Positions 1-64,000 of a stretch of 64,000 nucleotides of DNA are shown piece after piece. Within the stretch, counting starts at the first letter, position 1. The number at the start of each line of letters is the position of its first letter. The notes below the pieces were generated by a model, which saw nothing but the letters and a program-made list of their open reading frames with translations, was not told the origin of the DNA and ran no database searches. The stretch spans positions 30,907 to 94,906 of the forward strand of contig JAVCCW010000010.1 of NCBI GenBank assembly GCA_030765235.1. The letters are read 5' to 3'. Source of the stretch: Candidatus Gorgyraea atricola. Its GTDB lineage: Bacteria > Omnitrophota > Gorgyraeia > Gorgyraeales > Gorgyraeaceae. The position numbers and the translations under genes are program-made.

Positions 1-300
1 AGTAGTCTTGTATCCGCTTTTCCACTCGCCAATATCTTCCTTTATAGCCTCTAGCCTTGACAGGACTTTCCTGGTCTCTATCTTGTTTTCATCAGCTGTG
101 TTCTCTAAAGCTATGTAAAGCTTTTTTAAGTCTTTCTCCATCTCTTTAAATTTATCTATGGCAAACCTGGTCCGGCTATCGAGATAAGCTGTTTTTTCTT
201 TATAGTCAGTATAAACAAAATAGCCCGCGACATAACCAGCGCCTATTGAGAAAAAGATCACCATTGTTAATAATCCACTCGCTAACTTTGCATTCTTCAT
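1..300 (-). CDS. Partial CDS (C-terminus runs off window start): N-terminal single-TM anchored protein with Lys/Glu-rich coiled-coil-like region
   Basis: ATG at 298-300 (minus); reading frame open to position 1 with no stop; translation MKNAKLASGLLTMVIFFSIGAGYVAGYFVYTDYKEK... shows hydrophobic TM then charged repeats. Not in ORF track because truncated. Confidence 0.4.
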   Translation of the reverse strand, partial: MKNAKLASGLLTMVIFFSIGAGYVAGYFVYTDYKEKTAYLDSRTRFAIDKFKEMEKDLKKLYIALENTADENKIETRKVLSRLEAIKEDIGEWKSGYKTT

Positions 301-374
301 ATACCTACCCTCTATTTAATGTATTATAATATATTAACAGCTATTATTCAAGCAAATCTATAGAATGACCTCGT

Positions 375-1004
375 CTAACGGCTGTTTGACCATTTTTTGA
401 TGAGATCCTTTATGGCCTCTTCTATGCGGAAGAATTCTTTGCGGGCTATCCATTCTTTTTTAAATATGCTGGCGCCGATGGCAACTGCTGATACGCCGCT
501 GTCAAAGAATGATTTAATGGTATTGGGGGTTACCCCGCCGCACGCGAGAAGCTTGATATTCTTGAAAGGCGCTTTTATCTCCTTAAAATAACCAGGTCCA
601 AAGAATTTAGCTGGGAATACCTTTACCATTGTAGCGCCTGCGCGATGGGCATTGTATATCTCCTGCGGCGTAAATGCGCCAGGAAATACAGGGATCTTGT
701 GCTTTACGCAATATTCTACGACATCCTTTACCAGCGTCGGTAAAACTATAAATGTCGCGCCGGCATCCAGGGCCTTATGCAGCTCTCTCATAGTAAGTAC
801 TGTACCTGCGCCTATTGTTAGACGCTTGCCAGCCACCTTCTTCATGCGCTGGATCGATTTAGGCGCATTGGTTGTATTCATCGTGATCTCGACTGTCTTA
901 AGACCGGAAGAGATTATAGTTTTAGTAAGAGGCTTTATCGCATCTAGCTTCACATCCCGCAATATCCCCATGATCGGAAGTTTTTTAAACTTAGTTACGT
1001 TCAT
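375..1004 (-). CDS. eda: 2-dehydro-3-deoxyphosphogluconate (KDPG) / 4-hydroxy-2-oxoglutarate aldolase
   Basis: 209 aa; TIM-barrel aldolase signature with Schiff-base lysine context GATMVKVFPA, GxGTV and CGGV motifs typical of Eda family. Confidence 0.8.
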   Translation of the reverse strand: MNVTKFKKLPIMGILRDVKLDAIKPLTKTIISSGLKTVEITMNTTNAPKSIQRMKKVAGKRLTIGAGTVLTMRELHKALDAGATFIVLPTLVKDVVEYCVKHKIPVFPGAFTPQEIYNAHRAGATMVKVFPAKFFGPGYFKEIKAPFKNIKLLACGGVTPNTIKSFFDSGVSAVAIGASIFKKEWIARKEFFRIEEAIKDLIKKWSNSR

Positions 1005-1007
1005 AAT

Positions 1008-1952
1008 TTATTCCACAATGGTTAGGCTTTCGTAAAATTCGCGATAATTCTCTTTTTTCTCACTCTTGCGCAATGCCATGGCTGCCTTTGGGTGTTCATT
1101 CATCATGCCGGATATGGCATAAGGAATTATGTAGCCCCATTCGATTTTCTTTCTTAGGGGGATAAACTCGTTTGATATCAGATCTAGTATAGGTCGTATA
1201 TCAAACTTTGGATTCTTCAGAAACCCCATCAATAGCTCTAACGGGCAGTTTCCTGCTGCTCGGCCAATACCATATACAGTGCCGTCCAGATAATTCGCGT
1301 CATGGATGATCGCCTCGATTGTATTGCCAAATGCCAACTGCTGGTGGTTATGCCCATGGAACCCTACTTCTCTTGTCTTGAGAATAGATCTGGCCTTTTT
1401 AACTAAATGCTCTACTGGCTCCTGGTACAATGCCCCGAAACTATCCACGATATAGACGACATCGACCTTGCTCTCTTTTTCTATCTGGTGAAGCGCTTCA
1501 TCCAGCTCTGGCCCCTGGTCCCTTGAAATAGCCATGATATTAATGGTGGTCTCGTAGCCCTTTTCAGCAAAATCATTCACCATGCATATGGCCTTGTCTA
1601 TATCCTTTACGTAAGAAGCGACCCTCATCATATCCACAGGGCTCTCGGATTTAGGTTTTACAGCTTCCATATCCACGCGGCCAACATCAGTCATCACGGA
1701 GATCTTTGTCCTTGACTCTATACCATCTATTATCTTACGTATCTCATCGTCCTCGCAAAATTTCCACAAGCCATATTCCTTGGATGAAAAGAACTTTTTG
1801 GAATTTTTATAGCCCATCTCCATATAATCCACGCCTGATGCTGAAATAGCCTTATACACCTCGCGGACAAACCTCTGGTCAAACTGGTGATTATTAATAA
1901 GTCCGCCATCCCGAATCGTACAATCCAACACCCTTATCTTCTCTCTATACAT
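1008..1952 (-). CDS. DRE-TIM metallolyase family protein (HMGL-like / pyruvate carboxyltransferase domain; 4-hydroxy-2-oxoacid aldolase-like)
   Basis: 314 aa; N-terminal LDCTIRDGG motif characteristic of DRE-TIM metallolyases; HxH metal-ligand region (GFHGHNH). Confidence 0.6.
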   Translation of the reverse strand: MYREKIRVLDCTIRDGGLINNHQFDQRFVREVYKAISASGVDYMEMGYKNSKKFFSSKEYGLWKFCEDDEIRKIIDGIESRTKISVMTDVGRVDMEAVKPKSESPVDMMRVASYVKDIDKAICMVNDFAEKGYETTINIMAISRDQGPELDEALHQIEKESKVDVVYIVDSFGALYQEPVEHLVKKARSILKTREVGFHGHNHQQLAFGNTIEAIIHDANYLDGTVYGIGRAAGNCPLELLMGFLKNPKFDIRPILDLISNEFIPLRKKIEWGYIIPYAISGMMNEHPKAAMALRKSEKKENYREFYESLTIVE

Positions 1953-1996
1953 CTCTATCTCCTTCTTGTTAACTTTGCCGTTCTGTCAAAAAATAT

Positions 1997-2055
1997 ACCA
2001 CAGAGTGCATAGAGATTTTTTTAAATTATAATTTTCTCTGTGTCCTCTGTGGTTT
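1997..2055. promoter_or_regulatory. Conserved palindromic intergenic element (CCACAGAG-N-CACAGAG ... CTCTGTG-N-CTCTGTGG) with AT-rich loop containing TATAAT; copy 1
   Basis: Near-identical (about 85%) to element at 6758-6819; both sit between stop of one minus-strand gene and start of next; loop contains a -10-like hexamer on both strands. Confidence 0.5.
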
Positions 2056-2072
2056 GTTTTTGTGGTTTCTTT

Positions 2073-3053
2073 TTAGGGTAATAAAACTACTTTTAGAGAT
2101 TCTTGGGCATCTGAAAGGATCTTAAAGCCCTTTTGAATCTCGTCTAATGGTAGTTTATGCGTTATCATACCTTTTGCATCTATTTTTTTGCTCTTAATTA
2201 AATCCAGGGCCTCTTTTAAATCACGCGGCGCTGCTCCATAGGATGAAGCCAGGGTTATCTCATTCCTCCAGAAAACCGCGGTCGGTACCTGAATATCCTT
2301 ATCAGGTATTGCGAAAAGCAGTATCGCGCCTTTTCTATCTACAGAGTTAAAAGCCTGTTCAATTGCCTGATACGCGCCAGCACAAACAATAACTCTATCT
2401 GCCTTTACGTTTAGTTTTTCTTCTTTTACATCTACGACAATATCCGCGCCAAACTCTTTTGCCTTCTTCAATCTGTATTTATTTATATCTGTTGCAATAA
2501 CCTTTGCGCCCTTTGATTTAGCCAGCCAGATGTTCAGGAGTCCAGAAACGCCACTTCCTAAAACCAGCACTATCTGACCCTTCTTGACTCCAATAACGCG
2601 CTGACCTCGTACAGCACAGGCCAGTGGCTCTATCATCGTGCCTTCTTCGCAACTAACGCCTTCCGGCAATACATACGTGCCTCTTTCAACGTTTTCCTTT
2701 GGTACCCTGATGAATTCGCTGTAGCCGCCAGGCTCATAATTGCCTTTGTGCAATGTCTCGCATGCAGTATGATTATCATCTGCGCAATATTTACATCTAT
2801 TACAAGGCACATGGTGACTTACAAAAACTCTCTGTCCTGCTTTATATTTTTTTGAATTTGACTCGACGATCTCACCAGCTATCTCATGGCCTAAAATACG
2901 CGGCGCCTTTTTAATCCTATACCACTCCATGGCATCTGTACCGCAAATCCCAGACGCCATCACCCTGACCAGGATCTCGCCTTGTTTGATCTGAGGCCTA
3001 TCTCTTTCCTCTATCCTGATATCGCTATTGTTATAATAAACCGCTACTTTCAC
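2073..3053 (-). CDS. Zn-dependent alcohol dehydrogenase, MDR superfamily (sorbitol/threonine dehydrogenase-like)
   Basis: 326 aa; catalytic Zn motif GHEIAGEIVE, structural Zn Cys cluster (CNRCKYCADDNHTAC), Rossmann GxGxxG (LGSGVSG). Confidence 0.8.
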   Translation of the reverse strand: MKVAVYYNNSDIRIEERDRPQIKQGEILVRVMASGICGTDAMEWYRIKKAPRILGHEIAGEIVESNSKKYKAGQRVFVSHHVPCNRCKYCADDNHTACETLHKGNYEPGGYSEFIRVPKENVERGTYVLPEGVSCEEGTMIEPLACAVRGQRVIGVKKGQIVLVLGSGVSGLLNIWLAKSKGAKVIATDINKYRLKKAKEFGADIVVDVKEEKLNVKADRVIVCAGAYQAIEQAFNSVDRKGAILLFAIPDKDIQVPTAVFWRNEITLASSYGAAPRDLKEALDLIKSKKIDAKGMITHKLPLDEIQKGFKILSDAQESLKVVLLP

Positions 3054-3829
3054 TTTTTCTTATATATTTTAAATGCCTCTTTGACAGACGCATTTTCATG
3101 CACGATCGCTCGAACAGCCTTTATCATGCCGATTGGATTATCTGACTGAAATATGTTCCTTCCCATGTCCACACCTACTGCTCCGGAGCTTATCGCGTTC
3201 TTGGCCATCTGGAGCGCCTTTTTCTCTTCTATCTTTTTTCCTCCTGCTATTATAACAGGTACATTGCCGCACGCCTTTACGACCTTATCAAATCCAGGCT
3301 CGCAATAATATGTCTTTACTATATGCGCGCCTATCTCTACGCAGATCCTTGAGGCTAGGGCCAGATACCTGGAATCCCTTACCAGGGCCTTGCCAACAGC
3401 TGTTACAGCCAAAACAGGGATACCATAACCCGCGCCTTCATTGATAATCTTTGAAAGATTGCCAATAGTCTCTTTCTCATGCTCTCCTCCTATAAAAGCA
3501 GAGCATGTGATTGCCGAAGCATTTATCCTGATCGCATCTTCAATCGAAGTAGTGATTATCTCGTTCGATAGCTCCTTCAATATACTCTGCCCACCTGAAA
3601 CCCTGAGCACAATTGGCAGGTCCACTGATGAGGAGATCCAATTTCTTAAAGCGCCTCTAGTGATCATTAGGGCCTCTGCATAAGGCAATAAAGGACTGAC
3701 TGTCTTGCCTAAATCCTGCAACCCCGTAGTAGGTCCCTGAAAATAACCATGATCAACTGCCAGCATAACACATCGTTTTGTCTTTGGATTAATTATCCTT
3801 GAAAGCCTGTTCTCCATACCCCATTCCAT
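3050..3829 (-). CDS. Class I aldolase, DhnA/FbaB family (fructose-bisphosphate aldolase / ADH-synthase-like)
   Basis: 259 aa; LAVDHGYFQGP N-terminal motif and Schiff-base lysine context HIVKTYY typical of archaeal-type class I aldolases. Confidence 0.7.
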   Translation of the reverse strand: MEWGMENRLSRIINPKTKRCVMLAVDHGYFQGPTTGLQDLGKTVSPLLPYAEALMITRGALRNWISSSVDLPIVLRVSGGQSILKELSNEIITTSIEDAIRINASAITCSAFIGGEHEKETIGNLSKIINEGAGYGIPVLAVTAVGKALVRDSRYLALASRICVEIGAHIVKTYYCEPGFDKVVKACGNVPVIIAGGKKIEEKKALQMAKNAISSGAVGVDMGRNIFQSDNPIGMIKAVRAIVHENASVKEAFKIYKKK

Positions 3830-3890
3830 ACCATACCTCCCCTATGTGCTATATAGCTCAATAATAGGATATATATTATACCTTAAATTA

Positions 3891-4418
3891 TTATCGCTTG
3901 TAAAGTCCGATTAGTTCTGCTTGGGTAAGAATGTGGCCTTGCATTGCCTTTTCAAGATCTCTCTTTCTGGCGTTATCTCGCAGATCGATCTCAGTATCCA
4001 ATGCATACAGCTTGAAGAAGTAGCGGTGTACACCTGAGGGTGGACACGGACCTCCGTAATTTTTTCTACCAAAGTCATTCATGGCCTCTTGCCCTGGGAT
4101 GCTGTTCTCTTCTATGCTGGAGACAACTGGTATGTTGTACACGACCCAGTGCACCCATGTGCCCATTGGCGCGTCTGGATCATCTACTATCAATGCAAGC
4201 GTCTTTGCCTCCCCAGGAACACCCTCAATGACTAGCAAAGGGTTGATGTCTTCGCCCTGACAGGTAAATCTCTTTGGTATAAAACTATTATTTTCAAACT
4301 CAGGGCTGGTAATCTTCATGTCTATAGCCTCCTCTGCTCCACAAGGAGCCATAAATATAAAAATGCCTATAAAAAATACGAAAAGAATTTTATTCATTAG
4401 GCGCAGATAGTATGTCAA
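3891..4418 (-). CDS. YbhB/YbcL family Raf-kinase-inhibitor-like (PEBP) protein, secreted
   Basis: 175 aa; signal peptide; PEBP core motifs DPDAP and GGPCPPSGVHRYFFKLYALD. Confidence 0.7.
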   Translation of the reverse strand: MTYYLRLMNKILFVFFIGIFIFMAPCGAEEAIDMKITSPEFENNSFIPKRFTCQGEDINPLLVIEGVPGEAKTLALIVDDPDAPMGTWVHWVVYNIPVVSSIEENSIPGQEAMNDFGRKNYGGPCPPSGVHRYFFKLYALDTEIDLRDNARKRDLEKAMQGHILTQAELIGLYKR

Positions 4419-5670
4419 ATATCGTCTTTATGATAGCTTGAGCTGGCTCTACTTCCTGTTGTCTTTGTTCACTCCCTTCAGATCCTGCTTCTGTTTCCTG
4501 TTGAGGGTCTTCTTTTCTAAAAATAGCCTTTAGTAATTCCTGGCCAGTTGAAACAGCAAGCTTTTCTATTACATAATCAATATCAGGCTTTATCGACATA
4601 TCACCAAGACTACCTCCGACATGAACAGGCATTGTTATCAGGCCTTGTGAATTCTGCAAATAGCTTAGCTCATAAACTGCGTCAACGCATGCCTCTGAAA
4701 GATCTTTAGGTATAAACAGTTCTGAATCCATATCAAGCCTTCCCCTGAGATCCAGATAACCGCTAGCCACTAGATAAAAAACATCTGACTCAATAGTAGT
4801 CTTCTTAAGAAATACCTTCCCATCCTTCATATCAAGATACCCTTTAATAGGCCTAAAAGAGGTATGATTGTCTTTTAAGAGCCCGCTGTAGTGTTCTGGC
4901 AGCTTGTTTTTTAACTTATACACAAGCCCGGGTAATATATTCTCGAGTCTTTCAAAAGCAACCACTAAAAGATTCATGTTCTTAAGCGCTGCCTTGTCCA
5001 GCTTTATACTGGCCCTGGCTGAAAGCGTATCAAGTAGCTTACGCACATCCAATCCTCTTGCTGAAAGATCCGCGTCTATTTCGAGCATACCTTCAAAGCG
5101 CGGAGCGCCTGGCCCAACATCTGGCAGAAACATGGAAACATCCATGCCCTGCAGCATGATCTCCATATCTGAATCCTGACTAGAAGACAAATTCCTTACA
5201 ATACCTTTGATAAAAAAAGCTCCTCCAGCAATAGACCCGGTAAGGCGGTTTATAATCAGGTTTTCTTCTGATATCTTTGCCCTTAATTCAACATCCTTAA
5301 AGCTATCCTTCAAGGGAAATCTATTCCCAAATTGCACATCAAGGACCTTGATAAACAGCCTATCTATCTGCAGCTTCCTCTTGATAAGCGGCAATATCCT
5401 TATGCGCGCCTCTATAGACACTGCCTCCATCATCGCATTAGACCAGGTCTTTTCTCTATCCTTTACAGAAATCTCATCTACCATAAGCGCCAGGCCTGGA
5501 AAAAAACTCAATGACACATCGTCTATCCTGACATCTTTATCTATCATCTCTTCTATTTTTTCTACTAAGATTCCTTTGTATTCATTAGGGTCAAATGTCA
5601 ATAGATACACTAAAGCGCCCACAACAACAACTATAAAAAGCAATACCACTATTATGAAAAATATCTTCAT
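4390..5670 (-). CDS. AsmA-like / DUF748-type membrane-anchored protein
   Basis: 426 aa; single N-terminal TM helix then long periplasmic domain; composition and layout resemble AsmA family; acidic Glu/Gln-rich tail. Confidence 0.4.
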   Translation of the reverse strand: MKIFFIIVVLLFIVVVVGALVYLLTFDPNEYKGILVEKIEEMIDKDVRIDDVSLSFFPGLALMVDEISVKDREKTWSNAMMEAVSIEARIRILPLIKRKLQIDRLFIKVLDVQFGNRFPLKDSFKDVELRAKISEENLIINRLTGSIAGGAFFIKGIVRNLSSSQDSDMEIMLQGMDVSMFLPDVGPGAPRFEGMLEIDADLSARGLDVRKLLDTLSARASIKLDKAALKNMNLLVVAFERLENILPGLVYKLKNKLPEHYSGLLKDNHTSFRPIKGYLDMKDGKVFLKKTTIESDVFYLVASGYLDLRGRLDMDSELFIPKDLSEACVDAVYELSYLQNSQGLITMPVHVGGSLGDMSIKPDIDYVIEKLAVSTGQELLKAIFRKEDPQQETEAGSEGSEQRQQEVEPAQAIIKTIFDILSAPNE

Positions 5671-5673
5671 GGA

Positions 5674-6759
5674 TTAACGTAACTCCTTCAGGCTCATTAA
5701 CAACTCGTTCTTTCTCTCTGAATAAGCAATGGCTGTTTCTTTTGTTATCCGCTTTTCCTTGTGTAGACATAGCAACACTTGATCAAATGTCTGCATGCCG
5801 TACAGGCTGCCATCCTTTATATAGTACTCTATCTCGTCTAGCTTACCTTCCCTGATCAGCTCCACTATAGTAGGTGTAGGGATAAGGACTTCAGTTGCAG
5901 GGACGCGACCCCCTTCGTCCTTTAAGGGAATCAGCCTTAAAGACAAAACGCCTTTTAGAAGCATTGATAACTGCATCCTTACTTCAGCATGCTGGTGCGG
6001 CTGGAAAAAATTAACTATCCTTTCTATGGTATGAACGCTGCTTATTGTATGTAGATTTGCTATCACCAGCTGCCCTGTCTCAGCAGCTGTCAGGGCAATT
6101 GACATAACCTGTGAGTTCCTTATGTCGCCTATAAAAATAACGTCGGGCGTCTGCAGCATGATGTATTCAAGCGCCTTCTGAAAACTCTCAGTATCTATGC
6201 CTATCTCTCTCTGAGTTATGATCGATTTTTTATCTTCATATATAAATTCTATTGGATCCTCAAGTGTAACTATATGCTTGGCCGTGGTCTTATTTATGTA
6301 TTCCAGCATGCTTGCTACTGTGGTAGACTTTCCACTGCCAGTAGTGCCAGTGATCAGTACCAATCCCCGCTTCTCACCACACAGACCCTCCAGTACCTTT
6401 GCTGGCAGATTTAGTTCTGCAAATGAAGGAATTTTTCCGCTGATCGCACGGATCACGACAACCGTAGACCCGCTCTGTTTAAAAATCGTTGCCCGGAATC
6501 TACCTACGTCATCCATACCAAAAGACACTACGCTCTCGTTTTGATCTTTAAAGACGCTTCTCTTGCTTCTGGTTATTATTTTATCCACTATATCATTTAA
6601 ATCCCTATCAGTAAGTATGTCTTTATCCTTAAATAACCCGCCATTGATCCTCATGCACACAGGACTGCCTGGTTTAAGAATAAGGTCTGACGCATTTTTT
6701 TCAAGCATCTCCTTTAATACATGAACAAGATTCATTGAAACACCCCTCGTTAAAAACAA
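5674..6759 (-). CDS. pilT: Type IV pilus retraction ATPase PilT/PilU family
   Basis: 361 aa; Walker A GTTGSGKSTT, Asp box, Walker B and His box arrangement of PilT; N-terminal MSxxELL-like region. Confidence 0.85.
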   Translation of the reverse strand: MFLTRGVSMNLVHVLKEMLEKNASDLILKPGSPVCMRINGGLFKDKDILTDRDLNDIVDKIITRSKRSVFKDQNESVVSFGMDDVGRFRATIFKQSGSTVVVIRAISGKIPSFAELNLPAKVLEGLCGEKRGLVLITGTTGSGKSTTVASMLEYINKTTAKHIVTLEDPIEFIYEDKKSIITQREIGIDTESFQKALEYIMLQTPDVIFIGDIRNSQVMSIALTAAETGQLVIANLHTISSVHTIERIVNFFQPHQHAEVRMQLSMLLKGVLSLRLIPLKDEGGRVPATEVLIPTPTIVELIREGKLDEIEYYIKDGSLYGMQTFDQVLLCLHKEKRITKETAIAYSERKNELLMSLKELR

Positions 6760-6819
6760 ACCACAGAGAACACAGAGATCTTTTTCAATTATAGTTTTCC
6801 TCTGTGCGCTCTGTGGTTT
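6758..6819. promoter_or_regulatory. Conserved palindromic intergenic element (CCACAGAG family), copy 2
   Basis: aaaccacagagaacacagagatctttttcaattatagttttcctctgtgcgctctgtggttt; lies between outer-membrane protein gene stop (6901) and pilT start (6759); minus-strand loop reads TATAAT. Confidence 0.5.
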
Positions 6820-6900
6820 CTTTTAAATCCTTTCATCATAAAAAAGGCGCAACGGATTCTGTAAATCCGCTGCGCCTTAATACTATTCATCTTAACTTAC

Positions 6901-7698
6901 TTAAAACTTGTATGAAATTCCTACGTTCAATGCCTCTTCATCTATGAACCTGCCTTCGATATTGATCGATAGCTGTTCGCTCTGCGGTGTTGCCTCTATC
7001 TTAGGTGTAATAGTTAAGCCTACAAAACCACCCAGATTCCTATCAGAACCCTTGCCTTTGCTGTCACTATACTGCTGAGGAGCAATAGTGTAGTCACTGC
7101 CAAGCTCTACATCTGAAAACTTTAATCCTACGTAAGGAGCAAAGACACCATTCTTCCACGCAAGTTCAACAGCGCCCTGAATCTCTTCATAATCACTGTT
7201 GGTCACATTTGTTAGTTCCGTAGTCGTGTATACTCTCGAATCTACTGTTACATCGTTAACAGCCAGATCCGTCGTCCTATAGCTTGCATTCGCGCCTATC
7301 TCAAAACCGTTATCCCATCGATAGATTAATGCGCTAGCCCCTACGCCAATGATAGCCTCTGAATCATATTTAACGGTGTGCTTTTCTCCCAAGATCGTAT
7401 AATCCAATTCCATGTCTGATGCTTCACCGATATCAACGTAAAGATTAAATCTGTCAAGCATGCTCAAGCCTATCCTGGCCATCACTGCCTGCATTTCAAA
7501 GTCGCCGCTGTCAACATCTATTCTTCTTTCCTGTACAGCATCATAAACAACTCCAACACTCAAGCCGATATTGTTATCTGCCCATAATTCACCTTCTACC
7601 GCATCTGCCTCTGAGGTAAGGCCAACTGGAGCCGCACATACTGTTGCAGCGAAACCAACAACAAACAAAACAGCTAATAAATATTTTACCATCCTCAT
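6901..7698 (-). CDS. Secreted outer-membrane beta-barrel protein (porin/OmpA-like barrel), C-terminal Phe
   Basis: 265 aa; signal peptide (AATVCA-AP); alternating hydrophobic beta-strand pattern; terminal ...GISYKF outer-membrane sorting signature. Confidence 0.5.
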   Translation of the reverse strand: MRMVKYLLAVLFVVGFAATVCAAPVGLTSEADAVEGELWADNNIGLSVGVVYDAVQERRIDVDSGDFEMQAVMARIGLSMLDRFNLYVDIGEASDMELDYTILGEKHTVKYDSEAIIGVGASALIYRWDNGFEIGANASYRTTDLAVNDVTVDSRVYTTTELTNVTNSDYEEIQGAVELAWKNGVFAPYVGLKFSDVELGSDYTIAPQQYSDSKGKGSDRNLGGFVGLTITPKIEATPQSEQLSINIEGRFIDEEALNVGISYKF

Positions 7699-7872
7699 TA
7701 TTTCCTCCTTGAAGTTAATAGATTACTTTATATATTTAACTTTTTTATTATTAGTTGCTTATTTATAGCTTATCCCATGAAGAATACTATTCCATCCCCC
7801 CTTTCTGTCTTGCATAAGATAATCAACGATAGCAATTATTAATTAAGTAGTAGTTTACACGGTGTTTTTAAA

Positions 7873-8565
7873 TTAGTCAAGGGCTATGTATAATTTCTCT
7901 TCTTTTGTCAAAAACCTCCACATGCCCTCTGACAGGTTACCTAAGGTCAACGCCCCTTCCTTTAGCCTCTTTAAGTGCTTAACTGAATAGCCTGTTTCCG
8001 CAAAGATCCTTCTTATCTGCCTCTTTCTGCCCTCATGAATGGTGATCTTAAGGGTCTTGCCTGGCCCCAGCTGAATCTTACACCCTGCAGTACGTCTTCC
8101 GTCTAAAGAAACACCTTCTTCCAGCCTCAGCTTATCCGGAACCACCAGCTTCCTGTTAAGTGTTACAACATATATCTTATCCACCTTAAACCTGGGATGC
8201 GTGAGTCGATTTATTACGCCCCCATCATTCGTTAAAAGCAACAACCCTGTTGTATCTTTATCCAGCCTGCCAACTGGATTTAAATACCTGAATCTGCGCG
8301 GCAAGAGATCCATCACTGTCTTTTCAGCGAATTTGTCCTTCTTGGTAGTTGTGACTCCTTTTGATTTATGCAATATGATGTAGATCTTTTCTTTTGGAAA
8401 AACCCTTTTATCATCAAAATAAACCTTGTCTTCTTCCGAGGTAACCCTGTGCGACGGTTCAAAGACTATACTATTATTAACGCGCACCCTGCCAGACTTT
8501 ATTATATCTACCGCAGACCTTCGAGACGCGACACCTGAGCTTGATAGAAAGACCTGCAAACGCAT
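7873..8565 (-). CDS. Pseudouridine synthase, RsuA/RluB family (S4 + catalytic domain)
   Basis: 230 aa; N-terminal S4 RNA-binding (RLQVFLSSSGVASRRSAVDIIKSGRVRVNN), catalytic GRLDKDTTGLLLLTNDG motif. Confidence 0.8.
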   Translation of the reverse strand: MRLQVFLSSSGVASRRSAVDIIKSGRVRVNNSIVFEPSHRVTSEEDKVYFDDKRVFPKEKIYIILHKSKGVTTTKKDKFAEKTVMDLLPRRFRYLNPVGRLDKDTTGLLLLTNDGGVINRLTHPRFKVDKIYVVTLNRKLVVPDKLRLEEGVSLDGRRTAGCKIQLGPGKTLKITIHEGRKRQIRRIFAETGYSVKHLKRLKEGALTLGNLSEGMWRFLTKEEKLYIALD

Positions 8566-8570
8566 ATCTC

Positions 8571-9644
8571 TTAAAATCCCCAGTTCAGGCTTGTATTAAA
8601 ACTAACGTCAGGGCTGGAGGCAGCGCTGATATTTTCAACAACCGCAAAATTCCACGACACGTCGGTCCTTTCCTTCCACCTATAATTAAAACCCAGGGCC
8701 CAGTCATGCGCGTCATTGTCCAGAGGATTTGTCTGGCTATATGAATAAGGCGTATTGTTGCCGGTCACCTGTGTGACAACAGAAAACCTCTCTGTAAAAA
8801 AATATTCCAGTGCCAGCATGTAAGAATAAAACTCCTGATCGATACCCAGCACTGAGAAAACATCGGGCTTTTCTATTCTCATGACACTGGCACCCGTGTA
8901 GACAAAAAGCCTGTCAAAGAATCTCTTATCTATTAAAATGCCAAAACCATAATCGAATTCGCCGCTCCCGATCAAATCATCCTCATCAGCTGTTGGAAAC
9001 TTGATCGCTGAGCGCACTGATATATTTGGAAAGAGCCAATGCCACTCGCTTTCCCTTAGCAGCTGATATTTAGCAGTTAGCACGACATCACCCAGGCCAT
9101 GCGTAGAAGTCTTTTGTTGTATGAGGTAGTTGCCGGGACCATACTTGAAACTGTAATCGAATTCGTACGACCCTTGACGCTCTCTTGAGCGAGGCGTCCT
9201 TGCTCCAATTCCATCCTCAAAGCCTTCTATAGCATTATCCAGATATCCACTGCACAGGCCTATATAAGGAACCTCTAATCCGATTTCCAGATTATCGTAA
9301 ACACCATACCTGAAATCAAGCGTGATCCTCTGGACCTCTAAGTCGATCTGGATGTCATAAAAAGATGAGATCGGCGTAAACGCGCTTACAGTGATGTTTG
9401 AAACAGTATAATCCGCATCTATTACAAATCTATTTCTCTCTACAACGCTTGCCTTGTCCGGCACCATCTGTAAATAGAAAAGATATAGCGGCATTTGATT
9501 TCGTATGGCTACCGGGCCGATCCCTGATACCTGATAAGATTCCTCATCTTCTTCTGGTTCATATAAATATGCAAAAGCACTGTCCAAAGACAAAAAACAA
9601 CTGACAAAAAACAACACCACGATAGCTGCCAAAAATACCTTCAT
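8571..9644 (-). CDS. Outer-membrane beta-barrel protein (start refined to MKVFLAAIVVLFF... signal peptide), C-terminal NWGF
   Basis: ORF track start at 9785 gives a non-signal N-extension; internal ATG at 9644 gives a classical signal peptide; C-terminal aromatic residue. Confidence 0.45.
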   Translation of the reverse strand: MKVFLAAIVVLFFVSCFLSLDSAFAYLYEPEEDEESYQVSGIGPVAIRNQMPLYLFYLQMVPDKASVVERNRFVIDADYTVSNITVSAFTPISSFYDIQIDLEVQRITLDFRYGVYDNLEIGLEVPYIGLCSGYLDNAIEGFEDGIGARTPRSRERQGSYEFDYSFKYGPGNYLIQQKTSTHGLGDVVLTAKYQLLRESEWHWLFPNISVRSAIKFPTADEDDLIGSGEFDYGFGILIDKRFFDRLFVYTGASVMRIEKPDVFSVLGIDQEFYSYMLALEYFFTERFSVVTQVTGNNTPYSYSQTNPLDNDAHDWALGFNYRWKERTDVSWNFAVVENISAASSPDVSFNTSLNWGF

Positions 9645-9702
9645 CCATAACCTCCGCGATCTTGAAAATGGTCTAATTATATGGTATACTTGTATTAGCC
9701 GA

Positions 9703-9790
9703 TAAGGGCAAACCCTAGAGAAATCAGGGGGCGCAAAGCCAACAGGCCTAAGTCCTTTAAACGGATATGGCGGCTGGGTTGCCAAGCGAT
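9703..9790 (+). ncRNA. Candidate c-di-GMP-I (GEMM) riboswitch aptamer, plus strand, no downstream plus-strand gene
   Basis: GGGCAAACC-cuagaGAAAucaggg-GGCGCAAAGCC followed by a hairpin carrying the canonical 11-nt GAAA tetraloop receptor halves CCUAAG ... UAUGG, then GGGUUGCC. This matches GEMM-I architecture (tetraloop hairpin, ACGCAAAGCC junction, receptor hairpin). Confidence 0.5.
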
Positions 9791-9802
9791 GAAAAGCCGA
9801 CG

Positions 9803-11311
9803 CTAATCGCCTTTATCGGCCTTTCTTATTGTCTTCCCCATGATTTCAGAAAACTCATCCTCCAGCACAAAAAAAGGAGCTACGTTGCACCCGGTAAAAC
9901 TCTTTACCTTATCTATTGCCTCAATATCCTTGGGATTTAACATAGCAAGGCTTACTACGTTCTTTTCCTTCTTAACTGGAATTACCCCATAATTCTTGAT
10001 CAAATCAATAGGTATCTTGCTTATAACTGCTTTTAATTCTCCATTCTGCTCTAATCTTCTTACATCAAAATGCGGGACATTCAACTGTGACTCCAGGGCC
10101 CTTGCTATGTCGCCTGAACTCGCCAAGCCAAGACCTACAATGCTCTGACCGATCTTCTGGCCTGTTGACCAATGTTTACTTAAAGCTGCCTCGAGCTGCT
10201 GAGAAGTCAAAACATGTGATTCAACCAGTATCTGGCCCAATGGCTTGTGCCTGAATTCAGGCACCACCTTAGAGGCCTTTTCAGAGACAATAGACTGATG
10301 CGAAGCTAAAAACTCTTTCTTCATCATGGTCCTGCGATTTACAAGAAAATTACTTCCAGGCAAGGCCTTCAGGTATCCCTTTATCTCAGCGATTATCTCC
10401 ATGAGCTCCACGATATTTTGAAATCCATAATCTTTATTATTAGCTATTGCCACAGAAAGGCTCATGAGCGGTGTATTTGTTATGTTGCCCCTTCTATCCT
10501 TTGAAATGATATGGCCCAGACCCCTGTCTTCTTTGGTGTAATGAAAAGGCATAAGCCTGTTAAAGCTCAATATGGACTCCGATGCTATTAATCTGTCGCG
10601 CTCAGGCGTGGTCACCACTACAAAATCATCGCCTCCAATATGCCCCACAAAGTCATCCTTGTTCCCGTATTTCTTAACTGTCCTTGAAACAATATGGGCA
10701 GTCTGGCGAATAACCGCATCGCCCTTCATGTAGTTATATTTGTCATTAAAGGATTTGAAGTTATCAATGTCGTAATACGCGACAGAAAAAATCGCGTCCT
10801 CTTCGATCTTTGACTGGATAACCTTTTCTATGCGTCTATTTCCAGGGAGCCTTGTGAGCGCGTTCGCGTGCAGCTGGTGCGTAGTCCTGCGCAGCGCCAT
10901 TTCCATCCTGACCTCCAGGTCAATAGGATCAGGTGGGTTCGCGATATAATCGTCCACGCCCTGCTCTATCTCGAGCATGCGCTTGCGTATCTGTTTTTTA
11001 TCAATGAGTATTATTACCGGTATGTGTGCGGTAAGAAAATCTTCTTTCAAGACCTTTGAGACCTCGAAACCGTCTATCTTCGGAATATTGCAGTCTATAA
11101 TAATAATATCAGGGTGCGCTCGCCGAACCAGCTCAAGCACAGATGCCCCATCTGAAGCAATAATAACTTCGTAATCCCAAGCATTTAAAAGATAAACAAG
11201 TATATCTACTATCTTTTGCTCATGCTCTGCTAACAATACCTTTTTATTCAGTCCGTTCATAAGATCATTATAACGTACAATATTTCCAAGGTCAACATTT
11301 ACCCCACCCAA
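9803..11311 (-). CDS. Response-regulator receiver + non-canonical GGDEF (GGDDF) + C-terminal MshEN/T2SSE_N (c-di-GMP-binding) domain protein
   Basis: 502 aa; REC with phospho-Asp context IIIIDCNIPKIDG; GGDEF-like domain with GHIGGDDFVV; C-terminus LEAALSKHWSTGQKIGQSIVGLGLASSGDIARALESQLNVPHFD resembles GspE/MshE N-terminal domain. Confidence 0.7.
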   Translation of the reverse strand: MGGVNVDLGNIVRYNDLMNGLNKKVLLAEHEQKIVDILVYLLNAWDYEVIIASDGASVLELVRRAHPDIIIIDCNIPKIDGFEVSKVLKEDFLTAHIPVIILIDKKQIRKRMLEIEQGVDDYIANPPDPIDLEVRMEMALRRTTHQLHANALTRLPGNRRIEKVIQSKIEEDAIFSVAYYDIDNFKSFNDKYNYMKGDAVIRQTAHIVSRTVKKYGNKDDFVGHIGGDDFVVVTTPERDRLIASESILSFNRLMPFHYTKEDRGLGHIISKDRRGNITNTPLMSLSVAIANNKDYGFQNIVELMEIIAEIKGYLKALPGSNFLVNRRTMMKKEFLASHQSIVSEKASKVVPEFRHKPLGQILVESHVLTSQQLEAALSKHWSTGQKIGQSIVGLGLASSGDIARALESQLNVPHFDVRRLEQNGELKAVISKIPIDLIKNYGVIPVKKEKNVVSLAMLNPKDIEAIDKVKSFTGCNVAPFFVLEDEFSEIMGKTIRKADKGD

Positions 11312-12438
11312 AAATAATTTACATGCCTGGCTATGAAAAATCCCTGCAGCAGAAAAAATGTAACTAATAACAAAAAGAATCTTTTCTGTCTTTTTTCAAT
11401 ATTAAAATTCATGCCTAAAAACAGATACACTGGAAAGGCTATGGATAAATAGCGCATGTATGACATCATATTGCTGGTCAGGGCTGGTAAAAAACCTACT
11501 AAAAATGCATACAAAAATAAAGAAAATCGCTGCTTTTTAAATGTAAAAAACAGGACTGCGGTAAACAACAAAAACGCGATCCTGTCAACTATAGAGGTCG
11601 TATATCCATGAAGCGTAAAATCAGTCTTAAAAAAATTATTGTATAGGGTCACGAGTGGGTTCAATAGATTAGAAACACTATGCCTTGCGATGTAAATCCT
11701 CTGCGAGTCAAGCCATTCAAAGGCATTGCCTGTTGTAAAATGGAAAAATGCCAATAGCGCCATAAATCCAAGCACAGGAGATAATAGATACAAAATATTT
11801 GGCCTTATTTTAGTCTTGTTATTCTCGAAATATATTACTACAAATACCAACGCAATGGACAAACCTGTCAGCCTTGTCAGCGGCAAAAATAAGGCACATA
11901 ATGCCGCCGGGAGATACTTTTTAGCAAAGGCATAATAGAAAAACATCATTATAAGCATGAAAAACAGGGCCTCTGAATATATGATGGAAAAATAAAACGC
12001 GGTTGGAAACGCCAAAAGGATCAACAAGCTCGCCTTGGCAACAGCAAGGCTAAAGTGTCTGCAGGCAAAATAATAAAAATACATCATACCGATAAGCGAA
12101 AATATGCTAGAGAGCAGGATGCCGCACATGACAGCGTCGCCTTTAAAAACAGGCAGGAAGATCTTTATTAAAACAGGGAATAGCGGAAATAGTACATTGA
12201 ATTTATTGTGGCCTTCTGTGTAGCCATTTTTGGCAATATACAAAAAATTATAACTATCCCACGTCTTAAAAGGCGAACGACTGTTCAAGGCCTCGTCATC
12301 CGAAAGAACTGTATTTTCCTGGTATGAGGCCTCGTAAAACGGCATCATCTCATATGCAAGAGGTATAAAAATGGTGAGCAAAAATAACTTATATACAACA
12401 AGAAAGATTATCAGATTCCTTTTATTTAGCATAATCAT
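11299..12438 (-). CDS. Polytopic membrane protein, putative GT-C-fold glycosyltransferase (PIG-V/GT87-like)
   Basis: 379 aa; about 10 predicted TM helices, aromatic-rich; first gene of glycan cluster, co-directional with GtrA/GtrB genes. Confidence 0.4.
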   Translation of the reverse strand: MIMLNKRNLIIFLVVYKLFLLTIFIPLAYEMMPFYEASYQENTVLSDDEALNSRSPFKTWDSYNFLYIAKNGYTEGHNKFNVLFPLFPVLIKIFLPVFKGDAVMCGILLSSIFSLIGMMYFYYFACRHFSLAVAKASLLILLAFPTAFYFSIIYSEALFFMLIMMFFYYAFAKKYLPAALCALFLPLTRLTGLSIALVFVVIYFENNKTKIRPNILYLLSPVLGFMALLAFFHFTTGNAFEWLDSQRIYIARHSVSNLLNPLVTLYNNFFKTDFTLHGYTTSIVDRIAFLLFTAVLFFTFKKQRFSLFLYAFLVGFLPALTSNMMSYMRYLSIAFPVYLFLGMNFNIEKRQKRFFLLLVTFFLLQGFFIARHVNYFWVG

Positions 12439-12441
12439 CTC

Positions 12442-13305
12442 CTATGTATGAATATCTTTTATTTCGACCGATGTATGGCCGAATTCTTGAAGCCTATTCG
12501 TTTTGATTTTTACGTCACAGGGATTACAGTGACCAAATCTATCACACGACCTAAAGACATCTTCCAATTGAAACTCAGTATCCAATATACTCTCTGTTGA
12601 CTCACGGCATTCATATAGGTCACTATGACATCTATGCACTCCTCCAGTGGGCCCGATGATAAATTCAGTGGTCTTACAAAGACACTTTTTTTTGAATTTT
12701 CTATTCACTGCCATTTCGTATTTATATGTGCCGAACAAAGAATCCTCGTAGTCTCCTAAAAATTCTTTTGTTCTGAAATCTATGCCTATTGTCCTTGCCT
12801 TGTCCTGGGCCCTTAAAATAATATCCTTATACGCTGGATGTGTGACTCCCCACATGCCAATACTAAACCCGGCATCCTGCATCTTTAAAACCTTCGCAAG
12901 GGTCTCGTCTAAACGCATCACCTCTGGATGGAAGCTCACCCTGATAGATGCATAAGGCGAGTCTCTTTTGAATCTCTCAGGCTTTACTGATCTAGTGAAT
13001 TCATCCACGTCAAACTGTATGTTTGTAAGCATGTCTAATTTTAGCTCTGGCTTAAGATTATTGATAATATAAATAAAATCCCTGTGTAAACTCGGCTCTC
13101 CCCCTTGCAGTGTGATGGGTAAATCGTTTCGCAAGGCAATCCTGTTAAGCCCTCTTATCCAATCCTCTCCACTTATCAGCTTCTTGTTGAATCTGGCCTT
13201 TTTATTTTTGAAGTAATTTATGCAATAACTGCATCGGTAATTACAGTTGAGTGTTAAAAACAAGGCTATATAATTATAGGTTTTGGGGATAATTATATCT
13301 CTCAT
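12442..13305 (-). CDS. Radical SAM protein with C-terminal Cys-rich (SPASM/twitch-like) region
   Basis: 287 aa; CNYRCSYC (CX3CX2C) at residues 21-28; GGEP motif; C-terminal CxxxxC...CNPC cysteines. Confidence 0.75.
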   Translation of the reverse strand: MRDIIIPKTYNYIALFLTLNCNYRCSYCINYFKNKKARFNKKLISGEDWIRGLNRIALRNDLPITLQGGEPSLHRDFIYIINNLKPELKLDMLTNIQFDVDEFTRSVKPERFKRDSPYASIRVSFHPEVMRLDETLAKVLKMQDAGFSIGMWGVTHPAYKDIILRAQDKARTIGIDFRTKEFLGDYEDSLFGTYKYEMAVNRKFKKKCLCKTTEFIIGPTGGVHRCHSDLYECRESTESILDTEFQLEDVFRSCDRFGHCNPCDVKIKTNRLQEFGHTSVEIKDIHT

Positions 13306-13306
13306 T

Positions 13307-15556
13307 TTAAGTCTGCGTTCTGTTCTCTTCAGGCTTAAACCTGTACAGGTAATAATTCAAGGAAAACCATACAAATACCGAGATCAATATATAAATCCAG
13401 AATAGGATAGGATATATTGTCTTAAACTCAAACACAACTCTATGTTTACCAACGGGGAGCTGAATTGCCTGAAATGCGTAATTGGCCCTGTAGATTTTTG
13501 CTGGCACACCGTCGATAGTGGCCTTCCATCCCCTATGGAAATTCTCTAATCTCGTTAAGAATCCATCTGCTGGAACATCTATTACTATATCTATTCTGTT
13601 AGGATCATCCCTTTTTATGATAGCCATGGCATCGGGCCCTAAAAAATACTTTGCCTTCCTCTTGTCAGGGACATCGAAATCAATCTCGTTTTCCTGAAAA
13701 AAAACTCGTAGAGTTTTCTGCTCTTCATCTATAAAATCTCTAAATATCTCCTTTATCATCTCATCTTTTTGCATGTTAGAACCAAAAACCCTCGCATTAT
13801 TAGTGAAGAACATAGTAGGCATGCCAACACCAAATGCCAATTCATGCCTTGACCCCTGCCTAAGCATTCTTAACATATCATGGAGACGCGTATTTCTTAA
13901 GAATATAAGATTTTCCCTTCGACTAGTCAGGCTCGCTTCCTTAAAGTATAAAGGAAAAAAATCGAAGGGCATTGCTGGCGATTGCCTTGCAAAAAGGCCT
14001 CTTTCAAGCGGATAGATTACAGGAGCAGGGGGTGATAGATTATCATAGGGGCGCGTGACAAATCTGGAAGGGGCATAAGATGATAATGCGATATTAAAAA
14101 AGCAAATATCTAATATTAAAATTAAAAAAAACAGTAAATATGCTGTTCTTACTGCCAGGACCCTATTTTTGAAAATCTTTAGCAGCATAAGCGAAAGTAC
14201 TATTACTATGCAACTTGATAAAATCAATACCCTGCCTATATTATCCTTCGCGGCCAAAAATAATACCAGGCCAGCTATAATAGTAATAAGGGGTATTTTA
14301 AATTTAGATTTTTCAGATAAGATCGCTTTCAGGCCAAATCCTGATGTACAAATTAAAAGAAAAGAGACGAGCTGGGAAAACATGAACGTATGCCGCATCA
14401 TGTTAAATCCTGGCACATGTTTAACTAAGGAGGGGAACACAAAAAACTCCTTCCCTGCTCCAACCGAAGCAGTGAATATAGCTGTAATAAAAAATGGCCA
14501 TACCAATTTATCTTTTGATCTAAGTAGAGCTATGGGTATAAGGATAAGCAGGATGATGCCAAAATAGAAGCCGTGATGAATAATGCTGTGAGTTTGACTG
14601 TCTTCAAATATCCTGTCTATAAGCAACCTATAATCTGAAAAAGAGGCATTAACCCTTGGTTGAGTACCATCTTGTTCTATAGAAAGGGCCGCGCCTGGGG
14701 CAAATGCCCCCCTCGAAGGGGAAACGAAATTTTTCATCTCGGAATTGAGAAAAATCAATGGCCCTGCCGCTAAAACTGCTATAAAAACAGCAAGGATAAT
14801 CAATTTATAATGCTGCCTCACAATCTGATAAACTATTTTAAGGTATGATAAATTAAACAGGAAAATTACAGCAACAAAGAAAAAAGAAACCAGAAAAATA
14901 TAAAGAGGAATATAGATATTCCACGACAAGCTGGTGTATATAATCGCGAGGGCTATACCATAAGGAGATTTATTTTTGATGGAGCTTACCAGGCCAAAAA
15001 GAATATAAGGGAAGAAATATAATAAAGCTATCCCTGCAGGCTGCCCCATATTCACATAAAAACAACCACTTAGTAAAAGAGATAAAAAACAAAAGAACGC
15101 AATCCTGAAATCATCAAAGAGCACATGAAATAATAAATATGCGCCGATACAGAAATTAAGAAATAAAAAAATCCAATATTGGTTAAAAAGGGTGTGGTCG
15201 TCTATTCTTATAAATTGGCTTAATAAAGAAAAAAATACATAGGGGGCCTTAAAACAACTGTTCGAAAAAAGATAGATAGGCTCACCCGCGTTCATGAACG
15301 GATTCCAGCCAGGATAAAATCCAGCATGAATCCACTGTTTTACTATGCGAAAGAAAATCTCGCCATTCCAGAAAGTATCATGATATGTGCTGGCTTTACC
15401 GAGAAAGAAATCTCTATAAAAAAACAGGAATAAAAATACGGCAGATCCTGCCAGGAAGGCCTTAGAAATAGATTTTGTAAACAAAAATACAGGAAGCAGG
15501 CAAAAAAACAATATTACCGCAAAATATACAAACGGCTGTACATTGACATCTAACAT
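13307..15556 (-). CDS. Large polytopic membrane protein with C-terminal extracytoplasmic domain (YfhO/GT-C-like glycosyltransferase candidate)
   Basis: 749 aa; more than 12 TM helices over about 480 aa followed by about 250 aa soluble domain and a final TM; layout typical of GT-C lipid-linked-sugar transferases. Confidence 0.45.
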   Translation of the reverse strand: MLDVNVQPFVYFAVILFFCLLPVFLFTKSISKAFLAGSAVFLFLFFYRDFFLGKASTYHDTFWNGEIFFRIVKQWIHAGFYPGWNPFMNAGEPIYLFSNSCFKAPYVFFSLLSQFIRIDDHTLFNQYWIFLFLNFCIGAYLLFHVLFDDFRIAFFCFLSLLLSGCFYVNMGQPAGIALLYFFPYILFGLVSSIKNKSPYGIALAIIYTSLSWNIYIPLYIFLVSFFFVAVIFLFNLSYLKIVYQIVRQHYKLIILAVFIAVLAAGPLIFLNSEMKNFVSPSRGAFAPGAALSIEQDGTQPRVNASFSDYRLLIDRIFEDSQTHSIIHHGFYFGIILLILIPIALLRSKDKLVWPFFITAIFTASVGAGKEFFVFPSLVKHVPGFNMMRHTFMFSQLVSFLLICTSGFGLKAILSEKSKFKIPLITIIAGLVLFLAAKDNIGRVLILSSCIVIVLSLMLLKIFKNRVLAVRTAYLLFFLILILDICFFNIALSSYAPSRFVTRPYDNLSPPAPVIYPLERGLFARQSPAMPFDFFPLYFKEASLTSRRENLIFLRNTRLHDMLRMLRQGSRHELAFGVGMPTMFFTNNARVFGSNMQKDEMIKEIFRDFIDEEQKTLRVFFQENEIDFDVPDKRKAKYFLGPDAMAIIKRDDPNRIDIVIDVPADGFLTRLENFHRGWKATIDGVPAKIYRANYAFQAIQLPVGKHRVVFEFKTIYPILFWIYILISVFVWFSLNYYLYRFKPEENRTQT

Positions 15557-15572
15557 TATGGCTGTCCTTGCA

Positions 15573-16031
15573 TTAGTCTACGCCAGCATAAAAAGAAAAT
15601 CGCGAATGTCCAAGATAGCTTATTATAGCACACATAATCATCACAATCGCCGCAGCGATTCTTGGAGAGATATATAGAATTTCCACAAAAAATGGCAAAA
15701 GGATCAGGCTCGATAAAAAAGTGACAACATACGTCATGCAAAATTTAAAAAACTCCGTTATTATCCTCCAACCTCTCACTCTTGACTTGAAGGTTATATA
15801 TTTATGAAAAATAAAGGCGTTGATAATCGCTATGAATGCCCCTAAAATCATGGCAGACATATAAGAAGTGTGTCTAACTTTAAATATATGTAAAAAAACC
15901 GCATAGAGAATCAGAAAAACTCCATATCCAAAAATTGTATTCCAAATCCCTACGATTATAAACTTTGTCTGTACTTTGTATTTACTTATGATAGTTTTTA
16001 TAATATTTGTCACGCTCTTAATGTTCATCAA
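15573..16031 (-). CDS. GtrA-family small membrane protein (polyprenol-P-sugar flippase-like)
   Basis: 152 aa; four TM helices; overlaps downstream GT2 gene by 4 nt (operon); GtrA-like size and topology. Confidence 0.6.
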   Translation of the reverse strand: MMNIKSVTNIIKTIISKYKVQTKFIIVGIWNTIFGYGVFLILYAVFLHIFKVRHTSYMSAMILGAFIAIINAFIFHKYITFKSRVRGWRIITEFFKFCMTYVVTFLSSLILLPFFVEILYISPRIAAAIVMIMCAIISYLGHSRFSFYAGVD

Positions 16032-16960
16032 AAATTAATCTTCTCTTTAATAACGACGAAAGGCTTCTTGCGAACCTGGGAATGAATAGCGCCGATATAT
16101 TCGCCGATAACGCCTAAGAAAAAAAGCTGGATTCCAAAAAACATTAAAAGCAGCGTGATAACACCTGCAACTGCTGGTATCTGGGCCTGCCAAATAGTAA
16201 ATTTCAAAATCAGATATATCATACATGCCAAAAAACTCAATGATGCCAGGCCCAGCCCTATATATGTGCTCAGCCTTATCGGAACAATAGAATAACTAAT
16301 TACTGCATTAATCGCAAAATCAACGAGATACTTAAAGCTGCTCTTTGAAACCCCTTTAGGCCTGGCCTTCCTTTTATAAGGAACACCGATTTGCTTAAAA
16401 CCAATGGAGGATATTAATCCCCTGATATATGGTTTATAATCGTCCAGTTTAAGAAGTTCATTAACTATTTTCCGGTCTACTAGGCGAAATCCACCAGCAT
16501 CCAGAGGCAGCTTTTCATCTGATAACGCATTAACAATTCGATAAAATGTCTTGCGCATAAAAGACATGGGGAACATATCGCGAGTTTTCTTTCTGACTCC
16601 ATAAACTACATCGTATCCATCTTCCCAATATTTTACAAAAGTTGGGATGAGTTCTGGGGGGTCTTTCAGATTCGCCTCATAAGAAATTACCGCATCACCA
16701 ACGGCATACCTATAACCCATCATTCCACTTTTTATTGGTCCAAAATCCTTAGAATATACCAAAATCTTTACTCTTCTATCCTGCGAGGCTATCTCTTTTA
16801 AAATGAAAATTGTTTCATCAGTACTGCAGTTGTCCATAAAGATGTGTTCGTAATCATAGCTCTTCTCTAACCCTGCAAATACTTTTTTAATTACATGATA
16901 TACATCCCTTACTGTCTCAGCTTCATTACATACCGCGGTAACAACAGATATCTTTTTCAT
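16028..16960 (-). CDS. GT2 polyprenol-phosphate glycosyltransferase (GtrB/ArnC/DPM1-like) with C-terminal TM helices
   Basis: 310 aa; ISVVTAVCNEAETV N-terminus, DxD region (FMDNCSTDET), two C-terminal TM helices as in GtrB/ArnC. Confidence 0.8.
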   Translation of the reverse strand: MKKISVVTAVCNEAETVRDVYHVIKKVFAGLEKSYDYEHIFMDNCSTDETIFILKEIASQDRRVKILVYSKDFGPIKSGMMGYRYAVGDAVISYEANLKDPPELIPTFVKYWEDGYDVVYGVRKKTRDMFPMSFMRKTFYRIVNALSDEKLPLDAGGFRLVDRKIVNELLKLDDYKPYIRGLISSIGFKQIGVPYKRKARPKGVSKSSFKYLVDFAINAVISYSIVPIRLSTYIGLGLASLSFLACMIYLILKFTIWQAQIPAVAGVITLLLMFFGIQLFFLGVIGEYIGAIHSQVRKKPFVVIKEKINF

Positions 16961-16974
16961 AATAACACCTCTCG

Positions 16975-18291
16975 TTATATCGGTTTCAACATCTTATCAA
17001 AAATACTACAAATAAATTCAATCTGCTCCTTCTTTATCCCAGGATAGACCCCTATCCAGAAAAGATTATCCATTACCATGTCTGTATTTTTTAAACTGCC
17101 ATGGATCCTGTATTTTATATTTTCATAGGCAGGATGTTTTATTAGATTTCCACCAAAAAGCATCCTTGTGGCAATCTTATTTTTTTCTAAATATTTCACT
17201 GTCTCATTTCGCGTAAATGGGGCATCTTTTTTTACTAAAACAGGGAAGCCAAACCAACTTGGGTCAGAATTTTTTGCTTCCAGGGGAAGAACAAAATACC
17301 TCTCATATTTTTTAAAAAAAGCGTATAAAAACTTAAAGTTTTCTTTCCTTGCCCTTATAAAACCAGGAAGTTTTTTTAACTGTGCCACGCCAATTGCAGC
17401 TTGCATATCAGTAATCTTCAAATTATAGCCAATATGTGAATAGATGTATTTATGGTCATAACCATCCGGCAATCCCCCAAACTGCTGAGAGAATCTTTTA
17501 CCACAGGTGTTATCGTGTCCTGGTTCACACCAACAATCTCTTCCCCAATCACGAAATGATAAAATTATCCGTTTCAACAGCAAATCATTAGTCAAGACCG
17601 CGCCTCCTTCACCCATCGTTATGTGATGCGATGGATAAAAACTACATGTAGCAATATGTCCAAACGCCCCTGTATATTTTTTTCTGTATCTTGAACCCAT
17701 GCTATCGCAGTTATCCTCGATAAACCATAATTTATGCCTTTTTACTATCTTTAAAATCTTATCCATATCGGCAGGATTACCTAATGTATGGGCAATAAAA
17801 ATTGCCTTGGTCTTTTTGGAAATCGCCTTTTCGATTCTTTCTGCCTGGATGTTATAAGTCCCCAAATTTATATCTACAAAAACGGGAACTAACTTATTCT
17901 GCACAATGGGGTTGAGGGTGGTTGGAAATCCACAGGCAGTAGTAATTACTTCATCGCCTGGTTTTAATCGCCGCTCCTTTAATAGCGGTGAAGTCAAGCT
18001 AGAAACTGCCAGTAAATTCGCAGAAGAACCTGAGTTTGTAAGTATACAATATTTTATGCCTAAAAATTCTGAAAATTCTCTTTGAAATTGCTTGGCAAAT
18101 CTACCGGAAGTCAACCAAAAATCAAGCGAGGCATCTACTAAATTTGTCAATTCTTTTTCATCGTAAATGCGGCCCGCATAATTAATTAAAGTTTTTCCGG
18201 GTATAAACCTTGCCTCCTTTTCTCTGTATCTAAAGAGTTTGACAACTTTTTTAAAGACCTCCTGCCTTATTTTTCTCCGTGTCTTCGTCAT
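16975..18291 (-). CDS. rfbH: CDP-6-deoxy-D-xylo-4-hexulose-3-dehydrase (E1; RfbH/DdhC), PMP- and [2Fe-2S]-dependent
   Basis: 438 aa; DegT/AHBA fold; active-site [15 protein letters not shown] (His replacing the PLP lysine, the E1 hallmark); Fe-S motif [21 protein letters not shown]; SDPSWFGFP block. Strong resemblance to RfbH. Confidence 0.8.
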
Positions 18292-18315
18292 ATATAAATT
18301 TACACCGTGTATGCT

Positions 18316-19386
18316 CTAATCAATAAAATCCTCACTTGTAAATACTTCAGTATAAGGTACTGGGAGCGGTTTACCGTAGATTTTTTTCACCGCATAGTCA
18401 TTAATAAATTTTCTGTCCTCTGCAATAAGACAAGTGTCAGCATATTTTCCAAAATATTTAACCTTCATGCCTCTTTCAATAATGTCTTTTAATGGTTCTT
18501 CAAAAAAGTTTCCAAGAGAAACATGAATATATGGACAGGGCATTACGTCGCCATACTTTGTAATAGACACCATTCTTTTAACTGATATGCATCCTAAATT
18601 AAGGCCATACGATGGGGTTAAATGTGTAAACACATTATACTTTTTCTCGAGTTCTCCCATATAATCCATGTCATCCTTATCGACAAGAACATCAAAATTC
18701 CCTTCCCATGATCCAACAGGCTTTGCATATGTTACAAATACTCCTACTCCTTTTCCGTTCAGAAATTCCAAAAATTCAATGAACTCTTGTGATCTAACCC
18801 TTTGCTTTGTAACTACAGTTTGTATGATAATATTTAATCCTGCGCCCAAGGCCGCATCAACAGCTCTTACGGCTCTTTCTTGCGAACCCGCCTTGCGTCT
18901 AAATGCATCATGTTCCGCCGCCGACATGCTATCAATGCTCAACTGAATTTTGTCAACGCCTATACTTTTTAGATGTTTTGCTTTTTCTGAATCCAAAAAC
19001 CAGCCATTGGTATCCGAAACTATCCAAAATTTCTGCGGGTCGATAGCCTTAACTATATCATCAAAATCCGGAAATACTAATGGTTCGCCGCCTGTAATTA
19101 CAATTTGCGCAAGCCCCATTTCGTCCGCTTGCCGTGAAAGTTCCCTTACATCATCAGGCGTAAAAAACCTTCCTTCCTTTTTCCCCTGAAATCTTTTCGT
19201 TGAACAGTGTATGCAAGAAAAATTACACCTATAATCGTATTGGAATTGAATTATAGCTATGCTCTCTCCATTTTTAACCTTTTCATCAAATTTCATGATT
19301 TTTTCATAGACATACGGTTTTTCTTCTTTTAGTGAGGCCCTTTTTTTTATTTCATTTAGTTTTAATTGTCCTTGTTGGCCTGGCAT
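18316..19386 (-). CDS. Radical SAM protein (SPASM/twitch-like C-terminal cysteines)
   Basis: 356 aa; CNFSCIHC (CX3CX2C); GGEP; later Cys pairs (CISVKR...MPCPYIH). Confidence 0.75.
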   Translation of the reverse strand: MPGQQGQLKLNEIKKRASLKEEKPYVYEKIMKFDEKVKNGESIAIIQFQYDYRCNFSCIHCSTKRFQGKKEGRFFTPDDVRELSRQADEMGLAQIVITGGEPLVFPDFDDIVKAIDPQKFWIVSDTNGWFLDSEKAKHLKSIGVDKIQLSIDSMSAAEHDAFRRKAGSQERAVRAVDAALGAGLNIIIQTVVTKQRVRSQEFIEFLEFLNGKGVGVFVTYAKPVGSWEGNFDVLVDKDDMDYMGELEKKYNVFTHLTPSYGLNLGCISVKRMVSITKYGDVMPCPYIHVSLGNFFEEPLKDIIERGMKVKYFGKYADTCLIAEDRKFINDYAVKKIYGKPLPVPYTEVFTSEDFID

Positions 19387-19412
19387 AATATTTATCTCCT
19401 TGTATCGCTATG

Positions 19413-21047
19413 CTATATAGGGATATTAAACATATCTGCATATTTGCGCCAGAAAGGGCTTTCTTTTACGATTATCTTTGCAGTATCCATATATTGTTGT
19501 GCTTTATTAAAATTGCCGAGTTTTTCATAGCATTTTGCGGCACAGTAATATGCAATGGCATGGTCATTTTTTGCTCTTATTGCATTCTCAAACCCGCGCA
19601 GCGCCATTTCGTAATTGCCCAAACGAAAGTCGCTGTTTTCTACAAGGTTAAGCTCTATATTTAAGATATATGCCTTCTCCTGTATATATTCAGCGGTAAA
19701 ATTCTCTGTTTCGACAACCGCTTTTTTATAATGGCAGTCAATGTAACCGCCTTTGATGTAATTCTTTTTAAGGCATATATCAAACATTTCACTCCCTACA
19801 AGAGGAGTTGCAACCGTTATTCTAAACCAGTTTGCATTAATAGTTTTTAAAAATGCCCTTGTATCCTCAATATCCTGCTTTGTTTCGCCGGGGAGTCCTA
19901 TTAATATGTTCACATCCATATATATTCCCAATTCACGGCAATCGTCAGCCACAGGCTTTACCATTGAAAGGTCAAGGGGCTTGTGCATTATTTCCTTTAA
20001 AACCCTGCTGCTCCCCGATTCAATCGCCAGAACAAGCTGATCAATCCCTGCGCTTTTTAAAGCCTCAAGCATCTTTCTGTCAAGCTCATACAAAGGCAGT
20101 CCATTTTGAAAAACAGCAGTTAATCGCAATTCCTTTACTATATCAATGATCTCAAAGGCCCTCTGTTTTTTCGCAATGAAATGATCGTCCTGAAAAATAA
20201 TTACTTCTGCCCCGTATTGGTCTCTAAGGCGCTTAAAATCCTCTCTGATCCTCTTGATGCTATAATAGCGCATCCTTCTTCCATGGACCGAGTGTGATGC
20301 GCAAAAACAACAATGGTATGGGCACCCCCTGGACGTCATTACATGAAAGTTTTGTTTTTTCTTGGTGACAGCCGAATAGGCCTCTATTGCAGGGTTTAAT
20401 CCATATTCGTCTATCTCGCAAATATCATAATCATAAAAAGGTATTTCATCAAGGTCTTCGATAAAATCATGCAGGAACGTCTGTCCTCTTTCAACTTTTC
20501 TCCGCGTAATCCAGGAAGGATTTTCTTCAAAGTACGACACTTTATCATCGGCTTGCACAAGGCCTAAAAGAGGTTTTTCGCCTTCACCATAACATAGAGC
20601 GTCAAATCCTGCGCTAGTTTTAAATATATCTTTATATATATTTGTTGGAATGCCGCCGCCTGCTATAATGATGGCATCGGGAAATATGTTACGACAACAT
20701 TCTGCTATATCCAGCATATTTTGATACGAAGGCGTGAACAGCGAAGATATCCCGACTATAGTTGGCGCATAATCCAAAGTTGAAAGAGATTGCTGAAAAA
20801 AATCTACAAAAGAATGATACTCAAAACTTTCTAACTTATTTAAAGTAGTAGCAAAATCTAAAAGCTTAGTTTCTGCTGCGGCATGTTTTTTTAAGCATGA
20901 GCTCATAGACATTATACCTAAAGGCATATCGGTGAGCACACTTGCAAAATCTCCATTTTTCTTTTTTACTATTCTTGCATTATAATCAGGTTTGACAAAA
21001 TCGACATACATAATAGGCGGGGGTACTATAAATAAGACCTTGTCCAT
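19413..21047 (-). CDS. Cobalamin-binding radical SAM enzyme (class B rSAM, methyltransferase-type) with C-terminal TPR
   Basis: 544 aa; N-terminal Rossmann B12-binding-like region, rSAM cluster CPYHCCFC, C-terminal TPR-like segment. Confidence 0.7.
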   Translation of the reverse strand: MDKVLFIVPPPIMYVDFVKPDYNARIVKKKNGDFASVLTDMPLGIMSMSSCLKKHAAAETKLLDFATTLNKLESFEYHSFVDFFQQSLSTLDYAPTIVGISSLFTPSYQNMLDIAECCRNIFPDAIIIAGGGIPTNIYKDIFKTSAGFDALCYGEGEKPLLGLVQADDKVSYFEENPSWITRRKVERGQTFLHDFIEDLDEIPFYDYDICEIDEYGLNPAIEAYSAVTKKKQNFHVMTSRGCPYHCCFCASHSVHGRRMRYYSIKRIREDFKRLRDQYGAEVIIFQDDHFIAKKQRAFEIIDIVKELRLTAVFQNGLPLYELDRKMLEALKSAGIDQLVLAIESGSSRVLKEIMHKPLDLSMVKPVADDCRELGIYMDVNILIGLPGETKQDIEDTRAFLKTINANWFRITVATPLVGSEMFDICLKKNYIKGGYIDCHYKKAVVETENFTAEYIQEKAYILNIELNLVENSDFRLGNYEMALRGFENAIRAKNDHAIAYYCAAKCYEKLGNFNKAQQYMDTAKIIVKESPFWRKYADMFNIPI

Positions 21048-21066
21048 ATTTCTTATCCTCTAAGAA

Positions 21067-22212
21067 TTAGCAATCCTGAATAACTTCCAATCCAAAATCT
21101 CTCAATATAGAGATATTTATATTTCTATCATACTTTTGCCGTATAATACTTGCTACTTCATCGGAATAACCAGCCGCCATAATAATAACAGCATCGACGG
21201 GGTCTGAGTTAAGTGTGTCAGGAGAAACTATACGAACATGTGTAGCTGGCGTGAATTTGCCTTGCTTAAACGGAGCTGAATCAACAACATATTTTATTTT
21301 ATCAGCTAAATTTGCCAGAGAGATAACTGCAAGCGCCTGATGGCCGGCGCCCCATATTGCAACTTGTTTGCATCTATATTGGCCCATATAGTTGTTTATT
21401 TCATTTTTAAGCTGCGACTGATATTTATAAAAATGCGCTATATCCAGTCTTACCTTTTTTTTTACAACAGCAGAAATTATATAGTCATGCCACTCTTCAT
21501 TGCATTCGATAATTTTAAAACCATTTCGCTCTATGACTGCATTTAAAGTTTCTTTCGTAAAATAAAATAGATGATCGCATGTAAATTCAGAGAAAAGTTT
21601 ATTTCGTAAAATCATATCAAAATTTGGTACCTCGATGAGTCCTATGGCGTCATCTGTCAAATTGTTATATATTCCTCTAAGGGCTGAATGTGGATCAGGC
21701 AGATGTTCAAGAAAATTCAATATAAAAAAGGCATCGAACGGGGCATGGTTTAATTTATAAGTACTGCTTTGGATGAATCCTTTTGAAGCCTTTAAGCCGT
21801 TCTTGACACACTGCCTCACCGATTCTGTGGAATGCTCCAATCCATAAGCATCTACCCCAAACTGCTGCATGATAGACAAATACTCCCCACAACCACAGCC
21901 GATTTCAATAACTTTCTTTCTTTTGAGAGAATATTTTTGTATAAAGCGGTTGAATTGCTTCCTTCGAAAATCTTTCATTTCCTCTGAAAACCGAGCGGCG
22001 CGTATAACCTCCTTATAATAAGGGACAGGATCATTGCTTAGCTGTACTAATCCGCAGCCTGAACACTGACAGACTTCCAGATCAATTCCCTTATCGTCTT
22101 CGAGCGACTCTGCATCTGGCAAAAATTGAGCAGCCTTTGGCATATTTTCGTATCGCAGCAATGGTTCTTCGAAAAATTTATGGGCACATACTCTACACTT
22201 GTTTATTGGCAT
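21067..22212 (-). CDS. Zn-ribbon + class I SAM methyltransferase + C-methyltransferase C-terminal domain (TylCIII/TcaB9-like NDP-hexose C-methyltransferase)
   Basis: 381 aa; N-terminal CxxC...CxxC; SAM motif I VIEIGCGCGEY; C-terminal Rossmann-like domain (VAIWGAGHQA). Confidence 0.55.
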   Translation of the reverse strand: MPINKCRVCAHKFFEEPLLRYENMPKAAQFLPDAESLEDDKGIDLEVCQCSGCGLVQLSNDPVPYYKEVIRAARFSEEMKDFRRKQFNRFIQKYSLKRKKVIEIGCGCGEYLSIMQQFGVDAYGLEHSTESVRQCVKNGLKASKGFIQSSTYKLNHAPFDAFFILNFLEHLPDPHSALRGIYNNLTDDAIGLIEVPNFDMILRNKLFSEFTCDHLFYFTKETLNAVIERNGFKIIECNEEWHDYIISAVVKKKVRLDIAHFYKYQSQLKNEINNYMGQYRCKQVAIWGAGHQALAVISLANLADKIKYVVDSAPFKQGKFTPATHVRIVSPDTLNSDPVDAVIIMAAGYSDEVASIIRQKYDRNINISILRDFGLEVIQDC

Positions 22213-23084
22213 AAAAACAGCTTCCCATCAATAGAATCTTTCTTTTCTAAATACCAATGATACAATTCATCAATACAATCATCCATATTGCAAAAAGAAT
22301 AGTCCCCTATTTTGCTAAGTAGTTTGGAATTATCACCGCTATATTCTCTGCCAAGATCACCATGAGAGACTTTAATATCTAATCTTTTTCCAGATACCTT
22401 AAGGACTTTTCGAGCCAATGTCAATAGGTCGAAAGTCTCGCCTCTACAAACGTTATAACATTTATCCTCTGGTTCATTTTCGATAAACCATCCTGTAATC
22501 CTTATAAGGTCATCAATATAGAGATAATCAAGAAATACATTCTGCTTTATTGTTATTGGTAAGTCCCATACTGTTCTGCAGCACGCGTTAGAAATAAATC
22601 GTATTTTCCAATCCTCATATTTGCCAAAAACACCGAAAACTCTCAGATTGTAAATGTTTTCGGATTTTTCCGCATACTTGCACATAATGTATTTCGAAAA
22701 AACATCTTGATCTTTTGGCACGCAAATATCAAAGTAATCTTCATTCATTCTATGTATCCAATGTTCTCGGCCATAGACCGCTCCTGACCCATAGTAAATC
22801 ATCTTTCCGTATTCACCATGGCAGCGGGCAAGATTAAAAAACATCCTGAGATTGTATTCCAAGATTTTATTTGTATCTTTTTTTGAGTTCCTTGCTGCAT
22901 TCCATGCACAATGAACTATCGCGTCAAAATGGTGTTTCTTAAGATAATTACTGACTTTTCTTTCATTTAACAGTTCGAGTTCTTCATGGGATGGGGCATA
23001 AATTTTATATTTATCCTGAAGCTGCTCCTTTAGGTTTCGACCGATAAACCCTGTTCCTCCTGTAATAAAAATCTTCTTTTTCAT
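22203..23084 (-). CDS. NAD(P)-dependent epimerase/dehydratase/reductase (extended SDR; CDP/NDP-4-keto-sugar reductase candidate)
   Basis: 293 aa; N-terminal FITGGTGFIGRNL Rossmann motif; overlaps neighbours (operon). Confidence 0.7.
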   Translation of the reverse strand: MKKKIFITGGTGFIGRNLKEQLQDKYKIYAPSHEELELLNERKVSNYLKKHHFDAIVHCAWNAARNSKKDTNKILEYNLRMFFNLARCHGEYGKMIYYGSGAVYGREHWIHRMNEDYFDICVPKDQDVFSKYIMCKYAEKSENIYNLRVFGVFGKYEDWKIRFISNACCRTVWDLPITIKQNVFLDYLYIDDLIRITGWFIENEPEDKCYNVCRGETFDLLTLARKVLKVSGKRLDIKVSHGDLGREYSGDNSKLLSKIGDYSFCNMDDCIDELYHWYLEKKDSIDGKLFLCQ

Positions 23085-23104
23085 CCTGCCTCGCCCCGCA
23101 TGCC

Positions 23105-24616
23105 TTAATCTAACCAGTGAGTAACTAAGGTCTTGCGATGTTTATTCTTTGCTATTTCTTTATCAGTATAATATGAATCCTTTGCATGATGCGTTGATGA
23201 AATCTCTTCGATTATTGCGCCGGCCCTGCTGCCAAAACTATGTTTTTTCTTTCTCTCCACAGTAACTAAGCTGCCGGCCTTATATTCCGTCTCGACCCCA
23301 TCTATCGTAAGCAGGATATCTCCATATAAAACCTGGAAGGTCTCCTCTTTTATCTTGTGGTATTGCTCAGGGTGCTTCTGCCCGGGAAGCATCACTATCA
23401 GTTTCTTGCAATATTCACGGTTTACAAAATTAATCATCGTACAGCCCTGCTCTTCGACCTTATCTACCCCATAGTGATGCGATATCTCAAGATCTAATTT
23501 GCCTGGAACCAACACATTACTCTTCTTTAAAATAGCCTTTACCTTCTGAACCACACTATAGACCCTTTCTCTGTTATCCACCTGCCTTAGATTAGCTAAA
23601 GGTATCGGCTTATTTACATCCATGTCTGAAGTGGCATAAAAATCTGTGTATTTGGACATATCATTTGCCGTGATCTGACCCTCTGCCGTAGGTATAGCCA
23701 GAAAGGTATTAGATAGCTCAATCATCTCGCCCTTTTTTATTTTTCTACTGGCAAAGACACCTCTTTTTAAAGACTGTAGAGCCTTTGTCTCTTTCTCGGT
23801 AAATCCTGACCTCTTCATAGCGGTTCCGCACATCTGTAAGGCCTCAAGCGCTGACTCCAACCATAGCCTGACTTGTCCGGGAACAACTGAATAACCATTA
23901 AGGCCAAACTGTCCTGTCCTTATCCCTGCATGCTTTTCAAATACCCTTGCGCCTTTTCCTATCGCGATCTTAATGGAAACAAAATTATCAGGCTCCTCAT
24001 GAGCTGAATAACCAATATCTACCTGAGGGTACCTTGCCTTCAGTAAGTCTATCTGATTTAATTGCAGGCCTTTTTTAGGAGTAGGGTATTCAGCTACGCA
24101 ATGCATGAGCGCAAAGGCCTTCTCCCTGTGTTCAAGAAAACTAACAACCTTATCTATCTCTTCCAGAGGCAAGCCAGCAGTGGAGACAATAATGGGTTTA
24201 TTGGTCTTCACAACCCTTTCCAGCAAAGGCCAATCAGTAGCAGAGCAGCTGCCGATCTTAATGATGTCAAAATCCTGTCTTTCTATTAGATCAACTGAGG
24301 CCTCATCAAATGGCGTACAAACCGAGACAAACCCCAGGTTATCGATCTCGTCCTTCAATACCTTAAACTGATTTTCATCAAGCCGAGTTTCTAAAAAACG
24401 TTTAACGTATTTAAATTCAAACTTCTTCTTAAAATCCGGGTGAATAAAGGTATCTAAATCCCTGTATTGCAGCTTAAACCCAAAATTAAAGTCGAACCCC
24501 TTGCAGATCTTATGTATCTCCCTGATGATCTTTAAGCCGTGCTCCACGTTTCCCATGTGGTTATTAGCCATCTCGAAGATAAACAGATTGTGAAATATGC
24601 CCTTGTCCAATCCCAT
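23105..24616 (-). CDS. NeuB-like ulosonic-acid synthase (TIM barrel + SAF domain) fused to C-terminal cupin domain
   Basis: 503 aa; N-terminal IFEMANNHMGN (NeuB/SpsE-type), SAF block (GVFASRKIKKGEMI), extra about 130 aa C-terminal beta-rich His-containing cupin-like domain. Confidence 0.6.
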   Translation of the reverse strand: MGLDKGIFHNLFIFEMANNHMGNVEHGLKIIREIHKICKGFDFNFGFKLQYRDLDTFIHPDFKKKFEFKYVKRFLETRLDENQFKVLKDEIDNLGFVSVCTPFDEASVDLIERQDFDIIKIGSCSATDWPLLERVVKTNKPIIVSTAGLPLEEIDKVVSFLEHREKAFALMHCVAEYPTPKKGLQLNQIDLLKARYPQVDIGYSAHEEPDNFVSIKIAIGKGARVFEKHAGIRTGQFGLNGYSVVPGQVRLWLESALEALQMCGTAMKRSGFTEKETKALQSLKRGVFASRKIKKGEMIELSNTFLAIPTAEGQITANDMSKYTDFYATSDMDVNKPIPLANLRQVDNRERVYSVVQKVKAILKKSNVLVPGKLDLEISHHYGVDKVEEQGCTMINFVNREYCKKLIVMLPGQKHPEQYHKIKEETFQVLYGDILLTIDGVETEYKAGSLVTVERKKKHSFGSRAGAIIEEISSTHHAKDSYYTDKEIAKNKHRKTLVTHWLD

Positions 24617-24626
24617 AATATATCCC

Positions 24627-26426
24627 CTATATTTTAGAAATACTCATATTTTCTGCCAGCTCTTCTCTTGACAAAAACGGAAACATGTCTTCCAGAGGCC
24701 TTGACTCAAAGGACCCGTCCGCTCTTTTGTAAGAGGCTGCCTTTGGATTCAATCCTTGATGAGGTGATATATTCAATTCACACAAGATAGGCCCTGGCTC
24801 TGATAAAACCCTACTTACCTTGCTTTCGATCTCTTTATTTGTTAAAATTTTTTCATAACCTAATCCATAGGCAATAGCTACCTTTTTAAAATCTGGATTG
24901 CTTATACCTGACCGTTCGTCTGCCCCCACATAATGACTATTAAAAAAGGTATCTTGTGTCAACCTGATAGATGTATAGCCGGCATTGTTAATGATAAATA
25001 TCTTTATCGGAAGATTATGATGCCTTATAAGCTGCAGTTCCTGGATATTCATCTGCATGCTCCCGTCTCCTGTAATGCAAATAGTCCTTTTACGATCATT
25101 AGCGATACAGGCCCCGATACTGGCAGGTAATCCCCACCCCATTGCCCCATAGCCATTATTTGTAAAGGCCCTCTGCTGCGGCTTCACCTTAAATGCCTGG
25201 TAAAGACATAATGCGGCCATGCCATTACCCGTGACTACCACATCCTGCTCTGTTAATAAGTCTGATAATTTGTCATAAAAAATATATGTATCAACATGAG
25301 CCTCATCTTCAAAAAATTCATTAACGATAGAGGGATAGCGTTTTTTCCAATTTTTACATGCGTCAAGCCACCCCGCAGGGGCACGAAGATCTATTTCTTT
25401 AAGCTGATTTAAAAATTCTTCTAAAAAATCTTTCGCATCGGCTTGAATACGAACATCAGGAGAGAGTGTTGACTTTTGTAATTCTCGTTCATCTACATCC
25501 ACTATAATCTTTTTGGCATTCGGGGCAAATGCCTTATAATTATATCCAACAATCTTTATGTTCATTCGAGATCCTATGCTTAAGAGGCAATCAGAATTCT
25601 GTATCGCAAAATTCGCCCTTCTCTGGCCTATAATACCTGCCTTTCCTATAAGTAATGGGTGCGCGTCTGGAATCAAATCCATGCCGTTAAATGAAAGCAC
25701 TGCGGGAATCTGAATCCTTTCAAGGATTTGCTTCAACAAGTCTTCTGCCCTGGCTATTCGTATGCCATATCCACATAATATCACCGGCCTCTTGGCCCTC
25801 TTTAGCATCTCCATGACTTTACTTACGTGGAGTCTTTTTTTAAGCCGCGGCAACGAGTCCTTTGGCCTAAAGGAATGAAGATTTTCTATATCAATAAAGC
25901 TGCCCTGGACATCAAGAGGTATATTGATCCATACTGGCCCAGGCCTCCCTGTAGTGGCTTTATAAAAAGCTAACTCTAATTCGTATTTAATCATCTTGGG
26001 GTCTAAAATTGTTTTGGCGTATTTTGTAATAGGCTTGATCGTCTCGATAATATTGATCTCCTGCTCGCCTATCTGTCTTATTTTCGAATAATCCGCTATA
26101 AGCTCCCTTTTAACCTGACCGGAAATAACCATCATCGGTACAGAATCAACCCATGCGCTCGCAACCCCTGAAATCGCATTTGTACTTCCGGGACCTGTAG
26201 TGACAAGACATGATGATATATGATTTTTTAACCTCGCATACCCTTCTGCGCAATATCCAACAGCCTGCTCATTATAATTACAAAAATACTTTATATTTTT
26301 ATTTCGCCCCACTGAGTCCACAAGGTGGATGATCCCCCCTCCAGCGATCATGAATATATCCATGATCCCTTTTTGGACTAAAAAATCTATTACATAATCT
26401 GAAAGCTTTATCATCTTATCCTTCAA
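24627..26426 (-). CDS. Thiamine-diphosphate-dependent enzyme of the acetolactate-synthase-large-subunit family (YerE-like branched-sugar synthase candidate)
   Basis: 599 aa; three-domain TPP fold; TPP-binding GDGSMQMNIQEL motif; located beside rfbF/rfbG/rfbH. Confidence 0.8.
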   Translation of the reverse strand: MKDKMIKLSDYVIDFLVQKGIMDIFMIAGGGIIHLVDSVGRNKNIKYFCNYNEQAVGYCAEGYARLKNHISSCLVTTGPGSTNAISGVASAWVDSVPMMVISGQVKRELIADYSKIRQIGEQEINIIETIKPITKYAKTILDPKMIKYELELAFYKATTGRPGPVWINIPLDVQGSFIDIENLHSFRPKDSLPRLKKRLHVSKVMEMLKRAKRPVILCGYGIRIARAEDLLKQILERIQIPAVLSFNGMDLIPDAHPLLIGKAGIIGQRRANFAIQNSDCLLSIGSRMNIKIVGYNYKAFAPNAKKIIVDVDERELQKSTLSPDVRIQADAKDFLEEFLNQLKEIDLRAPAGWLDACKNWKKRYPSIVNEFFEDEAHVDTYIFYDKLSDLLTEQDVVVTGNGMAALCLYQAFKVKPQQRAFTNNGYGAMGWGLPASIGACIANDRKRTICITGDGSMQMNIQELQLIRHHNLPIKIFIINNAGYTSIRLTQDTFFNSHYVGADERSGISNPDFKKVAIAYGLGYEKILTNKEIESKVSRVLSEPGPILCELNISPHQGLNPKAASYKRADGSFESRPLEDMFPFLSREELAENMSISKI

Positions 26427-27412
26427 AAAATACCCTTATACCAGTTTATGGTTTTCTTCAAGCCTTCTTCCAAGCTATGCTTTGGTTTCCAGCCAAGGGC
26501 CTTTCTTGCCTTCCATGATGAAAGATGCTGATGTCTAATCTCATGCCTTACCTTGCTTAGAATTTTATAAGATGGCCTTATGCCGGCTAGTTGATAAATC
26601 TTTTTTACCATCTTTATGACCGATACGGGTTTCTCATTGCTGAAGTTAAATGCCTCTCCTTCTAATTTCAATCTTTGCAAATTTTCAGCAAGCAGAATAT
26701 ATCCATTCATAATATCCTCGACATAAACATAATCACGCGTAAATCTTCCATCGCTGCGAATAAGTAATTTCCTGTTCTGAAGCGCTGATCTGATTGCATC
26801 AGGGGCAATCCTTGAAAAATGGAAATCCCCAGGGCCAAAGACATTGCCGCATCTGGTTATGCCTACAGGTAAATTATAGGTATTATAATAAGTATGCGCT
26901 AATAAATCCGCGCAGCTTTTAGAAGCGTCATATGGATGATTACCAGATAAAGGAGCGTCTTCCTTATATGGAAGTTTATTAGTCTCTCCGTAGGCCTTAT
27001 CGCTTGAGGCTATTACAATGGATTCTATGAATTTTTTATTTCTTGACGCCTCTAAAATATTCCATGTGCCTTCAATGTTTGATTTAAAAGTCTTAATGGG
27101 GTTCTTGTTAGCCTCGAGAACTATCGCCTCAGCAGCCAGATGAAAAATAGTCTGCGGCTTAAATCTTTCAATGACATTTTTAACTAATTCTAAATTTATA
27201 ATATCTCCCCTGACGCAGGTTATATCCTTTCTTAAGCCGTTAAGCATAGAAACTGGGCGATTTTTTATCTTGTCGATGCCTGTTATTCTAGCGCCATAGC
27301 CCAGTAAAACCTTGGCAAGCCAAGAACCCAGAAAACCTTCATGGCCTGTTATCAAAACCTTTCTATCTTTCCAAAAGACACCTTTTCTATTGCTCATTCC
27401 CAGACCTTCCAA
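26423..27412 (-). CDS. rfbG: CDP-glucose 4,6-dehydratase
   Basis: 329 aa; FWKDRKVLITGHEGFLGSWL N-terminus characteristic of RfbG/DdhB; SDR YxxxK; 4-nt overlap with rfbF (operon). Confidence 0.8.
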   Translation of the reverse strand: MEGLGMSNRKGVFWKDRKVLITGHEGFLGSWLAKVLLGYGARITGIDKIKNRPVSMLNGLRKDITCVRGDIINLELVKNVIERFKPQTIFHLAAEAIVLEANKNPIKTFKSNIEGTWNILEASRNKKFIESIVIASSDKAYGETNKLPYKEDAPLSGNHPYDASKSCADLLAHTYYNTYNLPVGITRCGNVFGPGDFHFSRIAPDAIRSALQNRKLLIRSDGRFTRDYVYVEDIMNGYILLAENLQRLKLEGEAFNFSNEKPVSVIKMVKKIYQLAGIRPSYKILSKVRHEIRHQHLSSWKARKALGWKPKHSLEEGLKKTINWYKGIF

Positions 27413-28182
27413 GGAGCCCTATTTTCCTTCCACATCTGATTTAAGTTACCATATTCCCTGATAGTGTCAACACAGTACCAAAATCCTTTATGTTCATATA
27501 CGCCCATCTGTTTATCTTTTACCATGTTAGGCAGGGTCTCGCCCTCCAAAACTAAATCTTCTCCTGGCCTGAAATATTTATGAATGACCTTTTTATTAAA
27601 GACCATAAATCCGCCATTAAACAACCCCGTGCTTACATTAGGTTTCTCATTAAAGGAAGATATCATATTGCCGGTGGCCTGTATTTCACCAAAACGGCTA
27701 GCAGGATAAACTCCTGTTATTGTACCCAATAAACTGGATTTTTTATGAGTCTCTATCAACTCCTTTATATCAATATCAGCGACACCATCCGCGTAAGTCA
27801 CGCCAAAGATATTACTGTGCTCTAAATACTTACGCACATTCCAAATCCTTGCTCCAGTTTGAGAATTCTCCCCTGTTTCCACCATAGTAACTTTCCAATC
27901 TAAATCTTCATTACGATGATGACGATAGACTGCCAAACCTTTTTTATTTAAATTTACGGTTACATCTGAAACCTTGGCCATGTAATTTAAGAAAAATTCC
28001 TTTATCAGCCATCCTTTATAACCAAGGCATAGGACAAAATCTTTTATGCCATAATGAGCGTACATCTTCATTATATGCCAGATCATAGGCCTATCGCCTA
28101 TAGGAAGCATGGCCTTAGGCAAAACCTCGGAAACATCCCTGATCCTTGTTCCTCTACCACCGCATAGGATTACTAACTTCAT
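27394..28182 (-). CDS. rfbF: Glucose-1-phosphate cytidylyltransferase
   Basis: 262 aa; MKLVILCGGRGTRI...LPKAMLPIGDRPMIWHIMKMY, near-canonical RfbF/DdhA. Confidence 0.85.
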   Translation of the reverse strand: MKLVILCGGRGTRIRDVSEVLPKAMLPIGDRPMIWHIMKMYAHYGIKDFVLCLGYKGWLIKEFFLNYMAKVSDVTVNLNKKGLAVYRHHRNEDLDWKVTMVETGENSQTGARIWNVRKYLEHSNIFGVTYADGVADIDIKELIETHKKSSLLGTITGVYPASRFGEIQATGNMISSFNEKPNVSTGLFNGGFMVFNKKVIHKYFRPGEDLVLEGETLPNMVKDKQMGVYEHKGFWYCVDTIREYGNLNQMWKENRAPWKVWE

Positions 28183-28263
28183 GATATCCTCCTCTGGACT
28201 TTGAAATTCCCTGCAATAAATTATAAGTATACAGCCTAATTCTCTTTAAGTCCAATATTTTAC

Positions 28264-29367
28264 TCAGATAAAATTAACATGCATCGGTTCTTTGCCTTTT
28301 ACATCTTCTAATGCGGCCTCTCCGCGCTTCAGATCCAATAGAAAGTCATTAACGCTATGTTGAAGGCATAAAGTGCCGCACATGGTCCTGGCGTCAAACT
28401 CCTCAGACGCGATTAGATCTATAACATCCCAGTAGCGCTTGCTTTCCCAGATCTTTTTAAACGGTGTATCAACTATATTTCCTATATGATATTTTTTATA
28501 CCTTCTGTTAAATAACATCCCGCATGGCGCCACAAGGCCTGAACCTGAAAACTGCATGATAAAAGGCGGGCCATAGCAGCGGGAATATCTGCGCTTACCC
28601 TTGCTTAAAATCTTAGACCATTTTACCCTTACTATGCACTGCTTGTCTGAATACGATTCTGCCTGCTTTAAGAGATCCTTGAGCGGCTCATATTTGGAAT
28701 AATCAATACCTAAAGACCCCCTCTCGTCATCACTGCAGTGTTTGATAATAACATAGTCTACTCCGAGCTCCTTGCCAAGCCTTACCACTGGAATGATCTG
28801 GTCTTTAAAATCAGGCATTAGAACCATCTGCAGGCCAAGCGTAACATTCAGGTTTTTCTGTCTTTTTATCTTCACGCATTTTTTTATAATATCACTTACT
28901 GCGTAAAAATGTTCTCTCCTGCACCCCATAATACGCGCATATCTTTCAGGTTCTCCAGCTGAAATATTGAACCTCAAATACGTAAGCGCTGATAAAATTT
29001 CCTCTAAGCGCTCTTCTTGCAAAAGATAACCGTTTGTAGCCAGGGCCATGTCTAATCCATTGGCCTTACCCCTTATTATGGCATCGTATAAATGAGAAGA
29101 GCATGTGCTTTCTCCGTCGCTTACAAGGCTTATTGCCTTTACGCCGATCTCAGCCGCATCATCCAGGAATCTGAAGATAACATCCCTGGTCATCCTTTTT
29201 TCATCATTGGCCTGAAGCTGGCCATAGCAATACACGCATCTATACGTGCATTTCCTGGTAAGCGCGCAGTCTATGGTTATGGGCGCAATCCGTTCCCCCT
29301 GCAGCCAGGCCTCAACCCTATCTCTGTGCCAGTGTAATTTATGACCATCCAGTAGCAGCTCTGTCAT
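28264..29367 (-). CDS. Radical SAM protein, paralog A (shared family with 32154-33218)
   Basis: 367 aa; CTYRCVYC (CX3CX2C); N-terminal HKLHWHRDRVEAWLQGERIAPI block and C-terminal ...HVNFI both shared with the 354-aa paralog. Confidence 0.75.
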   Translation of the reverse strand: MTELLLDGHKLHWHRDRVEAWLQGERIAPITIDCALTRKCTYRCVYCYGQLQANDEKRMTRDVIFRFLDDAAEIGVKAISLVSDGESTCSSHLYDAIIRGKANGLDMALATNGYLLQEERLEEILSALTYLRFNISAGEPERYARIMGCRREHFYAVSDIIKKCVKIKRQKNLNVTLGLQMVLMPDFKDQIIPVVRLGKELGVDYVIIKHCSDDERGSLGIDYSKYEPLKDLLKQAESYSDKQCIVRVKWSKILSKGKRRYSRCYGPPFIMQFSGSGLVAPCGMLFNRRYKKYHIGNIVDTPFKKIWESKRYWDVIDLIASEEFDARTMCGTLCLQHSVNDFLLDLKRGEAALEDVKGKEPMHVNFI

Positions 29368-30137
29368 TAAGATTTTTTATAACGCTGCGCTGATGCGCAA
29401 CCCTGAGTAAACTTGTATCTTTTGCTTTTCTCTTTCTTTCCAAAGTATATGTCATACACTAATTTCAGGTATTCCTTTATAACCTGCAGAGAATTTGAGA
29501 ATGTAGTTGCCTTTGATTTGCCAATCTTTCTTGATCCTAACCTATAGGGAACCTCTGCAAATAGATATCCTCTCTTTGCGAGCCTTATTAAAATATCCGC
29601 CTGAAAAAAGAAACTCGAGCTTCTATAATCCAAATCACTCAAGATCGATCTTCTGTAAAGAACAGTCCCGTGGGGATAGTTAAAGGACGTGCCGAATGTG
29701 CTATTAAGAATTTTCAATAAGAAAAAAGATAGTATATTTCTAAATAATGTCCTGTCGCGTTTATTATAGACAAAGGGGATTACCATATCGACTTCATCCA
29801 AGAGTTTTAAATAGCGAAATATCTCATAAGGGTCATTTTCATCGTCTCCGGGCAGCATGCAAACTATCTCACCCCTGGCATTCAGGATGCCATCCCAAAA
29901 TGACACGCCTATGCCCTGCGGAGTTTCGTGATTAATCAGGCGGATTCTATTGCCTTCTTTGGACATTAATTCTTTCACAAGCTCCAATGTCTTATCGCTC
30001 GAGCCATCATTAATAATAACAATCTCTCCATCTACTTTAAAGGCCTCAAAGGCCTTTAAAGTATTATTGATAGCGGATAAAATGTTCTTTTGTTCGTTTA
30101 ACGCTGGCATTATTATACTTAAAAATACAGGGCTCAC
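29367..30137 (-). CDS. GT2 glycosyltransferase (Dpm1-like, soluble)
   Basis: 256 aa; LSIIMPALNEQ N-terminus, DGSSD, DxD-type region (MLPGDDENDP). Confidence 0.75.
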   Translation of the reverse strand: MSPVFLSIIMPALNEQKNILSAINNTLKAFEAFKVDGEIVIINDGSSDKTLELVKELMSKEGNRIRLINHETPQGIGVSFWDGILNARGEIVCMLPGDDENDPYEIFRYLKLLDEVDMVIPFVYNKRDRTLFRNILSFFLLKILNSTFGTSFNYPHGTVLYRRSILSDLDYRSSSFFFQADILIRLAKRGYLFAEVPYRLGSRKIGKSKATTFSNSLQVIKEYLKLVYDIYFGKKEKSKRYKFTQGCASAQRYKKS

Positions 30138-31180
30138 TCTTTCACCTTTTTGCTTATAACATCGACTATATCTTTATAATCAGGGTAAAATTCTTTTTCC
30201 AGCGCAGAAGAGGCAGGTGTATGCGATTCAGGCAAACCAATTCTTGCTGCAGGAGACTTTAGATATTTGAATGCCTTTTCAGAGACCCTTGAAACTATCT
30301 CTGCTGCCACCCCGCAATTACTCCAACCTGTATCTGCCACAACTAATCTGCCTGTCTTTTTAACGGATTCTAAGATCAGATCTTCGTCTAATGGTGTTAA
30401 TGTGCGCAGGTCTATCACCTCGACGCTCACCCCATGTTTTTGTAAAACCTCTTGTGCCTTCAGAGATTCAAACATCATATAAGAAATACCCACAAGAGTC
30501 ACATCTCTGCCGATTCTCCGAACAACACCTTTGCCGAACGGTACAGTATACATATCTTCAGGGACATACCCTACGTGTTCATATAACCATCTATGTTCTA
30601 TGAAAATAACAGGGGTATTTTCCTTTACGCTCGAAATCAAAAGGCCTTTAACATCATAAGGAGTGGCTGGCATTGCGACCCTCAAGCCAGGCACATGCAT
30701 AAAAAGCGCCTGCAGGCTTTGTGAATGCTGGCTGGCAGAACCCCAGCCCCTGCCTATTATCGACCTTATGGTCAAAGGGATTTTGACTGTCCCGCCAAAC
30801 ATATAGCTCCATTTTGCAGCATGATTAATTATTTGATCCATTGACATGGGTAAAAAATCCATTCGCATATGAATAAAAACTGGCCTCATGCCAGTAATTG
30901 CAGCGCCTATGGCAATGCCTGTGGTGGCATTTTCTGCAATAGGTATATCAATAATTCTGGATCGTCCAAACCTTTTATGTAGATCTTTGGTAGTGCCAAA
31001 TACCCCACCTGCATCATCTATGCCTTCGCCGATTAAAAAGACTCTGCTATCTTCCTCTAATATCTGAGTAAAGGCCTCTTTTATGGCCTCTCTATAAGTA
31101 AGGCCTCTTAAAGGCTTGCCACTCTCCTTGCGAGCATTTTCAAATTCTGTCCTGTCAGGATAAACCTTTGTCCACGGCAT
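30134..31180 (-). CDS. TPP-dependent 2-oxoacid dehydrogenase E1 component beta subunit (transketolase-like Pyr + C-terminal domains)
   Basis: 348 aa; E1-beta layout (GEGIDDAGGVFGTT ... transketolase C-terminal domain); 4-nt overlap with GT2 gene and adjacent to E1 alpha. Confidence 0.8.
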   Translation of the reverse strand: MPWTKVYPDRTEFENARKESGKPLRGLTYREAIKEAFTQILEEDSRVFLIGEGIDDAGGVFGTTKDLHKRFGRSRIIDIPIAENATTGIAIGAAITGMRPVFIHMRMDFLPMSMDQIINHAAKWSYMFGGTVKIPLTIRSIIGRGWGSASQHSQSLQALFMHVPGLRVAMPATPYDVKGLLISSVKENTPVIFIEHRWLYEHVGYVPEDMYTVPFGKGVVRRIGRDVTLVGISYMMFESLKAQEVLQKHGVSVEVIDLRTLTPLDEDLILESVKKTGRLVVADTGWSNCGVAAEIVSRVSEKAFKYLKSPAARIGLPESHTPASSALEKEFYPDYKDIVDVISKKVKE

Positions 31181-31182
31181 AG

Positions 31183-32157
31183 TTAATACACGTCCTCTAA
31201 CAATCCTTCTTTTTTCGGAAACGATGAAGACTTGGCAAAGGATACTGCTTTTTCGATTTCTCTTCCCAAGCTTTCCTTTATATCCCCTATATCCCGTATT
31301 GATAAAATTCCTTCTTTCAAAATAGATTTTCTAAACCTCTCTATCGGGCATTTTTTAAGCCACCTATCCAGTTCCCCTCTTGGCCTGCACCCTGTTTCAA
31401 AATCACAATCCGGCCCCACATGGCCTTTCCATCTATAGGTCCTGCATTCAAGTAAGCTCGGGCCTTTGTTGTTTTTCGCCCTTTCCACAGCAACCCTGGC
31501 CGCTTCAAAAACCTCTCCTACATCATTTCCATCTATCTTTATGCCTGGGATTCCATAAGGTAGTCCTTTTTTATATATATTATCCAGGGCCTGCCTCGCA
31601 GATGCTGGCGAATTAGTCGCATAAAAATTATTTTCGCAGACAAAGACAACAGGCAGTTTTTTTAAGGCTGCGAAATTCAAGCTTTCGTTAAATGTGCCTT
31701 CATCTGTTGCGCCATCACCAAAAAATACCACGCTGATTCTTTTCTGCTCCTGCATTACTGAACCCATGGCCGCGCCAACTGCAATAGGTATGCCTCCGCC
31801 CACTATTGCAGAGCTGCCCATAAACCCATTCTTAGTGTCCGCTAAGTGCATAGAGCCGCCCTTACCTTTTGAACAACCTGTAACCCTTCCGTACAGCTCA
31901 GCCATAAACTCATTTAAATCCCCACCATTAGCAATATAATGACCATGACCTCTGTGGTTACTAAACACATAATCTGTTTTTTTGAGGTTTGCGCACACGC
32001 CAGCAGCTATTGCCTCCTGTCCTATGCATAGATGCACAGGACACTTTATCTCCTGATCAGGATAGAGCTCGATTATCTTTTCTTCAACCATCCTGATCTT
32101 CAGCATGGTTTCAAAAAGCCAGATAAATGTCTTTCTGTCAATCCCTTGCATTTTCAT
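31183..32157 (-). CDS. TPP-dependent 2-oxoacid dehydrogenase E1 component alpha subunit
   Basis: 324 aa; TPP-binding GDGATDEGTFNESLNFAA motif of E1-alpha; paired with beta subunit. Confidence 0.8.
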   Translation of the reverse strand: MKMQGIDRKTFIWLFETMLKIRMVEEKIIELYPDQEIKCPVHLCIGQEAIAAGVCANLKKTDYVFSNHRGHGHYIANGGDLNEFMAELYGRVTGCSKGKGGSMHLADTKNGFMGSSAIVGGGIPIAVGAAMGSVMQEQKRISVVFFGDGATDEGTFNESLNFAALKKLPVVFVCENNFYATNSPASARQALDNIYKKGLPYGIPGIKIDGNDVGEVFEAARVAVERAKNNKGPSLLECRTYRWKGHVGPDCDFETGCRPRGELDRWLKKCPIERFRKSILKEGILSIRDIGDIKESLGREIEKAVSFAKSSSFPKKEGLLEDVY

Positions 32158-33218
32158 ATAAAATTGACATGTGCCAGGGGCCTTTTAAGCTCCCATAAGT
32201 ACCTATTTACGTCATCGAGCCTACAAATCTCGCGGCAATTTCGCGAATCGAGTCTCGTTGCAGCCATATTCAAAATCTTTCTACGCGCCTCACCTTTAAT
32301 GATGTCAGAAAATTCACCCTTATATATATTCCCATACACAAATCTCTTTTCACCTAAATACGCGCTGCAAGCAGAGACATTACCCTCTGCGTCTATATAT
32401 GCCCAGAAAGGTAGCCCCGGGCAATGTTTATAGACCCTGTTCTTTTTTAGTTTTTCCATTGTCTGGGATCTGAATATTATCTTGAATTCCTCTGTCGATA
32501 TCCTTTTAAGCCTATCCTCCAGATATAAAAATTTAGCATAGTCAAAATCCTTGTCTATATTACTACGGCTCATTGGATGTTTTGAAAATGGCTTTATTAT
32601 TAGATAATCCACGCCTGTCTTTTTAATGAGTTTGGCTAACTTAATGACCTCTCCCTTGTTTTCTGGAATCAATAGCATCTGGACGCCTATCGTGCAATCT
32701 AATCTAAATTTACGTTTGTATCTTACAGCCCTATCCAAATTAGAGAGGACTTTTTCAAAATCTCCCTTTAAGCATCTATGAATCTTTTTGTAGGTAACTG
32801 CGGTAGATGCATTAAAACTTACTCGTATCCACGAGAGACTCTTAAGGCACTTTTTTATTATTTCATCATTAAGAAATACCCCATTTGTAGTAACAGCTGC
32901 ATCAATCCCTGAGCTTTTTGTAAAATTTATTATACGGGCTATATCCCCATGAAGAAGGGGCTCGCCCTCACCTGCGTACATTATGCTTTTTACTCCACAT
33001 TTAGCCGCGCTTTTTACAGCCCCTAGTAAAATCTTTGTATCCAGGAATTTCGGTTTATATCCCATATAATCTAATCCGCAGAATATGCATCGATGATTGC
33101 AGGCGCCAGAAGGCGCGATCTCCATGTAAATAGGCGCTATCAACTCGCCCTTCTGCCATCGATTTACCCTATCAACATGATATATTAATTTATGATTATC
33201 TATTCTCAGTTCATCCAT
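32154..33218 (-). CDS. Radical SAM protein, paralog B
   Basis: 354 aa; CNHRCIFC; N-terminal HKLIYHVDRVNRWQKGELIAPI and C-terminal ...AHVNFI shared with paralog A. Confidence 0.75.
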   Translation of the reverse strand: MDELRIDNHKLIYHVDRVNRWQKGELIAPIYMEIAPSGACNHRCIFCGLDYMGYKPKFLDTKILLGAVKSAAKCGVKSIMYAGEGEPLLHGDIARIINFTKSSGIDAAVTTNGVFLNDEIIKKCLKSLSWIRVSFNASTAVTYKKIHRCLKGDFEKVLSNLDRAVRYKRKFRLDCTIGVQMLLIPENKGEVIKLAKLIKKTGVDYLIIKPFSKHPMSRSNIDKDFDYAKFLYLEDRLKRISTEEFKIIFRSQTMEKLKKNRVYKHCPGLPFWAYIDAEGNVSACSAYLGEKRFVYGNIYKGEFSDIIKGEARRKILNMAATRLDSRNCREICRLDDVNRYLWELKRPLAHVNFI

Positions 33219-33231
33219 AACAATCTCTTCT

Positions 33232-34161
33232 CTATTTTAATAATTTTGCAATGTTTTTATATATGGACTCTGGTTTTATATTGTGCATACAGCTTTTACT
33301 GTATTTACAAACAGTGTTAAAACACGGCATGCATTCTAAGCTCTTATCCGGTTTTATTACCATACCTCCATTGCAAAGAAACACCTCTTTCTCTGAGGTT
33401 GGGCCAAACATTGCAATGATGCCTTTCTTCAGCGCTATTGCAAGATGCAATCCCAGCGAATCGTTTGTAATAATAAGCCTGCAGCTATTAAGCCAGTCAA
33501 TGTAACCATTTATATCACTAAGCGACTGCTGGTATGAAATTGAATATCTTCCATCTATTAATTTCTCTAATCTTCTCCAGTTTTTTTTGGGCCATGTCTT
33601 GTTTGGCCATCGCATCCCAACCTTGGTATTAAACCCTATATCAAATCTCTGCTGAGTCTTTGGTTTATAGCCCAGTATATAGCCTTGTTCTGACCATCTT
33701 GCCCCTACCATTTCATAAAGCATCTGGGTCCAGTTTTTTTTCATCTTCCGCCGCAGCACAGGATCTTCGGAATTTGCCACTGCTTCATATGAATGCTCGT
33801 ACGCCTCTGCTGTTCCTTTTTTTACATCAAATCTGAAACCATATCTCTTCCACGCGTTTATAGAATCCGTAAGCGCGCATACACCCGGAATCTTTTCCAG
33901 ATTTATAATCATGTCGAACTCTTGGGACTTAAGCTGCAGGGAAGTGGTTAAGTCATACACCAGCAGCTTATTTATATAAGGATTGCCTGTCAAAAGGGGG
34001 CTCGCCTCTTTAGTGGTAAGCCATGTTACATCATCCTTCTTGAACAGATGCAATATTGCCGTGGTCCTAAAGACATCGCCAAGGCTGACATTTTCAGTAG
34101 AGACCTTTTTATCAATAGTCTCTGTAAACCCCATCTTAACGATAAGTATCTTTCTTTTCAT
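33232..34161 (-). CDS. GT9-family glycosyltransferase (heptosyltransferase-like); start refined to MKRKILIV
   Basis: ORF track start at 34176 lies inside the palindromic repeat; internal ATG at 34161 gives MKRKILIVKMGF...; GT9 features (LGDVFRTTAIL..., C-terminal GPTS/ FGPTSEKE). Confidence 0.6.
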   Translation of the reverse strand: MKRKILIVKMGFTETIDKKVSTENVSLGDVFRTTAILHLFKKDDVTWLTTKEASPLLTGNPYINKLLVYDLTTSLQLKSQEFDMIINLEKIPGVCALTDSINAWKRYGFRFDVKKGTAEAYEHSYEAVANSEDPVLRRKMKKNWTQMLYEMVGARWSEQGYILGYKPKTQQRFDIGFNTKVGMRWPNKTWPKKNWRRLEKLIDGRYSISYQQSLSDINGYIDWLNSCRLIITNDSLGLHLAIALKKGIIAMFGPTSEKEVFLCNGGMVIKPDKSLECMPCFNTVCKYSKSCMHNIKPESIYKNIAKLLK

Positions 34162-34171
34162 AGGAGTTAGA

Positions 34172-34226
34172 CCCATCCGACCGCGTAGGTCAGATTTAAA
34201 TCTGACCTACGCGGTCGGATGGGTAG
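34172..34226. repeat. 55-bp perfect palindromic (REP/MITE-like) element, copy 1, intergenic
   Basis: cccatccgaccgcgtaggtcagatttaaatctgacctacgcggtcggatggg; homologous (about 85%) to palindrome at 46129-46184. Confidence 0.7.
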
Positions 34227-34228
34227 TC

Positions 34229-35968
34229 TTACAGTCTCTTTAGAAGCACGAGGCTGAATTCATTGCTGGTAAAGGGCCAGGGTCCGAATTGTTTCTCAAT
34301 CACATAATGGTCTGCTAGATAGCGCATGATGTCCTGCGCATAATCCATGCCGAACCGCGCAGCCCCATATTCTGATGTCAGGCGCCTCAAGATAACAACA
34401 TATTTTACATCTTTATCCTCGAGTTCCTTGGATAGATTTTTTTCGCAGTCTGGCGTCAATGAAATCAAAAGTGGCAAAAACGCATACTGGTGCAGCGGGC
34501 TATCCCTTTCAGAGAGAAAATTTATGGTCAGGCCCTCTGGAAATACTGCAAGCTTATCAGACGGGTCAGTGTTTTTACGCAAATACTCCACTAATTGTTT
34601 GCACCTATAATAACCAGGATGCACCAGCATTGCGCCCCTTGGAGAAGATATCTTCATTGTGCGATTTTTATACCTATAAAGCGAGACAGGTACATGGGCC
34701 ATGATAAAAGATATTGATAGAACTGTAAAAGCAAATCTATAAAAAGCACGCGTGTCTTTCCTCTGCGATATACGTGGAACTATCCTCAGGAAAAAGATGT
34801 AATAACATAGCATGCCAGGGGCAAGCAGATAAAAACCACTATGTTCTGCCCTGACATTGAAAAACATGCGCGCCAATAAAAGAAGTGAAAAAATAGAAAA
34901 AACCGCCAAAAACAGGTCTTGCCTGTCTTTCTTTGCGAAATATCTTCGACAACTGACAATAAACACTAATATGCAGACAATAGGTACGCATCGATATTGC
35001 GCATTATAATGAAAGAATTCTTTTTGAAACAAAACAGTAGTAGCTGCGACAACTAATGTCACTCCAATGCCAATGAGGACCTTCTTTGTTGTTGAGATTT
35101 TTTTTACCAGAGAAATCAACCGGCCTGAGGCAAAGAATACAGCGCTCATAGCTACATAATACAAGCTTGTTTTTAGTATGGCTGCGATGTTTCTCCAAAA
35201 ATCAATAGTGCCAAGGGTCTGTCCAGTAAAAGGCCCTTTTATATCTAAGTTTATTAAAAGGGCTTCTTTGCTTGCTACAGTACTGCCTGTAATAATGCCA
35301 AAGAAACCGTAGACGATAGCTGCGGCAAGGGCTGGAAAAAGGCAATAGGCCGCTACCCTTTTAAGCCTATCCTGTTTCTGGCTATCAAGGATTATGCCAA
35401 TAAATATTGAGACCATAAGCACGATGCCTATCTCTACTCGAGTAATCAGCAAAAGCGCTATGAATAAACTGGAGAAGTATGTGCGGCTGCGATAGTAGAA
35501 AAATAAGGCTAAAAACGCTAACGTGATAGCGTGGATCGAGGCATAGCTATAGGGGATGATGTAATTGAAGATGCCTGCCTCATAGTGCTGGCTGAACGCG
35601 AATACAAAAAGAAATGTAAGCACGCATAGCGTTGAAAAAAGCGCGTTTAAAAATATGCGGGATGTCTTGTATAGGAGCACGCACATGAGAGTAGCTGTAA
35701 GTGCACCGCTTATTATAAAAGCGCGCATATGAACGCCAAAGATCATGCACAGAAGACTATTAAAGTATGGTGAAAAAGGCCCGAATTCATAAAATATATC
35801 CCTGTACGGCAATTTGCCAGAAAGGATACTTAAAGGCAAATAAAGCTCCCTACCTGTATCTATCAACAAACTCCCCCACCTGAGCCAGGATACACTAAAT
35901 AAATAAAAACCAGCTCCCATTATAATAAGAGCTGGTATCCATCCTCTCTTCCACAACCGCTTAACCAT
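34229..35968 (-). CDS. Polytopic membrane protein with C-terminal soluble domain (GT-C-like glycosyltransferase candidate); start refined to MVKRLWKRGW
   Basis: ORF track N-terminus (36187) reads through the MITE copy; internal ATG at 35968 begins the first TM helix; about 13 TM helices then about 170 aa soluble tail. Confidence 0.45.
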   Translation of the reverse strand: MVKRLWKRGWIPALIIMGAGFYLFSVSWLRWGSLLIDTGRELYLPLSILSGKLPYRDIFYEFGPFSPYFNSLLCMIFGVHMRAFIISGALTATLMCVLLYKTSRIFLNALFSTLCVLTFLFVFAFSQHYEAGIFNYIIPYSYASIHAITLAFLALFFYYRSRTYFSSLFIALLLITRVEIGIVLMVSIFIGIILDSQKQDRLKRVAAYCLFPALAAAIVYGFFGIITGSTVASKEALLINLDIKGPFTGQTLGTIDFWRNIAAILKTSLYYVAMSAVFFASGRLISLVKKISTTKKVLIGIGVTLVVAATTVLFQKEFFHYNAQYRCVPIVCILVFIVSCRRYFAKKDRQDLFLAVFSIFSLLLLARMFFNVRAEHSGFYLLAPGMLCYYIFFLRIVPRISQRKDTRAFYRFAFTVLSISFIMAHVPVSLYRYKNRTMKISSPRGAMLVHPGYYRCKQLVEYLRKNTDPSDKLAVFPEGLTINFLSERDSPLHQYAFLPLLISLTPDCEKNLSKELEDKDVKYVVILRRLTSEYGAARFGMDYAQDIMRYLADHYVIEKQFGPWPFTSNEFSLVLLKRL

Positions 35969-36044
35969 ATCGCCTATTCTACTATATAACCAATATAGGT
36001 GCAAATATATTATTACATTATTTAAATAATCGCGTTGCTTTTTT

Positions 36045-36312
36045 AAGCTAAATGGAAGGCCTGTTCGCTCAGGTGAAAATTTCCCTCCTCGCTTCGCCCC
36101 GCCCTTTCTACGAAAGGCCGGGGCTTCGCTCGGAAACAGGTCGTCTTTTATTCCGCATTTTGGCGGGACTGAAAAAACTTCACCCACACCATAGGTGTGG
36201 GTGTCGAACAGTTTTCAGCCTTTTGGGCTCATATAATGTGCCAAAGAAACCGCCAAAATGCTACATAAAAGACTAAATTTTCAAATTCGCGCCCAGACCT
36301 TCCATTTAGCTT
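36045..36312 (+). mobile_element. MITE-like element, about 268 bp, family copy 1 (TIR aagctaaatggaaggcctg...; internal hairpins)
   Basis: 23-bp imperfect terminal inverted repeats; shares more than 85% identity with 48841-49096 and, in reverse complement, 50026-50293; contains perfect hairpin cacccacaccataggtgtgggtg; no credible ORF. Confidence 0.6.
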
Positions 36313-36369
36313 AAAAAAGAAAGTTAACTTTACATTTAAAGCAAGACCTTAAAGTGTAAACTTAAGTAT

Positions 36370-37752
36370 TTATATGTCATTGTTATGGAGTGCTGTAATC
36401 TTTTCAACTAGCCCTTGTTCTGGCTTTAGAATCTTAATCCCGTCCTCTGCCGCAGAACCTGTCTGGTCATTAGAAGCTATATTTTGTGAAACTGGAAAAC
36501 TAATTACAACATCTGCCCCTTCCTGATTATTACCCTTGATATCCATGAACACGCCATAGTCTCCAAGTTTATAAATAATTGTAGCTCCTATACCACTACC
36601 TCGTTGCTCTTTTTCAGAATATACACCATTATCACTGAATATAACTTCTACGGCTTTTTCATCCTTTTGTTGTGTGATTTCATTTGTCTTTATGATTATA
36701 ACTCCTTTTTTTATTGATTTTTGTAATAGTCGCTCGATTATAGCTTGTCTTGCATCGTTGATTAAATTTGCCCATACTTGATACATAAAAAGAGAATTTG
36801 TATAGACATGTGGTATATTTTCATCTAGTTCCAACTTTATCTGTGCATACGTATCATTCTTGTATAATTCTACTAATTTCATCAGACTTTCATTGATATC
36901 TACTAGAGTAGTCTCTTTACTTTCTCTTATATATTTTCCTATCTCCTGGAAGATTATAAAATTAATTAATGGGGTATTTATTCTTTCAACATTTTCTCTA
37001 AAAGAGGTAATTTTTTGATTATTCTTGTATTTGTCAAGAAAGGTTTCTGCTTGAGACATAGTATCTAATAGCTCACTATAAAAAGCTATAAAATTATCTA
37101 TTAGAGCTACGATAACTTTAGGATTTAACGATTTTAACTTTTCTAATTTCCTAAAAAGCATATTCCAGTGACTATATGGTTCCTCGTAAGAATCTAATGC
37201 CTTTGACAGCTGGCTAGCTCTTCGAATGTCAACATCCTCTTTCTTCTCAACCAATTCTACTTCTAAAAATTTTCTAATTTCATACGTGTAATTCGTTATC
37301 TGTCCTAAAGTATGCGCGAAATAATAATTCAGAGTTGCTCTTATGGTAGGAAAGGCATCGCTTTTAACTTCGGAATAATCTAAAGAATCCAGCTCAGCAG
37401 AAGCCAAGTTATACAGCATGCCCACTTCTTGCAGCAACTCTCCTGGGCCTGCATCCTCTCTAATAAAATCTGAACTAAGATTAAAATGCTTCAAGACTTT
37501 TGTTGTTAAATACTTTCTAAGTTCTTTATAGTCAATTTGAAGCCACTCTTCCTCCTGATAGGTTTTAAGCTTAGCTATTATCTCTTTTGCCTCTTTTTTT
37601 ATTTTATCTCGGGCAATCTTATTTGCGACTTTGACTTCGTTATCTTTATCGTTTCTTATAGGAACTCTCAGGCAATACGCCTCCTGACACGCCCCTACCC
37701 CTATTAGTATCAATATTAAAGCTATAATGCATTGTTTTCCAATCTTCATCAT
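36370..37752 (-). CDS. Signal-peptide/anchor protein with C-terminal histidine-kinase-like ATPase (HATPase_c) domain; no obvious DHp H-box
   Basis: 460 aa; N-terminal hydrophobic segment then CLRVP motif; C-terminal N-box (ANLINDARQA), G1 (DNGVY) and G2 (GSGIGATI) boxes. Confidence 0.5.
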   Translation of the reverse strand: MMKIGKQCIIALILILIGVGACQEAYCLRVPIRNDKDNEVKVANKIARDKIKKEAKEIIAKLKTYQEEEWLQIDYKELRKYLTTKVLKHFNLSSDFIREDAGPGELLQEVGMLYNLASAELDSLDYSEVKSDAFPTIRATLNYYFAHTLGQITNYTYEIRKFLEVELVEKKEDVDIRRASQLSKALDSYEEPYSHWNMLFRKLEKLKSLNPKVIVALIDNFIAFYSELLDTMSQAETFLDKYKNNQKITSFRENVERINTPLINFIIFQEIGKYIRESKETTLVDINESLMKLVELYKNDTYAQIKLELDENIPHVYTNSLFMYQVWANLINDARQAIIERLLQKSIKKGVIIIKTNEITQQKDEKAVEVIFSDNGVYSEKEQRGSGIGATIIYKLGDYGVFMDIKGNNQEGADVVISFPVSQNIASNDQTGSAAEDGIKILKPEQGLVEKITALHNNDI

Positions 37753-37914
37753 AATCCACCCAAAAAAATCTGCTTCACTGTGCTGCTTTTATGCACAGAT
37801 TTGCAGGAATTTTATATTAATTAGATTATTATAGCATATAAATAGCACCCATGCAAGGCTTTTATGGGATAGTGTATAATATTTGAAGAGTTGCGTTACG
37901 GTTTATTGGGTCTT

Positions 37915-38094
37915 ATGCACCGCCCAGACCACTGGCTCTCGGGGCATACGCCGTGCCGAGCGGGCACGGTGCTAAAGTAGACAAAACAGTCACTGACTGT
38001 TTTGTCTACTTTAGCGAGCGAGGCACGGGGCTGAGCAAAATTCTCACGCTGGGAGAATTTTGCGTCCCCGAGAGCCAGTGGTCTGGGTGGTGCA
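37915..38094. repeat. GC-rich element bounded by 29-bp near-perfect inverted repeats, with three nested internal hairpins (MITE-like or structured RNA)
   Basis: tgcaccgcccagaccactggctctcgggg ... ccccgagagccagtggtctgggtggtgca; internal perfect 21-bp hairpin ctaaagtagacaaaacagtca/tgactgttttgtctactttag; local GC far above window average. Confidence 0.4.
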
Positions 38095-38126
38095 AAGCTG
38101 TCACGTAACATTGAAAATATTACATT

Positions 38127-38226
38127 TATGGGATAAGTGGGGCGCGGGGTGTTCTGTGAGTGGGAGGATCCACACCGGGCGGAGGGGCCCACAAATAGAA
38201 TACCCCGCGCCCCACGATACGGGATT
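38127..38226. repeat. Second GC-rich inverted-repeat element (14-bp arms gtggggcgcggggt / accccgcgccccac) immediately upstream of GT2 gene
   Basis: Perfect 14-bp inverted repeat flanking a 60-nt GC-rich interior with further small hairpins. Confidence 0.3.
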
Positions 38227-38264
38227 AAGTTGCAAAATGGGTGAAAGTAGGATATACTCGATGC

Positions 38265-38951
38265 ATGAAACTTTCTATTTTGATCCCGGCGTATAATGAA
38301 GAGAGGTTTATTCAGAAGGTCTTGGGGGATATAAAATCAGTCCGGATTTCGGCTGAAAAAGAGGTTATCCTTATAGATGATGGGTCGACTGATAAGACCG
38401 TGGAAAAGGCACAGGCTGTAATGCCTGGTATAAGAGTAGTGCATCATGTAAAAAACCAGGGCAAAGGCGCAGCGCTCTCTACGGGCATTGCGCATGCAAC
38501 AGGAGATATCCTGTTGATCCAGGACGCGGATCTGGAGTATAGCCCACACTCCTACCCTGACCTCCTAAAGCCATTCTTTGAGCAGAATGCAGACGTAGTA
38601 TATGGCTCGCGATTTCTGAATAAAAAACGGCCGGAAAACATGAAACTGGCGTACTTTTTGGCAAATCGCTTTGGAACCATGCTCACCAATCTCCTGTATG
38701 GCACGCATGTCACAGATGCCATGACATGCTTCAAGGTCTTCAAGGCTCACACAATTAAAGGCGTAAAATTTACAAGCAAGGGTTTTGGCGCTGATTCAGC
38801 AGAACTTACTGCCAGGATAGCTAAAGGAAAATTTAATATAAAAGAAGTGCCCATCCCTTACAAGGCAAGGACATTTGAGGAAGGAAAAAAATTCCACCCT
38901 ATCTACTCACTGAACGTCTTGTGGGCTATAATCAGATACCGATTTATCTGA
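38265..38951 (+). CDS. GT2 glycosyltransferase, dolichyl/polyprenyl-phosphate mannose (Dpm1)-like
   Basis: ORF opens with GTG at 38241; first ATG at 38265 gives [16 protein letters not shown]; DDGSTD; DAD motif ([10 protein letters not shown]). Confidence 0.75.
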
Positions 38952-40490
38952 AATCTTATCTAAAACCTGCTGCGCTATTTTATTCTGCGGCTCTCTCTCA
39001 AGCACAAAAACCGCCTCTTTCTTCGCAAGATCAAGCCTATTCTGATTAAAATAAATAAGGGCCAACGTCTCATGGGAATACAGAAAATCATTGTCTATCT
39101 CTATGCTCCTTTTAAGTTCCTTGATCGCGGCAGAATAATCCCCTTTGCCAAGGTATATATTTGAGAGATTATAGTGCGGCTGGGCATAGTAATCGCCGAG
39201 CTCTATTGCCTTTTTATATTCCCTGATCGCGCCCTCTATCCTCCCTTCATCCGCATATGCCATCGCAAGATTATTGTGAAGCCTCGCGGAATCAGGTTTG
39301 TGCCTTATTGTGCTCTCGTAAAAAGATATGGGATCATGCCATTCCCTGTTTCTCTCGTAAGTCCTCCATATGTAAAAACTGCTGATCAGCGTTATTAATA
39401 AAAGCGCCAACGACCTCAATGCCTTACCTTTACTCAAAAGTCTATCCATGCACCACGCGACTACCATAAAAAAACCTATTGATGGCAGGTAGAGCCAGTG
39501 TTCGTAGATCAGGGCATTTATAGGAATGATATTTGAATTAGGAAAAATAGAAATAAAAAACCAGGCTACTGAAAATAATAAGAATTTATATCTTTTTCTA
39601 TATGCAAAACTCCCTAGAAAAATAGCCGCAACCATAAAAAACCCCAGGAAAACCTTTGGCTCAAAAATAGAATACGATAAGGCTATATCCCTTTCCATGT
39701 GCAGGCCAAACGGCCATAAAAGTATCCCGAAATATACAGGCACCGCCTTTAAAAACGTGCACAGCCTTATATAAAATGGGACGTAGAAAAACGCCTTGGG
39801 CACGTTTTCTGGTATAGTATGGGAAAAATCCAAAACAGTAAGCCTTAAAATGCCGTATACAATAATTATGGCGATAAAAGGAAGTAAATACTTCAATTCG
39901 CGCTTGAGGTCTCTATCTCTAAAAATGATATAAAGTAATATCAGAACCGGTGTCAATAAAGCCGACTCCTTGGAGAAAATCGCGAATAAAAAAGCAAGAC
40001 ATGATAGAAGAATATTCTTTTCAAATAACAAAATACTCAGCAGGATAAACAAAACTGACATAGGGTCTGCCCTGCCGGATATATAGGTGACTGCCTCTGT
40101 TTGAACGGGGTGTATCGCAAAGAACAATGCGCTGAGAAAGGCCATACCCTGAGAAAAAAGGTTTTTGAGAAGCAGAAATAGAAGAATCGCCGCTATAGCG
40201 TGAAAAAAGATATTGCTCGCGTGATGACCCGGCAATCTATATCCCCATACCATGTAATCTATGCCATGACTTATTGCCTGGATAGGCCTATAAAAATTGC
40301 TGCCTTTTCTCGCGCCCTGGATACTATTCTGCGTAAACAGCGCTGGCCATCTATGCCAATCCTTTACTGTCTCGTTTCTTAATATCCAATCCTCATCATC
40401 CCAGATAAACTGATTGTGCAGGGAATTTGCGTAAGATAACACTGCGGCGAAAAGCAGGATCAAAATAAAGGTTATATTTAATCTATTCAT
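38907..40490 (-). CDS. TMTC/PMT-like membrane glycosyltransferase candidate: about 11 TM helices + C-terminal TPR repeats
   Basis: Start refined to ATG 40490 ([12 protein letters not shown]...); C-terminal TPR repeats ([23 protein letters not shown]..., [26 protein letters not shown]...); overlaps convergent GT2 gene 3' end by 45 nt. Confidence 0.55.
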
Positions 40491-40526
40491 AAAAAAATGC
40501 CCCCACCGCAAAACGATGGGGGCAAA
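40491..40526 (-). terminator. Rho-independent terminator of cspA (GC hairpin gccccc-N13-gggggc followed by U7 on minus strand)
   Basis: Minus-strand RNA: GCCCCCAUCGUUUUGCGGUGGGGGC-AUUUUUUU directly after cspA stop; T-tract abuts the start codon of the next gene. Confidence 0.5.
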
Positions 40527-40541
40527 GGTAGCTATCTAAAA

Positions 40542-40745
40542 TTAAGCTAAAGGTTTTACGTTAGCTGCCTGTTCTCCCTTTGGTCCTTGGACAATATCAA
40601 ATTCTACATCCTGACCTTCTGCTAAGGTCTTATAGCCGTCACCCTGTATGGCTGTGTGATGCACGAATACATCCTTGCCATCTTCAGGAGTAATGAAGCC
40701 GTAGCCTTTTTTATTGTCAAACCACTTCACTTTCCCTTTTGACAC
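40542..40745 (-). CDS. cspA: Cold-shock protein (CspA family)
   Basis: 67 aa; [18 protein letters not shown] (RNP1) and VFVHHTAI (RNP2) motifs. Confidence 0.9.
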
Positions 40746-40842
40746 TCTACTACCCTCCTTCCGTACACCTTGTTATGATACATTCAAACAAGGCAAAAAT
40801 TAGATTCTAGAGAAGTTTACCACAAGGTGGCCATTTTGTCAA

Positions 40843-41556
40843 TTATTTTTTGCTCCTACGCAGTTTCTTATATTTTCTTAGCTCATAGAATATACCTATG
40901 CCGTATTTTATGCCCCTGGATATACTTATCTGGGATGCCTCCTTGAAATAGCGAGTCTCTATGGGTATCTCTTCTATTTTGAAACCAAGACTCGCGGCAT
41001 CTATTAATATCTGGCCATCAAATAAAAAATCATCTGAATAGCTGTTCCAATCCGCAGCCTCCAGGAATCTGCGGCTGAATGCGCGAAAACCCGTATGATA
41101 CTCTGAAAGTTCCAACCCTAATACTTTATTCTCATATATAGTGGAAAGTCTGTTCGAGATATATTTGCATAGCGGCATGCCGCCTTTAAGCGCGCCTCCA
41201 TTTAAAACCCTTGAGCCCAGGACCACATCTGAGCGGCCATCCAATATAGGCTGGATCAGCTCCGGTATCTTTTTTGAATCATACTGATAATCAGGGTGAA
41301 GCATTACAATAATATCTGCTTCTTTACGAAGGGCCTCTCTGTAGCAAGTCTTCTGATTGGCTCCATAACCTTTATTACTATCATGGGCTACAAGGGTAAG
41401 ACCCAGATCCCTGGCTATCTCAACAGTCTTATCCCTGCTGTAATCATCGCACAATATGATCTCATCAACGACACCTTCTGGTATATCCCTGTAGGTCTTT
41501 TCCAGGGTAAGCTCAGCATTGTAGGCTGGCATTACAACTATTATTTTCTTATTCAT
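40843..41556 (-). CDS. GT2 glycosyltransferase (polyprenol-phosphate sugar synthase-like)
   Basis: 237 aa; IIVVMPAYNAELTL, CDDYSRDKT, DYQYD (DxD-like) motifs. Confidence 0.75.
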   Translation of the reverse strand: MNKKIIVVMPAYNAELTLEKTYRDIPEGVVDEIILCDDYSRDKTVEIARDLGLTLVAHDSNKGYGANQKTCYREALRKEADIIVMLHPDYQYDSKKIPELIQPILDGRSDVVLGSRVLNGGALKGGMPLCKYISNRLSTIYENKVLGLELSEYHTGFRAFSRRFLEAADWNSYSDDFLFDGQILIDAASLGFKIEEIPIETRYFKEASQISISRGIKYGIGIFYELRKYKKLRRSKK

Positions 41557-41582
41557 ATCATTTGAATGGCAGGTCGGCAGGA

Positions 41583-42293
41583 TCAGGTATCCGGCATTTC
41601 TTCTGTTGCCTTTTCTTCATAGTCGTGAAATATGCTTTTTGCTTTTATGCTATGATCTTTCTCTAACGTCTTTAGTCTCTGCTCTAATTCATGCTGCATC
41701 TTTAACATGATCTTCACGACATCTGCTATTGGGTCAGGAAGATTCCCGTGTTCGAAATCCAATTCAAGTTTTTTCATGACCTTTTTTTCAACAATCTTGC
41801 CTGGTATGCCTACTACAGTAGCACCGCTCGGCACATCCTTTACAACAACAGAGCCAGATCCTATCTTGGCGCCATCACCTATTGTAATCGGGCCAAGCAC
41901 ACAGGCATTGGATCCTATTACGACATTCTTGCCTATCGTGGGGTGGCGCTTGCCTTTTTTAAGGGCAGTCCCGCCAAGCACTACACCTTTATATAGCAAG
42001 GCATCATCGCCTATTTCTGAAGTCTCTCCTATAACAACACCCATGCCATGATCCATAAACACACGCCGGCCTATCTTTGCCCCAGGATGTATCTCTACTC
42101 CTGTTAGAAATCTCGAGACATGAGAAATAGCCCTGGCAATAACATACATCTTATGTGCGTAAAAAAAGTGCGCCATTCTGTGGAACCATAAGGCATGAAC
42201 GCCTGGATAGCATAAAAATACCTCCAACCCGCTCTTGGCCGCAGGATCCTTCTCCATAGCAGACTTTATATCTTCTTTTATCCTATTCAACAT
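41583..42293 (-). CDS. cysE: Serine O-acetyltransferase
   Basis: Start refined to ATG 42293 (MLNRIKEDI) with AGGAGG 8 nt upstream; left-handed beta-helix hexapeptide repeats (GIPGKIV...), conserved [16 protein letters not shown] motif. Confidence 0.8.
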
Positions 42294-42461
42294 ACATCCT
42301 CCTACTACTTGTCTATATCCGGATCGCCGTCCAGTAATATCCAATCAATATCATCACCTATGCGCTCTGCCCGCGCCCTCGGATGCTCACATCCAACTAT
42401 GCTGGAAATCAATATCAATACTAGTATTATCCAAATAAAAGATCTCATATGTACCTCCTGG

Positions 42462-43610
42462 CTATTTTGGTAATGTAAAATAAAATTGACTACCCTTGCC
42501 TAATTCGCTCTTGACCCACATCCTTCCGTTGTGAAGCGTAACTATATCCTTTGCTATGGGTAGCCCCAGGCCCGTGCCTTCTTTTTTCTCAGCAGTCACC
42601 CTTGTAAACTTGTCAAATACTGTGTCTATGTTCTCAGGGGCTATGCCTTCACCCGTATCTGAGACCTCCACCATTATTTCTTTCTCAAGAGTAGTACTTT
42701 TTACTGTTATCTTACCACCCTCAGGGCTATACTTTATGGCATTGCTTAAAAGATTGATGAATACCTGAGTTGTCTTGTCTATGTCAGCGTTTATACCAGG
42801 CATATCCCTTGCAAGATCTTTGTTAAGGGTCTGCTTTTTGTCTTTCATTATCTTGCTAAAAACAGCCAGGTTCTCTTCTATTATCTTATTTATGTTAAGG
42901 TTCCCCTTCTTTAGTTTCATCTTACCCGACTCTATCTTTGATATATCCAGCAGATCATTTACAAGCCTGGAGAGCCTATTTGCTATATTTACAGCGCCGT
43001 CGAGCATATCCTTTTGCTCTGGGGTCACTTTGCCGAGCCCTCCTTTAATAACCAGATCTGTATTACCTTTTATGATAGTAAGAGGTGTTCTGAATTCATG
43101 TGCTACATTCGCAACAAAGTCAGATTTGATCCTATCTAATTCCTTCAGTTTTCTATTCGCTGCTTCCAGCTCAGTGTTCTTAGCAGCGATCTCTTTCTGC
43201 AGGCGCTCTTTTTCCTTCTGCGCCTCAAACGCCCTTAATGCATTATGGATCACGAGGCTCAGACCTTTCTCAAATCCTTTTTCCTTTATTACATAGTCAT
43301 ACGCGCCCTGTCTCATTGCCAGCGTGGCAAATTCTTCATCACCTTTGTCTGCCATCATTATAACAGGGCCCTGCAGGTCTTTATATTGTAAATCAGAGAG
43401 TATTTCCAGGCCATTCGCGCCAGGCAGGTTATAGGAAAGGAGGATGACATTGAACGCTTCTTCGTCGACCTTTTTAAGCAGATTCCCCTCTTCTTGTAAC
43501 CACATCAACTCATACGAAACACCTGACGGCTTAGAAAGGGCCTCTTTTATTTTTAATATATTCTGTGAATTAAATTCTATTATCAATATCTTTATAATCT
43601 TATCTTCCAT
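42462..43610 (-). CDS. Hybrid sensor histidine kinase: N-terminal receiver-like domain with Asp-to-Ser substitution + HisKA + HATPase_c
   Basis: 382 aa; receiver fold but phospho-acceptor position reads LLSYNLPG; H-box HEFRTPLT; N, G1 (DTGEGI), G2 (GTGLGL) boxes. Confidence 0.75.
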   Translation of the reverse strand: MEDKIIKILIIEFNSQNILKIKEALSKPSGVSYELMWLQEEGNLLKKVDEEAFNVILLSYNLPGANGLEILSDLQYKDLQGPVIMMADKGDEEFATLAMRQGAYDYVIKEKGFEKGLSLVIHNALRAFEAQKEKERLQKEIAAKNTELEAANRKLKELDRIKSDFVANVAHEFRTPLTIIKGNTDLVIKGGLGKVTPEQKDMLDGAVNIANRLSRLVNDLLDISKIESGKMKLKKGNLNINKIIEENLAVFSKIMKDKKQTLNKDLARDMPGINADIDKTTQVFINLLSNAIKYSPEGGKITVKSTTLEKEIMVEVSDTGEGIAPENIDTVFDKFTRVTAEKKEGTGLGLPIAKDIVTLHNGRMWVKSELGKGSQFYFTLPK

Positions 43611-45118
43611 CAGGCCTCCGTCAATCTTATTATATCCTCAACATGAGAAAGCGCCTCTTGTTCGCCCTTTTTAATAAAATCATTCGCAAGATGAAAATCA
43701 GTCGAGCTGGCAGATGAAAGTACAGGTCGCAGGGCAATGTTTGCTTTTTTGCAGCTATTCTCTCCGAGCACATATTCCATGGACTGCATGGTGGCCATGA
43801 TAACGTCAAAGATGTTGGGTGTAAAAATTTTTCTTAAACGTTTCATTATAGATAAGCCTATCCTTACATTAAAAGGGGCTGTAAGCATAAGATTTTTCTC
43901 TTCGCTATCCCTCTTTTTTAAAAGCATATTTTTTTCATATATATCTCTGGGGCCTGGCAAGACATTCACGGCTATTATCTTTTTCACACCCTGCTTTAAT
44001 AATATATCTACAGGCACAGGATCTGAAACCCCGCCATCAATGATCACTCTTTCCTTTTCGACCTTGGGTTTAAATATGCCTGGCACTGCTATGCTCATAT
44101 AAACCGCGTCCGCAAGCAAACCCTTCTCTATCACAAGTGTCTCTCTGTTTGCCAGGTCGTATACCATTATCTTAACAGGTATTTCCAGATCTTCAAATGT
44201 TTTTTCCTCAAAAATCTTCTTCAGAAACCTCTTCAGTCTTTTTCCAGCCAGGATGCCTGATATAGGTATTGTAAAGTCCAGCAGTCTCATGATCTTTAGC
44301 TTGCTTCTTAGTTTTCTTGCTATACTCTCTATCCTGCCTGCAGAAAAACCAAGGCCGTGCATACCTGCTATAAGCGCGCCTATGCTTGAACCTGACACAA
44401 TGTCTATAGTTATGTGCCTATCCTCCAGCATCTTCAAAACTCCTATATGCGCCAGGCCAAATGCAGAGCCGCTTCCCAGGGCAAGACCCAGTAACTTGCC
44501 TGACTCTTTCTTTGCAATACGCAAGATCGCCTTTGAATAAAGGGCGTCCTTGGATTTTAAAACAAGTGGTATCCCGCTTGAGTCTAATGCTGCATCCATG
44601 ATACCTGGCTCAGGCACAATGGCTGAGATATTTCTTTTAACTAACCACGCCATTTCCTCTTTTGAAAATCTATCGAATATATTCAGCCTGTTTACAATAA
44701 TGCTTGTCTTGGAGTGAATAGGCTCGAGGTCCTTCTCGAGCAAAACTTCTAAAAATCCATGGCTGGCTCCAAGATCGTCTTTAGTTGAATCCACAAAAAA
44801 ATGCACGACATCAGAACATGTAAACATCCTATACAGTGACTCGTCTGCCTCGCCTGAGGCATTAATTACAGTATAAAGATAATCTTTTTTTACGTTCTCG
44901 ATCTGGCGCTCTTTAATGCGGCCTTGCCTTAGGCGCTCTATTTTCACATCACTGCTTATTTTGTATTCCAGAGTACTTAAGACATCAATAAATAAAACTT
45001 TGCCTTTTGTAATCATGGCAAGCGCTGCTGCAAGGTTTATTGCATACCATGTCTTTGCCTCTCTGTGCGTAGTGTTATATACTGCTATCACCTTGCCGTT
45101 ATCGCTCATGCCTCCCAT
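43610..45118 (-). CDS. Patatin-like phospholipase with N-terminal degenerate ParA/MinD-like (P-loop-less) domain
   Basis: 502 aa; N-terminus VIAVYNTTHREAKTWYAINLAAALA aligns to ParA KGGVGKTT...NLAAALA with the P-loop destroyed; patatin oxyanion GSGSAFG and GSSIG (GxSxG) nucleophile; DGG near C-terminus. Confidence 0.65.
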   Translation of the reverse strand: MGGMSDNGKVIAVYNTTHREAKTWYAINLAAALAMITKGKVLFIDVLSTLEYKISSDVKIERLRQGRIKERQIENVKKDYLYTVINASGEADESLYRMFTCSDVVHFFVDSTKDDLGASHGFLEVLLEKDLEPIHSKTSIIVNRLNIFDRFSKEEMAWLVKRNISAIVPEPGIMDAALDSSGIPLVLKSKDALYSKAILRIAKKESGKLLGLALGSGSAFGLAHIGVLKMLEDRHITIDIVSGSSIGALIAGMHGLGFSAGRIESIARKLRSKLKIMRLLDFTIPISGILAGKRLKRFLKKIFEEKTFEDLEIPVKIMVYDLANRETLVIEKGLLADAVYMSIAVPGIFKPKVEKERVIIDGGVSDPVPVDILLKQGVKKIIAVNVLPGPRDIYEKNMLLKKRDSEEKNLMLTAPFNVRIGLSIMKRLRKIFTPNIFDVIMATMQSMEYVLGENSCKKANIALRPVLSSASSTDFHLANDFIKKGEQEALSHVEDIIRLTEA

Positions 45119-46776
45119 ATCCTCCTGGATCTTGGAAACCCCACACCCAACAATAATGCCAGATCAATATCTTCGCGGCTACCTACAATCCCCTCTTTTA
45201 AACACAATTCAGCCTGCCTTCTTATGGGGCATAAAAGTCGATTTGCTATGTCTTTTCGTCCGGATGACTGCTGCGTCTTTATTTTATCTCCAAGACCTTG
45301 CTCGAGTATCTCGCTGGCCTTATAGGCCACATCATGGCCGATCTCTTCTAAAAGGCGCAGGGGACCCACTGGCATACCAAAATCCAACATTGCATTCTCA
45401 ATATCCTCTGCATTAAAACCATTTTTCAACATAAAAAGGGCCTCATTTAGATATGGCAGGATCATGCGGTTTACAAGAAATCCGGGACTATCCTTGACCA
45501 CAAGGGGTATCTTTTTGAAGCTGCGCAAAAAGCCAATAGTTGAGCTCAGGACCTCTTTGCTCGTGAATCTCGTGGGAATAACCTCTACCAGCTTCATCTT
45601 ATACGCTGGATTAAAAAAATGCATGCCAATAAAACGCTCGGCATTCCTCAATGATCTTGACAATTCCTCAATAGAAATACACGAGGTATTTGTAGCTATT
45701 ATGCAATCCTTGCGTAACGACTTCTCTATCTGACTAAATAATATCTTTTTCTTTAGCGCATCTTCTATTATAGATTCTATCACTATATCAGTATCCTTGC
45801 ATACACCATTGCCAAATCTTATGTTTTTAATGCTTGGCCTCATGCCCCTGGAAATCGCATCTTTGCATATATTTTTTATATACGGTCTTGCCTTTTTTAA
45901 AACATTCTTATTGGCATCTGTTATATCGACTGGCAATTCTGTCTTTAAGCTTATTAGATAAGCAATATCCCTGCCCATTGTGCCGGCCCCTATAACTGAA
46001 CATCGCTTTAGGCGCGGGCTTAACAACTCAGGACCTTTATATTTATCAACCAACAAATATGAGGATAGCGCATTCTGTGCTGGCGGTTGAAAGATCTTAT
46101 CAATCACCTCTTGTCTCTCGACAGCCTCTACCTGTCCAACCGCGTAGGTTGGATTTAAATCCAACCTACGCGGTTGGACAGGTAGCCTTGCAAGCTTCTC
46201 ATAATCGCATTTTCTTGATTCTGGAATAATCTTGTCTATTATTCCCAGCTCTTTCGCCTCTTTTGCAAAAATCAACTCCCCTTTATCCATAAGAGAATCT
46301 GCTCTCTTTGATCCTATCTTTTCTTTTAATCTATGAGGACCGCCAAAACCAGGCGAGATGCCTAATTTTACCTCTGGGAGCCCGATCTTCACTCTCTTGT
46401 TTGTAGTAGCAAGTATATGGTCACAAGAGAGCGCCAGTTCCATGCCGCCACCGACACAAGCACCATCTACTATAGTAAAAGTCGGCATCTTTAAGTCAGC
46501 TATTTTGCTAAATAGCCTTTGCCCATTTTTACAAAAACTAACCACCTCTTTTTCTGTACGCATGGCAGCAAGCTCTTTAATATCTGCGCCCGCGATAAAG
46601 ACATTCTGCTTCTTGCTCGTGAAAAACAATGCGCGAAGTTCGACTTTATTACTTGTAACGCTATCTATGATACTCTCAAGCTGCTTGAAATTTTCTTTGG
46701 ATAACAGGTTTACCTCTGAATCAGGATCATTAAACTCTATAACACCCATATCATCTTTTTTGTAATAGGAGATCAT
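45106..46776 (-). CDS. FadB-like bifunctional enoyl-CoA hydratase / 3-hydroxyacyl-CoA dehydrogenase, with 18-aa in-frame palindrome-encoded insert in the interdomain linker
   Basis: 556 aa; crotonase fold N-terminus (FIAGADIKEL, GGGMELAL), 3HCDH NAD-binding VIGAGTMGRDIA; residues PVQPRRLDLNPTYAVGQV are the direct translation of the 46129-46184 palindrome. Confidence 0.75.
   Translation of the reverse strand: MISYYKKDDMGVIEFNDPDSEVNLLSKENFKQLESIIDSVTSNKVELRALFFTSKKQNVFIAGADIKELAAMRTEKEVVSFCKNGQRLFSKIADLKMPTFTIVDGACVGGGMELALSCDHILATTNKRVKIGLPEVKLGISPGFGGPHRLKEKIGSKRADSLMDKGELIFAKEAKELGIIDKIIPESRKCDYEKLARLPVQPRRLDLNPTYAVGQVEAVERQEVIDKIFQPPAQNALSSYLLVDKYKGPELLSPRLKRCSVIGAGTMGRDIAYLISLKTELPVDITDANKNVLKKARPYIKNICKDAISRGMRPSIKNIRFGNGVCKDTDIVIESIIEDALKKKILFSQIEKSLRKDCIIATNTSCISIEELSRSLRNAERFIGMHFFNPAYKMKLVEVIPTRFTSKEVLSSTIGFLRSFKKIPLVVKDSPGFLVNRMILPYLNEALFMLKNGFNAEDIENAMLDFGMPVGPLRLLEEIGHDVAYKASEILEQGLGDKIKTQQSSGRKDIANRLLCPIRRQAELCLKEGIVGSREDIDLALLLGVGFPRSRRIWEA
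46129..46184. repeat. 56-bp perfect palindromic (REP/MITE-like) element, copy 2, inside FadB-like CDS in frame
   Basis: tacctgtccaaccgcgtaggttggatttaaatccaacctacgcggttggacaggta; same family as 34172-34226 (shared core ccgcgtaggt-N-gatttaaatc-N-acctacgcgg). Confidence 0.7.
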
Positions 46777-46901
46777 AATAAAAAAAAGAAGCCGATAAAG
46801 ATTGATCGTATAGACGATCCGGCTTTGCCTGTTATCAGGCTCATCTTTATAACTTTATCGGCTTCAATAAAAGTATAGCACAGTTTTTTACAAATTCAAG
46901 G

Positions 46902-47312
46902 CTACCCAACCAACTTATATACTGCGTCGTGCTCCCTGGTCCTGACCTTTACCTTAATGCCTATTTCCTGTCCTACAGAAGCGCTTGCAATGGGAGCGCG
47001 GTCAAGCTGCATAGAATCTACCTTTTCCTTAAATTCAGTTGTGTGGCCTTTAATGACAATAGTATCCCCTTCGGCAAGCGAGCCTTTGGTCAGCTTTATA
47101 ACAGCTGCTTCAACATGGCCAAAATAATGAGTCACTATTCCGATCTCTTCCAGAGACATGCCAGCAGGTATAGAGATCTTAGATTTTGCCTTTTTCTTCT
47201 TGGCAACCTTTCTCTTTGACTTCCTTACAGCCTTCTTTTTCTTCTTCCGCTTTACTACCTTCTTCTTCCTGGCCACTTTTTTCTTGACCTTTCCCTTCTT
47301 CTTTTTCTTCAT
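46902..47312 (-). CDS. Lysine-rich (histone H1-like) N-terminal tail fused to small beta-barrel domain (EF-Tu domain-2-like)
   Basis: 136 aa; first 45 residues are almost entirely K/R/A/V; C-terminal 85 aa resemble translation-elongation-factor-like beta-barrel proteins; ATGA overlap with upstream LOG gene. Confidence 0.35.
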   Translation of the reverse strand: MKKKKKGKVKKKVARKKKVVKRKKKKKAVRKSKRKVAKKKKAKSKISIPAGMSLEEIGIVTHYFGHVEAAVIKLTKGSLAEGDTIVIKGHTTEFKEKVDSMQLDRAPIASASVGQEIGIKVKVRTREHDAVYKLVG

Positions 47313-47965
47313 GCCTCACCTCCTTTATTTGAATAAAAATCCTTTATTGTCTGCGAGACCTCTTTGGGTGTGTCTACAACGGTAAAGATGTCCAAATCTT
47401 TCTTGTCTATGCGATCTTCCTTTAACATGAAAGTCTTCATCCATTCTACAAGGCCCTTCCAATATTCATTCCCTACCAGTATGACCGGGAATTCTTCTAT
47501 CTTTTCTGTCTGGATAAGCGTGATAGACTCAAAGAACTCGTCCATTGTGCCGAATCCTCCTGGAAAGATCACAAAGGCCCTGGCGTATTTTACAAACATG
47601 ACCTTGCGGCAGAAAAAATATCTAAAGTCAATAAGGTTTGTTATGTATTTATTAGGCTTTTGCATAATAGGCACCTGGATGTTTAGACCTATAGAAGCTC
47701 CACCCGCATTCTTTGCGCCCTTGTTTGCCGCCTCCATGATACCAGGGCCAGCGCCTGTAATTATTGCATAACCGTCCTTGACCAGGCTTGCTGCAGTCTG
47801 CTCAGCTAATTTATAGTATTTATCCCCTGGCTCTGTCTTGGCTGAACCAAACACAGTAACTGCAGGGCCTATACCTGAGAGCTCCTCAAACCCATCAACA
47901 AACTCTGCCATTATCCTAAATATGCGCCAAGGATCTTCCTTGGTGAAATCGTAGTTCTTTACCAT
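47309..47965 (-). CDS. LOG-family protein (cytokinin riboside 5'-monophosphate phosphoribohydrolase / TIGR00730 Rossmann fold)
   Basis: 218 aa; GxGxxG-like ITGAGPGIMEAANKGA, PGGFGTMDE motif typical of LOG/YvdD family. Confidence 0.8.
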   Translation of the reverse strand: MVKNYDFTKEDPWRIFRIMAEFVDGFEELSGIGPAVTVFGSAKTEPGDKYYKLAEQTAASLVKDGYAIITGAGPGIMEAANKGAKNAGGASIGLNIQVPIMQKPNKYITNLIDFRYFFCRKVMFVKYARAFVIFPGGFGTMDEFFESITLIQTEKIEEFPVILVGNEYWKGLVEWMKTFMLKEDRIDKKDLDIFTVVDTPKEVSQTIKDFYSNKGGEA

Positions 47966-47975
47966 TAAACCCCCC

Positions 47976-48776
47976 TCAATGTAGCTCTACCGGTTTGTTC
48001 ATATAATCCGTATAATCGATCTCTCCTGTCAGCTCCTGTTTGACCATGCGTATACGATCAGCAATATGCGGGTGAGAGCGATAACTTCTATGCGGCCTTA
48101 TTGGTGCTTCTCTGTTCACCTCTTGCATCTTTTTTAAAAAACTCAGCATTGCCATGGGATCAAAGCCTGCGGCCTTTAGATATTTGATCGCGATCCTGTC
48201 TGCAAGCGCCTCATCTTCTCGAGAGTACTCCATGACCAGCTGGCCAAAGGCTGCATTGATCCTGCCATAGTCCTGAGCGCCCTGGCCTGAAAAAACCATG
48301 AGTAGCTGCAGTATATTAAATCCCACGCCGCCTTGCAATCTTTTCATGGAGTGTCTTGCTACGACATGCGCCACTTCATGAGCCATTACTGACGCCAGCT
48401 CATCATCTGTCTCGACCTTTTCCATAAGTCCTCTAAAAATAAATATATACCCGCCTGGCAATGCAAACGCATTGACATCATCATCATCTATCACCCTAAA
48501 CGTATAATTTACCTCCTGCCTATCAGAAACAGCAGCAATCCTCCTGCCAAGTTCTCTTAGGCGCTCTGCCTCCAGCGGATCCGGGTCTAATTCAATATCC
48601 GGATTCTTCTCAATACTATTCGCGATACTCCTACCCATGTTTATTTCACTCTCAGTGCTCACAAACATAATATCATCCCTACCCGTAACAGCATTATACT
48701 CACGCTCCACGCACCCAGCCAATAAACACACACATAGCACCAATATATACTTCATATAGACATAAGTGTATGCCAT
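47976..48776 (-). CDS. M48-family Zn-metalloprotease lipoprotein (BepA/HtpX-like)
   Basis: 266 aa; lipobox LLAGC; HEVAHVVARH (HExxH) motif plus downstream Glu. Confidence 0.75.
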   Translation of the reverse strand: MAYTYVYMKYILVLCVCLLAGCVEREYNAVTGRDDIMFVSTESEINMGRSIANSIEKNPDIELDPDPLEAERLRELGRRIAAVSDRQEVNYTFRVIDDDDVNAFALPGGYIFIFRGLMEKVETDDELASVMAHEVAHVVARHSMKRLQGGVGFNILQLLMVFSGQGAQDYGRINAAFGQLVMEYSREDEALADRIAIKYLKAAGFDPMAMLSFLKKMQEVNREAPIRPHRSYRSHPHIADRIRMVKQELTGEIDYTDYMNKPVELH

Positions 48777-48840
48777 AAAGGCCCAATCGTCAAATATATT
48801 TTTATTGAAGTTTTATTATGCCTAGATAGGTCGAGTTGTA

Positions 48841-49096
48841 AAGCTAAAAGGAGGCCTGTTCGCTCAGGGGAAAATTTCCCTCCTCGCCCCGCCCTTTCTA
48901 CGAAAGGGCGGGACTCGGAAACAGGTCGCCTTTCATTTTGCATTTTGGTGGGGCCGAAAAAACTTCACCCACACCATAGGTGTGGGTGTCGAACAGTTTT
49001 CGGCCTTTTTGTCTCATAGAATGTGACAAAATAAACCACCAAAATGCAAAATGAAAGACTAAATTTTCAATTCGCGAACAGGCCTCCTTTTAGCTT
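48841..49096 (+). mobile_element. MITE-like element, family copy 2 (perfect 23-bp TIR aagctaaaaggaggcctgttcgc)
   Basis: Same family as 36045-36312; perfect terminal inverted repeats; internal hairpins ccccgccctttc-uacg-gaaagggcgggg and cacccacaccataggtgtgggtg. Confidence 0.65.
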
Positions 49097-49125
49097 TACA
49101 AAGTAAGCGTACCTAAATAGGGTGT

Positions 49126-50022
49126 CTATAAAAAACTCAGTGCTTTTTTTGATTTAGTATTTAATATTTTGCCAATAAAGCCTCTTGCTCCTGTCATATC
49201 TTTTACTATAGAAGCATAATTAAATTCACTTATGAAAGGAGCTGTATTTATTGCCGCATTACGCAGTCTCTTTGTTTCCTCTTTTGATGGACGGGTTTCC
49301 TTCCAAATATTCTTAATGATTCCTGCAAGATGGGGTGTAAAGTTGCTTCTTATAAAATCTCCCACTTCTTTTTTACTGCGAATTATTGCTGTAATATACA
49401 TTATAACCTCATCTTCATCTAAGCCAAAGAACTCCATTAACTGATAAATCTGGCCAAATGAAGAAGGATCAGATCTAGCTAATTTTTCCCATCTTAAATG
49501 CATTCTTTCATGCCACAGTAAAGACATGACTATTTCTTCTAATGTCCTGTTCCAACTACTAGAATTAACCTCTACTTTTATCCAATCAGGATTTAACACT
49601 TTAGAAGCTTTAAAAAAACATCCATCCCCCTTTTTATATAGCTCTAACAATTTAGATGCCCCTGGCAACCTCAAGGCAGACGCTTTGTTAAGGAGTGACA
49701 ATATCTCTTTATTTTCAACTGAATCTTCTGAGGCTGTTTTTTCTGAAATTGCTAGTGCAGTATTGCTTTCGCTTCCTAAGTTTAATAGCGAGAAAAGCTG
49801 GTCCGTAACCACATAGGTCTTGAAAGGAGAATCTGTACGAACTTGGTGTATTAACTTCTCCTCCGACGGAATACTTGGCGAGTCATTTTTATCATCCTGC
49901 TCGAAATTCAGAGGAACTCTTAGGCAATCTGCGTCGATCGAATACGCTGGATTTGGGCACAAAAATGCTCCTATTAATGTAAATAGCAAGGCTATATGAT
50001 TTACCTTTCTCATATAGATCAT
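49126..50022 (-). CDS. Secreted hypothetical protein (signal peptide + CLRVP motif), bracketed by inverted MITE copies
   Basis: 298 aa; N-terminal signal peptide; shares post-signal CLRVP motif with 36370-37752 product; no recognised domain. Confidence 0.4.
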   Translation of the reverse strand: MIYMRKVNHIALLFTLIGAFLCPNPAYSIDADCLRVPLNFEQDDKNDSPSIPSEEKLIHQVRTDSPFKTYVVTDQLFSLLNLGSESNTALAISEKTASEDSVENKEILSLLNKASALRLPGASKLLELYKKGDGCFFKASKVLNPDWIKVEVNSSSWNRTLEEIVMSLLWHERMHLRWEKLARSDPSSFGQIYQLMEFFGLDEDEVIMYITAIIRSKKEVGDFIRSNFTPHLAGIIKNIWKETRPSKEETKRLRNAAINTAPFISEFNYASIVKDMTGARGFIGKILNTKSKKALSFL

Positions 50023-50025
50023 CTT

Positions 50026-50293
50026 AGCCCAAACAAGGAGGCCTGGGAGCGAATTGAAAATTTAGCCTTTTATGTAGCATTTTGGCGGTTTCTATGGCTC
50101 ATTATATGAGCCCAAAAGGCTGAAAACTGTCCGACACCCACACCTATGGTGTGGGTGGAGTTTTTTCAGTCCCGCCAAAATGCGGAATAAAAGGCGACCT
50201 GTTTCCGAGCCCCGTCCTTTTGGCTAAAAGCCAAAAGGACGGGGCGAGGAGGGAAATTTTCCCCTGAGCTCCCAGGCCTTCTTGTTTGGGCGA
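50026..50293 (-). mobile_element. MITE-like element, family copy 3, inverted orientation (TIR cccaaacaag[ag]aggcctgggagc)
   Basis: Reverse complement aligns along its length to copies 1 and 2; one internal hairpin is remodelled with compensatory changes (ccccgtccttttggc-uuuua-gccaaaaggacgggg). Confidence 0.6.
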
Positions 50294-50302
50294 CACAGGT
50301 AA

Positions 50303-52381
50303 TTATCTAAAAATCAATAATAAAGTTCCTAAGAGGAAGAATAATACCGCGGTGGATAGTTTTACCAGGCCTAGGTGTTTCTGCATGAATTTGGAGAAGG
50401 TGGTTGAGGTGGCGCCGAAGAGGCCTAGGATGAATACGGCTATTAGGGGTAGGATAAAGGCTAGGTTGTAGAGTACGAGGTATGCGAATGCGGATATGGC
50501 CTTGCCAGGCATCCTCATTACAAACGCTATAGTGGGGAGATAGACCTGGCCAGTGCAAAAGGATTCAAGGATAGACACCATAAATCCCGCGGTAAACGCG
50601 ACCCATATTATCTTGGCGATATTGTGCTTCTCGCCCCTGAAATCAGAGCCAATGACCGAATGGATCCTCTTCTTAATAGATTCCGGAAGTTTCAATATGA
50701 TACTGCTAGTATCCTTTGTCTTCTTGAATCTAAAATAATCCACAAGGCTCAGGATTCCGAGCAAAATAGCAAGCCCGCCTATCAGAATATTTATAGCAAG
50801 CATTACATAACTAAATCCACTCAATATCTTTAAAAACCTGAAGATCCCCAGGCCAATAAGAAGATACGCGATAAATACAGCCACAGTAAAAGACGCGCCC
50901 GCGAAAAACATCTCACGCCTACGATAACCAACAAACGCAAGAAACGATATAAAGAACACTATAGTCGTAAAAGCGCAGGGATTAACGCCATCGAGCAGTC
51001 CTGCCGCCATAACAGTATATACACTAAAGGATTCAAACTTGGACAGGATAAGTGACTCTGTAGGCGGGTGATATTCAGCGGCCTCGAGAGCTAATTCCTT
51101 GTTTTTTTTTAGAATAGCTGGATCCTCTTCCAGGGCATCGTGTATAACCTCATCCAGCCTGGAAAAGATCTCTTCCTTGCCCATTAAAACATATCCTGAG
51201 ACGATGACCTCAGGCACATAACCGCCTTCTATCCCGTATAGATTCTCGAGCTTAGTCATGTACTCGAAATTTTTCGTAGTGCCTATGTCAAGGTGCTCCA
51301 GCGTGATAGCATCGCCATATTTCTGCTTGATCTCAGGCAATAGTTCCTTTTCTATATCCATGCATGCCTTGCACCCTGCTGTGTAAAAAACAAGGACCTT
51401 TAATGGCCTATCGAAAAGCAATGACCCTACCGCCACAGAGTCCATTTCCTCTATCTTTTGTGACTTCGGCAGCCTTGAGGAAATATCAGCTACTACATTA
51501 ATACCGTCGTATTCTTCCCCTAGCGGCGTAGATTCCCATGTATATGAATGGACTTTACCCTTGTACAGTTTTAGATCTAACCTTCCTATCTTTCTTGAAT
51601 GATAAGAAGTCGGCATGACCAGCGTATCATTTATCTTCATGGGCTCCTGGCTCTGAGCATCCCAGTGCCCGCTAAGTATTACATCTATTCCCTCAACACT
51701 CTTTGCGAGATCTATTGAATATGGCAGGCCCAGATGGCCAAGCACGATAATTACATCTGAGTTAGCCCTTAACTCAGGGATATATTTGGAAATAGTTTTT
51801 TTATTCGACAGTATGTCCAGTCTCTTAGAATTAAGAACGTAACGCTCATTTACAAGCCCGATAATACCCACCCTTAAACCATTCTTCATAGTCTTTATTA
51901 TATATGGCTTTGAAAAGGGCTCTTCTGTATTTTTATCCACTATATTCGCTGATATCAGAGGAAATGACAGGCCGTCCTCTTGCTGTCTTAAGAAAGATTC
52001 TCCTAGAACAAGGTCGCTCTCGCCAATATTCATTACATCATATTTCATGAGCTTCATTGCCTCAAATGAAATAGACGCGTTGCGCGCTACATCTTCTTTC
52101 TTTAGATCCGCTGTAAGCAGAGACACGACATCCCCTACATCTAATAGCAGGACATCATCTACCTTTTTCCTTACCTCAGAGAGATATTCATATCTTCTAT
52201 TAAGGCCGCCAAAATCATCCTTAGGACAATGGCAATTCTCCAGCTCTCCGCGCATATCTCCTGTAAAGACAATAGTGAGTTTCTGGGATCTTGCAAGGCA
52301 GGGCTGCGCGATCAGGATGGCGAATATTAGCGCTAAAATTGTTTTTATCACCTTTTTATGCATTATATATAAGTATACCAC
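50303..52381 (-). CDS. Three-module protein: periplasmic metallophosphoesterase/5'-nucleotidase-like domain + thioredoxin-like CxxC domain + C-terminal CcdA/DsbD-type transmembrane domain
   Basis: 692 aa; signal peptide; calcineurin-like fold lacking the canonical GDxHG His (FTGDMRGE) but with CHCP; Trx-like FYTAGCKACMDIE; C-terminal 6-8 TM helices with DsbD-type GLLDGVNPCAF motif. Confidence 0.5.
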   Translation of the reverse strand: MVYLYIMHKKVIKTILALIFAILIAQPCLARSQKLTIVFTGDMRGELENCHCPKDDFGGLNRRYEYLSEVRKKVDDVLLLDVGDVVSLLTADLKKEDVARNASISFEAMKLMKYDVMNIGESDLVLGESFLRQQEDGLSFPLISANIVDKNTEEPFSKPYIIKTMKNGLRVGIIGLVNERYVLNSKRLDILSNKKTISKYIPELRANSDVIIVLGHLGLPYSIDLAKSVEGIDVILSGHWDAQSQEPMKINDTLVMPTSYHSRKIGRLDLKLYKGKVHSYTWESTPLGEEYDGINVVADISSRLPKSQKIEEMDSVAVGSLLFDRPLKVLVFYTAGCKACMDIEKELLPEIKQKYGDAITLEHLDIGTTKNFEYMTKLENLYGIEGGYVPEVIVSGYVLMGKEEIFSRLDEVIHDALEEDPAILKKNKELALEAAEYHPPTESLILSKFESFSVYTVMAAGLLDGVNPCAFTTIVFFISFLAFVGYRRREMFFAGASFTVAVFIAYLLIGLGIFRFLKILSGFSYVMLAINILIGGLAILLGILSLVDYFRFKKTKDTSSIILKLPESIKKRIHSVIGSDFRGEKHNIAKIIWVAFTAGFMVSILESFCTGQVYLPTIAFVMRMPGKAISAFAYLVLYNLAFILPLIAVFILGLFGATSTTFSKFMQKHLGLVKLSTAVLFFLLGTLLLIFR

Positions 52382-52445
52382 AAAAAAGGCCCCAATTAAA
52401 GTCTTTGTGGGGCCTTTTTTGCAACTATTCGTATTATTGCTTATC

Positions 52446-54995
52446 TTACATTACTTCAATTATAGGAACTGGAGTTGCATTTACTGTGGCCACCAGCGTA
52501 TCAACTGCAGTATTGCACTCAGTACCTGAATCATCCTTAACTGTTAGAACCACTTTATAAAGGCCTATGCCCTTGTAAGCATGCCTTACCTTTGTCCCTT
52601 GCGCAGTTTGGCCATCACCAAAATCCCATGTATACGTAAGGTTATCATTATCTGGATCAAATGAATCTGACGCATCAAATTCAACCTCGTCATTAACGCA
52701 GATCAAAAGATCCCCGCCAGCCTCTGCTACAGGAGGTGTGTTTACGTTAAGGTAATGCACCTTTGTCGAGCCTGAGCAATCTGAATTTTTACCATCATCA
52801 ACAAACAGCGTTGCTTTATAGAGCCCACCCTTTGCATAATTATGCTTTACGTTAGCTCCGCTTTCAGTAGTACCATCGCCAAAATCCCAAACATAATCCA
52901 GCTTATCTCCGTCAGGATCGTTCGATAACGCGCCGTCAAACTTTATCCCCTCGTCAACACAGGCAATGTCCTTAGAGCTTATGTCTGCGGTGGGATTGGA
53001 GTTGACATTCACTGAAATGGCATCTGTCGCGCTTGAACACTCTGCGCCAGCACCATCATCTACCTTAAGAGTAGCATTATAAAGGCCTCCTTTTGCATAC
53101 TGATGAGAGACCTTTTTTCCTCTGGCTGTTTTTCCATCGCCAAAATCCCATAGATAGCTAAGAGTATCCCCGTCATTGTCAAACGACAAAGAGGCATCAA
53201 ACTCTGCCTTCTCTGTCAGGCATATGTTTATATCGTTTCCTGCGTTAGCCATTGGCGCCCTGTTTAAGTTAACAAGCTTTGTCGCAGTTGACTTATTGCA
53301 ATCTGTATAGGTATTGTCGGTAACAAGGAGTTTAGTCGCGTACTCTCCGCCCCTTTCATACCTATGAGTGACTACCTTGCCTTCCTCTGTCTCGCCATCA
53401 CCGAAATCCCAGACATAAGTCAGATTATCATTATCCGCGTCCTTTGACTTTGACGCGTCAAAAGTGACTTCCAGGGGATCATTAGGATCTTTCTTGCACA
53501 ACATTATATCTTTACCCGCGTCAGCGATAGGTGCGGTATTTACTGCTACATTTAATCTATCCACGCCTGTATCGCACATGGTCCCTGAATCATCGACTAC
53601 AGTAAGCGCGACTTGATAATCTCCGCCTTTAGCGTATTTATGAGAGACCTTTACGCCTTCAGCTGTCTCGCCATCGCCAAAATTCCATTTGTATGTCAGA
53701 TTATCTTCGGGACTATCTGTTGACTGTGTGCCATCGAATAGTATCTCTGTATCAACACAGGTCACATTAGGGCCGTCTGCTATAGCGCATGGCGGCTGAT
53801 TGACTTTTACGACCTGCTGAGTCGAAGCTGTATTACAATCCACCTCTGAGGCATCTGTAACTGTCAGCTTGACAAGATATTTTCCAGCATCCTTATAGGT
53901 ATGCATGTTCTTTAACTGTGTGCTGGTAGTACCATCACCAAAATCCCAGAAATACGCAAGGGTCTGATCATCTGGATCGTAAGACTTTGAACCATCAAAT
54001 GTAAATGTATTACATGAAAGCTTTGACTCCATCCATGGCTCTTCCTTTGCCTTAGCCTTAGTAGGCCGCTCAACAAAGACCCTCTTAGGTCCTCCTGCGC
54101 CAGGTGTAAAAAATACAGGAACTGCCGCGCCATCGCCTGTTGTCAGATACATCGCCATGTTTGCATTGGGCTGCCTGTCCTTTGTTATTTCATATACCCA
54201 TCTCTTGCCAGCATCAGATGGCAGAACATCTACTTCAGTATTTGCCCATATGCCGGTCCCAGAACCTTTTATACTGTAAGAACGAGATGCGCTTACGAGC
54301 TCTATATCTCCTCCGGTCGCGTCCAGATCATAATTGTACTCGATTATCTTTGCCGCGTCCGCGGGTATTGCGGGATAAAGCGCCATCTTTGTTCCGCGCT
54401 TCTCTGATAGTCTTAATGAAAGCGCGTAGCTGAATGCCTCCATTGTATCCGGTGATATCTCAAGGGCAAAGACATTGTTGTCATCCCCTGACAGCCCTTC
54501 AGCAACTATCTTAAAATATCTGAAATTTCCTACTTTCTCACCCTTGTCCGCTTCTATAGGAGAAAAGTGATAAAACTTTTTGTCATAGGATTCATCTTCT
54601 CCGAACTCCTGGGAATCCAGAAGCGTACCTTCAAGAAAATCTACGATCTTTGCCTCGCTTATCCCTGCTATGGATGAATACGCTTTCTTTCCGCCAAAAA
54701 TAGAAAAGCGGGTCGAGGTATTCCATTTTCCACTCTTTTCATCAATATAATCACCGACATCAGGATCATAGATGGATATTTCTATGTTACCAGTGTAATT
54801 CTCAGGAACTCTCAAGAATACGACTTGGGGCGCCTTTTTTGCGCCATAACTTTTTCTTCCATCCTCGCCAAAGGTATATAAATACCTGAGCTTACTCTCT
54901 TCTGGTGGTATTCTATAGCAAAGAGCATCCTTTACTATAGCAAAGCTTAAAAACAACACTGATGCGATTATGATATGCAATGTCTTCCTGCACAT
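52446..54995 (-). CDS. Secreted protein with at least seven tandem PKD domains
   Basis: 849 aa; signal peptide; repeated [YT]xWDFGDG[TQE]T blocks at about 85-95 aa spacing. Confidence 0.75.
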   Translation of the reverse strand: MCRKTLHIIIASVLFLSFAIVKDALCYRIPPEESKLRYLYTFGEDGRKSYGAKKAPQVVFLRVPENYTGNIEISIYDPDVGDYIDEKSGKWNTSTRFSIFGGKKAYSSIAGISEAKIVDFLEGTLLDSQEFGEDESYDKKFYHFSPIEADKGEKVGNFRYFKIVAEGLSGDDNNVFALEISPDTMEAFSYALSLRLSEKRGTKMALYPAIPADAAKIIEYNYDLDATGGDIELVSASRSYSIKGSGTGIWANTEVDVLPSDAGKRWVYEITKDRQPNANMAMYLTTGDGAAVPVFFTPGAGGPKRVFVERPTKAKAKEEPWMESKLSCNTFTFDGSKSYDPDDQTLAYFWDFGDGTTSTQLKNMHTYKDAGKYLVKLTVTDASEVDCNTASTQQVVKVNQPPCAIADGPNVTCVDTEILFDGTQSTDSPEDNLTYKWNFGDGETAEGVKVSHKYAKGGDYQVALTVVDDSGTMCDTGVDRLNVAVNTAPIADAGKDIMLCKKDPNDPLEVTFDASKSKDADNDNLTYVWDFGDGETEEGKVVTHRYERGGEYATKLLVTDNTYTDCNKSTATKLVNLNRAPMANAGNDINICLTEKAEFDASLSFDNDGDTLSYLWDFGDGKTARGKKVSHQYAKGGLYNATLKVDDGAGAECSSATDAISVNVNSNPTADISSKDIACVDEGIKFDGALSNDPDGDKLDYVWDFGDGTTESGANVKHNYAKGGLYKATLFVDDGKNSDCSGSTKVHYLNVNTPPVAEAGGDLLICVNDEVEFDASDSFDPDNDNLTYTWDFGDGQTAQGTKVRHAYKGIGLYKVVLTVKDDSGTECNTAVDTLVATVNATPVPIIEVM

Positions 54996-55164
54996 ATGTT
55001 ACCTCCTTGTTTGTTTTTTGTTCCCAATTACTTAATAAGTATTATAAAGTATTTAATCTAACATGTCAACAAAAAAAATAACTATTTTTTAACGTTATTA
55101 TACGATTATAGCTTGTTTTTTACGGTATTTATGGCATACTTTAAGTAGAAACAAGTAAATAATA

Positions 55165-55325
55165 TGGAACGACAAAGGCAAACCACTTGAAAGAGTGGGA
55201 CGTCATGAACCACAGAAGGTTCATGATCCCGTACTTGAGCGAAGCGAATAGTACGGGGCAAAACCACGGGCCCTGAGCAAAGCCAACGAAGTTGGCTGCG
55301 TCGAAGGGTGGCCGGGTTACCGAAA
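55165..55325 (+). ncRNA. Candidate c-di-GMP-I (GEMM) riboswitch with enlarged internal insertions, 5' leader of rlpA-like gene
   Basis: AAAGGCAAACCACUUGAAAGAGUGGGACG matches 25/29 of the Vibrio cholerae Vc2 core; ...GAGCAAAGCC...GGGUUACCGA present; two inserted perfect hairpins (ucaugaacc/gguucauga; cccguac/guacggg); ends 5 nt before ATG 55330. Confidence 0.55.
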
Positions 55326-55329
55326 CCAT

Positions 55330-55716
55330 ATGAAGAAACTCATAATTATAGCACTAACATTATCCCTCTTATCCGTCTTTCCAGGCAATGCTGGCTCAAC
55401 TCACGCTATATATAAAGGTACAGCATCATGGTATTCCCAGACTGATCCTGGAATCTTAGAGACAACTGCCAACATGGAGATCTTTGATGATTCAAAGCTA
55501 ACATGTGCCATGTGGGACCTGCCTTTTAATACCCTTCTAAAAGTCACGAATCTCGATAATAATAAATCTATATATGTAAGGGTAAATGACAGGGGTCCTG
55601 CTAAGAGACTAGTGAATCGTGGCAGGATAATAGATCTCTCAAAAAGGGCATTCTCTTATTTAGACGATCTAGGTAAAGGGTTGATTAAAGTCAGAGTGAA
55701 GATTGTAAAGCTATAA
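55330..55716 (+). CDS. RlpA-like double-psi beta-barrel (DPBB) secreted protein
   Basis: 128 aa; signal peptide; GTASWY ... NTLLKVTNLDNNKSIYVRVNDRGP ... GRIIDLSKRAF, hallmark of RlpA/3D-domain DPBB proteins. Confidence 0.75.
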   Translation: MKKLIIIALTLSLLSVFPGNAGSTHAIYKGTASWYSQTDPGILETTANMEIFDDSKLTCAMWDLPFNTLLKVTNLDNNKSIYVRVNDRGPAKRLVNRGRIIDLSKRAFSYLDDLGKGLIKVRVKIVKL

Positions 55717-57054
55717 CAACTCTGCGGCAAGGCTGGCTAGACTTGAGCGTTCGTTTTGAATAAGGGAGATGTGGCCAAACATCTCCTGACCTTTCATCTT
55801 CTCAACCGCATAGCTCAGACCATTAGAAGAAGAATCAAGATAGGGACTGTCTATCTGATATGGGTCTCCTGTTAAGATCATCTTTGTGTGATTCCCTGCG
55901 CGGCTGACAACAGTCTTTATTTCATGCGGCGTAAGATTCTGCGCCTCATCCACTATAATAAATTGATTAGGAATGCTCCTTCCTCTCATATATGTCAATG
56001 CCTCTAGCTGCAAAAGATCAGAATCTATTAAATCCTCAATGTGTTCTTTTCTCTTTCTTATGGTCAAGATGTATTCCAGATTATCATAAATTGGCTGCAT
56101 CCAGTTTATAAGCTTCTCTTCCTTTGTGCCAGGAAGGTATCCTATGTCTTTTCCCATAGGTATAACAGGTCTTGAAACAAGAAGCCTCTTGTACGCATGC
56201 TCATCCACTGCCTTCTTTAAGCCAGCTGCCAAGGCCAGAAGTGTCTTCCCAGTACCTGCCTGGCCTACGAGCGTTACTAGCTTCACGCTATCATCCATTA
56301 AAAGATCAAATGCCATGGCCTGCTCTTTATTCCTTGGCTTGATCCCCCAGGCATCGCTTGCCTCAGGCCTTAGAGCCATCGCGCCTTTTTTCTTGTGGCA
56401 AAACCTTGCGAGGGCAGTATGTTTTTCGTTTGTACTGTCTTTCAATAAAACATATTGATTTGGAAATATATCCTTGTCTTTGATCTCTAGAAATTTTTTA
56501 TTATAAAACCTGTCTATATCTTTTCTATCTACCAGGACCTCTTTCCACCCGCTATAAAGCCTGTCCATGTCCACCTTTTGTTTTTCAAAATCCACTGCCT
56601 TTATGCCAAGGGCATCTGCCTTGACTCTTGCGTTGATATCCTTTGATACAAAGACAACTATGGATCCCTTCTGCTGCAGGCTATATGCTGTCATCAGGAT
56701 CTTGTTATCCCTTTCTTCGCGAGAAAGATCAAAAGGCTTTTTTATATCTACATGCATGATTATGCGTAAGAGGCCTCCTCCTTCCAGAGGCACACCTTCA
56801 CCTAATCTGCCTTTTTCTCTCAGCTCATCCAGCATCCTTATGGTAGCACGGGCATTCCTGCCTTTTTCATCGCTATCCTTTTTAAATATGTCCAATTCCT
56901 CTATGACATCAATAGGCAGGACGACCTCGTTATCAGCAAACGATTCTAAGGCACTGGCATTATGAAGAAGTACATTTGTGTCTAATACAAATATCTTTCG
57001 CATATGTTTACAAAAAAATCCCTCAGGAGATTTCTCTCCCGAGGGATTTTGCAT
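55711..57054 (-). CDS. PIN-domain + PhoH-like ATPase (YlaK family)
   Basis: 447 aa; N-terminal PIN (FVLDTNVLLHN); Walker A GQAGTGKT; Walker B IIVDEAQN. Confidence 0.8.
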   Translation of the reverse strand: MQNPSGEKSPEGFFCKHMRKIFVLDTNVLLHNASALESFADNEVVLPIDVIEELDIFKKDSDEKGRNARATIRMLDELREKGRLGEGVPLEGGGLLRIIMHVDIKKPFDLSREERDNKILMTAYSLQQKGSIVVFVSKDINARVKADALGIKAVDFEKQKVDMDRLYSGWKEVLVDRKDIDRFYNKKFLEIKDKDIFPNQYVLLKDSTNEKHTALARFCHKKKGAMALRPEASDAWGIKPRNKEQAMAFDLLMDDSVKLVTLVGQAGTGKTLLALAAGLKKAVDEHAYKRLLVSRPVIPMGKDIGYLPGTKEEKLINWMQPIYDNLEYILTIRKRKEHIEDLIDSDLLQLEALTYMRGRSIPNQFIIVDEAQNLTPHEIKTVVSRAGNHTKMILTGDPYQIDSPYLDSSSNGLSYAVEKMKGQEMFGHISLIQNERSSLASLAAELL

Positions 57055-57070
57055 TCATGTTGTAATCGAC

Positions 57071-58576
57071 TTAAAAAGCAACAGCTACTGAAGCTATGAC
57101 TTCTGTAGCTGTGTCGTTGTTAGTAGGGGTCGCGCTATCAAGAGAATTATCAAACGCAGCTCCTGGAATAAACCAACCAGTTGCAAGGCTCATGGTAACA
57201 TCTTCAGTGTAAGCATAATCTAAGACTATGTCTACCTCATCACCAAGATCCTTATCATCCTTTACATAATACGCGGCGCTGCTTCCACCGTTTAAGGTCC
57301 TAGCATTACTAGCACCAACAGCATTGGTTGAATACCACGCCTCAGCCAATCTGAAGTTGTAATAATCCACAGATACAGTAAGGTCCTCTATAGGCTCTGC
57401 GCTGGCACCAACACATATTGTACGGCCATTTGAATCAACGCCATCATTAAGGCCGTCAAATATTCGGTTTGCGATCATGCCGTGGGTCTGATCTTCGAAC
57501 ATCGGATCCCATGCATTAACTTCTGTTACTGTGGTTGAGAAATCATCATCTGTAGTTGCGCCATCACTGGTCTGTCCAGAACGATAGGCATAAGCTGTTC
57601 TCAAAGATAGCCCTGGCAAAAAGCTAACGCTGTCACTCAAGCCATCGTATGCTAATGCAAGATCAAGTGCCCATGCATCACGATCAATTATCCTGTCAGG
57701 TGTGGTGCTTTGTATATCTAGATAATCACCTCTCTGAATAGCAACTTCGCCACTCAACAGCAAACCATCTACTGGCGCTAAGTTACCGTTTACGCCAAAA
57801 ACATCGCATACATCTGCTCCGCCAACTTCAGTAGTGTTTATGACTCCCCTTCTGTCACGCCTTGAGAAAAAATAACCTTCAACAGCTGCATTGTACTCAT
57901 TATCAAAATCATAAGCTACATTGACACCCCAAAGATCCATATCATCTCTTGGCTGAGCAGTACCAGCTGTGGTTGCTACGAGTTGGACTTGTGCATCAAT
58001 CTTTGAATAAATGAGGTCCACTACTATTGGGCTGTAATCCAATGTTGCCCTTATTGCGTCAAACGCCTTAATGGTACTTAAGTCATCTGCGGCGAGTCTA
58101 GCAACTCCCTCTGAATCATTAGTAGTCGGATCGCCAACAACTAAGGCATTACCGAATAGTAGATTTTGTCTACCAATCGTAACTGTTAAAGGAGAATAAA
58201 AACATTCCTTTAATGTCACGTATGCCAGATCAAGATCGATGTCTGTTCTTGCGCCATCGCTAACGTTACCTGAATCTATGGCATCCGCATATTCCTCATC
58301 CCAATCTCTCTCATTTACTACTCTTACAGTTGTTGATACATTGTCTGTAAGATCCGCATCTATTCTGACTCTGGTAGTGGTCATAAACCATACGTCATTG
58401 TCTTTAACGCTTGTTCCTTCTCCTGTATCGTCTGCCAAGAAATCATAGTCAGCACGATAGATCATCTTTGAATCGATATCGCCGCTTACTTTTACGTTCT
58501 GCACTTCTGCGAACGCAGGTGCTGCTAAGAAAGCAACAGCCGTAAGTACGATACATAGTGTCATTAACTTCTTCAT
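57071..58576 (-). CDS. Major outer-membrane beta-barrel (porin-like) protein
   Basis: 501 aa; signal peptide AAPAFA-EV; acidic, Asp/Thr-rich amphipathic strands; C-terminal ...SVAVAF. Confidence 0.45.
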   Translation of the reverse strand: MKKLMTLCIVLTAVAFLAAPAFAEVQNVKVSGDIDSKMIYRADYDFLADDTGEGTSVKDNDVWFMTTTRVRIDADLTDNVSTTVRVVNERDWDEEYADAIDSGNVSDGARTDIDLDLAYVTLKECFYSPLTVTIGRQNLLFGNALVVGDPTTNDSEGVARLAADDLSTIKAFDAIRATLDYSPIVVDLIYSKIDAQVQLVATTAGTAQPRDDMDLWGVNVAYDFDNEYNAAVEGYFFSRRDRRGVINTTEVGGADVCDVFGVNGNLAPVDGLLLSGEVAIQRGDYLDIQSTTPDRIIDRDAWALDLALAYDGLSDSVSFLPGLSLRTAYAYRSGQTSDGATTDDDFSTTVTEVNAWDPMFEDQTHGMIANRIFDGLNDGVDSNGRTICVGASAEPIEDLTVSVDYYNFRLAEAWYSTNAVGASNARTLNGGSSAAYYVKDDKDLGDEVDIVLDYAYTEDVTMSLATGWFIPGAAFDNSLDSATPTNNDTATEVIASVAVAF

Positions 58577-58799
58577 TTAGTTTTCCTCCTTGGTTTAAAT
58601 CTAATTTATTGTATTTTTAGGATGAACCTAAAAATTATCCTACTTATATATAATATATCGCCTTTTAGTTGACTGCTTCCGGCTATTCGGTGTTCCCTCC
58701 TCTCTCTGCCTGATTAAAGCGGTCTATAGCGGTATATTCACACTTTCCTATTTATTAAGAAAAGAGTATACCTTATATATATAATAATGTCAAGGGTAT

Positions 58800-59261
58800 T
58801 TAATTATCCCTGATCTCGACCTTCATGGGCCTTGACTTGGGTGAAATGGCTATAATGAGGGTGCTTTTTCTGCCTTTTCCTTCAATAGTCACTATGCAGC
58901 TCTCCCCGCTCTTTTCGTAATTTAACATCCTTCGCTCGTATTCTATGATATTTATAGGGTTCCAGTTATACATGGGCATCTGCTGTTTGTAGAACGCTAC
59001 TACCTGGTCTGCTGTCTTTGATCCTGTGTATTTCAAGAGCGCGACCCTTGTCACATCATTCTGGAACGCGAATGATTCGGCATTGAGTACCTTGAAGCCT
59101 GTAGGCACAGGTACGTCTTCGAGTCGCAGCATTGCCGCGACATCTAAAGAAGTATCACCACTGCTTGAGTAAGAACTGCTTCCAGACATTGTGGTGCAAC
59201 CGGACAATACTATTAGGGACAAGAAACATGGGACAAGGAACAAGTATAATAGCTTCTTCAT
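58800..59261 (-). CDS. Small lipoprotein, unknown function
   Basis: 153 aa; lipobox LSGC; Ser-rich linker. Confidence 0.4.
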   Translation of the reverse strand: MKKLLYLFLVPCFLSLIVLSGCTTMSGSSSYSSSGDTSLDVAAMLRLEDVPVPTGFKVLNAESFAFQNDVTRVALLKYTGSKTADQVVAFYKQQMPMYNWNPINIIEYERRMLNYEKSGESCIVTIEGKGRKSTLIIAISPKSRPMKVEIRDN

Positions 59262-59296
59262 GATTACCTCCTCTTTTTATATTTCTATAAAGTTTA

Positions 59297-59962
59297 CTAC
59301 ACTAACTTCTTTATGTCAAGTAAGCGGCAGGCCAATCTTTCTGAGTTTGCGAAAATCCCTTTTGCCTCTTTTTGGTTAAGGCCTGCTGCGAGTAAAATAT
59401 TTTTTGCGAATTGTTTTGTGATCAAGTCTCCTGGTTGGTGTGAATCTGTGTTAATGACTAGCTTGGCGCCTGTTGCGCCAGCCATCTTCGCGACATGGCC
59501 ATTAGCCAATGAATGCCCTGAGCGCGATGTGATCTCAAGGTGTACGCCTTTAGCGCTGGCCAGCTTTGCATCTTCTAAAGATATTAGTCCGGGATGCGCC
59601 AAAATATCCGCGCCAGAAACTATCGCTTCTTTGTTTGTTCCAGGCATCACTGGTTCAACTAAACTCTCTCCATGCACCACTACGAGTTTGATTCCTTTGG
59701 AACGCACAAATTTAATAGCACCTTTGATCGATGCGATCGGCATGTGCGTTATCTCAACGCCAGGTATTGCCTTTATCTTCCAATGTTTATTTATATCCTT
59801 GCAAGCCTTTAAAATCGCATCGCAGATAAATTCAATATTAGACGCGCCCACATGATCAGTTATGCCAATAACCCTGTAGCCCTTATCCTCCGCCCGCCTC
59901 GCAAGCTCCGTAGGCAAAACCGCCCCATCACTCAACCAACTATGCGTATGCAAATCAATCAT
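59297..59962 (-). CDS. PHP-family metal-dependent phosphoesterase
   Basis: 221 aa; MIDLHTHSWLSDG ... ITDHV histidine motifs of PHP domain. Confidence 0.7.
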   Translation of the reverse strand: MIDLHTHSWLSDGAVLPTELARRAEDKGYRVIGITDHVGASNIEFICDAILKACKDINKHWKIKAIPGVEITHMPIASIKGAIKFVRSKGIKLVVVHGESLVEPVMPGTNKEAIVSGADILAHPGLISLEDAKLASAKGVHLEITSRSGHSLANGHVAKMAGATGAKLVINTDSHQPGDLITKQFAKNILLAAGLNQKEAKGIFANSERLACRLLDIKKLV

Positions 59963-60085
59963 CGCTTACTCCTTTATATTATGGCTTGCCACCCGCCACT
60001 CACATATAGCGATTCTTCGTAGCATGTTATGGGTGGTTTACCACCCGAAGCATGCTTCGAAGATTCGCCCCATATGAGCGTAGGG

Positions 60086-60162
60086 TGGCGTCCCTAAGAG
60101 GATTCGAACCTCTGGCCCCAAGTTTAGGAAACTTGTGCTCTATCCATCTGAGCTATAGGGAC
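60086..60162 (-). tRNA. tRNA-Arg (anticodon CCU), CCA encoded
   Basis: Manual fold: acceptor GUCCCUA/UAGGGAC 7/7 bp, D-arm GCUC-AGAUGGAUA-GAGC, anticodon arm CAAGU-UUCCUAA-ACUUG, T-arm AGAGG-UUCGAAU-CCUCU, discriminator G + CCA. Confidence 0.85.
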
Positions 60163-60295
60163 ACATTAGTACCAGCACAGGAATGCAACTTGCCTGCCCC
60201 GTTCCAAATTCTTAAAGGTCATCAAGTAATCTATAATAATTGGCCTCTACAAATTTACAAATAACTAATAACTTACCGCTCAGAATTTGGAATGG

Positions 60296-60324
60296 GGTGC
60301 TCTATCCATCTGAGCTACAGGGAC
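60296..60324 (-). other. Duplicated 5' fragment of tRNA-Arg (27/27 nt identical through the D-arm, then diverges), separated from the intact gene by a 16-bp inverted repeat pair
   Basis: Minus strand reads GUCCCUGUAGCUCAGAUGGAUAGAGCACC...; inverted repeats cccgttccaaattct (60197-60212) and agaatttggaatgggg (60281-60296). Confidence 0.5.
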
Positions 60325-60349
60325 GTTCTTGCGTATATTACTGCAACTC

Positions 60350-60432
60350 TTGTGTAATGTTGAATGTGTAATGTGTAATGAACCAAGTTGCCCCAATTAC
60401 ATTACACTTTACACCTTACACATTACACAAAC
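60350..60432. repeat. GTGTAATG hairpin repeat, copy A (between apt stop and tRNA region)
   Basis: tgtgtaatgtgtaatgaaccaag..ccccaattac...cttacacattacacaa; same motif as 61797-61865. Confidence 0.5.
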
Positions 60433-60948
60433 CTAGTACTTGACCATGGAATACACCGGAATATCCCCAAGCTTCGCACGGCCATTCAGGGCTGAGAGTT
60501 CTATTACAAAAACGATCTCTGCGATTTCGCCCTTTAGCTTTTTTACAAGATCTATTGCTGCTGATATTGTGCCGCCTGTTGCCAGGAGATCATCTATCAA
60601 CAAAACCTTTGAGCCTGGCTCAAGCGCATCCTCATGGATCTCCAGCGTGTCTTCTCCATACTCTAAAGAATATGTAGCGCTTAATGTCTTGTAGGGTAAT
60701 TTCCCCTTTTTTCTTATGACTGTCAATGCTGAGCCTAATTTATACGCCAGGGCGCTACCAAAGAGAAATCCCCTCGAATCAATAGCCACAACCGAATCGA
60801 TCTTCTTATCTTTATACCGCTCGTACAGGATATCTATCACTTCTCTAAATTTTTCCTTGTTACCCAAAAGAGTGGTGATGTCCCTAAAGAGGATTCCTTT
60901 CTTTGGGAAATCGGGTATATCGCGTATGAAACTTTTTAAACTTTCCAT
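60433..60948 (-). CDS. apt: Adenine phosphoribosyltransferase
   Basis: 171 aa; PRPP-binding VLLIDDLLATGGT; overall near-canonical Apt. Confidence 0.85.
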   Translation of the reverse strand: MESLKSFIRDIPDFPKKGILFRDITTLLGNKEKFREVIDILYERYKDKKIDSVVAIDSRGFLFGSALAYKLGSALTVIRKKGKLPYKTLSATYSLEYGEDTLEIHEDALEPGSKVLLIDDLLATGGTISAAIDLVKKLKGEIAEIVFVIELSALNGRAKLGDIPVYSMVKY

Positions 60949-60949
60949 G

Positions 60950-61834
60950 TTAGTACTCTCCTAACTCGCCGCTTTGTTGGATAATATATATTCTTAATTT
61001 TTCCAACGCAGCGCTTTCGATCTGCCTGACTCTTTCACGCGTTATGCCAAAGACCTTTGCTGCCTCGCCAAGCGTATGAGTAGTGCCGTCATTCAAACCA
61101 AAACGCAAACCCAGTATCTTCTTCTCTCTGTCATTCATGCGGCTCAACAGGCTCTCGACTCTTTCTCGGCGTAATTTTTCTGTTATGTTCTCCATAGGAG
61201 ATGTGCTTGTCTCATCCTGTATAAGATCCATGAACTGCCCTGTGCCATCATCACCGATAGGCGCGTCCAGCGAAGAGATCTTTGTGGCTATCTCACTTAT
61301 CTCTCTTACCTTTTTCATCGGAAGCCGCATCTTTTTTGCAACCTCTTTTACCTTGGGCCGCCTGCCGTATTTCTGGGTCAGCTGTTCAGTTATTCTTTTC
61401 CACCTGTTTATTATCTCTGTCATGTAAACAGGTATCCTTATTGTCTTGCCCTGATTCGCAATGGCACGCGTTATGTATTGCTTTATCCACCAAGCACCAT
61501 ATGTGCTGAACCTGTAACCTCTATGAGGGTTGAATTTTTTAACTGCCTTAATAAGGCCAAGATTTCCCTCCTCTATAAGGTCCATCATTGGAACACCCAG
61601 CTTTGAGTATCGCTTAGCAATATTAATCACGAGCCTCAAATTAGACTGGATCATTTTCCTGCGCGCCTTGGCATCGCCTCTCTTGACTTTACGCGCAACA
61701 GATTGTTCTCCTTCAGGAGTAAGAAGAGGTATATCCTTGATCGCCCTCAAATAAAGTTTTATTGCATCCACTGTGTACCTCTCTTGCTTTCGACGTTTGT
61801 GTAATGTGTAATGTTTAATGTGTAATGAAACCAA
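60950..61834 (-). CDS. RNA polymerase sigma factor, sigma-70 family (short RpoD/RpoS-like; regions 1.2, 2, 3, 4)
   Basis: 294 aa (TTG start in track; true start uncertain); region 2 LIEEGNLGLIKAVKKFNPHRGYRFSTYGAWWIKQYI; region 4 HTLGEAAKVFGITRERVRQIE. Confidence 0.8.
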   Translation of the reverse strand: MVSLHIKHYTLHKRRKQERYTVDAIKLYLRAIKDIPLLTPEGEQSVARKVKRGDAKARRKMIQSNLRLVINIAKRYSKLGVPMMDLIEEGNLGLIKAVKKFNPHRGYRFSTYGAWWIKQYITRAIANQGKTIRIPVYMTEIINRWKRITEQLTQKYGRRPKVKEVAKKMRLPMKKVREISEIATKISSLDAPIGDDGTGQFMDLIQDETSTSPMENITEKLRRERVESLLSRMNDREKKILGLRFGLNDGTTHTLGEAAKVFGITRERVRQIESAALEKLRIYIIQQSGELGEY

Positions 61835-61865
61835 GCAACCCCAATTACCTTACACATTACACAAG
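61797..61865. repeat. GTGTAATG hairpin repeat, copy B (overlaps annotated start of sigma-factor gene; downstream of ppdK stop)
   Basis: ttgtgtaatgtgtaatgtttaatgtgtaatgaaaccaagcaaccccaattaccttacacattacacaa; arms tgtgtaatgtgtaatg / cttacacattacacaa. Confidence 0.5.
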
Positions 61866-61870
61866 ATACG

Positions 61871-64000
61871 TTATTTCCCGTTAAGCAAGGCTGCTTGAGC
61901 AGCTGCTAGCCTTGCGATAGGCACCCTGTAAGGAGAACAGCTCACGTAGTTCATGCCAACGTTATGACAGAACTTAACTGATCTTGGCTCTCCGCCGTGC
62001 TCTCCGCAGATACCGATCTTGAGTTTCTTGCGAGCTTCTCTTCCGAGCTTGATGCCCATCTTAATAAGAGAACCTACGCCTTCCTGATCGACTGATTGAA
62101 AAGGATCCTCAGGCAAGATCTTTTTGTTTATATAGTCCGGCAAAAATACACCTGCGTCATCACGGCTGTAACCAAACGTCATCTGAGTCAGATCGTTTGT
62201 GCCGAATGAGAAGAACTCTGCCTTTTCAGCGATCTTATCAGCTATTAATGCCGCGCGCGGGATCTCTATCATCGTACCTACAAGATAATTTACTTTCTTT
62301 TTTGCCTTTTTAATTACTGCCTTGGCTGTTTCGCGGACAATAGGTTCAAGAAAATCAAACTCCGCCTTTGTCCCCACCAGAGGTATCATTATCTCGGGCA
62401 AGACTTTTATGCCTTTTTTTGCCATATTGCAGGCTGCCTCCATGATCGCCCTTGTCTGCATGACGCAGAGCTCAGGATATGTGACAGATAGCCTACATCC
62501 ACGATGACCCAGCATAGGATTCATCTCATGCAGGCTCTTAACAAGATCTTTTATCCTGGCAGGTGTTTGCTTTAATCTCCTTGCCATTTCCTTTATGCCT
62601 GACTCATTGTTCGGCAGGAATTCATGTAGCGGTGGATCCAGTAACCTTATAGTAACAGGCAATCCATCCATCTCCTTAAATATGCCCTCAAAATCCTTTC
62701 TCTGAAAAGGCAACAGTTTCTTAAGCGCCTTTTCCCTTGCCTCTTTGTCCTGGGCAAGAATAAACTCCCTGACAGCCCATATCCTTTCGCCTTCAAAAAA
62801 CATATGCTCTGTCCTGGTAAGGCCTATGCCTTCAGCGCCAAGCCTGCGCGCAGCCAGAGAATCCCTTGGTGTATCTGAATTCGTGCGCACATTTATCTTG
62901 CGATACTTATCAGCCCATTCCATGATCTGGTTGAACATTTTATAAATTTCGCTCTTCTTTGCTGAGGAGTTTTCTTCTACTACTCCTGCAATAACAGGAC
63001 TCGAGGAAACCTTGATATCTCCCAGCATGACTTCCCCAGTCGAACCATCCAGAGAAATAAAATCACCTTCCTTTATCGTCTTTCCAGCAACCCTTATCTC
63101 TTTCTTTGTATAATCAATATTTAACGCGCTGCATCCAGCTATACAGCATTTTCCCCAGCCCCTGGCAACAACAGCAGCATGAGAAGTCATGCCTCCAGTT
63201 GATGTCAATATCCCTACTGCGGCATGCATACCCGCGACATCTTCAGGAGATGTCTCGTGCCTGACCAGGATAACCTTTTTGCCTTTACTCTTCCATACTT
63301 CAGCATCCCTTGCAGTAAATACTACCTGGGCTGATGCTGCGCCAGGACCAGCAGGAAGGCCTTTAGCAACTACAGTAGCATTGGATTTTGCCTTGGGTTC
63401 AAATATAGGGAAAAGAAGCTGATTGAGCTGATCCCCCTCTATCCTCATAATGGCTTCTTTAGGGCTGATCATTTTTTCTTTTACCATGTCGTACGCTATC
63501 TTTACAGCTGCCAGGCCTGTACGTTTGCCAGTGCGCGTCTGCAGCATGTAAAGCGTGCCTTCCTGGATAGTGAATTCCACGTCCTGTATATCCTTATAAT
63601 GCCTCTCTAGCTTATACCTGATAGCATCGAGCTCTTTGTAAACTTTTGGCATTTCTTTTTTCAAGTCGCTGATTGGCTCTGGCGTCCTTATGCCAGCCAC
63701 GACGTCTTCGCCCTGCGCATTTATAAGAAACTCCCCGAAAAATTTATCCTCGCCAGTAGATGGGTTACGCGTAAAGGCAACGCCTGTGCCTGAAGTATTG
63801 CCCATGTTACCGAATACCATTGCCTGGACATTTACAGCTGTTCCGAAAAGTCCGGTGATCCTGTTGATCCTCCTGTAAACTACAGCCCTTTCTGTATTCC
63901 ATGATCCGAATACCGCCTTTACAGTAGCCATCAGCTGATCCTTGGCATTATTTGGAAAAGGTTTTTTGACATGTTTCTCATACACCTTTTTATATTCTCC
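61871..64000 (-). CDS. ppdK: Pyruvate, phosphate dikinase (C-terminal about 710 aa; N-terminus beyond window end)
   Basis: Phospho-histidine motif [22 protein letters not shown]; PEP-utilising TIM barrel; ORF-track Met at 63985 is internal, frame stays open to the window edge. Confidence 0.85.

What the first reader, a model, noticed from the sequence alone, without database searches (positions are those of the whole stretch)
46129..46184. 55-56 bp perfect palindrome present twice; one copy is inserted in-frame in the interdomain linker of the FadB-like enzyme
The element at 34172-34226 (intergenic, between the GT9 gene and a membrane protein gene) and at 46129-46184 share a core (ccgcgtaggt-N-gatttaaatc-N-acctacgcgg) and are each perfect hairpins. 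The second copy lies inside CDS 45106-46776. It keeps the reading frame and encodes PVQPRRLDLNPTYAVGQV exactly between the crotonase and 3-hydroxyacyl-CoA dehydrogenase domains. This is an example of a REP/MITE-like palindrome tolerated as a protein linker insertion. It also means a strong RNA/DNA hairpin exists in the middle of the gene and could attenuate the downstream dehydrogenase half.
Basis: seen in the sequence. Interest (0 to 1): 0.7.

Follow-up and report, generated by a model that had tools for sequence, protein, structure and literature searches.

The report
Mobile palindrome translated inside enzyme linker
The two perfect palindromes belong to a family of small mobile hairpin repeats (REP/REPIN-like, partnered with a RAYT-type transposase) that is common in Omnitrophota bacteria; one copy has long sat in frame in the flexible linker of a fatty-acid oxidation enzyme, which is a known kind of event and not a new mechanism.

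Summary
Perfect palindromes lie at 46128-46185 (58 bp, inside the FadB-like CDS) and at 34171-34224 (54 bp, intergenic). They share a core that chance does not explain.

They belong to a dispersed repeat family in Omnitrophota, with at least 15 copies in one related MAG. The consensus is ACCTGTCCGACCGCGTAGGTCGGATTTAAATCCGACCTACGCGGTCGGACAGGT. Short forms of this palindrome, and lineage-specific relatives of it, flank a RAYT-like Y1 transposase gene on both sides in all four lineages checked. That is the defining REP/REPIN-RAYT arrangement.

The in-gene copy is not a recent 18-aa insertion. Orthologs at 77-83% identity carry a homologous palindrome centred on the same nucleotide. Among five orthologs, 17 of 29 base pairs changed on both sides, and GTA-G stayed invariant. 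Two orthologs at about 50% identity carry other palindromes at the same codon, one of them unrelated in sequence. One has a decayed copy, one has other sequence at the site, and three have none.

Only one of three reading frames is open, and it is the one used. The encoded residues 198-217 include the lowest-confidence internal segment of the AlphaFold model. There is no terminator-like T-run.

Intragenic GTAG-REP dimers encoding 20-30 aa were already described (Di Nocera 2013). This is a new member of a known kind. The one added point is that the site stays occupied across lineages.

The parts
46128..46185 (.). In-gene copy: 58-bp perfect palindrome of REPIN-like architecture. Two inverted 17-nt units, CCAACC-GCGTA-GGTTGG, are separated by ATTTAAAT and carry outer arms CTACCTGT / ACAGGTAG.
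   Evidence: It is a full-length family member that differs from the family consensus by four coordinated transitions (CCGACC>CCAACC and GGTCGG>GGTTGG in both halves).
46126..46185 (-). Codons 198-217 (LPVQPRRLDLNPTYAVGQVE) of the FadB-like protein, encoded by the palindrome in its only open frame.
   Evidence: frames 2 and 3 contain TAA/TAG stops. AlphaFold pLDDT is below 50 at residues 205-210, and block 201-210 has mean 49, the lowest internal block.
46144..46147 (+). GTAG tetranucleotide of the left half. Its mirror CTAC is at 46166-46169, and the central spacer ATTTAAAT is at 46153-46160.
   Evidence: In the alignment of five in-gene orthologous copies, G, T, A and the fifth G of GTAGG are invariant.
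45106..46776 (-). Host gene: 556-aa fused enoyl-CoA hydratase / 3-hydroxyacyl-CoA dehydrogenase (FadB-like). It is identical to MDP8229932.1 of a Candidatus Gorgyraea MAG.
34171..34224 (.). Intergenic copy: 54-bp perfect palindrome ACCCATCCGACCGCGTAGGTCAGATTTAAATCTGACCTACGCGGTCGGATGGGT. It fills the gap between the stop of ORF 34229-36187(-) and the start of the GT9 gene 33232-34176(-). The predicted ATG of the GT9 ORF lies inside the outer arm GGATGGGT.
   Evidence: Its outer arms ACCCATCCGACC / GGTCGGATGGGT are identical to those of the palindromes flanking the RAYT-like gene in L024.
34185..34210 (.). Core of the intergenic copy, GTAGGTCAG-ATTTAAAT-CTGACCTAC. The same CAG/CTG variant occurs in L033.

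Best explanation
Both palindromes are members of a REP/REPIN-type family of small non-autonomous mobile hairpins. The family is dispersed in Candidatus Gorgyraea and related Omnitrophota, and its partner enzyme is a RAYT-like HUH/Y1 transposase. Each element is two inverted GTAG-containing REP units that together form one long hairpin.

One copy landed long ago in the only stop-free frame in the interdomain linker of the FadB-like gene. It has been carried through speciation and is translated as a disordered 19-20-aa loop that the enzyme tolerates (inferred). Its arms stay complementary because changes in one arm are copied to, or compensated in, the other. The likely routes are intramolecular template switching at quasipalindromes and/or selection for the hairpin that the transposase recognises (inferred).

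In other lineages the same slot has been re-occupied by other palindromes, or the copy has decayed. The same turnover is seen at intergenic slots.

Shown here: family membership, the RAYT flanking arrangement in relatives, orthologous position, covariation, and the open frame. Inferred: actual mobilisation by the RAYT, the mechanism that keeps the arms symmetric, and the lack of a host function.
For: (1) Family. A genome-collection scan found 27 loci, nearly all in Omnitrophota MAGs, with 14 matches in one MAG (CAZWYD01). That MAG also carries an imperfect in-gene copy and a short form. Copies are perfect palindromes of 26-58 bp with one shared 54-bp consensus, and some are truncated or asymmetric.

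(2) RAYT link. In L024 a 224-aa Y1_Tnp protein is flanked on both sides by ACCCATCCGACCTCGTAGGTCGACCTACGAGGTCGGATGGGT. These are the same outer arms as window copy 1. Homologous RAYT-like genes in three further lineages (L118/L120, L116/L117, L121) are each flanked on both sides by 42-54-bp palindromes that are perfect or carry a single mismatch and are lineage-specific. The protein's best NCBIfam hit is REP_Tyr_transpos, and its best PDB hit is E. coli TnpA-REP 4ER8, with the HUH and YxxxNP motifs aligned. L024 and L118 share the synteny Iso_dh-Ldh-RAYT-Pyr_redox. The window's MAG encodes a member of this clade (MDP8230467.1, against MDP8229932.1 for the FadB-like protein).

(3) Old in-gene copy. 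Window, L001-3, L004-5 and L006-7 have palindromes centred at gene nucleotides 620-620.5. 17 of 29 pairs changed on both sides, 90.9% of cells are paired, 0 of 500 shuffles reach this, and the slid controls collapse.

(4) Changes made in place. The L001/CAZWYD in-gene copy has CCGTG/CACGG, while 13 of the 14 other long-form copies found in that genome have CCGCG and one has CCTCG. The CAZWYD copy also carries one unmirrored T>G.

(5) Tolerance. Only one frame is open. pLDDT is lowest here. The peptide diverges far more than the rest of the protein. A second in-frame copy sits inside a PMT_2 glycosyltransferase in L011.

(6) Slot turnover is general. L037 and L122 are 80% identical proteins, yet they carry unrelated palindromes at this codon. 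The Iso_dh-Ldh intergenic slot and the slot downstream of the RAYT gene also differ between L024 and L118.

(7) Precedent. Intragenic GTAG REP dimers encoding 20-30 aa are described in PMC3733652. Compensatory changes in REPINs are described in PMC3116915. Arm homogenisation by template switching is described in PMC7202029 and PMC8604942.
Against: The window itself has only two copies and no RAYT gene.

The RAYT of the same MAG was seen only on other contigs that carry the identical protein. Its flanking palindromes are homologous in the arms (about 17 of 24 positions, by eye) but lack GTAG, so the window copies may no longer have an active partner.

The RAYT-like proteins score below NCBIfam's curated cut-off (63.6 against 80 bits).

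Transposition was not observed.

Palindromes recur within a few nucleotides of the same position in orthologs down to 50% identity, and some are unrelated in sequence. Passive tolerance alone does not predict this. It needs either targeted re-insertion or a selected role for a hairpin at this place.
Confidence: 0.75

Rival explanations
1. The hairpin is a selected intragenic regulatory structure. A strong RNA (or DNA) stem at the boundary between the crotonase and dehydrogenase halves would pause ribosomes for co-translational folding, or serve as a processing or attenuation site. It would be kept by host selection whatever its sequence.
For: Perfect or near-perfect palindromes of 40-61 bp sit at the same codon in 6 of 11 distinct orthologs examined. 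These include unrelated sequences in L037 and L122. Covariation is strong and the peptide is poorly conserved. The RNA stem is very stable.
Against: L038, L123 and L124 have no palindrome. L036 has a decayed one, and L008 has other sequence at the site. The same family occurs intergenically and around a transposase gene. Intergenic slots show the same turnover. No T-run or terminator signal is present. The CAZWYD copy carries an uncompensated change in GTAG.
Confidence: 0.15
2. The palindromes are binding sites for a symmetric DNA-binding host protein (an operator, a nucleoid or partition site, or a restriction-modification or uptake signal). The in-gene copy would then be a functional site that happens to be coding.
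For: The dyad symmetry is perfect, with two 17-bp sub-palindromes 25 bp apart centre to centre, a conserved GTAGG core and an AT-rich centre (ATTTAAAT).
Against: At 54-58 bp with fully paired arms, the element is far longer than typical operators. The arms covary freely while only GTA-G stays fixed. Copies are truncated to very different lengths (26-58 bp). The consistent genomic partner is a Y1 transposase gene flanked by the repeats.
Confidence: 0.06
3. The 18-20 residues are an ancestral protein linker, and the palindromy is coincidental or an assembly artefact.
For: All orthologs have a linker of roughly similar length at this place.
Against: The DNA belongs to a dispersed family with intergenic copies. 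The amino acids are not conserved while the base pairs are. The palindrome is present in independent JGI, ENA and NCBI assemblies. The expected chance occurrence is 0.00.
Confidence: 0.01

Closest known systems
Intragenic GTAG-tagged REPs and REP dimers (Di Nocera, De Gregorio & Rocco 2013, PMC3733652)
   Same: These are short palindromic repeats with a conserved GTAG, mostly intergenic. Some copies or head-to-head dimers are inserted in frame in known genes and encode 20-30 aa. They are associated with RAYT genes ('REPtrons'). That paper also reports different REPs at about the same site in the recB genes of two Xanthomonas species.
   Different: The host phylum is Omnitrophota; no paper in the searched library mentions both Omnitrophota and REP/RAYT. 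Here the whole 54-58-bp unit is a perfect palindrome, and GTAG lies inside the paired region. The occupied codon can be followed across orthologs down to about 50% identity.
REPIN-RAYT systems (Bertels & Rainey 2011, PMC3116915; Bertels et al. 2017, PMC5581495)
   Same: Two inverted REPs form one hairpin. Compensatory changes across the hairpin are common. The copies flank a single-copy, vertically inherited RAYT gene. Positions persist over long times.
   Different: The described REPIN-rich RAYT groups 2 and 3 are exemplified there by Escherichia and Pseudomonas. REPINs there are extragenic and usually imperfect, with a spacer. This RAYT clade scores below the curated RAYT model cut-off.
Rickettsia palindromic elements (RPE; Ogata et al. 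2000, from my own knowledge and as summarised in PMC3733652)
   Same: These are palindromic repeats inserted in frame in protein-coding genes, translated and tolerated at permissive sites.
   Different: RPEs are longer (about 100-150 bp for RPE-1). The short ones are CGTC-tagged, not GTAG-tagged. They are restricted to Rickettsia and have no dedicated transposase.
Quasipalindrome template-switch mutagenesis (PMC7202029, PMC8604942)
   Same: It supplies a known DNA-level process that homogenises the two arms of an inverted repeat, including inside coding sequence. It would turn single-arm mutations into mirrored pairs.
   Different: It is a mutational mechanism, not an element family. Its action on these elements is inferred, not shown.

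Membership tests
REP / REPIN (GTAG type) | A short palindromic unit present in many dispersed copies in a genome | tested here: met
   There are 14 exact-core matches in one related MAG (CAZWYD01), plus an imperfect in-gene copy and a short form there. Several more occur in other Omnitrophota MAGs. Only 2 copies lie in this 64-kb window. The rest of the source genome could not be read.
REP / REPIN (GTAG type) | Conserved GTAG tetranucleotide | tested here: met
   GTAG/CTAC is present in both window copies. G, T, A and the following G are invariant among five orthologous in-gene copies while the neighbouring pairs covary; L006 has GTAA. Unlike canonical REPs, GTAG here is base-paired with the CTAC of the other half. 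The palindromes flanking the RAYT genes in L116 and L121 lack GTAG.
REP / REPIN (GTAG type) | Two REP units in inverted orientation forming one hairpin (REPIN architecture) | tested here: met
   Each half is itself a small hairpin (CCAACC-GCGTA-GGTTGG), and the halves are inverted around ATTTAAAT. The 58-mer folds as one stem of -34.3 kcal/mol as DNA.
REP / REPIN (GTAG type) | Copies flank the cognate RAYT gene | tested here: met
   Met in relatives: L024 (both sides, with the same outer arms as window copy 1), L118/L120, L116/L117 and L121. For the window's own genome it is only indirect. RAYT P0210 (MDP8230467.1) belongs to the same MAG submission, and it is flanked by arm-homologous palindromes without GTAG.
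REP / REPIN (GTAG type) | Extragenic location | tested here: not met
   Copy 1 is intergenic. Copy 2 lies inside a CDS, as does the L011 copy. Intragenic exceptions are documented for GTAG REPs.
REP / REPIN (GTAG type) | Mobilised by the RAYT (binding and cleavage of the single-stranded hairpin) | not testable with these tools
   There are no excision or insertion polymorphisms of this family in the data, and no biochemistry.
RAYT (REP-associated tyrosine transposase) | HUH and catalytic Tyr motifs, and similarity to RAYTs rather than to IS200 transposases | tested here: inconclusive
   The best NCBIfam hit is REP_Tyr_transpos NF047646, E = 1.8e-17, but 63.6 bits against a cut-off of 80. Pfam Y1_Tnp scores 30.4 bits against a cut-off of 23. 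The best PDB hit is 4ER8 TnpA-REP at E = 1e-4, against about 0.6-0.7 for the other matched chains, which are deposited as 'transposase'. PTHIHLV aligns with PEHMHCI, and RYIHLNP with DYIYINP.
RAYT (REP-associated tyrosine transposase) | A fixed chromosomal locus that is vertically inherited, not multi-copy like an IS | tested here: met
   L024 and L118 (85% identical proteins) share the synteny Iso_dh-Ldh-RAYT-Pyr_redox. Only two lineages were compared. One SAG has two different RAYT-like genes, each with its own repeat type.
Rickettsia palindromic elements (RPE) | CGTC tag or 100-150-bp unit, restricted to Rickettsia | tested here: not met
   These elements are 54-58 bp, GTAG-tagged and in Omnitrophota. 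They share only the behaviour of in-frame insertion.
Classical MITE | Terminal inverted repeats plus a target-site duplication | tested here: not met
   No consistent direct repeat flanks the copies (flanks listed). The whole element is one palindrome.
Intrinsic terminator | A G+C-rich stem followed by a T-run | tested here: not met
   Neither palindrome is reported by the terminator scan, and no T-run follows on either strand.

The most novel reading that the evidence does not exclude
The codon-198 position of this FadB-like gene may be a persistent 'hairpin slot'. Lineages whose proteins are only about 50% identical keep a 40-61-bp perfect or near-perfect palindrome within a few nucleotides of the same position, and proteins that are 80% identical can carry unrelated palindromes there. 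That would mean one of two things. Either RAYT-type elements home to pre-existing hairpins and replace them in place, even inside a gene. Or a strong hairpin at this domain boundary is itself selected and mobile palindromes are recruited to supply it.
Probability: 0.25. Interest if true: 0.6.

Novelty: new member of a known kind. Interest (0 to 1): 0.4.

Why it matters
It extends REP/REPIN-RAYT biology to Omnitrophota, an uncultured phylum; I found no paper in the searched library that mentions both. It also gives a clean case in which nucleic-acid symmetry, not the protein sequence, is what is conserved inside a coding region: 17 of 29 pairs were compensated across species. For annotation, variable R/P-rich linker peptides in these genomes can be translated mobile DNA. 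If the slot-persistence reading is right, the locus would be a natural system for asking how RAYTs choose targets, or whether intragenic hairpins at domain boundaries have a function. As it stands, this is an instructive example and not a new principle.

Tried and rejected
1. The exact-protein look-up of the window's FadB found no contig on record, so the rest of the source MAG could not be read.

2. The single metagenome scan, run with the FadB alignment, used generic motifs. It would have been better spent on a DNA pattern.

3. The search for proteins carrying the REP-encoded peptide failed. The 18-aa query was too short. A tripled query matched 131 word candidates, but none scored E <= 10.

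4. tblastn with both RAYT-like proteins found no RAYT in the window. The Gorgyraea-type RAYT-flank palindrome is absent from the window.

5. Rfam shows no family at either palindrome or at the other repeats. It gave only sub-threshold generic hairpin (miRNA) matches.

6. The 298-aa ORF flanked by the 160-bp repeats was tested as a possible transposase. It has no Pfam hit, and a 294-aa gene occupies the same position in L001, so it is probably a host gene.

7. Ideas rejected: that this is a split gene with an intergenic terminator (the frame is continuous in all orthologs); that it is an assembly artefact (it appears in independent assemblies); and that there is a target-site duplication (none is consistent across copies).

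8. No orthologs of the genes flanking copy 1 were among the fetched loci, so the age of copy 1 is unknown.
Full report
**1. Checking the observation**

- The window holds two perfect palindromes. One is at 46128-46185: 58 bp, CTACCTGTCCAACCGCGTAGGTTGGATTTAAATCCAACCTACGCGGTTGGACAGGTAG. The other is at 34171-34224: 54 bp, ACCCATCCGACCGCGTAGGTCAGATTTAAATCTGACCTACGCGGTCGGATGGGT.
- Their shared 36-nt pattern occurs only at these two places, against 0.00 expected from shuffles.
- Every difference between the two copies is mirrored in the opposite arm.
- The first copy lies inside ORF 45106-46776 (minus strand, 556 aa), which has ECH_1/ECH_2 at residues 10-199 and 3HCDH_N at 260-429.
- The palindrome encodes L198-E217 in frame.
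- It is a very strong hairpin as RNA (-62.6 kcal/mol in 118 nt, z = -10.9) and as DNA (-34.3 kcal/mol, z = -15.5).

**2. Source organism and host gene**

- The protein is identical to MDP8229932.1 from a Candidatus Gorgyraea MAG in the phylum Omnitrophota.
- Synteny is conserved in the related contigs: M48 peptidase, LOG-like protein, 134-aa ORF, FadB-like gene, patatin, then response regulator/histidine kinase.

**3. Is it an 18-aa insertion relative to orthologs?**

- In the 20-sequence alignment every ortholog has a variable linker at this place. The window protein is not longer than its closest relatives.
- Reading the DNA shows why. The orthologs at 83% (L001-3), 78% (L004-5) and 77% (L006-7) identity each carry a perfect palindrome centred at gene nucleotides 620-620.5, but with different sequences:
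  - L001: CTGTCCGACCGTGTAGGTCGGATTTAAATCCGACCTACACGGTCGGACAG
  - L004: CGACCTCGTAGGTCGGATTTAAATCCGACCTACGAGGTCG
  - L006: CCTGGTCAACTTCGTAAGTTGCCCTTTGGGCAACTTACGAAGTTGACCAGG
- On an alignment of five in-gene copies, 17 of 29 pairs changed on both sides, 90.9% of cells are paired, and 0 of 500 shuffles reach this. Sliding the partner by 1-3 columns drops pairing to 28-44%.
- The invariant columns spell GTA-G.
- The encoded peptide changes radically. For example, LPVQPRRLDLNPTYAVGQVE in the window corresponds to LPGQLRKLPFGQLTKLTRSE in L006, about 25% identity against 77% for the whole protein.
- So what is conserved is nucleic-acid symmetry, not protein sequence.

**4. More distant orthologs**

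- L037 (about 50% identity) has a 56-bp palindrome with one mismatch and a GCGTAGG core at the same codons (197-215).
- L122 is 51% identical to the window protein and 80% identical to the protein in L037. It has an unrelated perfect 61-bp palindrome at codons 198-218.
- L036 has a decayed copy, CGCAGGATGCCATTTGGCCACCTACGCGG, plus tandem repeats.
- L008 has other sequence at the site.
- L038, L123 and L124 have no palindrome.
- In total, 6 of 11 distinct orthologs carry a perfect or one-mismatch palindrome within a few nucleotides of the same position. At least one of them (L122) is unrelated in sequence to the rest.

**5. What the element is**

- A scan of species-representative genomes with GTAGGT-N3-ATTTAAAT-N3-ACCTAC returned 27 loci. 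Nearly all are Omnitrophota MAGs.
- One MAG, CAZWYD01, is labelled Planctomycetia but shares loci with L001-3. It has 14 matches, plus an imperfect in-gene copy and a short form.
- The consensus is the 54-mer ACCTGTCCGACCGCGTAGGTCGGATTTAAATCCGACCTACGCGGTCGGACAGGT.
- Copies range from 26 to 58 bp. Several are truncated or asymmetric, as expected for decaying repeats.
- Most copies are intergenic, often directly next to gene starts or ends.
- Each half is itself a small hairpin (CCGACC-GCGTA-GGTCGG). The unit is therefore two inverted REP-like hairpins around an 8-nt spacer, which is REPIN architecture.

**6. The partner enzyme**

- In the single-cell genome AM-312-B13 (L024), a 224-aa Y1_Tnp protein is flanked on both sides by ACCCATCCGACCTCGTAGGTCGACCTACGAGGTCGGATGGGT. 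This has the same outer arms as window copy 1 but lacks the GATTTAAATC centre.
- Homologs of this protein number more than 3,400; nearly all hits that carry a source name are from Omnitrophota.
- In three further lineages the homologous gene is flanked on both sides by 42-54-bp palindromes that are perfect or have one mismatch and are lineage-specific. They share the outer motif ACC-Y-R-T-C/A-C.
- The best family match is NCBIfam REP_Tyr_transpos. It scores 63.6 bits, below the 80-bit cut-off, so protein-level membership is not formally met.
- The best solved structure is E. coli TnpA-REP 4ER8 (E = 1e-4), with the HUH and YxxxNP motifs aligned.
- L024 and L118 keep the gene in the same chromosomal context.
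- The window has no such gene.
- The same MAG submission encodes a clade member, MDP8230467.1. On contigs that carry the identical protein, its flanking palindromes resemble the window copies in the arms but lack GTAG. No copy of that type is in the window.

**7. How the in-gene copy is tolerated**

- The palindrome reads the same on both strands, and only one of its three frames lacks a stop codon. That frame is the one used in the FadB-like gene.
- AlphaFold (mean pLDDT 79.9) gives pLDDT below 50 for residues 205-210. The 201-210 block, mean 49, is the lowest internal block. The segment is mostly coil before a helix that starts at residue 213.
- A second in-frame copy (DPVRPRRSDLNPTYEVF) sits inside the PMT_2 domain match of a membrane glycosyltransferase in L011.
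- FadB orthologs carry other small in-frame hairpins in a C-terminal variable region. L004-7 have two tandem TGTTCGAGG-CCGAA-CCTCGAACA units. L036 has GTAGAGACGAGGCATGCCTCGTCTCTAC. The window lacks these.

**8. How the symmetry is kept (inference)**

- In the L001/CAZWYD species, the in-gene copy has CCGTG/CACGG. Of the 14 other long-form copies found in that genome, 13 have CCGCG and one has CCTCG. So that mirrored pair arose in place and was not copied from another copy.
- The CAZWYD assembly also carries one unmirrored T>G that turns GTAG into GGAG. This looks like a single-arm mutation caught before it was mirrored or removed.
- Two known processes fit. One is template switching at quasipalindromes, which homogenises the arms (PMC7202029, PMC8604942). 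The other is selection for the hairpin the transposase recognises; compensatory changes are common in REPINs (PMC3116915).
- Genome-specific variants of the core tend to be shared between the in-gene copy and other copies. The window has CCGCG in both copies. L004 and the RAYT flank from the same sample (L118) both have CCTCG. This hints at some concerted evolution, but the sample is too small to decide.

**9. Function**

- Neither palindrome looks like an intrinsic terminator.
- Slot turnover is not specific to FadB. The Iso_dh-Ldh intergenic slot and the slot downstream of the RAYT gene hold different palindromes in L024 and L118.
- This points to element biology and not to a FadB-specific function.
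- It does not exclude a role for a hairpin at the domain boundary. I give that rival 0.15.

**10. Comparison with what is known**

- Di Nocera et al. 2013 describe GTAG-tagged REPs and their association with RAYT genes. They also describe intragenic REPs and dimers that encode 20-30 aa, and different REPs at about the same site of recB in two Xanthomonas species.
- Bertels & Rainey describe REPINs, their compensatory changes and single-copy RAYTs.
- Rickettsia RPEs are the classic translated palindromes.
- No paper in the searched library mentions both Omnitrophota and REP/RAYT.
- Verdict: a new member of a known kind. Its features are perfect dyad symmetry, a translated copy that has persisted across species, and a slot that stays occupied.

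Noticed in passing
window 36130-36290 (+), 48915-49075 (+), 50050-50210 (inverted): Three copies of a repeat of about 160 bp. It has terminal inverted repeats (GYCTTTYAT...GCATTTTGGYGG) and an inner hairpin CACCCACACCATAGGTGTGGGTG. Two copies flank, in inverted orientation, a conserved 298-aa ORF (49126-50022, minus strand) that has no Pfam hit. No Rfam family matches.
   Followed up: partly
window 37917-38095: A long imperfect hairpin of about 180 nt (arms gcaccgcccagaccactggctctcgggg / ccccgagagccagtggtctgggtggtgc). Its centre is a perfect 45-bp palindrome (37971-38015) containing GTAG...CTAC. It is intergenic, upstream of the GT2 gene 38241-38951. It may be a second REPIN-like family. Rfam gives only sub-threshold generic hairpin hits.
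   Followed up: partly
window 9697-9786 (+): A c-di-GMP-I riboswitch aptamer (68.8 bits against a gathering score of 35).
   Followed up: no
window 60089-60162 (-), 60350-60430, 61797-61873: A tRNA gene, followed by two inverted arrays of TGTGTAATG / CATTACACA repeats.
   Followed up: no
window 1989-2061 and 6750-6827: Two copies of another hairpin repeat built on AAACCACAGAG...CTCTGTGGTTT.
   Followed up: no
window 48881-48919 and 50204-50250: G+C-rich hairpins (TCCTCGCCCCGYCCTTT...AAAGGRCGGGGCGAGGA) directly next to the 160-bp repeats.
   Followed up: no
L008 19400-19540 and 20200-20260: A second RAYT-like gene (19612-20202, 37% identical to the L024 one) in the same single-cell genome. It is flanked by a different GTAG repeat, GAGAGTAGGGACGTCCCATTTGGGGACACCCTAC, present in several tandem partial copies upstream. 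So this genome has two repeat-specific REPtrons.
   Followed up: partly
L004 2190-2250, L006 1940-2000 (FadB C-terminal region); L036 1819-1846: Other small hairpins are translated in frame in a C-terminal variable region of FadB orthologs. They are absent from the window gene, which gives a presence/absence polymorphism of in-frame hairpin insertions. L004 and L006 have tandem TGTTCGAGGCCGAACCTCGAACA units. L036 has GTAGAGACGAGGCATGCCTCGTCTCTAC.
   Followed up: partly
L013, L019, L029, L031 (Omnitrophica RIFOXYB12_FULL_50_7): In this genome the core GTAGGTCACATTTAAATGTGACCTAC is embedded in a larger repeat that is not palindromic (…GCGTCTC-CCC-core-GGG-TGGCAAAGAAGG…) and occurs in both orientations.
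   Followed up: no
L116 821-1337: A PhdYeFM/ParE toxin-antitoxin pair lies directly downstream of the RAYT-like gene of Candidatus Gorgyraea atricola.
   Followed up: no

Follow-up and report, generated by a model that had tools for sequence, protein, structure and literature searches.

The 1.45-kb segment in which two inverted copies of a palindromic repeat bracket a secreted-protein gene is probably one allele of a hypervariable, lineage-specific slot, the spacers of which would have been colonised independently by the repeat, here called PE-A, within a BIME-like community of repeats. PE-A is a new, clade-restricted family of branched palindromic repeats of 265-290 nt and a new, unusually large member of the bacterial intergenic palindromic repeats. 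An earlier note on this DNA had read the same segment as a composite-transposon-like cassette, and several points set out below contradict that reading.

Inverted PE-A copies bracket a secreted-protein gene

The stretch analysed here (the window, 64 kb) belongs to a 174-kb contig of the Candidatus Gorgyraea atricola (Omnitrophota) MAG. Its GC content is 41% and nearly all of its genes lie on the minus strand. A profile search finds exactly three copies of PE-A in it, designated w1, w2 and w3. The features discussed in the text are as follows, with related loci in other genomes and contigs designated by L numbers.

34171-34224 and 46128-46185: REP-like CGCGTAGGT palindrome
36035-36322: PE-A copy w1, consensus orientation +, structure-bearing strand - (by repeat finding, alignment and profile search, as for w2 and w3)
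36370-37752, minus strand: second CLRVP gene, 460 aa, an ORFan with GC3 0.29, missing from the syntenic loci L001 and L008
37916-38094, unstranded: el#2, which represents a second palindromic family and lies upstream of the 460-aa CLRVP gene; L009 has a copy at the w3 position
38137-38215, unstranded: palindromic hairpin with one detected relative, the interior of a chimeric element that L017 carries at the w3 position
48765-48793, minus strand: promoter-like TTGACG-17-TACACT belonging to the M48 peptidase gene and conserved throughout the relatives and outgroups
48798-50302, unstranded: hypervariable slot from the conserved 692-aa gene to the M48 promoter, delimited by comparison with L009, L017 and the outgroups
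48836-49101: PE-A copy w2, consensus orientation +, structure-bearing strand - (the gene strand)
48966-48988, minus strand: apex hairpin of w2, with a 10-bp stem (7 GC pairs) and a 3-nt loop, then AAGTTTTTTC; terminator-like on the gene strand
49126-50022, minus strand: ORFan secreted-protein gene, 298 aa from ATG 50022 or 295 aa from ATG 50013 (the latter equal to P0001)
49904-50013, minus strand: conserved leader, a putative signal peptide plus AYS-xD-x-CLRVPLNF, the sole part of the gene common to the L009 and L017 alleles
50027-50291: PE-A copy w3, consensus orientation -, structure-bearing strand +
50135-50157, plus strand: apex hairpin of w3 with T6, antisense to the genes

The layout described in the earlier note is correct. 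Repeat finding and alignment place w2 (+) and w3 (-) in inverted orientation on either side of ORF 49126-50022; their arms span 141, 57 and 50 nt and are 84%, 86% and 90% complementary, respectively. The downstream copy had been placed 30 bp after the stop codon, and this is the approximate distance from its conserved core, the outer stem of w2 being 24 nt away. The 4 bp reported between the upstream copy and the start codon hold for ATG 50022; from ATG 50013 the gap is 13 nt. ATG 50013 is probably the true start, since the NCBI model P0001 begins there and the first ATG in L017 is followed by an in-frame stop.

Copy w3 occupies the spacer that separates the CLRVP ORF from the stop of the 692-aa gene (50303), and 47 nt separate w1 from the 3' end of the second CLRVP gene. 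As the earlier note had observed, ORF 49126-50022 and this gene beside w1 share the CLRVP motif, which occurs nowhere else in the six reading frames of the window. Four spacers adjoin the two CLRVP genes, and all three PE-A copies fall within these four; this association exceeds chance in the window (p = 1.8e-4 with 52 gaps, or 4.9e-3 when only the 18 gaps of 40 nt or more are counted).

A conserved leader precedes ORFan bodies

The N-terminus encoded by ORF 49126-50022 resembles a signal peptide by inspection, in agreement with the earlier description: a hydrophobic core (LLFTLIGAFLC) is followed by AYS and then by CLRVP. Inspection of the body also revealed an HERMH (HExxH) motif. AlphaFold2, run with no alignment, gave an uninformative model of this protein, with a pLDDT of 39.7. 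Pfam searches returned nothing usable for the two CLRVP proteins, with no match at all for ORF 49126-50022. Among 5.8 billion protein clusters, this ORF recovered only itself and P0002, which is similar over no more than the first ~45 residues, and ORF 36370-37752 matched only itself. Both genes are low in GC, with GC and GC3 of 0.36 and 0.31 for ORF 49126-50022 and 0.34 and 0.29 for ORF 36370-37752. Neighbouring genes have a GC of 0.40-0.45 and a GC3 that is mostly 0.40-0.47 (range 0.33-0.51), and the bracketed gene is compositionally foreign among them.

An exhaustive search with a 48-residue leader query recovered four further proteins, 252-677 aa long, that begin in the same way. These proteins have in common a hydrophobic core, AYS or AYA, and x-D-x-x-[C/S]-LRVP-[L/V], after which the bodies are unrelated. 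The leader protein at L001 carries the variant DLRVPL. Together with the four proteins from the search, it appears to define a conserved secretion leader fused to diverse, unrelated bodies. One Omnitrophota genome survey, searched for signal peptides, palindromes, MITEs and transposons, holds no description of a CLRVP leader with swapped ORFan bodies.

Relatives carry other alleles at the same slot

Three related loci, L009, L010 and L011, come from the Omnitrophica MAG GCA_018818505.1 and from metagenome contigs. They are syntenic with the window at 86-92% nucleotide identity, through genes for a PKD protein, the 692-aa protein, the leader protein, M48 and LOG. The slot lies between the 692-aa gene, which is metallophosphoesterase/CcdA-like, and the M48 peptidase gene, the promoter-like site of which forms the fixed right edge. 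Homology between the window and L009 breaks at 50302, at the stop of the 692-aa gene. The leader alone then resumes (49989-49904, 92%), its homology stops exactly after CLRVPLNF, and the alignment picks up again at 48797, just upstream of the M48 promoter. The L009 allele combines the same ~45-aa leader with an unrelated body. It contains no PE-A, and a different palindromic element, el#2, occupies the position of w3.

A third allele is found at L017/L018, with a flank identity of 89%. The L017 gene begins with this leader and remains homologous up to about residue 60; its body is unrelated to the other two. Its upstream spacer retains the copy-specific outer arms of w3, GCCCAAACAAGG.../...CCTTGTTTGGGC. 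In L017 these arms read GCCCAAACAAGGAGG... and ...CCTCCTTGTTTGGGC-TAAG-ATG, and they enclose a different hairpin that is related to window 38137-38215. No PE-A lies downstream of the L017 leader gene, and the right boundary of the slot is 48797 in both L009 and L017. Four more distant relatives (64-68% protein identity) served as outgroups. There, the 692-aa and M48 genes are adjacent, 50-104 nt apart, and the slot gene is missing in all four. Judged by these comparisons, the slot arose within the lineage of the window. The arms of w3 are older than the split between the window and L017, and w2 is private to the window, going with a private gene body.

These alleles bear directly on the proposal that the inverted copies act together as a composite transposon, or cassette, that moves the secreted-protein gene as a unit. 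Such an element would account for same-family copies in inverted orientation around a single low-GC ORFan that the outgroups lack, and for the adjacency of every PE-A copy in the window to a CLRVP gene; however, we regard it as highly improbable on several grounds. First, direct repeats flank neither the unit nor any single copy (the sequence reads GGTCGAG left of w2 and GACACAG right of w3), and a Pfam scan of window ORFs of at least 120 aa found no transposase, integrase, recombinase or RT domain. Second, the segment is not one inserted block, as homology with the relatives continues inside it at the leader, which is orthologous with those of L009 and L017. Third, L017 has the w3 arms with no downstream copy. 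Fourth, w2 and w3 are only 81.6% identical, the lowest value for any pair in the window, and belong to different sub-lineages; each is closer to copies elsewhere (w2 at 90-91% to L004 and L005, which come from other samples, and w3 to L006 and w1), which argues against insertion as a pair. Fifth, the cargo is found nowhere else among the protein clusters searched.

Since L017 keeps the outer arms of w3 and has no downstream copy, w2 and w3 are of different ages. The two copies did not arrive as a pair, and the gene is not moved by them. The earlier note had expected a mobile unit to recur at other loci or to be present or absent as a block, and had allowed that gene and repeats might instead occur separately in relatives. 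The second pattern is essentially what we observed: the whole unit was seen at no other locus, L009 has a gene with an orthologous leader and no PE-A, and the PE-A copies at L002-L006, like those at the w1 locus of L001 and L008, have no CLRVP-type gene adjoining them. The earlier interpretation as a whole survives in part. The repeat is a genuine multi-copy, MITE-like family of palindromes, and the gene is variable, inserted and an ORFan missing from the four outgroups, but the pair of repeats does not move it.

PE-A is a clade-restricted family of palindromic repeats

PE-A is non-coding, has terminal inverted repeats of 41-48 nt with the termini AAGCTAAAAGGAAGGCCTG..., and is present in at least 12 copies from several genomes. 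Genome and metagenome collections were each scanned with one exact motif, the invariant apex motif. In the public collections it matched only an Omnitrophota single-cell genome (L001, L002) and six metagenome contigs (L003-L008), and there was no match in viral contigs or in plasmid and phage collections. Rfam searches, whether run at gathering thresholds or with permissive E-values, brought up nothing beyond generic hairpin matches, which scored far below gathering. In a 12-copy alignment the copies are mosaics in which hairpin and stem variants have been reassorted. At L013, only a 52-nt fragment of the right end is left.

The earlier note called the repeat a MITE. In support of that label, PE-A is multi-copy, small and non-coding with terminal inverted repeats, but a search for target-site duplications at 11 copies found none. 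No autonomous partner or parent IS for PE-A was found in the 161 kb of related sequence that we compared. We infer its mobility rather than observe it, because no clean filled-versus-empty site was found for any copy. A RAYT was considered as the mobiliser and rejected; the sole RAYT (a Y1 HUH transposase, L001 3525-4145) is flanked by an unrelated REP, GTAGGGTGTCCCC..., and there is none in the window. Two other candidates were likewise set aside. Host palindromes that pre-dated insertion do not explain the copy-specific outer stems, which are homologous variants of AAGCYAAAAGG. A small ORF inside PE-A is not supported either, as the ORFs are short and hairpin indels would break the reading frame.

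The PE-A fold is conserved and biased toward one strand

Each copy of PE-A forms a long imperfect palindrome with side hairpins, at z ~ -17.7 relative to shuffled sequences. Copy w2 reaches a minimum free energy of -152 kcal/mol on one strand and -162 on the other, and its z is close to -17.7 for either strand. When nine copies were aligned, 98% of cells were paired. Compensated double changes were present in 23 of the 93 pairs, against 10.9 +/- 2.0 in column shuffles (none of 500 reached 23) and 1-5 when partners were slid. Covariation in the outermost helix may be partly inflated by register shifts mirrored in the two arms of the palindrome; nine covarying pairs lie in internal helices, where the alignment is unambiguous.

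The two strands are not equivalent. In folds computed without GU pairs in the '+' orientation, the isolated mismatches within helices were A.C in 15 cases and G.T in one, and A.C mismatches become wobble pairs on the reverse-complement strand. The reverse-complement RNA is the more stable in all 11 copies, and the consensus fold reaches -118.6 kcal/mol in this orientation vs -102.1 in '+'. Copy w3, which is placed oppositely in the genome, shows the same mismatch bias relative to the element, and the wobble bias therefore belongs to PE-A rather than to a replication-strand mutation bias. It is when one particular strand is single-stranded, as RNA or as ssDNA, that the fold matters.

PE-A is probably spread, or exchanged, in the form of a single-stranded hairpin of that strand, with frequent recombination between copies. 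A non-autonomous element that moves or is converted in this form would fit the mosaic copies and the relics, as well as a fold specific to one strand and insertions that leave no target duplication. With its strand-specific covariation, PE-A also offers a tractable system in which to ask if repeats of this type work as RNA or as single-stranded DNA.

Possible conversion or turnover of copies at a second locus

The spacer between the GT2 and PMT genes (GT2|PMT) holds a PE-A copy in the window (w1), in L001 and in L008. The 460-aa CLRVP gene is present there in the window only, with window 36369-38225 corresponding to ~198 nt in L001. A 13-codon remnant of this gene's leader persists in L001, upstream of a different LRVP gene. 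The entire block, which comprises PE-A, a small hairpin and el#4, lies in opposite orientations at this position in L008 and L001. The identity to w1 is 87.6-89% for L008 (flanks 90%) and 70% for L001b, and it is 94% for the non-orthologous copy at L006. That positional counterparts are less alike than some non-orthologous copies suggests conversion or turnover.

The apex hairpin is terminator-like, with mixed orientation across loci

On the structure-bearing strand, an invariant apex hairpin is followed by AAG-U6, and the GAAAAAACT tract is invariant in 12 of 12 copies. From its sequence, the apex hairpin of w2 looks like an intrinsic terminator. The structure-bearing strand is the gene strand for w1 and w2, both of which lie just downstream of CLRVP genes, and w3 is in the opposite, weak-terminator orientation. 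The gene strand of w3, from the 692-aa gene to the CLRVP ORF, showed no promoter-like site, nor was a conserved promoter found flanking PE-A copies. Of the idea that the repeats provide terminators and promoters, the terminator part holds up, as the downstream copy has a terminator-like hairpin with T6 on the gene strand.

We hypothesize that resident copies of PE-A serve as transcript-end or insulating hairpins. Copies w1 and w2 would present the apex hairpin and U6 on the gene strand at the ends of the CLRVP genes. The orientation of w3 would allow transcription to run on from the 692-aa gene into the CLRVP ORF, with termination at w2, before the M48 promoter. Such a host-level role is plausible and is compatible with a mobile single-stranded hairpin. 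Relative to neighbouring genes, about 4 of 11 copies are sense, about 4 are antisense and 3 lie in divergent spacers; this mixture makes PE-A a poor fit to a dedicated one-way terminator, and that role is not established.

A rival reading holds that PE-A is mainly a host-functional structured RNA, either a cis-acting UTR element or a small RNA (stabiliser, processing site or conditional terminator), that is kept by selection. The compensatory changes in unambiguous helices and the near restriction of wobble to one strand are consistent with it, as are the invariance of the unpaired tracts and the conservation of the apex hairpin and U6 in all copies. In addition, the GT2|PMT copy has been kept in three genomes and, between w1 and L008, evolves about as slowly as its flanks. 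We nevertheless consider this reading rather unlikely. The orientation relative to flanking genes is mixed, there is neither a conserved promoter beside the element nor an Rfam match, L013 is a truncated relic and the interior has been replaced in L017. The similarity of w1 to L006 over its positional counterpart L001b also points to turnover or conversion. A structured RNA of this kind would be compatible with the segment being a slot allele.

Gene bodies have probably been replaced behind the leader

We propose that the leader of ~45 codons (a signal peptide plus CLRVP[L/V]N) is kept at the slot, and that the body has been replaced by recombination among close relatives. Leader genes also occur without PE-A, at L019-L021, and PE-A occurs without leader genes. 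The simplest account is that the two build up in the same spacers, which would be permissive and prone to recombination, although the contact of all three window copies with CLRVP genes leaves room for a link beyond a shared permissive region.

One such link would be a cassette-exchange platform, in which the fixed leader provides expression and secretion while palindromes (PE-A, el#2 and others) act as single-strand recombination or insulation sites through which ORFan bodies are swapped at dedicated hot spots. The sites would be comparable to integron attI/attC or to the VENN-type junctions of polymorphic toxins. The three slot alleles share the leader and identical outer boundaries around three unrelated bodies, each followed by a different, mostly palindrome-rich spacer, and one breakpoint falls exactly after CLRVPLNF. 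The leader remnant in L001 upstream of another LRVP gene is also in keeping with exchange, as is the strand-specific structure, which recalls attC sites. However, no integrase or recombinase was found in the window or the related loci, the L017 breakpoint lies elsewhere (at about residue 60), as ordinary homologous recombination predicts, and leader genes and PE-A occur apart, as noted above. We judge such a platform to be improbable. If real, it would be an integron-like or polymorphic-effector-like system without a known recombinase in a host-dependent clade of Omnitrophota.

As in integron cassettes, a variable ORF that lacks a promoter precedes an imperfect palindrome, the structure of which matters on one strand only. 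Here, however, there is no IntI, and the window has no tyrosine recombinase; PE-A is much longer, is conserved in sequence and is also found far from variable genes, and its termini are by inspection unlike the R and L core sites of attC. With the polymorphic toxin/effector loci CdiA-CT (junction after VENN), Rhs and MafB, the leader genes share a conserved N-terminal part, a sharp junction (here CLRVPLNF) and unrelated, swapped C-terminal bodies, but the constant part is only a ~45-aa secretion leader, and we saw no immunity gene or orphan cassettes.

The leader with swapped bodies is a by-product more interesting than the original transposon claim. A leader joined to ORFan bodies that differ from strain to strain and are swapped at one fixed chromosomal slot would be the signature of a fast-evolving repertoire of secreted effectors, and an effector-like repertoire bears on the partner interactions of ultra-small, host-dependent bacteria.

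PE-A resembles REP/BIME-type palindromes and clusters with other repeats

PE-A is most like the palindromes of the REP/BIME, ERIC and Correia type, and it does not qualify as a composite transposon, a DDE-type MITE (no target duplication), a REPIN-RAYT system (no cognate RAYT) or an integron attC site (no integrase). REP/BIME sequences of enterobacteria are extragenic palindromes that lack target duplications, occur in both orientations, often at the 3' ends of genes, and stabilise or end transcripts. PE-A resembles them in the lack of target duplication and in the clustering of several types in the same spacers (PE-A, el#2, el#4 and hp60197 in L001-L008). It differs in its length of 265-290 nt and its branched fold of ~12 helices, compared with a 20-40-nt hairpin, and in lacking the GTAG signature. 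With REPIN-RAYT it shares the lack of target duplication and a one-strand hairpin (A.C:G.T of 15:1), but it has no cognate RAYT.

ERIC/IRU, Correia (CREE) and the pneumococcal RUP, BOX and SPRITE elements are likewise small, non-coding repeats that form long hairpins along their full length. They are located in UTRs and may act there as terminators, promoters or RNase sites; those of the BOX type are modular. Correia and RUP elements are IS-derived with target duplications (TA for Correia), and PE-A shows none. PE-A is also 2-3 times longer and has strand-specific wobble. Composite transposons such as Tn5 and Tn10 are matched in the two inverted copies around a cargo gene; however, the segment has no transposase, target duplication or presence/absence as a unit, and its copies differ in age and sub-lineage. 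For annotation, the result removes a false mobile-element call. It also puts on record an undescribed family of intergenic repeats, large and structured, in a phylum that is known from metagenomes alone. Repeats of the PE-A type can break assemblies and mimic RNA genes.

At least four further types of palindromic sequence cluster with PE-A, much as in REP/BIME mosaics, giving at least five in all, four of them in more than one copy. Elements el#2, hp60197 and el#4 each occur at several loci. Other palindromes adjoin PE-A in L001-L008, and one sits inside the PE-A copy L001a.

A leader shared by unrelated secreted proteins

At least eight unrelated protein bodies, 244-677 aa in length, are each joined to one N-terminal leader of ~45 aa, in which a hydrophobic core is followed by AYS or AYA and then by x-D-x-x-[C/S/D]-LRVP-[L/V/I]. 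We suggest that this leader may serve Omnitrophota secreted proteins as a sorting or processing signal that has yet to be described. It was found at the following places:

Window 49904-50013, leader in the ORFan cargo between two copies of the palindromic repeat PE-A
Window 37660-37752, leader in the 460-aa CLRVP protein
P0002, P0105, P0108, P0109 and P0110, further proteins with the leader
L001 2369-3292, in a related locus from an Omnitrophota single-cell genome

The cargo (49126-50022) had no Pfam match, and structure prediction gave no confident model for it. At residues ~171-175 it carries HERMH, an instance of the HExxH motif typical of zinc metalloproteases. Upstream of another LRVP gene, L001 carries a 13-codon remnant (2320-2361; MMRIGKGQNLCWG*) of the leader that belongs, in the window, to the 460-aa CLRVP gene; this remnant looks like the footprint of a past gene replacement.

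Palindromic repeats and an inverted block

Separate from PE-A, perfect palindromes with the core CGCGTAGGT...ACCTACGCG form a REP-like family, which differs in presence/absence between the window and the related locus L017:

Window 34171-34224 and 46128-46185, REP-like palindromes
L017 3384-3422 and 9381-9435, REP-like palindromes
L001 4935-4975, REP-like palindrome

L001 also holds a RAYT-type Y1 transposase gene (3525-4145) with perfectly complementary 27-nt REPs (GTAGGGTGTCCCCAAATGGGACGTCCC) on both sides; this Omnitrophota single-cell genome contains a classic REP-RAYT module (3446-4172). The module adjoins an LRVP gene.

Between divergent GT2 and PMT-like glycosyltransferase genes, an intergenic block of ~500 nt (PE-A, a small hairpin and el#4, another palindromic type) lies in opposite orientations in the close relatives L008 (2294-2805) and L001 (7254-7753). 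The whole block is inverted while its flanks remain colinear, a pattern that brings to mind an invertible promoter region.

Further hairpin repeats adjoin tRNA-Arg (60086-60162):

Window 60197-60297, hairpin repeat
Window 60350-60430, hairpin repeat
Window 61797-61873, hairpin repeat

One belongs to a CCCCGTTCCAAATTC... hairpin family with further members inside the PE-A copy L001a and in the related loci L004 and L009; the others are inverted repeats rich in TGTGTAATG.

Other features of the window

The plus strand at 9697-9786 gives a c-di-GMP-I riboswitch match of 68.8 bits, with no plausible plus-strand ORF after it. The neighbours of this putative riboswitch are minus-strand genes, opposite to the match: DUF3187 (8571-9785) and one for a GGDEF response regulator (9803-11311). 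Six tandem PKD domains in an 849-aa protein (52446-54995) explain the DNA repeats with a 261-nt period at 52612-54000. Finally, a 136-aa protein (46902-47312) is extremely rich in lysine in its N-terminal half (MKKKKKGKVKKKVARKKK...), which is joined to an EF-Tu domain-2-like fold; the protein is kept in relatives, where it adjoins the LOG gene.

Follow-up and report, generated by a model that had tools for sequence, protein, structure and literature searches.

A probable c-di-GMP-I riboswitch with a four-way junction at its P2 base in the leader of an RlpA-family gene of Candidatus Gorgyraea atricola

In this work, we analyzed the leader of an RlpA-like gene in a 64,000-nt stretch of DNA from Candidatus Gorgyraea atricola, hereafter referred to as the window. 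The element located at 55162-55331 (+), in the 5' UTR of a gene encoding an RlpA-family DPBB protein, is very likely a genuine c-di-GMP-I (GEMM-I) riboswitch. This assessment is made from the sequence and applies jointly to the riboswitch, to the four-way junction that two inserted hairpins (PA and PB) build into it and to the translational control that we infer for it. The riboswitch class, its ligand and its role in 5' UTRs are known; the four-way-junction architecture appears undescribed, as our literature search returned no four-way junction or extra hairpins in GEMM-I, although Rfam full alignments might show the insert. The same search returned no link of GEMM-I to rlpA or to the Omnitrophota.

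Aptamer core, inserted hairpins and regulated gene

The predicted core, downstream element and hairpins are housed in the 334-nt gap that separates ORF 55330-55716 from a divergent PKD-repeat gene (52446-54995, -). In the list that follows, the helix designated P2 corresponds to P1 of Rfam and of Weinberg 2007. L007 and L008 are the loci of the two closest orthologues by protein identity to the window (87.5% and 85.2%, respectively), and R1 is a covariance model built from 24 insert-bearing GEMM-I RNAs, without the window and its twin L138.

55162-55331 (+): complete GEMM-I core, with P1, P2 with its GAAA loop, and P3
55162-55167 and 55170-55171 (+): 5' strand of P1, outer AUAUGG and inner CG, from the MFE and centroid structures with the pairs checked
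55177 (+): equivalent of G20 (Vc2 numbering), from its place in the RF03167 and R1 alignments
55177-55202 (+): GGCAAACC-ACUU-GAAA-GAGU-GGGACG, read from the sequence
55178-55202 (+): P2, comprising G21, C22, AAA loop, 6-bp stem, GAAA tetraloop, GAC loop and G45
55203-55226 (+): PA, the first inserted hairpin, UCAUGAACC/GGUUCAUGA, absent from L007 and L008 and aligned in R1
55227-55258 (+): PB, the second inserted hairpin, UCCCGUACU/AGUACGGGG, from the fold, R1 and the comparison with L007 and L008
55259-55261 (+): C46, A47 and A48
55262-55318 (+): P3, from the fold, the R1 alignment and a base-by-base check
55314-55323 (+): GGGUUACCGA, read from the sequence
55319-55331 (+): A91, C92 (55320) and the 3' strand of P1 (CG 55321-55322 and CCAUAU 55326-55331)
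55330-55716 (+): gene for a secreted RlpA-family DPBB protein of 128 aa (PF03330, TIGR00413)

The original prediction had placed a GEMM core and its downstream element in this leader, with two extra perfect hairpins inserted. All the quoted parts were found on the + strand, and so were the two hairpins between them. PA has nine Watson-Crick pairs and a 6-nt loop (ACAGAA). The 9 bp of PB are eight Watson-Crick pairs plus a closing U.G, and its 14-nt loop contains a GC/GC mini-stem. The exact figure of 25/29 given for the match to Vc2 was not reproduced; the 26-nt P2 block is identical at 24 of 26 positions to what we take to be the Vc2 sequence.

Every pair of P1, P2, P3, PA and PB was confirmed base by base, and the 196-nt leader folds with -69.7 kcal/mol (z = -6.7), a stability that none of 200 dinucleotide shuffles attained. 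The first hairpin of RF01051 is present at 55178-55202 (2-bp stem, AAA/GAC loop, 6-bp stem and GAAA); PA and PB split its 2-bp stem, both pairs of which are still possible (G55178-C55259 and C55179-G55202). The second hairpin, for which we looked for an A-rich linker, a bulged A, a purine-G bulge and a 3' GGNUNCC, spans 55259-55321 (CAAAACCACGGGCCC...GGGUGGCCGGGUUACC). Its P3 is made up of AACC/GGUU, a bulged A, CGG/CCG, a GG bulge and GCCC/GGGU, with a distal hairpin GCCAAC-GAA-GUUGGC. The equivalents of G20, A47 and C92, the ligand-contacting positions of the Vc2 crystal structures, are G55177, A55260 and C55320 in the alignments to RF03167 and R1, that is, the canonical c-di-GMP set. In Vc2, A47 is the intercalating A and C92 pairs with one G of the c-di-GMP ligand. 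The element ends at the AUG of the same-strand ORF 55330, and the orthologous leaders are recognized family members. The predicted c-di-GMP-I identity is thus upheld: the helices and the three pocket positions are intact, and the insert-free leaders of L007 and L008 pass Rfam (RF03167) with 67.8 and 65.8 bits, respectively.

The 56-nt PA + PB insert sits between G45 and C46, where it interrupts the 3' side of the two-pair stem at the base of P2. C46 (55259) pairs with G21 (55178) and thereby closes a perfectly paired four-way junction of G45, PA, PB and C46, whose fourth arm is the G21-C46 pair adjoining the ligand; the junction is one base pair away from the ligand pocket. We defined here a four-way-junction GEMM-I subclass by two hairpins between G45 and C46, a junction free of unpaired nucleotides and a match to R1. 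In the window, PA and PB are flush with the junction and R1 matches at 55167-55327 with 57.1 bits (E = 2.5e-12 over 64 kb, both strands), PA and PB being aligned as predicted. A tandem or double aptamer at 55162-55331 was rejected, as there is a single set of core motifs.

The target had been described as an RlpA-like DPBB protein, a description that we retain in part. DPBB_1 (PF03330, 59.6 bits) is the sole domain, and the protein passes TIGR00413 with 89.8 bits (cut-off 82.15), the match being confined to the DPBB half. Its closest solved relative is PA4485 (PDB 4avr, E 4.4e-15), M1 and K2 are nearly invariant among 32 homologues, and public records name the product as an RlpA-family protein of Candidatus Gorgyraea atricola, Omnitrophota. 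Other marks of RlpA are absent: no SPOR domain was found in the 128-aa protein, the signal peptide MKKLIIIALTLSLLSVFPGNAGS has no lipobox Cys, and the RlpA equivalog NF007953 scored 56.7 against a cut-off of 201. A role in peptidoglycan remodelling, which rests on the DPBB/RlpA-family assignment, would be a reasonable reading.

Orthologous leaders and the sign of control

A genome scan for relatives of the protein encoded by ORF 55330-55716 yielded 80 loci, nearly all of them from Omnitrophota. A covariance model built here detected a GEMM-I, on the same strand as the gene, in at least 36 of these 80 rlpA-like loci; one of them (L036) has it ~1.8 kb upstream of the rlpA-like gene, and the others are adjacent leaders. 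Rfam was passed by 15 of the 20 loci tested. In Omnitrophota, c-di-GMP-I riboswitches therefore routinely target the RlpA-family DPBB gene. L001-L006 are contigs of the same organism, 100% identical to the window and thus uninformative. The L007 and L008 leaders align with that of the window save for one clean 56-nt gap, which falls between GAC(G) and CAAAACC. Besides this gap, the L008 leader shows few substitutions and that of L007 also two short deletions. Compensatory changes between the window and L008 are found in P2 (CCACUU/GAGUGG in the window, UCAUCU/AGAUGA in L008) and in P3.

Upstream of the aptamer, conservation points to one putative promoter:

55113-55140 (+): putative promoter, with -35 TTGTTT (55113-55118), a 16-nt spacer and extended -10 TGgCATACT (55132-55140)

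The orthologous leaders L007-L016 keep the TGGCATA(C/A)T block in the same position; a strict consensus promoter scan listed no + strand promoter. Transcription would start near 55147.

The aptamer runs into the start codon, as the last two bases of the P1 3' strand (CCAUAU, 55326-55331) are the A and the U of the AUG. No Shine-Dalgarno (SD) sequence was found in the 20 nt before the AUG at 55330, and there is no terminator; an SD is present at about half of the crude gene starts in the window. Since P1 pairs the AUG, the 30S landing zone lies within P3/P1 and there is neither SD nor terminator, the ligand would be expected to control the initiation of translation. P1 is worth only about 0.9 kcal/mol of the MFE, so that its formation is plausibly ligand-dependent. 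In the mechanism that we propose, c-di-GMP would bind as it does in Vc2 and lock P1, and the locked P1 together with P3 would bury positions -20 to +2, the landing zone of the 30S subunit, blocking initiation in the manner of an OFF switch. Repression at high c-di-GMP is the most likely outcome, its sign being the weakest step of the proposal and one that cannot be read off the sequence.

Most relatives have the aptamer followed by an intrinsic terminator and a G-rich SD. In L010, L012, L014, L016 and L030, folding pairs a conserved 5' segment, UAGAGACAAC, with the GUCUC(U) found directly before the AUG; this long-range AGAGAC/GUCUC helix encloses both aptamer and terminator (the leader ends at about 2501 in each locus). 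These features suggest that the terminator-bearing relatives may combine transcriptional and translational control. The terminator, the SD and the long-range helix of the relatives are lost in the window, L007 and L008, where the AUG marks the end of the aptamer.

The opposite sign must be weighed here, although we consider it rather unlikely: c-di-GMP would turn translation on, e.g., by competing away another fold in which the AUG is hidden. In the best structure without P1, the AUG sits in a local hairpin (UAUGA/UCAUA), and the energy is nearly the same (-68.8 vs -69.7 kcal/mol). In addition, the upstream GAAUA of the terminator-bearing relatives resembles, by eye, the 3' arm of the terminator and could act as a ligand-stabilized antiterminator. 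The local AUG hairpin, however, consists of only five AU-rich pairs, and burying -20 to +2 in the ligand-bound fold is a simpler way of blocking the 30S subunit. We favor the OFF switch.

Recurrence, covariation and origin of the insert

The enlarged architecture had been called atypical, which is correct with respect to the Rfam consensus; it is no one-off, however, but belongs to a recurrent, covarying subclass. We scanned metagenomes with the pattern GGCAAACC-N(10-14)-GGGACG-N(36-66)-GCAAARCC, which returned at least 120 stretches, and removed canonical riboswitches and chance matches before counting the class. A true P2 hairpin together with an insert at G45/C46 is present in at least 37 distinct RNAs, metagenomic or genomic. 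Among the matches listed, 31 of these 37 have two hairpins that leave no nucleotide unpaired on either side of them or in between, as against 4 of 41 pattern false positives taken as the flush two-hairpin control. Flush hairpins totalling at least 10 bp occur in 29 of the 37 real inserts (likewise among the matches listed) and in 0.7% of shuffled inserts.

Covariation was scored on a trimmed pseudo-alignment that retains five junction-proximal pairs per hairpin and has the loops swapped for GAAA. In this pseudo-alignment of the class, 98.2% of the cells are paired, and double-sided compensatory changes are seen in all five pairs of PA and in four of the five pairs of PB. The covariation score was 0.762, compared with 0.193 for the shuffles (none of 500 reached the real value) and at most 0.13 for slid controls. 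The pairing at positions 1-3 of PA and PB was partly selected by the choice of split, whereas the unselected positions 4-5 pair in 25-30 of the 31 sequences. Under R1, class members score about 42-73 bits, with 48-68% GC, and the 57.1 bits of the window element fall within this range; the canonical riboswitch at 9697 obtains 34.6 bits under the same model, with PA and PB deleted.

The two hairpins are found at the same site as in the window in four other Omnitrophota rlpA leaders (L019, L024, L028 and L039), and one recurring hairpin, AUGAACC...GGUUCAU, occupies the PA position in the window, L024 and L087 and the PB position in L156, L160 and L167. The junction-proximal pairs are G/C-rich, and the PA and PB loops have no conserved motif across the class. 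The tetraloop and receptor features obey the usual type 1/type 2 rule with an insert or without one; because the rule holds in both cases, PA and PB are not a substitute for the tetraloop-receptor contact. Products of the genes located 3' of class members include DPBB proteins, a Flp pilin, a type IV pilin-like protein, a TPS exoprotein, an HD-domain (HD_5)/GAF/PAS protein, a GH1 enzyme and an aspartyl protease. This set is a typical c-di-GMP regulon, an argument for continued sensing of c-di-GMP by the class and against a restriction of the module to rlpA.

A bolder reading, less likely than not, is that PA and PB mark an undescribed and widespread GEMM-I subclass, in which they would constitute a selected, portable module that alters folding or on-off kinetics or adds a second input. 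We speculate that such a peripheral module would act by coaxial stacking, tuning folding or ligand kinetics with specificity unchanged. Alternatively, the riboswitch may be real and PA and PB a tolerated insertion without function, so that it would work exactly like its insert-free orthologues. This alternative would accommodate the L007 and L008 leaders, insert-free but otherwise near-identical, the lack of a conserved loop motif and the indifference of the type 1/type 2 rule to the insert. It is nonetheless unlikely: it does not readily explain two flush hairpins at one site in most of the distinct RNAs of the class, their compensatory changes or their GC content, and a neutral insert would not retain a perfectly paired junction across such divergence.

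With regard to the origin of the insert, the L007 and L008 proteins are 80.5% identical to each other, a lower value than that of either one vs the window. Because the window protein is nearer to both of them than they are to each other, a single and recent gain of the insert in the window lineage would, by parsimony, be preferred over two losses. PA and PB would be dispensable for the basic function of the riboswitch, because the closest orthologues do without them. As the presumed recent gain in the window lineage suggests, the module could move from one paralogous riboswitch to another through recombination in the invariant flanks of the core, and an exchange of this kind with another insert-bearing GEMM-I would be an attractive source for the copy in the window. 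A blastn-short search of the window and 200 loci gave no further copy of PA, of PB or of the 56-mer, same-organism contigs excepted, and on these grounds an origin from a mobile element or repeat was rejected.

Other arrangements of GEMM-I were also observed. The L046 rlpA leader (about 1235-1500, +) has two extra hairpins inside P3 and not at G45/C46. At L094 1699-1795 (-), a complete GEMM-I appears to be nested in the apparent P3 of the 5' half of another GEMM-I (GGGACG-CAAAGCUGCGGACCUACGGG... followed by the second aptamer), a layout that is also found in the metagenome contigs L130, L137, L169, L183 and L204. Besides, L131 1742-2084 (-) contains three tandem GEMM-I aptamers in about 350 nt.

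Curated models, ligand specificity and comparison with known systems

The original prediction had named cmsearch with Rfam RF01051 as a check, which the element fails. At the gathering thresholds, the scan of the 64-kb window returned nothing at 55165-55325, and only the canonical c-di-GMP-I riboswitch at 9697-9786 and a tRNA elsewhere. An E-value scan of 55050-55450 returned a sub-threshold match to RF03167 (c-di-GMP-I-GGC) that spans 55168-55325 with 34.7 bits, the cut-off being 59. RF01051 scored below these 34.7 bits, was suppressed in the E-value scan and lies under its own 35-bit cut-off. The shortfall is due to the 56-nt insert, since the insert-free orthologues reach 66-68 bits. The RF03167 alignment itself is faulty, as it places the P3 5' strand on AACCAC inside PA and leaves 92 nt in a local end. 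RF01051 handles insert-bearing RNAs through a local end that swallows the true 3' strand of P2 together with PA and PB, and the module is therefore outside the curated consensus. Most class members tested pass the 35 bits of RF01051, whereas the window element fails.

As for the ligand, membership of RF03167 was taken to need at least 59 bits and a G after GACGC (the A47G equivalent), the marker of the GGC variant going by the Rfam consensus. This position is an A in both the window (55260) and L008, and the variant was rejected; RF03167 is the best-scoring model because its seed resembles these leaders (P1 flanks ACGAnAAAGGC and CCGAA). Neither does the element look like GEMM-Ib: these c-GAMP sensors have an A in place of the G at position 20, and 55177 is a G. 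It is very unlikely that the enlarged junction shifts the ligand specificity, e.g., towards another cyclic dinucleotide. Such a shift would be in line with a junction one base pair from the pocket and with a variant model as top Rfam match; on the other hand, the discriminating position is A and not G, position 20 is G, unlike the A of c-GAMP sensors, and the genes 3' of class members are classic c-di-GMP targets.

A decayed, non-functional GEMM-I remnant broken by the insertion would agree with a score under the Rfam gathering thresholds, but it is extremely improbable in view of (i) the intact helices and three pocket nucleotides, (ii) the structured insert, flush with the junction, (iii) the identical sequence in six independent metagenome contigs, and (iv) the class-model match of 57 bits. 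There is next to no likelihood that the region encodes instead a small minus-strand protein, the 62-aa ORF 55141-55329: the open frame exists, and public metagenome annotations of L001-L003 list it as a gene, but it has no Pfam family on record, the 56-nt indel among orthologues is not divisible by three, the substitutions are RNA-compensatory and the frame lies wholly within the covarying RNA structure. Both this ORF and 55106-55267 were rejected as coding. The annotations at L001 1765-1953, L002 1748-1936 and L003 1540-1728 are almost certainly spurious, and the minus-strand "terminators" at 55284-55269 and 55198-55183 are the reverse complements of P3 and P2.

Elsewhere in the window, the canonical c-di-GMP-I riboswitch at 9697-9786 (+) scores 68.8 bits. 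It has no plausible + strand ORF on its 3' side (only ORFs of 50-57 aa), is divergent from a DUF3187 gene (8571-9644, -) and faces the 3' end of a convergent REC-GGDEF-MshEN gene (9803-11311, -). It may control a transcript antisense to this diguanylate cyclase-type gene. Upstream of it there is an extended -10-like box, TATGG(T/C)ATACT, in common with the rlpA leader. Crude ORFs of at least 200 aa are on the - strand in 47 of 48 cases, the rlpA-like gene and both riboswitches being among the few + strand features of the window. A sigma-70 consensus (TTGACA-17-TATAAT, 12/12 positions) at 55069-55041 (-) faces the divergent PKD-repeat gene.

The c-di-GMP-I riboswitches are among the best-studied classes and bind their ligand extremely tightly and slowly. 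A recurrent natural four-way junction by the pocket offers a ready comparison between native insert-bearing and insert-free orthologues, and with it a way of learning what peripheral helices contribute to the tuning of a second-messenger sensor. Inserts of this kind are handled badly by curated models, which miss the window element and misalign others; because of this, c-di-GMP regulons are under-counted in uncultured phyla. In Omnitrophota, secreted RlpA-family DPBB proteins rank among the most frequent c-di-GMP targets under riboswitch control, a hint that remodelling of the cell envelope may be governed by a second messenger in a phylum without genetics.

In comparison with known systems, the window element has the same P1/P2/P3 core as Vc2 and RF01051, with GGCAAACC...GAAA...GGGACG, the CAAA linker, GGGUUACC, the G20/A47/C92 set and a location in the 5' UTR. 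Vc2 has also been reported to act on translation. The window element differs from both in that the two-pair base of its P2 is split at G45/C46 by the 56-nt two-hairpin module, whereas the first hairpin of GEMM was described as a continuous 2-bp + 6-bp stem with a nearly invariant AAA linker (Weinberg 2007, PMC1950547). RF03167 is the top model for the window and its orthologues, with which it has the above P1 flanks in common, but the A at the variant position makes the window and L008 elements canonical G/A/C aptamers. The regulated protein resembles PA4485 of Pseudomonas aeruginosa and the RlpA family in its stand-alone double-psi beta-barrel domain, and it differs from true RlpA by the lack of SPOR and of the lipoprotein Cys and by a score below the E. 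coli-type equivalog cut-off. Finally, the other insert-bearing leaders (L019, L024, L028, L039 and at least ~30 metagenomic RNAs) resemble that of the window in the site of the insert, its two hairpins and the G/C-rich junction pairs; they differ mostly in having a terminator-type platform, whereas in the window the aptamer is fused directly to the AUG.
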